DNA of 50,618 bases, counting the filler, from Jimgerdemannia flammicorona (taxonomy: Eukaryota), in assembly GCA_003990765.1 (NCBI GenBank). It is 2 parts of 2 records of this genome, joined end to end, with 100 filler letters (N's around TTAATTAATTAA, not from the genome) between each part and the next. Parts side by side here need not be neighbours in the genome. Positions count along the whole stretch, not along the records: positions 1 to 25,264 come from RBNJ01000860.1; 1 more part is not named here. The stretch is one strand, 5' to 3'. Below the pieces are notes generated by a model. The model was not told the DNA's origin and made no database searches. It was given only the letters and a program-made list of their open reading frames with translations. This document shows, one piece after another, positions 1 to 50,618 of this stretch. Every line of letters starts with the position of its first letter. Within the stretch, counting starts at the first letter, position 1. The position numbers were made by a program, and so were the translations under genes.

Positions 1-138
1 AAAAAAAAAAAAAATTGTTTTTAAACAAATTGAGATATATTTTTAACAGAAAAACAATGTTTCAAAAAATCATTTTTTTCAAACTTTAATTTGTCTGCTA
101 AATGATTTTAAAAGATGATCTTATCTATAGACAAAGGA
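1..138. mobile_element. Right end of a small non-autonomous TIR element (MITE); same family as 37538-37799
   Basis: Bases 1-138 align nearly base for base with ~37662-37799 (ttaaacaaattgagatatatttttaacagaaaaacaatgtttcaaaaaatc...ctatag(a/t)caaag). Followed by ATAT at 139-142. Confidence 0.7.
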
Positions 139-259
139 ATATGTAAGATATAGTAGAAGATTTTTTAGTACTTCAAAAGACTTTCTATTATTACTATATT
201 ATTATTATTATTTACTATTTACTAGTATATAGTTTCTATTAACATAAAGTTGTCCATAA

Positions 260-1178
260 GTCTTATTTTTTATATATATAAGTTAAACTTTATCTTTAAA
301 AAAACTTTAGTCAATAAATCTGCTATTATATACTTCCTTAAGATATATTTTAGATATATAGTATTATTTTCTATATATTCTCAAATAAAATAATATTATA
401 TATTAATATACTTCATTCTAGTATAATATATAGAGTTTTTTACTATAAAAATCTTAGATTAATTATCTTGTTAGAATAGTGTAAAGTACTATTATTTATA
501 TTCTAACTTCTTTAGTAGTTCTCAAAGTTATATAACTTTCTTTATTACTATAGACAGTACTTAGTACTTTACTTATATAGATGATATTACTACTGAAGAT
601 TACTTATATATTTACTATAAAATAGCTCTATTTTTACTGATTTTAAAGAGATATTTAGTCATAGACTATCTGTTATCTAGGTTGCTAGTCTAATTGATAT
701 CATATATACCAGATAATCTTATAGTACTCTCATTTGATCTATGGTTACTTAAATATATTATATAATATGCTATATCTTTGATATATCTAAAAATATACTT
801 GTCTTGAGTATAAGATATATGAGAGATCTCATAGCTTGCTAATAGGAGATATTATTATCTTCAGGTATAGTATCACTAAATTTCTTTAGTCTTACAGATA
901 TCTTAATAGGAGTTCTAATAGATTTATATTTACTTATATTAAATTATTTGAGTATAGTTCAAATATATATAACTTATGATAGATATATAGTATATTTATA
1001 TCTATTATATATAATTGATATTTCAAGAAGATAAAATATATCATCCATATTTATTATCTTGAATTTCTGATATAGTATTACCTTTATATTATTAATCTTA
1101 CTTATTATTCTGATCAGAATGATATTATTAATTCAAATTTCTAGATATACTATTTCTGAGAATATATATTGGATATAT
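260..1178 (-). pseudogene. Ty1/copia pol fragment 1 (RT C-terminus and RNase H), heavily C>T/G>A mutated
   Basis: After reverting transitions the minus strand reads GAI.WQ..KQSSVA.SS.QAEY.ALS (~550-630), ADLLTK (~310-325) and a decayed (W/Y)VDD-IIL (~1115-1140). Confidence 0.8.
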
Positions 1179-2737
1179 TGTAATGGTGACCCCAGAATAA
1201 TGACATCAGTACAGAAGATAGTCTTTTCTTGCAAGCCACCAGATCAGAGTATAAGAAGATTATATAGATGAGATGAGTAATAATGACCAACTGTGAGTCA
1301 TTGTAACCACAGTATAGTATCTTGAGAAATATAAAAGAAGAATCAAGGAACTGCAGTAGCAGCAACCAATAAGACCCACAAATTCCAAAATAGCTCAAAG
1401 ACTTATCATAAATAAAATACCTACTGTCCACCAAATCTCAAGGTCAAGAAACCACCAAGGTACCTCAGTTGAAGAAAGAATGTTCCAAGATATCAGAAGA
1501 GCTATGAGGATCTGCTCAAGAAAGACTCCTAGTATTAACCTAAGTACTGGTGATCCTTATCACTATATCCTCTACTGCCATGAAATGGAAACCAGGATTA
1601 CTATTGCTACTGAATACCTCCAAATGTGGCAGGAATATGAAATAAGAAACCTTCTCTGCTAGGAGTTCCTATAGGCCAGTACTCAAGAGCTATAAGATGC
1701 CACTCCTATGGATATATGCAAAACAAGAACAGCTAAGAAGATCCATCAGATCTTCAGATATGTACTATGATCGAACCCCAACTTAGAGTATATTAGAGTT
1801 TCAGATTTCAGAGACCTGTCATTCTGCCATATCAATGTACTAGAAGCCAGAGTGGCTACAGAAGCCCAGTCCACTATCATCCTCAATAGTGATGAAGTAG
1901 AAGACTTCTAGCACTCCATCCTTCAGGACAACCCAGACCAATTCTTACAAGAATTGATCTCAGTATTCCAAGGCCCAAGCATCCAGGTTAGACCTCCTCA
2001 AGACCCCACATTTGTTCTCTATTTTGTAGAAGAGAACCTCATAGACTGAAGAGCTCCAGATCTCCTTGTTCTTGATTTCTCCATCACTAAATGTGATGAT
2101 GTTATTGGCAATGATGCCATCCTATATGACATATGTGAAATGCATGATAAAGTATACAAAGTATGCAAAACATGTGACCTATATGATGAATTTATAGACC
2201 TCATCTCCTTTGAAGATATCCTGACCTCTGATGATAAAGCCCCCATAGTCCTGAACATTCTGCTCTAAGTTCCTTAGTTATACTGAATAATGCCAGCACT
2301 AGTATTTAATGTAATACTAAATAATGCCAGTACTAGTATTCTGATATGATATTAAATTATATATACCAGTATCCTAAACCTGTACAACCATCAGTGCCAA
2401 CTCTGGAACTTAGCAGTTTTTCCTAACCTAGTATTTTATTTTAGTTATTGGAATTTATATTTAGCTTTATATCTTAGCAACTATTAAATTATATTTTGTA
2501 TAAATACTCCACTTATTTTCTCTGAAATAAAGTCAGTCAATTTAGTACAATATACACAATCCCTTGCAAACAATCTAAGAGATAACAAGATAGTTAAAGA
2601 TAAGAAGTTTGAGGACTATAAGACCTTGGAAAGGCACTCCAATAAGAACTTGCTTATAATAAACTTGAGTTAGTCTAAGAGATATACCTTAAAGAGAATC
2701 TGGCATATTTGAAGGACTCAGTGACTACTACATAATA
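1179..2737 (+). mobile_element. Solo LTR of the dUTPase-gypsy family (copy 1), ATAT TSD
   Basis: Starts TGTAATGG and ends ...TACATAATA (decayed TG...CA). Aligns along its length with 4435-5969. ATAT at 1175-1178 and 2738-2741. Copia RT continues across it. Confidence 0.92.
1417..2268 (+). pseudogene. LTR-encoded ORF, copy 1 (284 codons, start decayed to ATA, internal stops)
   Basis: One frame from ATA-CCT-ACT to ...IVLNILL-TAA; homologous to 4666-5472. Confidence 0.8.
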
Positions 2738-4434
2738 ATATATATAAATTAGCTTTACAATATTTAAATATATTATTCAAGAAGTATTTATTAATTTTTT
2801 GATTCTACAGTCTTATTATTTATTTAATACTATAGAGATTTTTATATAATTTATATATAAACTCTATTTGCTCTTTGTTATATAGTTTATATTCTTATGA
2901 TTAATAGATATATAGCTTTATATCTATATCACTATTTAAGAAGACTATCTTAATATCTATTTGGTAGATTTTATAGTTATATTTAGCTTTGATTGTAAGA
3001 AGTATTTTAAGTAAAATAAGCTTGAATAATAGAAAGAAGATTTCATTATAGTCTATACTATATCTTTATAAATACTTCTTTATTATAAATTAAGCCTTAT
3101 ACTATTCTATACTACTATTACTATTATATTTGATTTTATATACTCAGTAAGATTACATAGCTTATGTATCTATCTTTTAGAAGAGAGACTAGATCTCAGA
3201 TATCATTTTTGATAGCAAACTATACTTCTCATCTATAGTCTTTTTTTACTTCTTTTTATTATTTGAGTATATGGCTTTATTATAGTGTATTAGTTTACTA
3301 GTTATTATAATATAGATATACTCACAGATATAGTTTATATAATATTTACTATTATAATAAGATATCTTAGACTGGTCTTAATAATCTTTTAAATCTACTT
3401 CAACTTTATTTTATAGTCTAGATCTACTCTTTTTCTTATCTTTCAGAGAGGTATTCTTATTATTATTCTCATTTATAATTTTTATAATTTTTGGCTTTAA
3501 TAGTCTCATTAGTATATATGTATATAGGTTGTACTAGTACTGATATAGATACTAGAGATATCTTTAAAGTAATATAAATATTACTAGCTATACCATTGAG
3601 TTAGATATAGAGATAGAAATTTCTATATAAATTTCTTACTTAGTCTACTTAAATTAAATATCATAAGAGATAACTATATAATATTTCTACAGATTCTATA
3701 ATCTATATACTACTCCATCATATCTAAGGAATATATACTTATTTGTCTTAAGTTCAAACTTATCTTTATTATTACTCTTATCTAGAATATAAATCTTACT
3801 TCTAAATATTTATAAGTATAAAACATCAAACTTAGATCTACTTTACAATTCTTTAAAAATAAGATCAGTATTATTTCTGAATTGCTAATTATTGCTGAAT
3901 CTACTGAATCTGCTGAAATTCTTACTTAAAGCTTGAGAAATATAATAATTTTAAATATATACCACTATATTTACTACTTCAGCCTAGAAGGAGTATAGTA
4001 AGCTAGTCATATTTATTATTATTTGAGCTATCTCTACTATCATTTAGTTAAAGTGTTCTATTATACTATTCTATTCAGATATATAGAGAGCTATTATAGA
4101 GTATTGAATACTATACTTCTTTAAGAAGTCTCTGAAGGCTTTATTGATATATTCTTTACTATTATTTGAGTATAGAATTTATATCTTATATCTTATTTTA
4201 TTTTTTATAATTATCTTAATTTTCAGAATTTTTAAATATCTCATTCTTTACTATAAGGAAGTATATATAGACTTTATAAGTAAATTATCAATAAAGATGA
4301 TAAAGTATCTCTTTTTAGAGTATATTAAAGTTTGTATAGAGCCACAGATATCTATATGTATTATATTGAAAATACTAGCTACTTACTTCATTTATTTCTA
4401 AAAAGGTTACTGAGAAGTCTTATTTATTATATAT
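2738..4434 (-). pseudogene. Ty1/copia pol fragment 2 (integrase core and RT N-terminus)
   Basis: Minus strand gives IH.DICG.....KRYFIIFID (~4280-4365; copia integrase), QIDIK.VFLN.DID (~2920-2965; the copia QMDVKTAFLNG motif) and a decayed K.LYG.KQ (~2820-2845). Confidence 0.85.
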
Positions 4435-4665
4435 TGTAACAGTGACTCTAGAATGATGACATCAGCACAGGAGATAGCCTTTTCTTACAAGCTATCAGAT
4501 TAGAGTACAAGAAGAATGAGATGAGCAATGATGACCAACTGTGAGTTATTGTGACCACAGTTCAGATATCTTGAGAAATATAAAAGAAGGATAAAAAAAC
4601 TGCAGTAGCAGCAACCAACAAGACCCACTAATTCAAAAATAGCTCAAAGACTTATTATAAATGAA

Positions 4666-5472
4666 ATGCCTGCTGCTCACCAAACCTCAAGATCAAGAAA
4701 CTATCAAGGTATCTCAGTTGAAAAAAGAATGTTCCAAGATATCAGAAGAGCCATAAAGATCTGCTCAAGAAGGACTCCTAGTATCAACCTGGATACTGGT
4801 GACCCTTATTATTATATCCTCTACTGCTATGAAATAAAAACAAGGATCACCATTATCACTGAATGCCTCCAAATGTAGTAGAAGTATGAAATAGGAAATC
4901 TTCTCTGCCAGGAGTTCCCACAGGCTAGCCCCCAAGAGTTACAAGATACCACTTCTATGGATATACATAAAGCAAGGATAGCTAAGAAGATCCATCAGAT
5001 CTTCAGACATGCACTATAGTTGATCTCCAACTTGGAGTATGTTAGAGTTTCAGATTTCAGAGATCTGTAATCCCACTATATCAATACACTAGAAACCAGG
5101 GTAGCTACAAAAGCTCAGTCCACTATCACCCTCAATAGTAATGAAGTAGAAGACTTCTGACATCCTATCCTTCAGGATAACTCAGACCAATTTCTGTAAA
5201 GATTGATCTCAGTATTCCAAGATCCAAGTATCCAGATTAGACCTCTTCAAGACCCCACATTTGTCCCCTATTTTGTGAAAGAGAACCTCATAGACTGGAG
5301 AGCCCCAGACCTCCTTCCTGCTACTACTGAACATGATGACATCATCAGTGATGATATTATCCTGCACAACATTGAAGCATATAAAATATATAATGATGAT
5401 GAATTTGCAGATCTTATCTCCTTCAGTAATGATGAGGATGAAGCCTCTATAGTCTTGAACATTCTGCTCTAA
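4666..5472 (+). pseudogene. LTR-encoded ORF, copy 2 (269 codons; MPAAHQTSRSRN...IVLNILL)
   Basis: ORF-track pieces 4666-4878 and 5203-5472 are in the same frame. Internal stops correspond to sense codons in other copies. Confidence 0.85.
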
Positions 5473-5484
5473 AGTCCTTTGGTT

Positions 5485-5610
5485 ACACTGAGTTATGCCA
5501 GCACTGGCATTCTGATGTAATACTGAGTTATGCCAGTACTGGTATTCTGATGTAATACTGAATTATTCCAGTACTATTTTCCTGTATCACTGAAATTATA
5601 CCAGTATCCT
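5485..5610 (+). repeat. ~35-bp tandem repeats in U3 (enhancer-like)
   Basis: Unit (t)actgagttatgccagYactggYattctgatgtaa occurs about three times; similar repeats at ~2280-2370 and ~18510-18640. Confidence 0.7.
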
Positions 5611-5733
5611 GAACCTATACAACTATCAGTGCTGACTCTGGAACTTAGCAGTTTTTCCTGTTCTGGTATTTTATTTTAGTTATTGGAATTTATATTTAGC
5701 TTTATATCTTAGCAACTATTGAATTATATTTTG

Positions 5734-5766
5734 TATAAATACTCCTCTTATTTCCTCTAAAATAAA
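5734..5766 (+). promoter_or_regulatory. LTR TATA box and polyadenylation signal
   Basis: TATAAATA followed ~20 bp later by AATAAA, conserved in the plus-strand LTR copies. Confidence 0.65.
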
Positions 5767-5972
5767 GTCAGTCAAGTTCACTTATACACACTTCCTTACA
5801 AGCAATCTAAGAGAAAACAAGATAGTTAAAGATAAGAAGTTTGAGAACTATAAGACCTTGGGAAGGTATTCCAATAAGAACTTACTTATAACAAACTTGA
5901 GTTAGTCTAAGAGATATACCTTGAAGAGAATCTGGCATATTTGAAGAACTCAGCGACCACTACATGATAACT

Positions 5973-5990
5973 TGGTGTCCATTGGCTAGT
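5973..5990 (+). promoter_or_regulatory. Putative primer-binding site
   Basis: TGGTGTCCATTGGCTAG begins 3 nt after the 5' LTR end; cognate tRNA not identified. Confidence 0.6.
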
Positions 5991-6215
5991 AATTTAAGAT
6001 AAATTCCTCACTTTTAAGCTGAAAAATGAACAACTCCCACAATAACTACCCTGACTACAAGAGTCACTCCTACAAGAATTCAAGATAAGATGGAAATATG
6101 TCCCCCCACATTCTATGGATATACTACTGAAGAGTCAATCCTGACCTTCATTGAAGACTTTGAACAATTTGCCACCATACAAGCCCTTGGTGTGGATGCA
6201 CAATTGGCCCTTCTA

Positions 6216-6253
<38 letters not shown>

Positions 6254-6319
6254 CTTTTTTTTTTTTTTTTATAGTCTCTTGGACTGCCCTTTATTACTGA
6301 AGTCTATAATGTATACAAT

Positions 6320-9300
6320 ACAAGTCACCCCTGTCCTCAACCAATGCCCCGGGGGCCTAAACCCTCCCTCTCATCCTCCTCCTGCCCAAGCACCACCCAA
6401 TTACCCACTACCTGAACCCTCCCACCACTCTTCTGGGTGATATGCTGCACCAGACCCCTGTGGTACCCCCCACCCATCCCCCAACCCTGCTACCAACTAT
6501 TCAAAATATCCAACATCAACCATTCCCACCTAGCCATCTTGTCACCAACTCCGACCCAGTGCTCTTCCTCAAATACATAAACCCAGTGCCCTGCTAGTCC
6601 AACCCACATAGCCAAAGCCTAACTAAGGGTCAGCCATTCGTCCCCAACTCCACCCACCAGACGCTGGCAGAGCTCTCCCCACCTCCCCCCTTCCTCTCCC
6701 TCTCTGGCCCCCAGCCCTACCCTGTCCATAATACCTCTCCAAAACTCCCCCAAAACCTCACATTCACCAAGCCAATGTTCAGGCATTTGTATCACTCCTC
6801 CCTCCTGACTAACATTGAAATAATCCTCATACTTGAATATCCCACCATCCACCAAGTATCCAGACCGATAGTTCAACATCACATTCTGCCATAGGACCCA
6901 CCACCACACCACCCAGAACTTGGGGGGCAGCCACTACCACACCCATTTGCTCCAAAGCCAGAGTCCATTCTAATCTCACTCCTCCCCAATTCTAACCCTC
7001 TGCCAGGCTTCTGGCCACAGGTCCCCGCCAAGGCCCCACAGACACTCCAGACCCTTGCCAAGCTGAAAGTCCTCCACCAAGACCCCACCCAATAGAAGCC
7101 TGTCCCACTGCCACATCTGCGGTCCCCAATCCTCTTCGGCTTCATCACCTCACCACCGAAGTCCAATCTTCTTAGTACCATCCACCACCCCCCACCAAAA
7201 GCCTATAAACTGCATCTTCCTGCTCCCTTCTATGGCCACCATCACAAGCAGATCCCCAGAGCCACTGCATGGGGAGTACCAAACCTCCCACACCCTCTGC
7301 ATGAGGGGCACCCACTCCTGCCCCCTGAGCTCACTCGCCCTTCGCAGCCACCAGGCCCTCAGACATAGAAGTCGCTTAGTAAAGTCCACTAAGCCTAGCC
7401 CACCTCTTTCCAAGGGCAGTGTGAGCACCTCCCAACCAACCTGGCTTCGCCATCCTCCCCAGATCCATGACCTCGCCATCTTCAATAACTCCTTAACCAC
7501 CTAGGTTGGAAAATTCAAATGATATCCAATATACCACAGCTTCGGCATCCAGTACACATTCAACACCATCACTCTTCCGGCAAGGGACATATGCCAGCCT
7601 TCCCATCTCAGCAAAACATTACCCCACTCCAGAAGTTTACGGTTCCACCAAGCTCAGGGAAGAAGAGATCCAAACACCGAGAAGTAGATCTCCAAGTAGT
7701 GCACTGGTTCACCTGTCGGCACCACCGTCCCAATAACATCGCCACCAATAATTCCGACACCCAGCACCAGCATCTCGCATTTGTGCCAGTTAAGTTTAGC
7801 ATCAGAACCCTGCTCATACTATTCCACAGTCCTCTGTAACTCTCCCACATCTCCCAAGGAGCCTAGTCCGACCACCATATCATCAGCAAAGGCCCCCACC
7901 TTCCAGTTTACTCCTAAAATGTCCAAGCCTCCAATCTTATACTGAATCCTGTCCAGTAGTGGCTCTAGGGAAAGAGCATACAATATGGGCAACAAGGGGT
8001 CCCCTTGTGGTACCCCACATCCCAGGGGAAAGGTCACCCCCCAGTGGCCATTGATGACCAATGCCGCCTGACTGTCCTCCAAGAGGCTGATTAATGCTCT
8101 TTGGACCCCTGGCGGGATGCCAATCTACTTCAGCACTCCTTTCAGTCATAATCTCTGCACTCTATCATAAGCCTTCTCTTGGTCCAGAAACATCAATCTG
8201 CCATCCACCCCTGTTGCCTGGGCACCTTCAATCACTCCATGAACCCAGGCTGTCCCATCTCGAATCAACTGACCACTGACAAACCCACGTTGCTCCACAC
8301 TCAGAACTTGCTGGGCAATGCTCTGCAACCTCATCACCAAGATTTTCATCACCAATTTGCAGTCCATATTGAGAAGCATAATTGGCCACCAGTTCTTCCA
8401 GTCCTTATGCCTTCCCTTGTCCTTAAAGAGCAAAGAGACCAGCCCTAAGTGCTGTCCCCCAATCCAGGCACCAGACTGAAGAACTCCATCACACATAACA
8501 GTCATTTCCTCTAGCACCACACCCACCCCAGCTATCTTCTGCCAAAAATCCCAGAGAAGCCCATCCTCTCCCAGAGCTGTCTCCTTACTTGTTGAGGCCA
8601 CAACCCTGCAAATCTCCTCACCACTCACCAGGTCCCCCAATGCCCCAAGTCCCATCACAGGGTCTGGGTGCCAATCCCCCAGCTGTCTTTCAATGTTCAG
8701 AGCATCCAATTCCCCATCCTCCTCACTCCAAAGATTCCCCCACTGGGTTCGCAGTAGGTCCAGAATTGCTGGTATCCCCACCACCAGCTCGCCATTCTCG
8801 TCCAAAACTCCCTCCCACTACTGCCTCATACTTCAGGCTTGCAAAAATCATGACAAGAATCTGGTAGGCCTCTCCCCCTCCTCCAGTCCCTACCACCGCA
8901 GGTGGGCCACCATACCCTGCAACTGCTCCTCCTCCTCCCTGCATAGTACCCCTTTGAGCTCCTCCACCTCCTGCCGGATCCTCACAATATGCCAATCAGT
9001 CATGGCCCCATCCTCCAGCATACCTGCCCATCTCTCCATGAGTGCTGCTAGATGCCGCGAGGCCCACAGCACCCGCTGCCTTCACTGGGCACACTTTCCT
9101 TTTCCTGCTTCCCTCCAATACTCCTGAGCCTTCACCTTCAGCCTTCTCCAGTAGTCCCCAATCTCCAGTCCTTGTTCCCGCTATCTGCCTATATTTCCAA
9201 CCACCTCTGATTCCCATCCCTCCCACAACACCCTATCCTCCAACAGGGAAGAATTCAGTCGCCAATGTCCAGGCCCATCCTCATTTCCCCCAAACCTCCC

Positions 9301-9989
9301 CCCTCCAAGCAGCCCCCAGTGATCAGACCACGGACACCATACGACTTCTAGCACTGACCAGAAATCTGTCCCCCAACACTCTGCCATTAGAACCCAGTCA
9401 ATCCTAGAGCCCAGTCCTGCCGCCCAGTAGGTGTACATCCACCGATCAGCCCAAAAATGTCTTCCTGAGTCTACTAGAGAACACAACCTCTCTATCTCCA
9501 ACCAGTCACCCAACCCACCACTTTCACTCTGCACATCTCTCCCTCCATCAGTTCTGTCCAACTCCTTATCCTGTACCATGTTGAAGTCACCCCCCATACA
9601 GTCTAACCCAACTTCTCCCAACACACCAGCCTCCTTCAATCCGCGGATCCATTCCACCCTCTCCCCTCTCTCAGCTGGGCAGTAACAGGACCCGACTGTC
9701 AGCAGGCCCCATCCAGGCCTCTTCCACACTCCCTACACCACCCGAGACCCCCAATGTCCAATGTTCCCAATGTCCCCCATCCCTTTCCGAACGAGAATAC
9801 ACACTTTTCCCCTGTGCCCCCCCATTCCTTAGTTCAATCCTGTAAGTCCACATCTGCCTTATAATGAACATCCTGCAGTAAGAAGAGGTCTGCATCCAGT
9901 CCCTTAAGCCAACCAAAAATATACTTCCTCCTAGCCGACCCCTGTAGCCCATTAACGTTCAATGAGAAAATCCTAGTTGTACTGTTCAT
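6320..9989 (-). pseudogene. LINE ORF2 (APE endonuclease and reverse transcriptase), disrupted; 3' end approximate
   Basis: IFSLNVNGL, FLLQD, GGDFN, SRIDW, SDH (endonuclease); WPIMLLNMD.K, DQEKAYDRV, GVPQGDPL, AFADD, PLERGGLGL (RT and downstream). Confidence 0.92.
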
Positions 9990-10020
9990 ATTGAAGAAAT
10001 GTTGCAATAGAGACCCCAAT

Positions 10021-11913
10021 CTATAATTCCATACTCATCTCATCCCCTGTCAGATCCAAGTGCCACTCAGCTTCTACTTCACCCTCAGCATTATCCTGAG
10101 CATCCAGTGCTCCCAAGATTTCCTGACATTCCACTCTGTCCACTTCCTCCATATCAGCCCTGTAGTCCAAGCAGACAGTGTACCACTTCTCCAGTCTCTT
10201 CTTCGAATTCCACAAGAAAAATGCTCTATCACTTGCAATTCTCCTAAGTTCCTCCTCCCTCTGATCATCAACCTGATACTCAACTGACTTCAGGAGGACC
10301 ACCAGGATCTCATTCCTCATCTTCCTTGGCACCTCCTCCCCCTGTAGGATCTCCTCCCAATGCTTCTCCTCCAACACCCTGAAGTCCTCACCCCCCAGCT
10401 CTTCAGTTGCCACCCCTTCCAAGGTCTTCCACATCCACTTCTCCTCATCCACTGCCTCCACTGCCCCCTGAGCGATTTGTCCACCATCCACCTCAGGGTC
10501 CACCAGCATGCTCCTTCTCACTGACTCATCCTACTCCTCATCTGGCACATCCATTAGCTCCTCCTCTCCCTCTGCCCCATCCAGAACACTATACTGAGGG
10601 TGCACACCCTCACCCATTTTGGCATCCATCTCCAAATTGCCCTCCCTCCCCTCCCCACCACCAATCTGAACTCCGCCCTGGGCCATCTCTCCCCCCTCAG
10701 CCCAGGCACTCTTCTGTGACCCTGCAACTCCCTTCCCTGAGCTTCCACCAGCCCCACCCTCACCCAACTTTGCCAACAGTTCCTTCTGGATCCTCCTCCC
10801 CTGCATCTTTTCCCAGGCCCCCTTCTCCATCCAGACCCTCTTCCCATCCACAAACTCCTCCCAGGCCAATTTCCTCCTCACCACTGCCCCTTCCAGGTCC
10901 TCCAGAGCCTCCAACAGGTCCTTCTCCTCCTCCAGAGTCTCCTTCACCCTGGTGACCCTACACTCCACTGGTCCCCACCTCAGTGCCGCTGGTCAGTCTC
11001 TCGACTTCCCCATATTCTCCTTCCTAGCCAGCCTCACCCTGACATCGACATTGCCAGTTCGAAGCTCCGTGCCCTCCCAGACCTTGAACCCAACATCCAC
11101 AATCTCGCTATACTCCTTGACTGCCTCCACAACCAACTCCCTGGTCCTTTCCTTTGACACCATCAGGAGGTCCAACACCATCAACTGTACCACTCGGAGG
11201 TCCCAGCACATATACCGGGCCATAGGTACCACAACTCCACCAACCATCACCCCCTTCTCCATGGCTGCCAATAAGGCATCTTTCTTCTCAAACCCCACCT
11301 CAATCCCTTCCTTCTCCCTCAAGAACTTCACTGATGCTGCTCCCTTAGCCTTCTGCGCCACCAGTCCCAGAATCATCCTCGCCATCACTGCTAAGTCCCG
11401 GAAGCACATCATGACCATGAATTCTGACCTTGACTTCTTGAGTAATGGGGCCGACACTATGCCCGTCACCCCATCAGCCAGGTCTCCAGGCCTCGTGTCC
11501 ACTCCAAGTCCCAAATTGCCAACTGCCGTCACATCTGGATTTTTTACCAGATCTCCAGTCACAGCTCCATCAACAGTCACATCTCCAGCCCCTACTCCAG
11601 TCCCTTCCCTACCACCAGAAGTACCCCAGGGTACACCTCCCTGACCCCCAGCAGTCACCATCGATGCCTTCCCCAGGCCCAGCCAACCATCAAGCTCAGA
11701 AGCCATCTTCCCCATTCTGACCTTGTCAGCAAAGGTTGACCTCTCCCCTCCTCTCTGCCTCAGACTGCCCCTCCCTCTGCCACCAGGGCCTCGGCTAGCC
11801 ATCAAGGCCTCTGGCATCCCCAAACCATCTCCCCTCCTCTCTACCTGCTATCAGCCAAAGGCGCCATCATCCCCCTGGCCAGTACACTCACCAGTTCGAT
11901 CGTTGCTGTCCAT
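10021..11913 (-). pseudogene. LINE ORF1, disrupted
   Basis: Homologous to the open ORF1 at 24109. Gly/Arg-rich N-terminus and acidic coiled-coil-like C-terminus; stop lies ~30 nt before the ORF2 ATG. Confidence 0.85.
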
Positions 11914-13254
11914 GTTGTTAGTCATCGGACACCAAAAATGTTATAGAAAGTGTTGTCTGAGTCTTGTGTTACCCGAATGTTACTGGTGAAAGATGTTGGC
12001 CCTTCTACTAGTCAGCCTCAGAGGACCTGTCAGAGACAAGTTTAATATAGTCACTATTGCTGATAATAGTGCAGCCAAACTTGCCAACATGAAGGCCTTC
12101 CTCAGAATAACATACTATATCAAAGAGATCAAGCAAGCTCTCAAGAATTAACTCAATACTATCTGCCAGAGACTTAGTGAAGATCTCAACTCATTCTATA
12201 CCCAAATCTGTCACCAGATTGTCTTGGCTGGCTATGATGATGTCCTCAAGGAACAAATAGTGGATTCAACCTTCCTCAAAGGAGTTCACTCTGAAATTGC
12301 CTTAGCAATCTGGTCTACTCTAGCTGTACTGACTCTTGATCAGAAAGTGGTCTTTGTACAGAGATATTGGACTGCCAGACACTCTGCCGAACACTCAATA
12401 GAGAAAATAACTGACATCAAGATAGAGCCATTAAAGTTAACTAGTATTATACCTGCTACAGTTGTAAATAGACAACCAATCCCACCTACCCCCAAGGTAG
12501 CCAAAGCTGACCTAGTGGAGGAACTTACCAAGCAGTTCACTAAGATGACTACATACCTTAGTGATATTATTAGAGAAGTCTGAAGTACCAATAGGAGACC
12601 AGTGCAGAGATTTGTAGCTGCAATAGAAGAATACAATATCATATGCTTCAGATATAGAGAAGAAGGCCACTATGCAAAGAATTGTATGACCGAAATAAGA
12701 CACAAAGCCTAACTAAGCAATGCTAGCAGAACTAGAGAACAAACTAATACAGTAGTCATCAAGGAGATTGGCAATACTGATGATGAAGAATACTATGAGA
12801 AGCTTGAATTCTACTCTACTATTGAAGATACCAGAACCTGGTCCAAGCCCTATGACAAGAAGAGCAACAGCAAGCCAGTTGGAAGACTAAAGAAGACTCT
12901 AGCTATCACTATTCAAAGTAAGACTCAATCTAAGGAGATTGATCAAGATATAGAGTTAGATAAAGCTACCTACCAAATCATTGAAGACACTACTCTAGTC
13001 TCAGGAGAAAGTGAAAGTAAGAAGGAACAGAAGCTATGCAAGACCAAGATCCACCAGTATGATATCTACAAGAATCTCAAGAAACAGAAGGTCAATACTA
13101 CTTTTAGACAGCTAGCCAAAGTCTCTGCCTTCAGACAGCAGTTGAGAGTAGGACTTGTAACTACTGCCAAGAATCAAGAGTACAAGATTGTAGAAGCTCA
13201 CAATACATAGAAAGAATCTGAAAACTCAGGTGAAAAATCTGAAGACCAGCACAA

Positions 13255-13630
13255 GACATCAGCCTATACCCCATGTCAGATTGAAGACTGTATCTTTGAT
13301 GCCATCATTGATACCAGTGCTGGAGGATGCCTTATGAGCAAGAAGACAATTGACTGCCTAGGCTGGGATATTGAAGAGTCTACCAAGATGGTCTATGTTA
13401 TGTACAGCAGATGGTACATAAGATACCCCCCTTGGCAAAATCTGAGAAGTCTCCATCAAGATAGGAGGAGCTACTATCTTAGTAGATGTGATTGTTATAA
13501 GTACCACCAACTATGATATCCTCATTGGCAACCAATAGCTTTACAAGGCTAAGACCATTATTGACCTCAATGCCCAGAAGATACAGATCAACTATAGAGG
13601 AAGAAAGATATGAGTCTCTATTAATATCTA
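13255..13630 (+). pseudogene. Gypsy aspartic protease
   Basis: FDAIIDTSAGGCLMS (D-T/S-G-type active site) and downstream YDILIGN. Confidence 0.85.
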
Positions 13631-13985
13631 CAAAAGAGTCCTACCAGATATAGAGAAAGGAGATGAAGAGGACACAGAGGTCTTTATGCACTCAGTGAAT
13701 AAGAACAAAAACAAGAACAAGACACCTAAGCTCACAGATGAGCAGTAGTACAACAAGATCATTAATGGCTATACCCCTTAAGGAAGATACTCCCATGGTA
13801 CTAGGATGTACTGCTCTGAACATCTGAATGACTGCTGGTCCTATATCAGTGAAGTCAGAAAAATCCACCAATAGAAACATGAGCAAAAAGCCACTGAAGC
13901 AAAAAGGAAAGCTGAAGAAGATGACCAGCCCCTAGAGCTTCAAGCTGACAGTGATGATGAGGAGGAACAAGAACCAGATATCACC

Positions 13986-14385
13986 CTCAAGGTCAAGAAG
14001 TTCTACCCTGAAGCCAAGACCCCAGAATACAAAACTGAAGGAGCCATAGGAATAGACCTTGCCAGCATTCAAGATGCTACCCTTGAACCACAGACCACTA
14101 CCCTACTTGGTACTGGAATTAGAGTCAAGCTGCCAGAGAACCATACCAGAATTATCAAGACCAGAAGTAATCTGGTCAAAAGTGAAATCTCAGTTGAAGG
14201 AGGAGTAATTGACCCTGATTATACTGGTGAGATCTTCCTTATAGTCAGGAATCACAACCCCACCACCCCATTTGAAGTCAAAAAGCATGACAGGATTGAC
14301 CAGATGCTAATCCACGAAATCAAGAAACCCAAGATCACTGAAGCCATTAAACTCATTAAGATCAAGAGGCTTTGGATCTACTGGA
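13986..14385 (+). pseudogene. dUTPase domain within gypsy pol
   Basis: LKVKKFYPEAKTP...GIDL...TGI...RSNL...GGVIDPDYTGEI...DRIDQML...RGFGSTG; all five trimeric dUTPase motifs are recognisable, with a frameshift just before motif V. Confidence 0.93.
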
Positions 14386-14559
14386 AGAGGAGCCTATGCC
14401 ACTATCAAGATTATCAAACTTGAGCACAAGAAAGATAAGGACCAGAACAAGCACACATATACTATTGGAGAAAACTTTCCTCTGGAAGAACAACTTCTTA
14501 AGATCCTGCACCAGAATGAAGGAGAACTTGCTACAGACTTCAGAGATATCTACAATCAA

Positions 14560-17082
14560 GAACCCAAGTACTATCATGAAGTTGACACTGGTGATACCAA
14601 GCCCATCTATCAGAAAGCTAGACTCATACCACTTACCTACAGAGAATGGCTGCAGGCAGAACTCAAGGAAATGGAAGAAGCCAGAATTATTAAGCAAGCT
14701 ATCAGTCCCTGGACTTCACCCATTGTCCTTACTCCAAAGAAAGAAAGCAATCCTAGAGAGTTTGTGACAAGACTCTGTATTGACTACAGGAAGCTTGATG
14801 CTATCACTAAGAAAGATAGGCAGCCCTTGCCAAATATTCAAGAAATCCTTACCACCCTTAGAAGTAAAGCCAAATACTACACCATCTTAGATATGTTCTC
14901 AGGCTTCCATCAGATTGGTCTCACTTAAGATATCAGTGAGAAATCAGCCTTCATCACACCTAATGCCACCTATATCTACCTGTGAATACCATTTGGAATG
15001 TGCAATACCCAGCAAGTTTCCAGCAAATAATGAACAGAGTCTTCAGCAATAAGATTGAAAAATGACTCTTTGTCTATATTGATAATGTGATCATCTTCAG
15101 TAACACTACACAGGAATATATCAATCACATACAGCTAGCCCTCAGGAGCATGGCCTTTACATCAAGTCAAAGAAATACAAGTTTAGCTCAAGAAATTGCC
15201 TATCTAGGACACCTCATCAACTAGACCAGAATCTACACAGACCTCATAAAGATTGAGGCTATTGCAGTCTACCTGAGACTCAGAATGACCATAGAAGTCT
15301 ATGCCTTCCTTGGACTGGCCAGCTACTATAGAAGATTCATCAAAAGATACTCCAAAATTATAGCACCTATCTATGAGCTACTGAAAAAGGAAATCAAATT
15401 TGAATAGACCAAGGAATGCCAAGGAACCTTCAATAAACTCAAGACTAGATTGACCCAAGCACCTATCCTCAGAAGACCAGATTGAAATCTAGAATTCATC
15501 CTGTAGACAGATGTGAGTACTATAGGACTTGGAGCAGTCCTAGCTCAGAAGAAAGATGGATATGAATATGTCATCTCCTATGCAAGCTGAGGTACTGATG
15601 GAGCAGAACAGAACTATGAGACATATAAGCTCAAATGCTTAGCAGTAGTTTGGGCAGTAGACAAGTTCCACTACTACCTAGCTGGAAAACACTTCACCAT
15701 TCAAATAGACTATTCTGCTCTTGTCTGGCTATTCTACATTCTGAACCCCAAAGGAATATATACTAGATAGATCTATAGACTGTAAGAGTATGACTATACT
15801 GTTAAGCACCACTCAGGAAGAGCCAAAACCAATGCTGATACACTCTCAAGGGCACCTCAAAATATCTCCATCAAGATTACTCAACATGAATAAGAAGTTA
15901 TACTATGGATTAATCAGCTACCTTAGACAGTGGAAGATGTTTAACCACCTTGAACCCTGGACAATCACTATTATCAACTGGACTTGAAAAGAGTTTGAAA
16001 TAGACAACACTATACTCAGAAAAGGAGAAAAGCTAGTAATATTTGAATACAAGAAGTATCAAGCAATGAAGGAAGTATACAAGCAAGGATACCTAAGAGA
16101 AACCAATATATATGATAAGGCAAGAAGAACCATATGGTGGCCCAAGATAGAAGAAGACCTATACCAATTTGTCAAAGAGTGTGACAAGTGCCAAAAACAG
16201 AAATAAGATCAGTAAGACCAGGTACCTGGGTTATCAAGAATTGAGCCTATCCCCTTCCACCACATTACAATAGATATCATTGGGCCACTACCAGTAATAC
16301 TATCAGGAAACTACTATATTATAGTTATTATAGACCTCTTTACCAAATGGATAGAAGCAAGAGTATTACAAGAAGTCAATACCCTCTCTATAGTTGACTT
16401 CTTATACTGAGAAATCATCTGTTACTACAAGATACTGAAGCAAATCACAACAAACCACAGCACAGAATTTGCCAATAGATTTCATGAGATAATGTATCAG
16501 AAATATAAGATCCAGTATATCAAGACTACTACATACCACTCTCAAGGAAATAGACAGACAGAGAGAACCAATAAGACCCTCAAGAACATTCTGGTAAAGA
16601 TCTCAGAGACATATAAGAATTGAGATAATTATCTTCCAACTGTCCTCTCTGTCCTATGAGACATATGGTCACAGAGCACACACTTTACCCCAAGGGAACT
16701 GCTCTTCAGAGAAGAAGATTCTGATGGAACCTCAGCTACAAATCTAGACCTAACTTGGAGACAGATCAATACAGAAATCTGGAGACTATACCAAATCAGG
16801 AAGAAGGCTGAAGATTATATCATCAAGTCACAAGCACTGATAAAGAAGAATGTAGAAAAGAATTACAAGACCCTAGAACCTATCCAAATCAGAGAAAAGG
16901 TCCTACTGTATCGAAATATAGTAGAAGCCTCATAGTTGTAAAAACTGGAGCCTAAATGAGAAGGACCTTTTTATGTGCAAGATATCAAGAGAACTACCTT
17001 CTGGCTTAGGAAAATCTCAGGGACCATACTGCCTACTATGGTGCACAGAAATAGACTCAAGAAGTACCACAAACCTATATAA
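14560..17082 (+). pseudogene. Gypsy RT, RNase H and integrase
   Basis: SPWTSPIVL, RLCIDYRKL, LDMFSGFHQI, YIDNVIIF (RT); TDVS.IGLGAVL, CLAVVWAV, NADTLSR (RH); WWP, CDKCQK, IDIIGPLP, EGPF, HRNRLKKY (IN). Confidence 0.93.
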
Positions 17083-17446
17083 GAGAAGTAAAACATAATG
17101 ACTGTCTATGAGGTTCTAGTCTACAAATCATAACAGCATATCCCATGACCAGCAGGCTATCTGTCTAAACTATTCTCTAAGAGATACAGTACTAGTAACT
17201 ACTCATCTATGAGACTTTTGAAGCCAGAGGAGTTCAAACCATCAACTAATTGGTCAAGATTAGAATCAGGCCCTTGCTCTATATGAAGAGAGTGACTGTT
17301 CACCATCATGCCAAAATACATAAAGAAGATGCCAGCCCATAAACACCACTTTTCAACCCCTTGCTAGAGGTTATGGGATCAGCAAATTTTTCAGGACTGG
17401 ACCAATGAATAAGAATACTCAAGAAGATCCTTATTCAGGAAAAAGA

Positions 17447-18996
17447 TATAATGGTAACCCCAGAATGATGACATCAGCACAGGAGATAGTCTTTCCTTAC
17501 AAGCCACCAGATCAGAGCACAAGAAGATCATACAACATATGAGATGAGCAATAATGACCAACTGTAAGTCATTGTAACCACAGTTCAGATATCTTAAGGA
17601 ATATAAAAAAAGGATCAAGGAACTGCAGTAGTAGCAACTAACAAGACCCATCAATCCCAAAATAGCTCAAAGACTTACTACAAACAAAATGCCTGCTGCT
17701 CACCAAACCTCAAGGTCAAGGAACTATCAAGGTATCTCAGTCAAAGAAAGGATGTTCTAAGACATCAGAAGAGCCATAAGGACCTGCTCAAGAAGGACTC
17801 CTAGTGTCAACCTAGGTACTGGTGACCCTTATCATTATATCCTCTACTGCTATAAAATGGAAATAAGGATCACCATTGCCACTGAATGCCTCCAAATATA
17901 GCAGAAGTATGAAATAGGAAATCTCCTCTGCCAGGAGTTCCCACAGGCCAGTCCCTAAGAGTTATAAGATGCTACTCCTATAGACATATATGAAGCAAGG
18001 ATAGCTAAGAAGATTCATCAGATCTTCAGACATATACTATGATTGATCCCCAACTTGGAGTATGTTAGAGTCTCAGATTTCAGAGACCTATTATCTCGCT
18101 ATATCAATGTACTAGAAACCAGAGTAGTTACAGAAGCCCAGTCCACTATTACTCTCAATAGTGATAAAGTAGAAGACTTCTGGCATCCTATCCTTCTGGA
18201 CAACCTAGACCAATTTCTGCAAGGATTGATCTCAGTATTCTAAGGCCCAAGCATCCAGATTAGACCTTCCCAAGACCCCACATTTGTCTCCTATTTTGTG
18301 GAAGAGAACCTCATAGACTGGAGAGCCCCAGACCTTCTTCTCACTACTACTAAATGTGATGATATCATCAGCAGTGATGTTATCCTGCATAATATTGAAG
18401 TATGTAAAATATATGATAACAATGAATTTACAGACCTCATCTTCTTCAGTGACAATGAGAATAAAGCTCCTATAGTCTTGAACATTCTGCTCTAAAGTTC
18501 TTTAGTTATACTGAGTTATGTCAGCACTGGCATTCTGATACATATAACACTGAGTTATGCCAGTACTGGTATTCTGATGTAACACTGAATTATTTCAGCA
18601 CCATTTTCCTGTACTACTGAAATTATACCAGCATTCTGAATCTGTACAACTATCAGTACTAATTCTGGAACTTAGTAGTTTTTCCTGTTCTGGCATTTTA
18701 TTTTAGTTATTAGAATTTATATTTAGCTTTATATCTTAGCAATTATTGAATTATATTTGGTATAAATACTCCTCTTATTTCCTCTAAAATAAAGTCAGTC
18801 AAGTTCACTTATATATACTTTCTTGCAAGCAATCTAAGAGAAAACAAGACAGTTAAAGATAAGAAGTTTGAGGACTATAAGACCTTGGGAAGGCACTCCA
18901 ATAAGAACTTGCTTATAACAAACTTGAGTTAGTTTAAGAGATATACCTTGAAGAGAATCTAGTGTATATGAAGGACTCAGCAACTACTATATGATA
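17447..18996 (+). repeat. 3' LTR (copy 3) with LTR ORF at 17689-18495
   Basis: Follows PPT AGGAAAAAGA. ORF runs ATG-CCT-GCT to NILL-TAA, 807 nt, the same length as copy 2. Confidence 0.93.
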
Positions 18997-19215
18997 ATAT
19001 CTATTATAAAAACTAAAATCTGTTAGTATATAGTTCAGTATTCTATATATGGATTTACTTCTTATTATTTATTTCAAGATTGTTTTACTAATATATTCTA
19101 AGTATTTATATCATATATATCAGAGATCCTCTCTAGTTATAGTTGTAGAATATATAAATGATACACTACTTAGTTACTATTAATTATATATAGATTTTTC
19201 TTTTTTGATATATAT
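18997..19215 (-). pseudogene. Ty1/copia fragment 3 (GAG-pre-integrase region)
   Basis: Minus strand shows a decayed LWH.R.GH-like motif that leads into the integrase at 4434 once the gypsy element is removed. Confidence 0.6.
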
Positions 19216-20804
19216 TGTCACATAGTGGATACTGAGTTCTTTAAATATATCAGATTCTCTTCAAAGTATATCTTTTAGACTAACTATAAGTTTATTATAA
19301 GCAAGTTCTTATTAGAGTACCTTCTCAAGGTCTTATAATCCTCAAACTTCTTATCTTTAAACTATCTTGTTATCTCTTAGATTGCTTGTATAGAATTGAG
19401 TATAAGTAAACTGAGAGAACTGAGAGAACTGACTTTATTTCCAAGAAAATGAGAGGGATATTTATATAAAATATAATTCAATAGTTGCTAAGATATAATA
19501 CTAAATATAAATTCCAATAACAAAATAAAATACTGGAAAACAGAAAACTTCAGTTATAAGTACAAATTTAAGTGTCTATACAAATGGTTGCATAAGTTCA
19601 GGATGCTGGTAGATTTCAGTTGCACAAGAAAAGGATACCAGAAGAATTTCTGAGTTGTGCAAGATCAGAATGCTAGAAGAATAACAATTATATAAAAAAC
19701 TCAGAGCTGAATGTTCAGGATCCTGGAGGCTTCATCTTTGTTGCTGCTAGAGATTAGAGATAGGATATTTTTAAAAAAGATAAGATAAGTAAATGTTTTG
19801 TCTATTTCACATATGTCATTAATTAGCAGGATGATGTTATCACCAATGATTTCATTATAGATTATATCATCATATTCAGTAGCAGCAGAGAGAGTAAGAA
19901 GATCAAGAGCTCTCTAATCTATAACATTCTCTTCTACAAAATAAAAGACAAATGTGAGGTCTTGAGAAGATCTAATCTAGATACTGAGATCTTAGAATGC
20001 TGAGATTAATCCTTATAGAAATTGATCTGGATTGTTCTAGAGGATGAGATTCTAGAACTCTTCTATCTCATTACTATTGAGGGTAATAGTAGATTGGGCT
20101 TCTGTGGCCACTATGACCTCTAGTACATTTGTATAGTAGGCTGATAATTTCTTGAAGTCTGAGACTCTAGTTACTCCAAGTTGGGGATTGATCATAGTAT
20201 ATATCTGAAGATCTGATAAATCTTCTTTACTGTTCTTATTTTATATGTATCTATAGGGGTGGTATCTTGAATCTCTTGGAGACTGGCCTGAGGAAATTCC
20301 CAGCAGAGGAGGTTTTCTATTTTATATTCCTACTATATTTAGAGATATTTGGTAGCAATAGTGATCCTTATTTCTATTTCATAGTGGTAGAGAATAAAGT
20401 GATAAGAGTTACTAGTACTCAGATTGAGGCTAGGAGTCCTTCTTGTATAGATCCTTATGGCTCTTTTGATATTTTGGAATATTCTTTCTTAGACTAAGAA
20501 TCCTTAGTGATTTCTAGATCTTAAGGTTTGGCAGACAGCAGGCATTTTATTTATAGTAAGTCTTTGAACTATTTTTGAGCTTTATAAGTCTTATTTGAGT
20601 TACTACTACTATAGTTTCTTAGTCCTTCTTTTATATTTCTTAAGATGTCTATCTTATGGTCATAATGACTTATAGTTGGTTATTATTGCTCGTCTTATAG
20701 CCTAGGTGAGTCATGCCATATGATCTTCTTGTGCTCCAATCTGGTGACTTATAATGAAAGACTGTCTTCTGTAATTATGTCACTATTCTGAGATCACTAT
20801 TATA
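19216..20804 (-). mobile_element. Solo LTR (copy 4, diverged subfamily), ATAT TSD; LTR ORF at 19701-20545
   Basis: Reverse complement of the LTR family. ATAT at 19212-19215 and 20805-20808. The ORF has one 1-nt deletion near 20173. Confidence 0.9.
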
Positions 20805-21043
20805 ATATATTAGTTTCTTATTATTCTTTAAATTAATTACCATCATACTATTTAGATATATATTTACTCTTTTATCTCCTTAAGCCATCATTCAGCCTAT
20901 TGAGAAAAAGTTTTTATTTATATTTAGTATATATAATACATCTACAAAGATGTCTAAAAATTCATTAATATTTCTATATAGGTATATACTGATATTGCCC
21001 TTGTCTTGAATATAGATAACATTATTATCACTCAGTTTGATAG
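20805..21043 (-). pseudogene. Ty1/copia fragment 4 (protease region)
   Basis: Minus strand reads IKLSDNNVIYIQDKGNI...VDVLYILNINKNFFSIG, matching the copia pattern LGD...GKG...DVLYVP.L..NL.S. Confidence 0.7.
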
Positions 21044-22691
21044 TGTAATAGTAACCTCAGAATAGTGATATCATTACAGAAGACAGTCTTTCTTTACAAG
21101 CTACTAGATTAGAGTATAAGAAGATCATATAGCATAACTCATCCAGACTACAAGATGAGTAATGATGACTAATCATAAGTCACCATAATTACAAGATAGA
21201 CATCTCAAGAAATATAAAAGAACTAAGGAACTGCAGCAGTAGTAACTCAAACAAGACTCATAAAATCCCAAAATAGTTCAAAGACTCACTATAAACAAAA
21301 TATCTGCCACCCACCAAACCTCAAGGTCCAGAAACCATTAAGGCTTCTCAGTCTAAGAAAGAATATTCTAAGATATCAGGAGAGCTATAAGGACCTATAC
21401 TAGAAGGACTCCTAGCCTCAATCTAAGTACTAGTGACCCTTATCACTTTATCTTCAACTACTGTAAAATAGAAACAAGAATCACTATTGCTACTAAATAT
21501 CTCTGAATATGGTAAGAATACAAAATAGAAAACCTCCTCTACTATAAATTCCCTCAGACTAGTCTCCAAGAGATATAAGATGCCACTCCTATAGATATAT
21601 ACAAATTGAGAGTAGTTAAAAAGATCTATCAGGTCTTCAGGCATATATCTTAATCAATCCTCAACTTAGAGTATACCAGAGTCTCAGACTTCAAGAAATT
21701 GTCAGCCTACTATACAGATATACTAGAGGCTATAGTGGCTATAGAAGTCCAATCTACCATCACTCTAAGAAGTGATGAGGTAAGAGAGTTCTGAAATCTC
21801 ATCCTCAAGAACAACTCAGATCAATTTCTACAAGGATTAATCTTGGTATTCCAAGGCCCCAGTATCCAGGTTTAACTCTTTTAAAATCTCACCTTTGTCT
21901 CCTACTTTGCAGAGGAGAACCTTATAGATTAGAGAGTCTCTGATCTCTTTACTCTCTCTACTACTGCTAAATATGATGACATCATCAGCAATAATATTAC
22001 TAGCAATGATGTTGTTCCATACAATATATATAAAATATACAATATATGTGAAGTATATAAAATAGACAAAATATTCACTGACCTCATTTCCTTCAAAGAC
22101 CTCCTATCTCTAACCTCTAACCTTGATGACAGTAATGAAGATGAAGTCTTCAAGATTCTGAATATTCTGCTTTAAGTTCTCTGTATAACTGTAATTCTTT
22201 TAGTATTCTGATCTTATATAACTTAGAAATTATTTTAGTATTCTGATCTTGTACAACTAATTGTACAGATACTTGAATTTGTACTTACAACTGAAGTTTT
22301 CTATGTTCAAGTATCTCATTTATTTAGTTATTAAAATTTATATTTAGTTTATAACTTAGCAACTATTGAATTATATTTTGTATAAATACTCCTCTCATTT
22401 TTCTGAAATAAAGTCAGTAGTTAAGTAGTTTAAGTAGTAAAGTAATCAAGTATTCAAATACTCAAGTCTCTAACTACTCAAGAAGTATAGAAGTTTCAGT
22501 TCTCTACTTAATTTCAAGCAAGCAAATCCAGGAGATAACAGAACAGTTTAAAGATAAGAAGTTTGAGAACTATAAGATCTTGGAAAGATACTCTAATAGA
22601 ACTTATTTATAAGAAACTTATAGTTGGTCTAAGAGATACATCTTGAAGAGAATCTGATATACTTGGAAAACTTAGTGCTCACTATGTAACA
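21044..22691 (+). mobile_element. Solo LTR (copy 5), ATAG TSD; LTR ORF at 21300-22175
   Basis: TGTAATAG...TGTAACA, with ATAG at 21040-21043 and 22692-22695. ORF spans 292 codons in one frame. Confidence 0.9.
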
Positions 22692-22711
22692 ATAGATACA
22701 GAGTGCTTGAC

Positions 22712-24019
22712 AACCTTTCTTCAGTAATATTTGAGTTATACAAACTTCTAGCAATACTCAAGACATTATTTTTAGAGGAAAGGTACTAGCAATATAGCAA
22801 CTAATGAGTATTCCAAGATATGTACTAGGCAGAATAGCCTTAGTGCTTTTGACTAACAGTATGTAGAAAGAAGTCATAACTTAGAGAGAAGTATGCAGAA
22901 CTTACTGGCCAGTGGATATAGAAGGAGAGGAGGTAGTACTGAGAGATTGGAATCAGAGAGAATGAGTTTTACTGATAAGATGAAGGGGGGTCAGCTAGCA
23001 ACTGGACTGGAGAGCTGGCTGAGAAAGAACAAGAAGACAGTGAGAGCTGCAGAGCCTAGAGGAGCAGCCCATAGTGGTGAGAGCAGTAGAGCTAGGAGAG
23101 TAATAGCTGGAGAGAGTGGGACTGCTAATAACAAGAAGACTACCAATCTGAAAAAAAATTCAGATGTGATAGCTGATGGTAGATCTGGATAGAAGGTGGG
23201 CATAAGGTCTAGAGATCTGGTAGATAGTATAACAGATCTGGTGGTGATACTATTACTCAAGAAATTGAGATCAGAATTCACTATCACACTATATTTCTAG
23301 GGCCTGATAGTGACTATGAGAATGATTCTAGGGCTACTGGCCTAAGAGGTGAAAGGAGCAGCCTCAGTAAAATTTTTGAAGAGTCAGAAAGAGGTGGAGG
23401 TGGGCTTTAAGAAAAAGGAAGTACTACTAGAAGTAATGAAGAGGGGAGTGATAGTAGAGAGAGTGATGATCTCTATGGCCTAGTACTTATACTGGGCTCT
23501 CTAAGTGGTACAGTTGACTATACTAGATATCTCTATAGTGTTAAAGGAGATGATCAGGAGGTTGATTGTAGAGGCTATCAAGAAGTATAAAGATATAGTA
23601 GATATTGGGTTTTGGATCTGAGAAGACATAGAGTTCAGAATGAGAGATGTGGACATCAGGATATAGCTAGTAGGTAAGAAGAATATAGGGAAAGCAAGGG
23701 ACTGGCCAATAGTCCTCAAGTAGAGACCAGTGGAGTGCAAGGTCATGAGAGTGAAAGAGATACCAGAGGAGGAGAAGGACTTACTGGAGGTATTAAAGGA
23801 TCTGGTGGGGGTCATAGAGAGGAGAAAACTTATTTGAAAAGAGTTTGAGACTAAGATAGTTATAGAGATCATGAATGGTAAGAAGGTGTAGCTAAATTGG
23901 GCAGCCTAGGAGAGGGTACAGGGGAGGTATATTCAGAAAGAGCTGTTGGCAAAGTTGGGTGGGAGGGCAGAAGAAGAGATTACTATTGAAGATATTAGAT
24001 CACAGATAAATACTTGGGC
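22712..24019 (+). mobile_element. Degenerate LINE, 5' UTR and N-terminal ORF1, interrupted by a younger LINE
   Basis: Decayed family 5' end; SFTDKMK, LLKKLRSEF, QKELLAKLG. Confidence 0.85.
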
Positions 24020-24026
24020 AGACGTG

Positions 24027-25264
24027 CATCTTTCTCCGGTAACATTCAGGTTACACAAGACTCAGACAATACTTTCTACAACGTTTTTGGTGTCCAGTGA
24101 CTAACAACATGGATGGCAATGATCGATCTGGTGAGCGTACTGGCCAGGGAGGTGGTGGTGCCTTTGGCTGGCAGCAGGTGGGGAGGAGGGGAGATGGTTT
24201 GGGGATGCCAGGGGCCTCGATGGCTAGCCGGGGCCCCAGCGGCGGGGGAAGGGGAGGTCTGAGGCAGAGAGGAGGGGAGAGGACAACCTTTGCTGACAAG
24301 GTCAGGATGGGGGCAATAGCTTCTGGGCTGGATAGTTGGCTGGGCCTGGGGAAGGCATCGATGGCTACTACTGGGGGTCAGGGAGATGCGCCCCAGGGTG
24401 CTTCTGGTGGTAGGGAAGGGGCCGGAGTAGGGGCTGGAGATGTGACGGCTGATGGGGCTGTGACTGGGGATCTGGCAAAAAATCCAGATGTGACGGCGGT
24501 TGGCAATTCCGGACTTGGAGGGGGCACGAGGCCCGGGGACCTGGCGGATGGGGTGACGGGCATGGTGTCGGCCCCGTTACTCAAGAAGTCGAGGTCCGAA
24601 TTCGCGGTCACGCTGTGCTTCCGGGGCTTGGCAGTGACGGCGAGGATGATTTTGGGGCTGGTGGCGCAGGAGGCTAAGGGAGCAGCGTCGGTGAAGTTTT
24701 TGAGGGGGAAGGAAGGGGTTGAAGTGGGGTTCGAGGAGGAGGATGCCTTGTTGGCAGCCATGGAGAAGGGGGTGATGGTTGGCGGGGTGGTGGTCCCTAT
24801 GGCTCGGTGTATGCGCTGGGACCCCCGGGTGGTACAGTTGATGGTGCTGGACCTCCCTACGGTGTCGAAGGAAAGGACCAGGGAGTTGGTTGTAGAGGCG
24901 ATGAAGGAGTATGGCGAGATTGTAGACGTGGGGTTCAAGGTCTGGGAGGGCACGGAGCTTCGAACTGGAGACATCGATGTCAGGGTGAGACTGGCTGGAA
25001 AGGAGAATACGGGGAAGTCGAGGGACTGGCCAGCAGCGCTGAGGTGGGGCCCGGTGGAGTGTAAGGTCGCTAGGGTGAAGGGGACTCAGGAGGAGGAGGA
25101 GGACTTGCTGGAAGCTCTGGAGGACCTGGAAGGGGCAGTTGCAAGGAGGAGATTAGCTTGGAAGGAGTTCGAAGCCAGGACGGTGGTGGGAGAGGTGAAT
25201 GGGAAGAGGGTTCGGATGGAGAAAGGGGCCTGGGAGAAGTTGAAGGGGAGGAGGATTCAGAAGG
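24027..25264 (+). mobile_element. Young LINE copy; 5' end and open ORF1 (ATG 24109) running into the assembly gap
   Basis: CATCTTTCTCCGGTAACATTCAGGTTAC 5' end; ORF1 uninterrupted for ~385 codons; CpGs retained; closely similar to 10750-11995. Confidence 0.92.
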
Positions 25265-25364
25265 NNNNNNNNNNNNNNNNNNNNNNNNNNNNNNNNNNNN
25301 NNNNNNNNTTAATTAATTAANNNNNNNNNNNNNNNNNNNNNNNNNNNNNNNNNNNNNNNNNNNN
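25265..25364. other. Assembly gap with artificial TTAATTAATTAA all-frame stop linker
   Basis: N-run, TTAATTAATTAA (25309-25320), N-run. Confidence 0.9.
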
Positions 25365-25399
25365 AAAAAAAGAAAAAAAGTAAAAAAAAAAATTATTTG

Positions 25400-27635
25400 G
25401 GGAAAAAAAAAAAAAAAAAAAAAGAGAGATGAGTGTGGAGAATTTTAAAACTCCAGAACTCACCTTTTGCCAGTGTTGTGGTATATCTGATTTCTGTCCA
25501 AACCCCCCCTTCTTGCTTTTTTTGCCTTCTCTTTCCTACTACCTAGTATTTGATACATTCTTTATAAACCTTATTGATAGTAGTAAAGTTCATCACTATA
25601 GAGGTTTCTTATCATCATCACAACTATCTTTCTATGATTATCAATAATAATATGATTCTCTTTATTATTAAATACTCTTGCTGGCCAATAGACTCCTTGG
25701 TTGAGAACAATTGGCTCTAATTCAAATATAGATCTCCAAGCCTTGATGGTGATACTAGTACTGCTCATACTGAATATCTTGCTCTTGAACTTCAAATGCT
25801 AGATGTGGTCAAACTCAAATAACTTTGAACTCTCCCTTTTAATGAAACTGAGTTCTGATCTGAGGGGCTGAGTTACATGCAGATGAGTTATATATAGGTA
25901 TCATGTGGGAGTTTTTTAAGAGAGACTATATAAAAATGAAGTTAAATAAAATAAAGAGATGAGTATTTTAGAAAAGAGCATATGTGAGTAAGTTGTATAT
26001 CAATAAGTTGTATATTGATGAGTTGTATAAGATTGCTCATGAAGGCTTACTTTTGTTTCTTTTGAGACCTCTGCTATACAATATATTGACTCAATAGCTT
26101 AGCCACCAAAGGTATACCCTATAATATCCTCCAGCCTTTCTTTATCTTGACCAGATATTGCAAATAAAGTCAGCAGATCTCACTATAGAGCTATGGACTC
26201 TAAGAAGAGCACAAGGTGAATTGAGTCATACTGGGGGAATTTAAACAAGTAGTAGCAGAAAAGAGTAATCTACATCTACTATCAGCTACTCCAAAAAGGC
26301 TACCATATATATAGCTGTGAGGTCTGTGAATTCTGAAATCTGAAGGACTATTGTGAGTTGTTGCCAGAATTCTCTCTCATCTCCACCATCATTATTACTA
26401 TCACCACCACTATCACTCCTTTAGCTCTTGATAAGTAGCTTGTATGCTGTCCATATGAGAAAGAATCTAATATTGTCAGCAGAGAGTATGTTTCTATCTT
26501 AAATACTCTCTCTTTTGATGATCATTACAGAGTAAAAAAATAAGTAGACTGACCAATGTATGATTAAGGACTGCTGTTTTGTTTGCTCATGATGTGGTAG
26601 GAAAGAAAAAGAGAACAAAAGAAGAGAAGGAATAAAAGAAAGAGTGATATTATCCAAAGTATAGTAGGAAAAAAAAAACAGAGTGAAAAATGAATAAAAG
26701 AAAGAGTGATATCACTAAAGATTTTATGTGATCAGTCTAGATAGATCAATCCAGATGGATCAACTAGATGAATCAATCTAGATAGATCAATCTGGATTAA
26801 TCCAGATCAGATTATAAGACCAATCTAAGTTAATTTGAATCTATCACATAATGAATCTGAATTGAATCTCATCTAGATAAATTACATCTGTTCAGAGCAC
26901 TAACTATATATATGATACATTAACTCAATAGCTTAGCTACCAAAGATATTCTTATAATATTTTTCAACCTTTCTTCATCTTGATCAGATATTATAAATAA
27001 AGTTAACAAATCTCACTATAGAATTGTAAACTCTAAAAAAAAGAGAATAGTATGAAATAAATTTAGTTATATTGTGAAAATTTAAATATAGTAGTGAAAA
27101 AGCAATTTATATCTATTACTGACTACTCTAAAAAGACTGCTATATATATATATATAGCTATAAGGTCTATGAATTCTGAGGTCTGAAGAATCACTATAAG
27201 TTGTTGCTAGAATTCTCTCTCATACTCATCATTACCATCACTATTACTATTGCCATCACTATCACTACTACTACTTTAGCTCTTGATGAGCAGCTTATAT
27301 ATTATTCATATAATAAATAATTTAACATTATCAGTAGAGAGTACTTTTCTACTTTGAATATTCTCTTTTTTGATAATTATTGAGCAGATAAAAAAATGAG
27401 TAGACCAACATATAATTAAGAGCTACTATTTATTTAATAAAAAAAAACAAAAGAAGTATCAGAAAAAAGAAAAAAAATAAAGAAAGGATAATATTACTAA
27501 AAATTTTGAGTGATCTAGATCAATCTAAATTAATCTAGATCAGATCATAAGATCAATCCAAATTGATTCAAATCTATTACATAATAAATCTAAATTGAAT
27601 CTTATCTAGATAAATTAAATTTATTTAGAATACTA
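25400..27635 (-). mobile_element. Decayed DNA-transposon remnants, possibly hAT; ~26085-26902 repeated at ~26919-27635
   Basis: Both units end in the same terminus (minus strand TAGTGCTCTGAAC / TAGTATTCTAAAT) next to clustered ATCYAGAT subterminal repeats. A weak SKIFS..S similarity to the hAT SERxFS motif lies near 25770. Confidence 0.45.
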
Positions 27636-27639
27636 AGTA

Positions 27640-28388
27640 CTACTATCTCTTCAATCACTAATCTAGTCTTTAAGATCTTCTTTAATAGTTCTATTTTCTC
27701 AAAGCTCATCTCAATCTCTTCTAGCCTCTACAAGAATTTCACTAAAGCTATCTAGTCATTTGCTTTGAGATTAGTCCCAGAACCATCTTTGTCATTACTG
27801 TCAGCCTTCTAAAGCATAATATAATAATAAATTCTGAATTATTATTAGATCTATTATATTATACTATCTGTTAGATTTCTCCTCTTACTATATTCTACTA
27901 TATTCTATCTATTCAGTCCTATTATTAGCAATTACATCTGAATTTTTTTTCAAATCTTCAGTCATATCACTATCAGCAATCTCACTTTTGCTTTTAGTAA
28001 AAGCTTCATCAATCTCTATACTAATCTTAATAATAATTCTTCAGTTCTCTCAATATTTATCTTTTTCTTCTCTTCAGACCAACTTCTCTAAACATCACTA
28101 GACCACTCTCCTGCCTTTACTTTATCAGTAAAGTTTATGAGCCTAACTTCTTTATTACTTATATTAAATACTAAATATTTTCTAAATTCTATTTACCTAC
28201 TCTTATTATCAAAAAAACCCCCATTCTCATATTATATCTATATTCAACATACTATGACCTAAAGACTCCAAATTTATCTGATCCAACATATCTATCCAAA
28301 CTCTTATATGTTATCATGTTACTAGTTAGTTTTCTCCAAAAACTATGCAAAAAATATTATATAATGTAAATTATAACAAAAAAAGATA
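27640..28388 (-). mobile_element. Very degenerate LINE 5' end and ORF1 fragment
   Basis: Minus strand has the family leader atagtttttggagaaaa...ctagtaacatg and NFTDKVK (compare TFADKVR). Confidence 0.6.
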
Positions 28389-28641
28389 AATTTTATACTA
28401 CTTATAATATCAGTAAAGATAAAGTGAAAGAAATATAATTAAAATATTCTTTGGTCATTCCACTGCTTAGAGCTTGAGACTTGCACATAAGAGACGGACA
28501 CCACCACAAATGTTATACGTCCTTGAATGTGCCAGCAATAAAGAGACTTCAAGCCGTTTGGATACCTGATGGGCGGAAAGAAGGGTGATTTGGGAATGAT
28601 AATGCAGAGTGCAAAACGCATACATCATATATACCTGCGCT

Positions 28642-28722
28642 GCGTAAGAGGCCGCCGCGTAAGAGAGGCTGCGTAAGAGAGCCCCGGCGTAAGGGCTGCC
28701 GCGTAAGAGTATTGGGTAAGAG
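28642..28722 (+). promoter_or_regulatory. Array of six GCGTAAGAG-like motifs upstream of the AAA ATPase
   Basis: Copies at 28642, 28657, 28671, 28687, 28701 and 28714, with variable GC-rich spacers. Confidence 0.6.
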
Positions 28723-28807
28723 TAAAGTCAATAACGAAGTCACATGCTCATTAGCCATTAATAGCCAATGAAGCCTTCGCCACAGGTAAAGCCTTCCCAG
28801 CCACTCC

Positions 28808-31800
28808 ATGTCTGCAATTGTGCGCAACCTCGCAACTTCCCACCAGGGACACCGTGCATTCCTTCGCTTTGTTTTTCGTCCTACTTTCTCGACCCCGTTG
28901 AGGAAGCCATTCCATTCCACAAGATTTGTCGCCCTCAAGAAACCTGACCCAGCAACGGCCGCGAATCCGAATCTAAGCGAACGTCCAGCGAAAGACAGCG
29001 AAGACACCAAATCCTCCGCAAGCATTGTTCACGACGACGTGACACCTTCGGAACACGAAAAGACGGAAAATGTGACGACAGAGACCGCTGAGCAGCTGAA
29101 AGTGCGTACCGAGCAGCCGAAAGGGCGAGCCAGCCGCAAAATGACACGGACAGGAACCAGCCCCCATCCCCGTTACAAACCGGTAATTCCTGAGAGCTTT
29201 CTTGCCACAAACTATCTCAAAAATTCCCAAAACGAATATTCTCTGGAGCAGAACCTGTATAGCGTGCCGCAGAGTATGATTGACGAGCTCCGGTACACGG
29301 TTCGGGCTGGCCTTATACCACCCTCTCCAGCGGTAGATTCGTTACCCGCCAGGCACCAAAACTTGTTGATATACATTCCGGCTGTTGGTGCGACACTGCT
29401 GCAAGACAATTTGGTACGAAGCGTGGCAAAAGAAGTGAATGCCGATCTGCTCACATTTGATGTGCAGGATCTGATGATGCTGTCGGCCGGTGTTCTTTCT
29501 GCGAAAGCACGCGGTAAGTTGAACAAGTTAGAATCGTGTGACAGCGTGACTTTAGGTGTAGATTACTAAAGAATCCCTTTGAAATTTCCGTAATCAGTGA
29601 ATCCATGGCCACTGTTCTCGCGTTCCCGTGGCTTCAACCCGTACTCGGCTGCAACGCTTTCGGTATCGAACGCTTCCATGGGAGCATTGGAAAATGAAGA
29701 CGTGACAGTAGATGAAGAAGAATACATGGAAGATGAGGATGATTCCATTTCGGAATTACGAGGTGAGAAAAAGGAGCGGGAAAGAATGTTATTTCCGAGA
29801 AGCGACTCGCAGACAACAAACACGATGAGGTTGAAATTCGACCTATTGTTCGATACCTTGGTCTCGGCCGCTCCCAAGGAGGCGCTCTCCGCTTCGATAT
29901 CTCCGTTATCCGCTCTTAAGGTCATATACTTTCGGGACATTGCCGATGTCGTCAATACTTCCTTTGGTGCTATGATCTTATCCTCTTTAATGGAGGCGGT
30001 GCACTCTAAGCGAAGAAAAGGGCACAAAATTATGATCATCGCGGGTTATTCCGCTTCTTTGTTACGCTCATCCTTCGAACCGAACGGCGCCAACAGCGAC
30101 GTCCCAGATAGCAACCACAAGGTGCTTCCTCCCTTCAACATATTTTTGAACAATACCGTCCCCGACGTACTCTCCGACCAAATCAACTTGCCTAGCTTCA
30201 ACATCCTCACCATTCCTCCGCCCACCTCGTCCGAGATTGCCAGGGACTGGAACCTGTTGATGCAGCATGATCGGTGCCTCCGCTCCTTCGAAATCAATGC
30301 CCGTAGCGTCCAAGCCGTCTGCTCCAGCAAGGGGATCGAGCTAACAGAGGACTCGCTTGAGGGGATTCAGAACATGCTCTCGCAAGTGCGGGGGATCAAG
30401 ACAGACGTATGGGGTTTTCACCGGGTTCACCAACTCGTTGTTAACGCCATTGGGTATGCTGCGAAGCAGCAAAATGATGATGCTAAGATCCGGCTGAGCG
30501 ACGAACACTTCGCACACGCCGAAAAGGTCATCCTGGAAAACGAGCGGACACGGCAGCAGGCGGTGAAGGTGCTGGTGGAGCAGGAACAGGAGCGGACGGC
30601 TCAGCGAGTGAAGAAAGTGCAGGGAATTTGGTCCCAGAAGAAGGTTTCGATGCTCGAAGAGGAGTGCGATCAGTATGAAAAGAGACTGCTGCCTAGTGTT
30701 GTCGATATTGGTATGTGTCACTCAAAATCTGCCATCTTTGAAACATGAAATGATACAATGAAGTGCAAGTGATTTAACTGTACTCTTTTTAACAGGGGAC
30801 GTGCACGGATCTTTCCAGGACGTTCGAGCGCCACCAACTACCATCGAAACCCTCCAAACCCTCATTACTCTTCCCCTTCTAAGGCCAGAGTTATTTGATT
30901 ACGGCGTACTGAAACGAAATTTTATTTCCGGATTGCTCTTGTTCGGCCCGCCAGGCACTGGAAAGGTCTGTGTAGTCTGTTTCATATATTCGCAACCGGA
31001 TACCACTACACGACGTGAAATCGACAACGACATTTTTTTTTTCACCCATTAACAGACCATGCTGGGAAAAGCCGTGGCGAAAGAAAGCGGAAGTCGGATG
31101 TTGGAGATCAAAGCAAGTGATGTGTGAGTCCAGGTTCCATTTCATTCAATTCATTACATTTGTGCTGTCTGGCTTGTATTAAAATATTTTCATTCTCATC
31201 AGGTTCGATATGTATGTTGGTGAAGGCGAGAAAAATGTTAAGGTATGACGCATCCCCATCCAATCGAGCCCTCTTTGTAAATACCATGGTATGGCAAATA
31301 TTGTGAGAGCTCCGCAAATTGACGTGTCTGATGTCATTTCTATCATGCATCATGTCTCTCAGGCCATATTCTCGCTTGCGCGGAAGCTTTCCCCCTGTGT
31401 GGTCTTCATCGACGAAGTCGACTCTATGTTCAACACTCGTCGCTCGGACACCTCTTCGAACGCCCACCGCGAGATCATCAACCAGTTCATGGTCGAATGG
31501 GACGGCCTGAGGAGCAACAACAAGGGCGTTTTGCTTATGGCGGCTACAAATCGACCCTTTGACCTGGATGACGCTATTTTGCGAAGAATGCCGAGGCGTA
31601 TATTGGGTGTGTAGAGAGCTATATACATCAATGTTGATTACAATGTACATGTTTGTATTGTCAATGGCTAACACCATTGTCTGTCCCAGTTGACCTCCCG
31701 AACGAGGCCGATCGGCATCACATACTATCTATTCACCTTCGTGGCGAGCAGCTTGATCCTTCCATATCTATCTCCGAGCTAGCCAAAAACACGGCCTACT

Positions 31801-32225
31801 TCTCCGGCTCTGACCTCAAAAATTTATGTGTCTCCGCAGCACTGGCTGCCGTGCACGAGGCAAGTTTGGGTTTACTGCTATCGTCAGCCGGTGGTGCGGA
31901 AGCATCCGCCTCGTCACAAACCTCCTCTTCACCCGCTTCCTCGTCGCCCGCTTCCTCGTCGCCCGCCTCCTCGCCCGCCGACACAGTCTCTCAACATGAC
32001 AAGATCCCGGTCCGAGTCCTCAGACCTCACCATTTCGAAAAGGCCCTATCACAGGTTACCCCGAGCTGTTCCGAAGATATGTACTCCCTGATCGAGATAC
32101 GGAAATGGGACGCGATTTACGGGGACGGTGCGAAGCAGAGGAACAAAAAGCCAGTGATTGGGTTTGGCACAGGGGAGGTGGGTTCTGTGGCGAGCTCTGT
32201 AAATAATGTTAAGTTGGCCGAGTAA
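28808..32225 (+). CDS. Msp1/ATAD1-like AAA+ ATPase, long form, probable mitochondrial presequence (multi-exon)
   Basis: GLLLFGPPGTGK|T, VVFIDEVDS, EFM-type QFMVEWDGL, AATNRPFDLDDAILRRMPRR, FSGSDLKNLC; GT-AG introns; Arg/Ser-rich N-terminus. Confidence 0.88.
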
Positions 32226-32456
32226 ACCAATAGGAAAGTAGATTTTTGGGGTTTCTCCCTTGTAAGATTAGAGGGCATAAATGCACACGGTGGTATGTAT
32301 ATAAATATGCAGGATAATTCGTATGATACAGGTTCACTTTTTGAAGTCCTTTCAAATCGAGAAAATCACATTTTATGTAATTATAATATACGAGTCATGT
32401 GACGGGAATGATTTCCAATCAACAGTTCCGCCCTCACACTGCGTGCCAACATTCTC

Positions 32457-32990
32457 ATGTCGGAACCGCACCCCAACGAGCGCGATCAGACCCACGCTGC
32501 AAGCGCGGAATGGGACCCTGAATGGGAAGACCCGCTAGAGAAGGACAGGCTTGTGACGTAAGCATCATGGCCCGTATGGGAGGAAGAATCGCGAGCGTGG
32601 ATGATGGTGCTGATGTTAACGTTTTTTTTGGATTGCAGAGAGGTTTTGACGATGCAGGCGAATCTTAGAAGTAAGCGGATCGACACATGCTCATTAAATC
32701 ATTGCTATCGAAACCCCCAATCAACCCTGTCCTGCTAACTCTCCATTTGCCCACCTCTCGGCCTTCCGCTAGCCCTGATCTCCCGGGTCGAATCAGCCAA
32801 AAAGGAGCACAACTCCCTCACGGCCGAAAACCAGATCCTGCAGAAATATATCAACAACTCGCTAACCTCCACCGCCGTGTTCGGCGCCACTGGCGGAGCG
32901 TTGGGCAGTGTGGCTGGGGTACCAGGGATCGGGGTGGGTGGTGGGATGGCGGCGGGAGGGTTTACGATGAGGAAGGACGGGCCAAAATGA
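32457..32990 (+). CDS. Short coiled-coil protein, SCOC/Slo1-like (exons 32457-32557, 32639-32670, 32773-32990; 116 aa)
   Basis: Spliced product ...EKDRLVTEVLTMQANLRTLISRVESAKKEHNSLTAENQILQKYINNSL...; GTAAG/YAG introns keep the frame; not present in the ORF track. Confidence 0.82.
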
Positions 32991-33277
32991 TGAAGAGAGC
33001 AGATGATAGAGATCGGGTACTTGGTTGCATTGGAATCCGTGTTATGAGGACATTTGTACTGCATGTTTCGCTCGTCGCTGTTTTGTATATAATGATTTCG
33101 CATAGAGAAATACAGGTCGCTTACAATATCTAGTTCGACACCAAGTAAATTTCCATTAACATAAGTCCAAGGTTTACAACCATGACCCAGATGAACTAAC
33201 AAGACTGATGTTCCACCCTCAAAATTCCCCTTTTTGCATCACATAATCAAGCACTGGCGCCATTACCCAGAACCTGC

Positions 33278-34316
33278 CTAATTCTTCTCGGCCGTCAACC
33301 TCTCCATCAAATCTGCAACTTCTTTCTTGATCGCTAACAGCGAATTCACCTCCTCCTGCAGCTTGGCTTTATCTGCACCCTCGGCTTTTAACTTTCGTAC
33401 AACCATGCCCTGCTCCTCCACTTTCTTCTCCAATGCCACCAGTTCATCCGGCTTAGGACCGGACCACACGGGCGCAGCGGGCGCTGACGGCTTCTTCGAA
33501 GACTTCTTTCCGACTGTCGAGGTAGCAGAAGAGGCCACAGCGGTAGCGGCGTCCGTCGCGGGAATCGCCTGTGCACTGTTGCCGCCATACTTGCCCTTGA
33601 ACACCGCCTCGAGCTTTTCGTCGATTTTGGTGAACAGGTATTCCGCCTGACCAATGCGGTGACCAGGGTCGATGTCAAGGCTCCACGCATCGGGGATGGT
33701 GCGGAGCGGGGCGTTGAGCTGACGCAGGATGCTGTCGGTGGTGGAGGGCATGTACGGGTAGAACAGTGCGGAGATGAGGTAGATGAGGTTGGTGGTAACA
33801 CCGACGACGGTATCGCACCGTTTCCGGTTGTTAGTGAAGAGGGTGTTATCGATCTTGGAATCTTGGAGATACTGGTTGCCGCGTTGCGAGATGGCCATGG
33901 CGGCATTGAGGGCGGCGCGGATTTTGACAGCCTCGAGGGCTTCGATGTATTGTTGCAGGAGGGCATTGACGTCCTTAACGAGGGTTTTTTCGGTTTCCTC
34001 CTCGAGATCGAATTGGGGGATGACACTATCGTACTTGGCGCCGATGAATTTGATGACGCGGTTCACAAAGTTACCAACGTTGTTAAGCAACTCGCCGTTA
34101 TTCTTTGCGATGAACTCCTTCCATGTGAACACCGAATCGTTTGTTTCTGGTCGAGAAGCGATCAGGTAGTAACGCCATACTTCCACGGGGATGCCAGATT
34201 CCATGACATTGCTGCCAAAGACACCAATGTTGCGCGATTTGGAGAACTTGCCGCCCTCGTAGTTTAAGTATTCTGAAGAATTCGCAAATGATTTAGGGGA
34301 ATTTAACATTAGTATA

Positions 34317-34354
<38 letters not shown>

Positions 34355-37091
34355 GATGGCGACATACCGGTCGTGCTGACGTGATGCAACAATGTCCAAT
34401 TTTCTCCCGTACCAATCAAACTCCCTGGGAAGATCACGGTGTGGAACGGCACGTTATCCTTGCCCATGAATTGGTACAGCCGCACATCCTCAGGATTCTT
34501 CCACCACTTCTCCCACTCCTCCGTGTAGTTCGCAGAGATGGAAAGGTACCCGATAGGGGCGTCGAACCAGACGTAAAAGACTTTATCCTTCATCTCCTCC
34601 AAGGGAACCGGCGTGCCCCACTTGAGGTCACGCGTGATGCAACGGGGCTTAAGACCCTCCTTGAGCCAGGATTGGGTGATGGTGATGCCGTTGAGGGACC
34701 ATTTTCCTGAGAGAGCGAAAGCAACGAATTGTGCCGACAGAATGATCTAAGTACCCACGATACTAAACTATCGTTCTGGTCTTTTTCCTCAAACGATACC
34801 TCTTCCTTAAGAATTGATGAAACCTGCTGAAACCTGCTTACCTTTCGATGCCGACTCCTCCGTAAACTGCTCGATCTTGGGCTGTAAGGTCGTCAGGTCA
34901 AGGAACATGTGCTTAGATTCTTTGGTAATCGGCTGGTTGCCGTCCAGCTTGCATCGCGGATTGATCAGTTCGATCGCGTTGAGAAGATGGCCACACTTGT
35001 CGCATTGGTCACCACGGGCGTCCTGGTGATAGGAGAAAGACGAAAGAAGGACATGCGCATTTCAATAAGAGATCGGAGATATGATAATGTGTATGTAAAC
35101 CAAATCAAAGAATTGTTTGTGATATAGCAAGCGTAGAGCATTGAACGATCAGACGTACGTCATATTTACAGTGTGGGCAGGTACCTTCCACGTAGCGGTC
35201 GGCGAGGAAGCTACGCGAGCGGACGAAGACCGAGTTGTATCCAAAAATTACTGAGTTTTCAATTCATCACTTCCAGGAATCTAATTATACGTCGCGTGTA
35301 CATTACTACTCACCGACTGCACTGCTTGCAATACAATTGGACCATGGTATCCTCCGCCAATAACCCATTTTTGTGCAAATTCAGGAAGATATCTTGTGCG
35401 ATCTCCGTCTGCTGCCTGGTAGTGGTCCTCCCGAAATGGTCAAACGAGATCCCGAACCATTCGTACACTTGCGAGTGAATGGCGTTGTACTTGTCACACA
35501 GTTCCTGGCATGAGACACCCTCCTCCAACGCCTTCGTCTCTGTGGCCGTACCGTACTCGTCCGTACCGCAGATGTACAGGGTGTTGTAGCCTCGAGCGCG
35601 GCAGAAACGTGCGTAGACGTCAGCGCTGAGGACGGAGCCAATGATATTGCCGAGATGTGGGATGTTGTTGACGTAGGGGAGGGCAGACGTGATGAGGATG
35701 TTGCGTTCGCTTTTGATGGGGAGTCTAGGGGATCGTACGGACAATATTAGTAATTGGGTGCGTATATGCGTCCTACGAGATCAAGATCCGTAACCATGAT
35801 TTCCTCATACTTCTTTCGGGTAGGATCGAGATTCAGTATCGCACTAGCCTTAACTTTTTGAGTGGCCGGGTCCAACGTCGCAAGTGGTGACGGGTTGGCA
35901 TCGGCAAGTCCCGAAGTCTATAAATAGGCAAACAAAGCCGACAACATGAACCGGCAGAATTCGCCACCATCAATATTCTGGCTAATTATCCCCCTACAAC
36001 AACGGTGGGAGGAGAATGGCATGGATTATCATAACTTACACGAGCCTTTGCAGCGGAAATGCCCCTGGCAACGCAGTGCACCTGACAGAGCCTCTTGAAC
36101 CACACCACGAGCTTAGGGTATTTGGACTCGTCCACAGAGGTATTTTTGATGGTATGGTATAGAGTAGCAAATATGATGACATCGGTAGCGTGTGGTTTTT
36201 CGAACTAGGTCGAGATGATTCGGGAGAGGTAATATATAGTCGCAATCACGGATTAGCTATAATCCCGTTACTCGTTTATCTGTGTACGCTGTTACCAAAG
36301 ATTTCGGATATTTCATTTGAGTTGACTTCTTTGCCAACAGGAACACATCCCATAACTCTTTCCGGCAAATTTGGCATTGCCTACGATTCACCTGATAACC
36401 AAATTCCTAAACACTCACATTACCGATCACCGCCTTATTGTGTTCGCCCGCCACGATTGCTTCCGCGACCGCCAACGCCTTCTCGGTCTTACCAGCGGCG
36501 ACCAACGGCCTAAGCACCGCCTCTTCGCGCTCGATGATAGAGTTGCGCTGCAGGTATGCGATGAGGTCAGCGTCGGTGGTGGAGGTAATTGTGACTTCGT
36601 TTAAAAGGTATCTGAAGGGAAGAAGCGATGAAGGGCAGACGTAGATTAAGAAACAAGTCCTAGGTATGTTCATGGCTCTCACTATGTACATATGTCCCCT
36701 ACTCTCACCCAGTCAAATATCAGACGCAACGTAGAAAAAGTGTCCCAAAGCGATTTAATATGCTTCCACTGATTGCTATTGGCAAAAACTCACCGAACGG
36801 CCGAGTTTGCCTCGAACAAAACCCTTTGCTCCTTGACAAATTCAAGTGACGGTTTTTCACTTCCTGAAAGCGATAAAAAAAAAAAAAAAAAAAAAAACGC
36901 GTTGCACAGGCCGAGGTCAATGATCTTGGGATTGTCCAATATTCTAGCCAGTATGACTACCGCCTACCCTCAACGAACTCGATCTCGGCCTTGGAGACGT
37001 TCGCAGCCACGGCGAGCTTTAATGCGCTCGCGAAATGGAGTGAATTTGCGGCAACGCGGGGTATAGAGACCTTTAATGTATGGGTTGCCAT
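33278..37091 (-). CDS. MES1: Cytosolic methionyl-tRNA synthetase with GST-like N-domain and C-terminal WHEP-like domain (multi-exon)
   Basis: [19 protein letters not shown] (HIGH), [34 protein letters not shown] (KMSKS-type), [12 protein letters not shown]. The start [10 protein letters not shown] at 37091 is inferred from splicing. Confidence 0.95.
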
Positions 37092-37148
37092 GTTTATGAA
37101 GTAGTTTATTTTGAAGAGCAAAAGTTCCCATACTTACGTTATGAAATT

Positions 37149-37157
37149 TCACGTGAC
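37149..37157. promoter_or_regulatory. E-box TCACGTGAC upstream of MetRS
   Basis: Palindromic CACGTG ~60 nt before the ATG; related motifs precede three other genes. Confidence 0.5.
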
Positions 37158-37537
37158 CAAGTGTGACTTGTTGCTGCTCCAGTACAGCCAATCTATAAAC
37201 CTCAGATATAAAACATAATAAGAAATATATATAAACTAACTCTATAGAATTATTCTCTGCTTAACTTATTATAATTTTATAGACTAATATAATATAGATA
37301 TAATATATCTCTATATATTTAATTTTATATAGGCTAAATATGATAAATTAGAAGTCAATAAGCTAACTAATTAGGTTAAGTAAATATAGTTATTTTCTAT
37401 ATAGAAAATAGTCACTTTCTATAATCTATATAAAAATATTAGTAAAGCTAGAAATATATAAGAATATAAAAAGTATAATTATTAATAATTAATATTATTA
37501 TTTCTACTAGTGAGTTTAGAAATATATAAGTATATAT

Positions 37538-37799
37538 CTCTTTGACTGTTTTGTATCTATATTTAGAGACAAGGTTTTAAAAGTTTATAACTTTTAAAAT
37601 CATAATAGTTTTTAAAAAAAAATTTATCAATAATTTTTTATATAATAATTCTATCTTTGGTAAAAAAAAAAAAAAAAATTTTTTAAACAAATTGAGATAT
37701 ATTTTTAACAGAAAAACAATGTTTCAAAAAATCATTTTTTTAAATCTTAATTTGTCTGCTAAATGATTTTAAAAGACAATCTTATCTATAGTCAAAGAG
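37538..37799. mobile_element. ~260-bp MITE inside an AT-rich insertion between MetRS and MYG1
   Basis: TIRs CTCTTTGACT / AGTCAAAGAG, flanked by ATAT / ATAG; second copy at 1-138. Confidence 0.7.
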
Positions 37800-37989
37800 A
37801 TAGAAAGAGTAATTATTAATAATTCAGATTATAGATCTTATTCAATAATCTGAATAAAAGAAAAACTTACTAATAATAGAAAAACTGATATTATTTCTGC
37901 TAGAGATGTTGGCAAATTCAGAAATATTATTTTAATTGATGGAATTAGTAGTCTAAATATGGTCTTTGTCAAATCGTATGTTTCGTAAA

Positions 37990-39793
37990 ATGGCAAAGGT
38001 AATACTTTCAAAACTTTCTCCGACAACTTCACACATACCTACTCACACCTTCATTCTCCGCATCCCACCAGCTCATCGGAACCCACAGCGGCCACTTCCA
38101 CTGGTAAGCACGCCTAAGAGCCAAGGTAGAGGCTTTAGTTTACTGCAGCACTGCGCCGACGCTCTTCTTAACACTCGCCCCTTGGAAACTCCCTTCGTAT
38201 ATCCTAGCGACGAAGTTCTGGCGGTCTACATGCTCCGTCAGACTGCGGCCTTCAAGGATGCCGCGCTCGTGCGCTCGCGCGACGCCGCCAAGCTCGCAGT
38301 GTGCGATGTCGTCGTCGACGTGGGCGGGGTGTACGACGTCGAGAAGTTCCGGTTCGATCATCATCAGGTGCGGGCGGGTGGGGCCGATGTGGGTAGGCGC
38401 GCCTCATTTCCTACTGTTGAGGTGCCTAAATACCTTCCATTTTATTTTATTTTGGCTCACATGTTGCGCAGAGGGGCTTCTTCGAGACCTTCAGCGACAA
38501 ACACAAGACCAAGCTGAGCAGCGCAGGGCTTGTTTACAAGTGAGTCCTATTTTTATTCTTTCATGATGCGCAATAGATGTATTCTGAAATCGGCGTATTC
38601 TCTTCATTCTTCATAAAAGGCATTTTGGGAAGGAAATCATTGCCTCCGAGCTTGATTTGAAGCAGGAAGACAAGGATGTCGATACCCTTTACGTCAAAGT
38701 GTACGACGTGAGTCTGGACCCTTATAGTATTCATAGCCTTTGAAAGATTAGAAAACATATTCGTTTTCTCAAGTTCCACTTTGCAGAATCTCATCTAACA
38801 AATTTCCATCCAAAGGACTTCATCGAGGCCCTCGATGGCACGGACAACGGTATCAACCAGTACCCGCTGGAGCTGACGCCCGCCTATAAGGATAGCACGA
38901 ACCTGCATTCGCGCGTCGGGAGACTGAACCCATGGTGGAACCAGAAGGTCACAGATACCGAAAGAGACGTAAGCGGCTTCACCTTGCTTCATCTTCCCAG
39001 ATTCTCTATAACAACCCTCACTTCATTCCCCTACAACTCCAGTCCCGCTTTCAAGAAGTGACCCTCTTGGCGGGCAATGAGCTCACCTCACGTATCAGGT
39101 TCCTCGGCCTCTCCTGGCTACCTGCCCGCTCGATCGTCTCCTCCGCCTTCGACACCTCTGACCTGCTCTCGCGCGTCGTCGTCCTAGAGCAGCCCTGTCC
39201 CTGGAGCGAGCACCTGCTGGACGTGGAGCGCGAGCGTGGCATCACCGAGGAGCGGAACATACTCTACGTGCTGTACCCAGACGACAGCAACGATTCGTGG
39301 AGGATCCAGTGCGTCGGGAAGAAGGCAGGGGGGTTCGATAATAGGAAGTCGTTGCCGGAGAGGTGAGGTGTGGTGTTGGGGGAAGGGAAGGGAGGACGAT
39401 GCTTTGAATTTATTTAGTGTTTGATGCAGCGTACTGATTTCATCGTGCTTGCGCGCGACAGCTGGAGAGGCCTTCGCGACGACGAGCTGAGCGAGATCTC
39501 TAAGATTCCGGGGTGCGTGTTCGTGCACGCTGGCGGGTGAGTGTCGTTGTTTATGGCGCGTCGTTCCTCTCGTTCGTCGGAAAATAGTCTCATTTGTTCT
39601 ACATTTATGATTTTCACTAAGCTTCATTGGAGGTACGGTTCACGAGATTTCCAGAATACACTATTGCTCGCTGTTTCGTTTCTCGTGCCTTGATTTGACG
39701 AATCATGCCCTTGTTCCATCGTGATATGCTACAGGTAACAAGACCAAGGATGGGGCGATGGAGATGGCCAGAAAGGCTGTTGAGTGGGAGTAA
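37990..39793 (+). CDS. MYG1: MYG1 family (UPF0160) exonuclease (multi-exon)
   Basis: MAK|LIGTHSGHFHC|DEVLA, VVDVGGVYD...FDHHQ, TKLSSAGLVY, ALDGTDNGI, WRIQCV, RKSLPE|WRGLRD, CVFVHAGG|FIG. Confidence 0.93.
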
Positions 39794-40180
39794 TTTCCCT
39801 CGTTTAAAAATAGCCATTCACTGGTCAAATAAGATCTGCTTGGTCTGTGATTTCCTAATCATCAAAATAAACGTAATGTTGAGCTAGTGATCGGTAACTC
39901 GATCTAAATGGTTGCCCTATCCTTGACACATCAAACTATATTTTCTCCTTCTTTCCTCCTTTCTCTGGAACATTAAAATCAACGGCATACACCATCCGTC
40001 AATCGAGTGTCGCTCGCGTTCGAACCCCAATGCGCTACCGTCCATTCTATAACTGTAAAAGCCGGACGGGCATGCGAACTATATACATGGAAACTAGAGC
40101 GTGTGTCCCAAAACTACCCCACATAGTCCACAACTATTCTCCTAACCTCAACCAATCATGTCGCTCGAAACTGAAACCCA

Positions 40181-41873
40181 TCACGAGAATCCTCTCCACA
40201 GCCCCCTTCCCAACGGCGCCGCGGGTACTTCCGACTCTGGCTCCTCCTCTTCCTCGTCGTCGTCTTCCCAATCCGCGCCGCCCATCCCCGCGCCCATCCG
40301 CTCGCGCTCGCGCACCATCTCGCGCTCCCGCTCAGCCTCCCACTCGTCCTCGTCGTCGTCGTCCAGCAGCTTGGACAAGTCCTGGTAGAGCACGGCGTTG
40401 ACGACCCCGATGGGGATATCCTGCAGCTCCGGGATGAAGTCCTCAGAGATATGTGCGTTGTGCGCGAGGTTACTGACGATGTTGGCGTGCTCATCTGGAA
40501 ATGTGACGTATGCGTAAGGAGGAGAATCGGGTATTCATCAGGCGATCTGGTAAAAGCCAATGACCGAAACGGTCAATGGCCAGCTACATACCGGTGATGG
40601 CCGTGAAAGAATCGAACGGCGCCGTGTTCATCATGCTGAGGGCAATGAAGGTAACGAAGCCGAAGAGGATAAGCATGAAGGTCCAAACAGGTACCGCAAG
40701 TGCCCAGTATCTACATGGCTCAAAGAGGACGAGATCATACTTGGAGTGAGCGTCAGAATGACGAGCACAAGATCCCCCCTCCCTCGATTGGACGACGTGC
40801 ATACCTGCTCGGATAGTAAGTAATCCCGAGGCTTCTGAGAATCTCATCAGGGAGGAAAGCCCACAGTAGATATATTCCTGTACCAAAGAAGCGCGCTATA
40901 TAACCGATGCCTACGATATAATGAACGATCAAACAGCTTTCTCTCCACTCGCGCATCCGAGGGACGAGGATACCCACCGAACGCCAGGAATGACCCTAGA
41001 TACAGCACAAACCCGTAGTACTCGTAGGTTGGCGTCTTTGTCAACGTCGTCGGGGATGTATCTCGATAAAAATAGTCTGAGTCTCTGATAAATAGGGAGG
41101 TGTGGATCCATTGTAGACAAGAATCGATATATGGTTGGTGACCTGGCTCAGGGTAGATCAAAATGTCGCATTTTCTCTGCGTATACACAAGATTCATTCT
41201 CTTCAACCAATCTTCTAAATACATGCCCTGTCAACGAACGTCTCCGGACGTGGTAACGCAAGCCAGATCGTATATTCGTAGAACTGGAGGCCCCGCTGTC
41301 AGTAGGTCCCTTGGAGGAGAGGAAACTGTTGAAGGACGCGGTTCGTTTAATGCTAGTGGAAATAATTTCAGGATCATAAGAGCCAGATCAATTTCGTGCA
41401 GACTTCCAAGATCTCGTCAAGGTTCTCCCCTAGACCTACGCAGTACTCGTCCTAGACGTCCACAGCCCGCTACTACTCGGCATGGGCGACGGCATGCGCT
41501 GTAGTTCGAAGTAATTGGGCCCGTGCCACTCGATCGATCCAGATCCGGTCGACCTCGTCGGCGGCGCGAGGCCAACACCGGAGCTCGACGTCGCGTCCTG
41601 CCCAGCAGACGCGAGCTGGCTGTGGAAGCTCAGCGGGCGCGGCCGACTTCGCAAGGGTTTGGGCGAGGGAAGCTGGACGCCGGCGGAGGGGAGGTTTGGA
41701 GAGGCCGAGCGAGGCGGCGGGGTGGCCACGGGCGGGGGTGAGGAGGAGAGGAGGTGGGTATGGTGAGGAAGGGCGCGAGTAGGCACCGGGGCGACCAACA
41801 GGGGTTGCTGCTGGGGTGTTCGCGGACGGCGGTGGTATAGGTCTTTGTGCTGATGCGGTAAATGGTGGTCCAT
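40181..41873 (-). CDS. GPI19: GPI-GlcNAc transferase subunit PIG-P/Gpi19 with long low-complexity N-terminus (5' exons tentative)
   Basis: TPTYEYYGFVLYL, YLLWAFLPDEILRSLGITYYPSR|YWALAVP, NTAPFDSF.AITDE, IPELQDIPIGVVNAVLY. Confidence 0.85.
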
Positions 41874-42149
41874 TATTTTGCGAATGCGGATGGAAGAGAC
41901 GTCTCAACTGGGTTTATGTCACGTGAGAGTATCTCTAAGCCTCCTTTTTAAGGCTGCAGTTTGAGTCGGAAGGTTAGCATTTTGGTGATAAAAATGACTT
42001 TGTTTTTTGTTTTTTGTTTTTTTTTAAACGGATAAAAATGACTTTGTAAATTGATGCTTAAATGCAGCAATACATTATAAGCAAAGATCTCTGGTATCTC
42101 ATTTTTGTTCACTGTTATATAATTATAGAGCAATAAATCAGATATTATT

Positions 42150-42460
42150 AGTAATATTGATTTAGTATTTAAATTTGATCTCAATTTGATTCAAATTGTC
42201 AAAATTAAATATCAAATTTTGAAATGCAATAACTTAACTAAAATATATCTAAATCAGATTATTTTTATTATATTAGATTTCTCTAAATAAGATAAATCTA
42301 ATAAGCTAAAATTTATCAAATTTGGATATATTTTTATTAAGTTATTGAATTTTGAAAATTAAGATTATAAACTTCAATTTGATTTAAATCTAATTTAAAT
42401 TGAAAAATTCTCAATTTAATTTAATTTGAATTAATTTGATTTATTTAAAAGTATTAGTAT
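42150..42460. repeat. AT-rich imperfect palindrome (MITE-like foldback)
   Basis: caataacttaactaaaatatatctaaat (~42227-42254) is the near reverse complement of atttggatatattttt-attaagttattg (~42320-42347). Confidence 0.5.
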
Positions 42461-44221
42461 TAATATATATATTTTAAACTATATATATATATAATATATA
42501 TTTTTAGATATATATAAAGAATTACTCTCAATAGATATTTTTCAATATTATAGTTTAATACTTAGTATATTCTGGAAGATTAAAATTCAGAAATACTGAT
42601 AAATACTGGATTATCCAAGTAGTTATATTATTAGAAAATATAGAATAATTTTTATAAAATACTAGCTATTTTCTCTTTTATTATAAATAAGAATATATTA
42701 TATTTAAAGATTATAATAATATATTTTAATTTAATATATGATTCTATATACTTTTATTTTATAAGTAAAAAATCAGAGAGATTAGAATCTAAAAGATTGA
42801 AAAGTTTAGAAGAACTATAAGAAATATAGATAATATATATTTTACTATTAATTATAAACTATTTATATAGTTTAAAAAAGACTTTCTATTATTTTTATAA
42901 GTACACAACTCTAAGCCACTAAAATCACATATCATTCTCTGAATAAGCCACTGAAATCACACATGATCTCTGAATAAATCTGGAAATTATATATAAGATC
43001 ACAAAGCTGAGTCAAACCAAAGTCACAATATATAAAGCTGAGTCAACTCAAAGTTACAGAATATAAAATTAATACAAATAGAATCTTACTAATTAGAACT
43101 AAATGTATATATATTAAGTACTCAGATATATCAAAACAGAGAACTATAACAAACTAAATAAATAATCTCAACTTTTAAATATATATATAAACATGACCAC
43201 TAAGATCTATAATTACATCTATGCTGATATTTGGAATATCATTATCAACCAAGTTACATCCCCTCTGCCTCTTATGAATATCTATAGTCTAGCACTCCTT
43301 TACTTCATGAAAGCCTGATAGAATGTCCTAAACATGCTCAGTAAAGCCCACCAAATTAGATAAATCTCAAGCTACTATTAAATTAGCCATCTTCTAGAAG
43401 ATATAGTTGAATACTACTATGATATAGATATTACTCAGATGTCTCAATATCAGAAACTCATCACATATAAATACTGAGAACTCTTCTATAAGTATAGTAC
43501 CTTTATTTCCTATCTCTGAGTTACTACTACTGAAATAGTTGCTACTCTGTCTTATAGCCAAATTGATGATATGATACAAGAACTCAACTACAAGTATATC
43601 AAGTATATTCAAACTACAGACAAACCTTCCTGTACTCTAATAATCATATTCTACAAATGCTCCAAGTTGGATATACTATAAAGAATATCTACAATATAAT
43701 TTGGTTTGATGATAATAAAGTAGAATATAATAATCCCTCTGATACTGATATAATCTCAAGCCAAAGATCTCTGCCAACTCTGATCACTCCACCAATCTTA
43801 CTAATAAACTTACAATAGTTCATAAACACCTATGAGACCTATTGGAATAATGACTACTGATATGAGTACCAACCTGCATTTATCTCTAATTACTTCAACT
43901 ATAATAAAGAGATCAGAGAATATAACTTATACCTCTAGACAACTCTCAAGATTGAACCAACAATACCACTGTCTGAATATGAGTAATATGAAGTATAACT
44001 GCCAGTATACTATAACTCTATAACTCATAGTGCTGTAACTTATAGAAGATATATAGACAGTGAATTCAAGGAAAGCAAAGATGATACATCCCTTCTTCAT
44101 CTACCAACTCTATATCCAGCATATGAGACAGATGATGCTATCCTGTGAAATAGTGATGAGGTTTCAATATATTTTATCTGAGTAAACAAGGAGAAGTAAT
44201 CTGAGAACTGAAGTTTTCAGT

Positions 44222-45679
44222 CATCTTTCTCCAATAACATTCAGATTACACAACCTTCTGACAACACTTATGATATAGTTTTTAGAGAAACAATATTAGT
44301 AACATAGTAAGTAATGAGTATTCTGAGATATATACTAGATAGGGGGGCCTAAGTATATTCAACTGGCAATATGTAAAGAGAGGCCCTGACTTGGAGGGAA
44401 GTATGAGAGGCCTATTAGCAGGAGAATATATGTAGAAGGAGAGGGAGTAGTATTGGAGAATAGGAAATTAGGAGAGTAAGCTTTATGGATACAGTGAAGG
44501 AGAGATGGCTGACAACTGGACTGAAGAGCTAACTGAGGAGGGGTAAGGAGGCAGTGAAGACTGTTGAGTAGCAGTGGCAGAGGGGAGTCTCTCTGAGAGG
44601 TCAGAGCAGTAGAGCTGGTAGTGTAGTGGCTGATGAGATAACTGCTAATAGGAGCATGACAGATAATCTGGAAAAAAATCTAGATAGGACTACTAATGGT
44701 GGACTGTATTGTGGGAAGGGTATGAGGCCTAGTGACCTGGCTGATGGTGTAATGGGCCTAGCAGTGACCCCATTACTCAAGAAGTTGATCTTGGAGTTTG
44801 TAGTTATCTTGTATTTCCAGGGCTTAGTAGTAACAGCAAAGATAGTTTTAGGACTGATTGCTAAGCAGATAAATAGTGTAGTATCTGTTAAGTTCCTGAG
44901 GAATCTGGAAGGGGTAGAGATGGACTTTGAGAAGGCAGAGCTATTGGAGGAGATGCTGAAGGCTGGATTGATAGTTGGAGAGATATGTGTTCCAATAGCA
45001 TACTGCTTAAGATGGGACTCCAGAGTGATATAGCTTCTGATGAAAGGAGTTTCTATGGTAACTACTGTAAAGATGAGGAGGAGAGTTGAGAAAGTCATGG
45101 CTGAGTATAGGAAGATGGTTGATATAGGGTTCAGGGTCTGGGAAGAGACCTTTTTCTAAACAGGAAATATTGATATCCAGATTTGGTTAGCAGGGAGAGA
45201 GGCTGGGAAGACTTGCAATTGGTCTTCAGTAATGATGTGGAGAGCCTTTGTATATAAAGTGATGAGGGTAAAGAGGAGTGAGGAGGAGGAAGAGGACCTG
45301 TTAGAGGTATTGGAGGAGCTGAGTGATATAGTGGAGTAGAGAGTAAAGGCTTAGAAGGTATATGTGGAGTCAATATACTTGGAGATTATTGATAAAAAGT
45401 ATATCTGCATTGATAAGAGGATGTGAGAGAGGTCTCAAGAATGCAAGCAGTAGAGGGAGTTGCTGGCAAAACTAAAGGGAGAGACAAAGAGAGCTGCTGG
45501 TAGTGGTGAGGATACTGGAGGAGTCAAAGTAAGTATCTGGGCCAGCAGAAGTGGAGAGAATGTGGAAGTGGGTCCAGAGGAGGCCAGAAAGGCACTGAGT
45601 GAGGACCTATATAAGGATGGTACATTTGAAGTTTGGGAGGATACTCCTCCTCCTCTTATCAGGCAGAGACCAGCTGTGG
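44222..45679 (+). mobile_element. Degenerate LINE, 5' UTR and part of ORF1, interrupted by the next LINE
   Basis: CATCTTTCTCCAATAACATTCAGATTACACAA 5' end; DLADGVMGL...PLLKKL, YCLRWDSRVI. Confidence 0.88.
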
Positions 45680-48600
45680 TACTTTCTCTGATACTATTCA
45701 GGTTACACAACCTTTGAAAAGTACTTACAATATCATTTTTGGAGTAAAGAGACTAGCAACATGGAGACTGACAGGCAATCTAAGATATATACTGGGCAGG
45801 GTGGCCTGAGTATATTTGACTGATAGTATATAGGGAGGAGCCCTTATCTAGGGAGAAATATGAGAGGTCTGCTAGCAGGAGGATATGAAAGAGGAGGAAG
45901 CAGTAGTAAAGGACAGGGGTCAGGAAGGGTGAGCTTTACAGAGATGATGAAGAAGAGACAGCAGGCATCTGGACTGAAGAGCTGATTGAGAAAAGGCAAG
46001 GAGATGAAGAAGGTAGCAATATATAGAAGAGTAGTCCTTGGCAGTAGAGACAGTAGAGCTGAGGGTGTAATGGCTGGGGTGAATGTGATGGCTGATAGCA
46101 ACAGAACTACCAATTTGAAAAAAAATCCAGATATGACTGCTGATAGTGGGGCTGAGAGGATGGGGCTTAGATGGCAGGAGAATTTAGCAGATAGTGTAAT
46201 AGACTTGGCAGTGGCCCTGTTACTTAAGAAGTTGATCTTGGAGTTCATGGTTACTTTGTGCTTCTGAGGCCTAGCAGTGACAGCAAAAATGATACTGGGG
46301 CTAATTACTAAGCAGGTGGCTGGAGCAGTATCAGTGAAGTTTCTGAAGAGATTGAAGAGAGTAGAGGTGGGCTTTGAGGAGACTAGGCCTTTGGAGAAGG
46401 TGCTGAAGGCTAGACTGACTATTGGAGAGGTATGTATTCTGATAGTATATTGCCTGAGATGGGACCCCAGGGTGGTGCAACTGCTGGTGAAAGGAGTGCC
46501 CACAGTGATGATGGTGGAGATGAGAAGGAGAGTCGAGGAGGTCATGGCTGAGTATAGGGAGGTGGTGGATGTTGGATTCAGAGTCTAGGAAGGGACCTCA
46601 TTCAGGACTGGGGATATTGATATCAGGATTCAGTTAGCAGAGAAGGAAGCTACTGGGAAGGCAAGGGACTGGCCTTTAGTGATGGTCTGGGGGGCAATTT
46701 TGTACAAGGTAATGAGGGTAAAGGGGAGTGAGGAGGAGGAAGAGGACTCATTAGAAGCATTAGAAGAGCTGAGTGGTACAGTAGAGTAGTGGGCAAAGGC
46801 TTGGAAGGCTTTTATAAAGTTGACACATTTGGAGGTGATGGATGGGAAGCAGATTCGAGTAGACAAGAGACAGTGGGAAAGAGTCCAGAGATATAAGAGG
46901 CAGAAGGAGCTGCTGGCTAAACTGGAGGGTAGACCACAGAAGGATGTGGGTGGAATTGAGGAGGCAGGGGGTATCAAAGCAAGTATCTGGGCTGGTGAGG
47001 GTGGAGGGATTGGGGGAAAGGAGACAGGAGAGGACAGGGAGGTAACTGATAATGACCCATATACAGATAGTACATTTGAGGTCTGGGAGGAGGCCTGGGA
47101 GGACTTATCTACTCCTACCCCTCTTATCAGATAAGGTCTGGCTTCTCGAAGCAGAGTGGTAGAGAATGTGCCCATGTGGGGGGCCCAGTGAGTACAATTT
47201 GGAGTTCTGGAGATGGTGAAAGGGTAACAAGTGATAGTAGTTAGAGAGGAGGAACTGGTGGATGTCCCAGAGGTATGAGATGAGTCTGTGAGTGCAGGGG
47301 CTGATACCACAATACTAGATAGAGAGAGGCCAGTGACTCTAGGTGAGAAGGAGGTGGGGAACCTACTTTAGATATATAAGATAATAAATAACTTGGCAGC
47401 TGAAGAGTTGGGAGAGGTGGACCTTAGAGTGATGAGCAATGAGCATTAGGCACAGATCCTACAAGAAGATGGAGTGGTGGTGGCATTGAAGGTGTAAATT
47501 CTTACAGTGTATCTAGAGAAGAAAGGGTATAAGGTAGATAAGGAGAGAGAGGCAGAGCTGGCAGGTGTTGCTGGTGAGAGGGCCAACTACTGCTGAACTA
47601 AGTATCATAGATTGTAGCTCTAGCAGGGGGCCTGCCTGAAGTATATACCAGAAAAAGTTTGAGGAGAAGGTGGATGGGGAGATGAATGAGTTGTTGGCTG
47701 GATTGGAGGCTAAGAGGGCTGAAGAGGAGGAGGAGTCTGCAGAACACAATCTGGATATGGTACAGAAAGCAATAAGTATGGAGCAGTAGAGAATGAACTT
47801 GTTAATATACAATATTCTCTTATGAATAGTATAACCAATATTTTTTCTTTAAATGTGAATGGGTTACAGGGCTCTGCTTGATGTAGGAACATTTTTACTT
47901 AGCTGAAGAGATTAGAGGCTAATCTCTTCCTTTTGCAGGATATCAGGTGTGAGGATGATTTGGATAGACTAGAATGGACGAAGGAATGGGGAAGTGAGAC
48001 AGTTTGGAAGGGCAAGGTTGAGATTCTGGTCCAGAGAGGCAGAGGGGAGATACATGATATCAGGAGCTGGGGAGATAGATTGGTCTGGGGAGAGTAGATA
48101 TGTACAGGTTGGAAGCCAGTTATAGTGGGTTCTTGCTACTGCTCTGCTGTACAGAGTGAGCATGTAGATTAGATGAAGGGTCTCCAGAAGAGTGGGGTCC
48201 TTGCAGAGGCCAGAGTGGATATACTTAGTGGAGACTTCAATATGGTCCAGGATGTACTGGTGGATAGAACCAATAGAGGATGGGGAGCTGAGGGCAGGAG
48301 TGGAGGGCTGGCAGTGTAGGAGGAAGTAGAAAGGCTAAGTGCTCTAATAGATACTGGCAGGGAGTGTTGGGGTGATAGGAGAGTATATATATATTGGGCA
48401 AGGGGCCTGGAGATGAGGATTGACTGGATTTTGATAGTGAGCTGCTGAGATTTGGATGTTTGAAAGTTGCTAGAGATAGAGTAGTATCTATGGTTAGATC
48501 ATTAGGAGCTGCTAGAACAGGGACATTTTGGGGGGAGTGGGGATGAACCTAGACATTGATACCTCAATTCCTCTTTATTAGATAATAGGGTACTGTGGGA

Positions 48601-50430
48601 TAAGTGGGCTGTGGACATTCAATAGAGAGTAGAGAGCTGGAGACAGAAAGGTGCTCCAGTTGGTGTCTGGTAGATGAGGATGAAAGAGATGGCCAGGGTC
48701 TACTGGAGTGAGGCTGGCAAGGAGGCTGGGAAACAGAGGAGGCAAAGAGTGAGATGAGCTTCTGCTAGACTGACTAGACTCTTGGAAGATTGGGCAGGGC
48801 TAGTGACACTGGAGGGGAGAGAGGATTGGAGATTAATGTAGGTAAAAATGGAGGTTGGGAAACTACAACAGGTATTATAAGAAGAGGAGGAGGCTAGGGT
48901 GCAGAGTTTGGTGGCACAGCTTTATTAGCAGAGTTTGGAGAAAGGGGAAAGGCCCTCAAAGTATCTCATGAGGGTCCTTCAGGTGAGAAGAGTGAAGCAG
49001 AGGTGGGAGGGAGTGCTAGACTCTGATGGTATGCTGGTACATAGTATATAAGACATTCTTGGATTATTAAAGGAGCAATAGAGTGGTTTATGGAGTGAGG
49101 AGGAGGGTGGGGGCTAATGCTGCTGCCATTGACTGGGTATTAGAGGATTGGCACTCCCTACAGGTAGAAGAACTGGATGGCTTGATATTGCCAGTCTAAG
49201 AGAAGGAGATCTGCCAGGTTCTTACTATGACTATGCTGGACATGGCACCTGGGAAGAATGGTCTGCCCTGGGACTTCTGGAGGAAGATGGTGGGAGTTCT
49301 GGGGATACTGAGTGAGATGATGTCATTGTATAATTTGATACTACAGTCAGGGAGATGGGTGGGGGAGCAGGATCTGGGGCTGGTGATGTTGCTTTATAAG
49401 AACAAGAGAAGGAGAGTGGACTGGAAGAACTGGTGGCCAATCATGCTGCTGGATATGGACAGAAAGTTAGTGACTAAGGTGGTAGTCATAAGGCTGCAGA
49501 AGATGGCCCAACAAGTATTGAGTGTTGAACAGAGGGGTTTTGTAGGAGGCCAGCTCATTAGAGATAGCACAGCTTGGGTACATAGAGTTATTGAAGGGGC
49601 ACAAGCTTGTAGACTGGATGGGTGACTGGTCTTTCTGGATCAAGAGAAGATATATGACCAGGTGAGGTGAGTCTGATTGATAAAGGTATTGGATAGGATT
49701 GGAGTACCTCACCAGTTCTAGTTAGCAATGGTCAGCCTACTGAAAGAGAGTTGGGCTGTACTCATGTATAATGGGCATAGAGGGGTGACATTTCCCCTAG
49801 GTAGGGGTGTGCCCCAGGGGGACCCACTGTCCCTCATTCTATATACTCTTTCCCTAGAACTTCTAATGGATAAAATTAGACAGAAGATAATGGGGCTCTC
49901 TATCTTTAGAATTAGATGGAAAGTTGGTGCCTTCACAGATGATATAGTAGTTGGCCTAGAATCTATTGCCAATATAGAGGAGCTTAAGGAGACAGTGAAG
50001 TGGTATGAGGTGAACTCTGGGGCTAAACTCAATTGGCATAAGTACAAAACAATGGTGTTAGGCAATGGCCTAGTGGGAGGGGATGTCATTGGAACAATTG
50101 TCCCTGCTGAAGAGACAGTACAATACTTGGGTATCTATTTGTCAGTATATGGATTAGTCTTACTAAGACTTTGGTGGAAGCAAAGGGTTGTGATCTGGGG
50201 GGAGGCCCTGTAGAGTTGGAGAGGTCACCACTTGTCTTTAGTGAGACATGTCTCGATTTTGAATATCTACTGATTGCCAAAGTTGTGGTATCTGGCCTAT
50301 TATCTGGACTTCCCAGCCTAGATAGTGAAGAGACTGATGAAACTGGCCAAGAGGTAGATCTGGGCTAGGAGAAGGAGTCAGATCAGCTTGGAGGTCTTGT
50401 CCTTACTAGTGGCAAGAGGAGGACTTGGGC
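45680..50430 (+). mobile_element. Degenerate LINE: ORF1 ~45761-47789, ORF2 from 47822, interrupted at 50430
   Basis: Family 5' end; IFSLNVNGLQGS, GDFN, WWPIMLLDMDRK, GVPQGDPLS, AFTDD, RGGLG. Confidence 0.92.
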
Positions 50431-50441
50431 AGACACGAAAC

Positions 50442-50618
50442 CATCTCTCTCCGGTAACATTCAGGTTACACAACCCTTTGGCAACACTTTCGACACAGTT
50501 TCTGGAGAAAAGCTACTAGTATCATGGCGACCAACGAGCATCCGGAGGTGCGTACTGGGCAGGGTGGCCCTGGAGCGTTTGATTGGCAGCAAGTGGGGAG
50601 AGGCCCTGGCTTGGGGGG
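50442..50618 (+). mobile_element. 5' end of a younger LINE copy (ORF1 ATG 50524), cut by the window edge
   Basis: CATCTCTCTCCGGTAACATTCAGGTTACACAA; CpGs retained; MATNEHPEVRTGQGG. Confidence 0.88.

Follow-up and report, generated by a model that had tools for sequence, protein, structure and literature searches.

The superantigen gene sag of MMTV lies in U3 in sense orientation and hence occurs in both LTRs. Its product Sag is a type II membrane glycoprotein, and the sag mRNAs are either spliced or start in env. The nef gene of HIV and SIV and the bel1/tas gene of foamy viruses start in the internal region and merely overlap U3. Tas of foamy viruses acts as a transactivator through an acidic activation domain, and its gene has a dedicated internal promoter.

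For plants, the accessible parts of a review describe additional frames (aORFs) of LTR retrotransposons (Grande gene23, RIRE2, Retand, PvRetro13 and env-like frames) that are family-wide and without similarity to known proteins (PMC7264820). Their place is the internal region, where most of them follow pol and precede the 3' LTR and many are in antisense orientation, and the Grande aORF is transcribed from its own promoter and has a nuclear product (PMC7264820). The phrases “in the LTR” and “within the LTR” do not occur in the accessible parts of this review (PMC7264820). As for fungi, the part available of a second source lists dUTPase-bearing Ty3/gypsy elements, namely PosPlaTy3-5 of Postia, elements of Phanerochaete and Tmt1 of Tuber, with the dUTPase domain of PosPlaTy3-5 situated between protease and RT; a figure legend names an “add. 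ORF” of unknown function and gives no position for it (PMC2864245). In the open-access literature, as far as it was accessible, LTR retrotransposons of fungi or plants were nowhere described as having a protein gene within their LTR, and the term “LTR ORF” referred there to MMTV sag or to polyprotein ORFs.

Here we analyse a 50.6-kb stretch of DNA (the window) with five copies of one LTR that share a reading frame. We consider it probable (roughly 0.6) that this frame is what hypermutation has left of a genuine accessory gene, one contained entirely in the U3 of the LTRs in a dUTPase-bearing fungal Ty3/gypsy element. The data given below show that U3 contains a selected protein gene, of which each new LTR receives a copy. 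Accessory genes of LTR retroelements are already known; what is new is an accessory gene that a fungal Ty3/gypsy element carries completely within its LTR and that encodes an orphan family.

Regarding its position MMTV sag is the nearest precedent, as the frame in the window also lies in U3, in sense orientation and thus in both LTRs. The differences are that the element is a fungal Ty3/gypsy element without env, that a promoter of its own upstream of the frame is suggested, and that the protein is hydrophilic at its N-terminus, with neither a signal peptide nor a membrane span or anchor visible by eye, unlike Sag. Homology to Sag or Nef was found neither by Pfam (E≤1, intact members), which we take to include models of both, nor by the fold searches of BFVD and PDB (E≤0.001). 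Tas is the closest analogue of the mechanism that we guess at below; nef and tas nevertheless differ from the gene in the window, which lies entirely inside the LTR and shares no sequence or fold similarity with them. In contrast to the plant aORFs the frame is inside the LTR, in sense orientation, fungal, and also present in solo LTRs without an internal region. The element in the window resembles PosPlaTy3-5, as described in the accessible part of that source, in its dUTPase between protease and RT (PF00692, 7.3e-19). The arrangement is otherwise known mainly from a few retroviruses, and the main reading would mean that fungal Ty3/gypsy elements can carry retrovirus-style accessory functions.

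Five LTR copies and the reading frame in their U3

One repeat of approximately 1.55–1.65 kb occurs five times within the window, and no further copies were found there (five-copy alignment, blastn):

1179..2737, plus strand: copy 1, solo LTR (alignment; flanks without gypsy internal sequence)
4435..5969, plus strand: copy 2, 5' LTR of a full-length Ty3/gypsy element, TGTAA...ATGATA (five-copy alignment, ends read)
17447..18996, plus strand: copy 3, 3' LTR of the element of copy 2 (alignment, blastn, ends read)
19216..20804, minus strand: copy 4, solo LTR, second subfamily (alignment; flank search)
21044..22699 (3' boundary approximate), plus strand: copy 5, solo LTR, second subfamily (alignment; flank search)

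Copies 1 to 3 belong to one subfamily and copies 4 and 5 to another. Copies 1, 4 and 5 are regarded as solo LTRs because gypsy internal sequence is absent beside them. Copies 2 and 3 (87.8% identity by blastn) are the LTRs of a single element with TG..(C/T)A ends; the LTR starts with TGTAA in copy 2 and with TATAA in copy 3, and both copies close in ATGATA. Target-site duplications of the LTRs were not discernible in the AT-rich, mutated flanks. The features of this element between its LTRs are:

5973..5985, plus strand: primer-binding-site-like TGGTGTCCATTGG, TGG-type, 3 nt past the 5' LTR (sequence read directly)
6213..11997, minus strand: non-LTR (LINE) retrotransposon nested in the gypsy gag (RVT_1 and Exo_endo_phos matches)
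11998..17436, plus strand: gypsy internal region with many stops and frame changes (domain matches, translation)
17437..17446, plus strand: polypurine tract AGGAAAAAGA, abutting the 3' LTR (sequence read)

The internal region comprises gag with a CCHC knuckle, protease, dUTPase, RT, RNase H and integrase. Along positions 11991–17442 the pol domains follow each other in gypsy order as RVT_1 (7.8e-09), RT_RNaseH and RT_RNaseH_2 (1.3e-31 for the latter), Integrase_H2C2 (5.7e-09) and rve (8.8e-06); the E-value of the dUTPase was given above, and a D(T/S)G-type protease motif and the CCHC knuckle are visible in the translation. The host element of the LTRs is a dUTPase-bearing Ty3/gypsy retrotransposon, the order of its pol domains being that of Ty3/gypsy (Metaviridae). 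The LINE nested in its gag possesses a 53-nt poly(T) at 6218–6270 and a 13-bp target duplication, TTGGCCCTTCTAC.

Every LTR copy carries a remnant of the frame:

1417..2268, plus strand: remains of the gene in copy 1, with ATA in place of ATG and 6 internal stops
4666..5472, plus strand: focal LTR-borne gene copy (copy 2), pseudogene of 268 codons and stop, 6 internal stops
17689..18495, plus strand: gene remnant in copy 3, 6 internal stops
19701..20545, minus strand: remains of the gene in copy 4, with a 1-nt deletion and 12 internal stops
21300..22175, plus strand: remains of the gene in copy 5, with ATA in place of ATG and 11 internal stops

According to the initial annotation all five LTRs carry the same ORF. 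The five copies, the shared frame and its coordinates hold, but no copy is open (6, 6, 6, 12 and 11 stops), and the ORF scan of the window gave no open frame of at least 120 codons at any of them. The frame measures 852, 807, 807, 845 and 876 nt in copies 1 to 5; the four lengths of 852, 807, 807 and 876 nt are multiples of three, as had been noticed before. We also recovered the single 1-nt deletion described for copy 4, where one N put at the deletion restores the same protein up to ILNIQL, and the conserved C-terminal end of LNILL-type is seen in the window translations. The initial annotation has the frame spread by solo LTRs; copies 1, 4 and 5 are solo LTRs with the frame, but all of them are dead and nothing working is spread in the window. 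The frames in the window are hypermutated pseudogenes of an ORF, each copy is dead, and they have no function here; for the window itself the practical point is thus modest. That the ancestral frame was open is concluded from the intact relatives outside the window, as the window alone does not show it.

The surroundings of the frame in copy 2 are as follows, with L001 being a metagenome contig that is described in the next section:

4579..4585, plus strand: TATAAAA, ~80 nt 5' of the ATG, putative promoter of the LTR-borne gene (5/5 copies and the first bases of L001)
5487..5575, plus strand: 35-nt tandem repeat, 2.5 copies, putative enhancer-like U3 repeats (92% matches, score 150)
5734..5741, plus strand: TATAAATA, presumed promoter of the genomic RNA (invariant in 5/5 copies, conserved in L001)
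5761..5766, plus strand: AATAAA polyadenylation signal, ~20 nt past the TATA box (sequence read)

Copy 2 therefore reads, in order, LTR start (4435), TATAAAA (4579), ATG (4666), stop (5472), the 35-nt tandem repeats between the stop and the main TATA box, TATAAATA (5734) and AATAAA (5761). The ATG is found 231 nt from the LTR start and the stop 262 nt before TATAAATA. The ORF is located wholly within U3, 5' of the TATA box, with an equal order in L001, and the earlier placement of the frame in U3, upstream of tandem repeats, TATA box and AATAAA, agrees with the order in copy 2.

Intact relatives, hypermutation and selection

A profile of the four readable window translations matched five proteins among 5.8 billion cluster representatives. 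One of them is a full-length protein of 271 aa (E=1.3e-120) whose two ends agree with those of the window frames and which has a tryptophan at position 118; codon 118 is a stop in 5/5 window copies. The exhaustive profile search of 1.84 billion representatives gave six matches, among them proteins of 342, 286 and 214 aa which, at approximately 20–46% identity, keep the central motifs and the acidic tail. In the metagenome protein sets the intact relatives span 271–342 aa. All relatives come from environmental assemblies, on contigs of 0.7–4.8 kb, and are named “hypothetical protein” at most. Longer or fused forms did not occur among 2424 candidates (0 matches among proteins of 476–2000 aa).

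DNA of the relatives was found for 0 of 336 stretches in a first metagenome scan and for 0 of 22 in a viral-contig scan, and a second metagenome scan yielded the single locus L001. This metagenome contig of 1345 nt (GC 43%) contains an uninterrupted frame of 343 codons, which counts 323 from its ATG onward and is followed by TATAAATA and then AATAAA; it starts with AATATAAAA, which precedes the window frames as well. Because L001 displays the frame, the TATA box and AATAAA, the layout with a gene in U3 is present in a divergent, unmutated lineage.

Outside the window this layout was read from L001.

Copies 2 and 3 were identical at insertion, and their differences therefore represent later mutation and provide a neutral control. 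They amount to 172 transitions and 6 transversions. Cytosines in CpA changed most (272 polymorphic vs 36 invariant), followed by CpC (122 vs 33), and CpT changed far less (130 vs 154). The changes that RIP of ascomycetes introduces into repeated DNA are nearly all C-to-T and G-to-A, and CpA is preferred. Judged by its sequence pattern the hypermutation of the LTR copies matches RIP, and we regard “RIP-like” as the safe term. The assignment to a fungus is based on this signature and on the kind of element.

Nearly all in-frame stops (40/41) correspond to a residue that is Gln (23), Trp (15) or Arg (2) in the intact relatives, which is explained by the fact that a C-to-T or G-to-A change turns these codons into stops. 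In the focal copy 6/6 stops fall on positions with W, Q or S in the intact relatives. This pattern concerns the view that there is no gene at all and that a frame which arose by chance, or is merely apparent, in a long and AT-rich LTR was taken for one, for which one might point to the 6–12 in-frame stops in every window copy, two of them without ATG. Intact homologues with E-values down to 1e-120, the 40 of 41 stops accounted for by C-to-T or G-to-A at Q, W and R codons, and the codon periodicity and frame-keeping indels reported below refute it, and its probability is close to nil.

To characterize unmutated copies, L001 was compared with three DNA runs, i.e. two soil metagenomes and the run of one organism, which yielded 290, 66 and 129 short contigs from related copies. 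Among the 40 listed of 199 variants, which come from contigs of approximately 150 nt that mix copies, 34 lie inside the frame. These in-frame variants are distributed 9/2/23 over codon positions 1/2/3 (n=34; chi-square p=4e-5), and 23 of the 34 are synonymous vs 33% expected (binomial p=6.5e-5). The frame of L001 (969 nt) received one 1-nt indel and one +3 insertion, compared to six 1-nt indels in the 376 nt outside (Fisher p=0.0025).

The window copies provide a similar picture for gaps. In the five-copy alignment 9/10 gap runs within the frame are multiples of three vs 3/27 in the remaining LTR (upstream 1/7, downstream 2/20; Fisher p=1.6e-5 for frame against rest). This bears out the initial annotation, according to which indels keep the frame inside the ORF (9/10) and not upstream of the ATG (1/7).

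RIP does not make transversions. Between L001 and copy 2 transversions number 58/32/59 on codon positions 1/2/3 (p=0.009), and position 2 has the fewest in every comparison of L001 with the window. As those on position 1 equal those on position 3, the selection seen between L001 and the window is moderate. Between the window subfamilies codons 1–215 show 0.032–0.045 transversions per site vs 0.074–0.094 in the LTR 3' of the gene, and the most conserved part of the LTR is formed by the 5' 260 nt upstream of the ATG (0.009–0.030). The ratio dN/dS among window copies, which had been proposed earlier as a check, turned out to be uninformative: Nei-Gojobori values are 0.25–0.39, but the neutral pair of copies 2 and 3 already gives 0.39, and mutation consists nearly entirely of transitions. 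For L001 vs the window copies dN/dS is 0.12–0.17, with dS saturated.

Taken from the listed variants and short contigs, the three-periodic and mostly synonymous changes support purifying selection on the protein in unmutated copies. The constraint appears to be real but moderate outside the core. The earlier idea of a selected accessory gene in U3 is hereby strengthened, the grounds being intact relatives, synonymous three-periodic variants, scarce frameshifts and frame-keeping indels.

A fragment of a host or foreign gene that was transduced into the LTR and is hitch-hiking there, its openness reflecting recent transposition, could mimic some of these observations. Active elements keep their whole sequence intact for a time, protein databases record open copies only and thereby introduce an ascertainment effect, and the raw dN/dS among window copies (0.25–0.35) is regarded as not below the neutral 0.39. 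The search however brought up neither host-like nor longer relatives (0 matches among the proteins of 476–2000 aa); the 6 representatives in 1.84 billion are all short orphan ORFs, and the frame is still open at 20–46% identity. Above all the reading is disfavored by the three-periodic, mostly synonymous variants and the frame-keeping indels, neither of which it predicts, and we consider it very improbable.

LTRs of retrotransposons are treated as non-coding and are masked by annotation pipelines, a view that is altered by a selected gene in U3, and solo LTRs need not be mere relics of a promoter. The intact copies in soil and root metagenomes and in one organism offer a system for testing self-regulation or defence evasion.

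Possible expression and role of the product

Since the frame would belong to the 3' UTR of the genomic RNA, the gene would need an mRNA of its own. We propose that this mRNA would start at the TATAAAA situated ~80 nt 5' of an ATG in good context (ACAAAATGCC), cross the main TATA box and terminate at the AATAAA of the element, which would give an RNA of approximately 1.1–1.2 kb. The TATAAAA, the context of the ATG and the strong conservation in the 5' quarter of the LTR would fit a promoter inside the LTR. The invariance of the TATAAAA among the window copies means little because the motif consists of A and T only and is immune to C-to-T hypermutation, and in L001 the support for the upstream TATA amounts to just 10 matching bases at the contig end. 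None of the runs that contain the sequence was an RNA run, and one metatranscriptome run searched with L001 gave 0 contigs, which is no evidence either way. On these sequence features we give about even odds to the proposal that each LTR is a self-contained transcription unit with its own upstream TATA. With a transcription unit in each LTR, both LTRs of an element and solo LTRs as well could express the gene.

The product resembles no described protein in the searches performed. No credible Pfam match was obtained in the window translations or in 10 intact members (none at E≤1 in 10/10 except a chance ATG5_HBR row), there was no match in NCBIfam, and the PDB sequence profile search returned 0 matches at E≤10. 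The gag of the element itself shows no similarity to it (best E 2.5). On the level of structure, Foldseek with both models against PDB and a search of BFVD gave nothing at E≤0.001; VIA-align wide found no chain at Z≥5 for either model (best Z 4.7), and in the ESM Atlas the best feature score was 0.83 with TM≤0.33, its own model having a pLDDT of 0.35. That no domain is recognisable, as stated initially, is in agreement with the Pfam, NCBIfam, PDB sequence and fold searches alike. As far as searches and models go, the protein represents an orphan family without recognisable fold or domain, which is now open to study.

The AlphaFold2 model, calculated from a 10-sequence alignment, predicts a helical core with pLDDT 80–92 for residues ~60–160 of the member P0005, followed by a small hairpin and a disordered tail. 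If modelled alone, the core reaches pLDDT 79 and pTM 0.67 and is mostly helical. A DNA-binding helix-turn-helix domain of ParB/SopB/VirB-type came up at the level of noise, at Z 4.0–4.4 (rmsd 4.0–6.4 over 76–90 residues), tied with unrelated rows; as these score equally, the resemblance is only a lead. The homodimer prediction for residues 14–216 gave no verdict (score 0.00). The tail is acidic in 5/5 members examined (net charge −9 to −25), and its acidic-hydrophobic motif of DLISF-type and the terminal LNFLL/LNILL are conserved.

The combination of a folded core with a conserved acidic tail matches how activators are built, and the gene has the U3 repeats next to it; for these reasons we guess that the product may be a nuclear regulator that activates the LTR promoter. 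Going by the model, this is a tentative suggestion. The initial annotation had considered a transactivator or a silencing suppressor as possible roles; of the features that might point to them, the acidic tail is the one conserved throughout the family. The helical core could bind the U3 repeats just 3' of the gene, or else a host factor, and the acidic disordered tail with its hydrophobic motifs would be of the kind seen in activation domains. Carrying the thought further, every LTR, solo LTRs included, might be an autonomous gene with a promoter of its own, a product of 270–340 aa with a new fold and the poly(A) signal of the element, the product being a Tas/Tat-like activator that acts on the adjoining U3 repeats; we consider this reading rather doubtful. 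If it were true, a fungal retrotransposon would possess a positive-feedback regulatory circuit for which complex retroviruses are the sole known example to date, and silent copies would be woken in trans by dispersed solo LTRs.

The charge distribution of the N-terminus brings in a different role for a real LTR-borne gene, in RNA handling or trafficking. Here the product would be a Rev-like export factor or a packaging cofactor, with an Arg-rich N-terminus binding the RNA of the element and a Leu-rich C-terminus recruiting export or assembly machinery. The first 45 residues of P0005 contain 10 Arg and Lys and have a net charge of +8 (+5 in L001), the hydrophobic C-terminal motifs are conserved, and like retroviral accessory genes the gene is placed in the 3' UTR of the genomic RNA. 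The basic patch is however confined to close relatives and absent from the distant members P0014, P0016 and P0017 (net +1, −2 and −1), the Pfam and fold searches brought up no RNA-binding fold or family, and it can be reasoned that an element without known splicing has no obvious need to control the export of unspliced RNA. We therefore judge this role improbable.

To a similar degree improbable is a function against the defence of the host, in which the product of the LTR-borne gene would counter RNA silencing, DNA methylation or RIP, or the degradation of particles, with the tail as a decoy or adaptor. Likeness to a known suppressor was not seen; the sole Pfam row of this kind, RSS_P20 (E=0.22, 12.4 bits vs a cut-off of 25), occurred in 1/4 window translations and in 0/10 intact members, and as an anti-RIP factor the product would have failed in this genome. 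On the other hand, the element family is heavily attacked, as is evident from the RIP-like hypermutation in the window, and the short acidic-hydrophobic motifs of the tail would suit a decoy or adaptor. In addition CpG is nearly absent, its observed/expected ratio being 0.00–0.23 in the transposons of the window vs 1.05 in the host genes of the window, and 0.10 even in the intact L001.

CpG content of transposons and host genes

We calculated the observed/expected ratio of CpG for the different parts of the window, in which all transposon sequence is nearly devoid of this dinucleotide. The ratio is 0.00-0.02 in the LTRs and the interior of the gypsy element and 0.23 in the LINE. A low value (0.10) was also obtained for L001, the metagenome contig with an intact relative of the LTR gene, and the host-gene block at 28500-35800 has a normal CpG content (1.05). 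This block contains two genes of normal composition, the second with at least two exons:

28790-32225, plus strand: host gene whose product carries DUF7608 and an AAA+ lid domain
33281-35780, minus strand: host gene for methionyl-tRNA synthetase (tRNA-synt_1g, Anticodon_3, WHEP-TRS)

The near absence of CpG in the transposons and in L001, together with its normal frequency in the host-gene block, suggests a CpG loss aimed at transposons, on top of the CpA-biased hypermutation.

The LINE family

Three stretches belong to one LINE family, which gives matches to RVT_1 and Exo_endo_phos:

6213-11997, minus strand: copy that lies inside the gypsy gag (nested copy)
24027-25320, plus strand: further stretch
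about 44200-50618, plus strand: further stretch

The nested copy is flanked by a 13 bp target duplication and has a poly(T) of 53 nt. The copies resemble each other at about 66-86%. Their GC content is 50-55%. The LINE, despite being repeated, lacks the AT degradation of the adjoining LTR element. The strand skew is very strong (GC skew of about -0.45 on the plus strand), hence G is in excess on the sense strand. Where a LINE copy ends, within the filler between the two parts, there are two stretches of 44 N each (25265-25308 and 25321-25364).

Gypsy pol, possible LTR nesting and other repeats

In the gypsy pol a dUTPase is located between the protease and the RT:

14010-14366, plus strand: dUTPase domain (PF00692, E=7.3e-19)

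In the literature consulted, this arrangement is reported for only a few fungal elements. In the coded organism of run X8, one contig diverges from L001 at place 360 and beyond it resembles the 5' end of the LTR itself (TGTAACAGTGACC...). This passage suggests that one LTR is nested in another there.

A 136-nt segment related to neither LTR nor LINE is present twice (1-136 and 37663-37797, 93% identity). An AT-rich segment of ~0.8 kb forms a tandem-like duplication (26075-26579 vs 26909-27431, 26783-26906 vs 27516-27639), with 74-83% identity between the halves.
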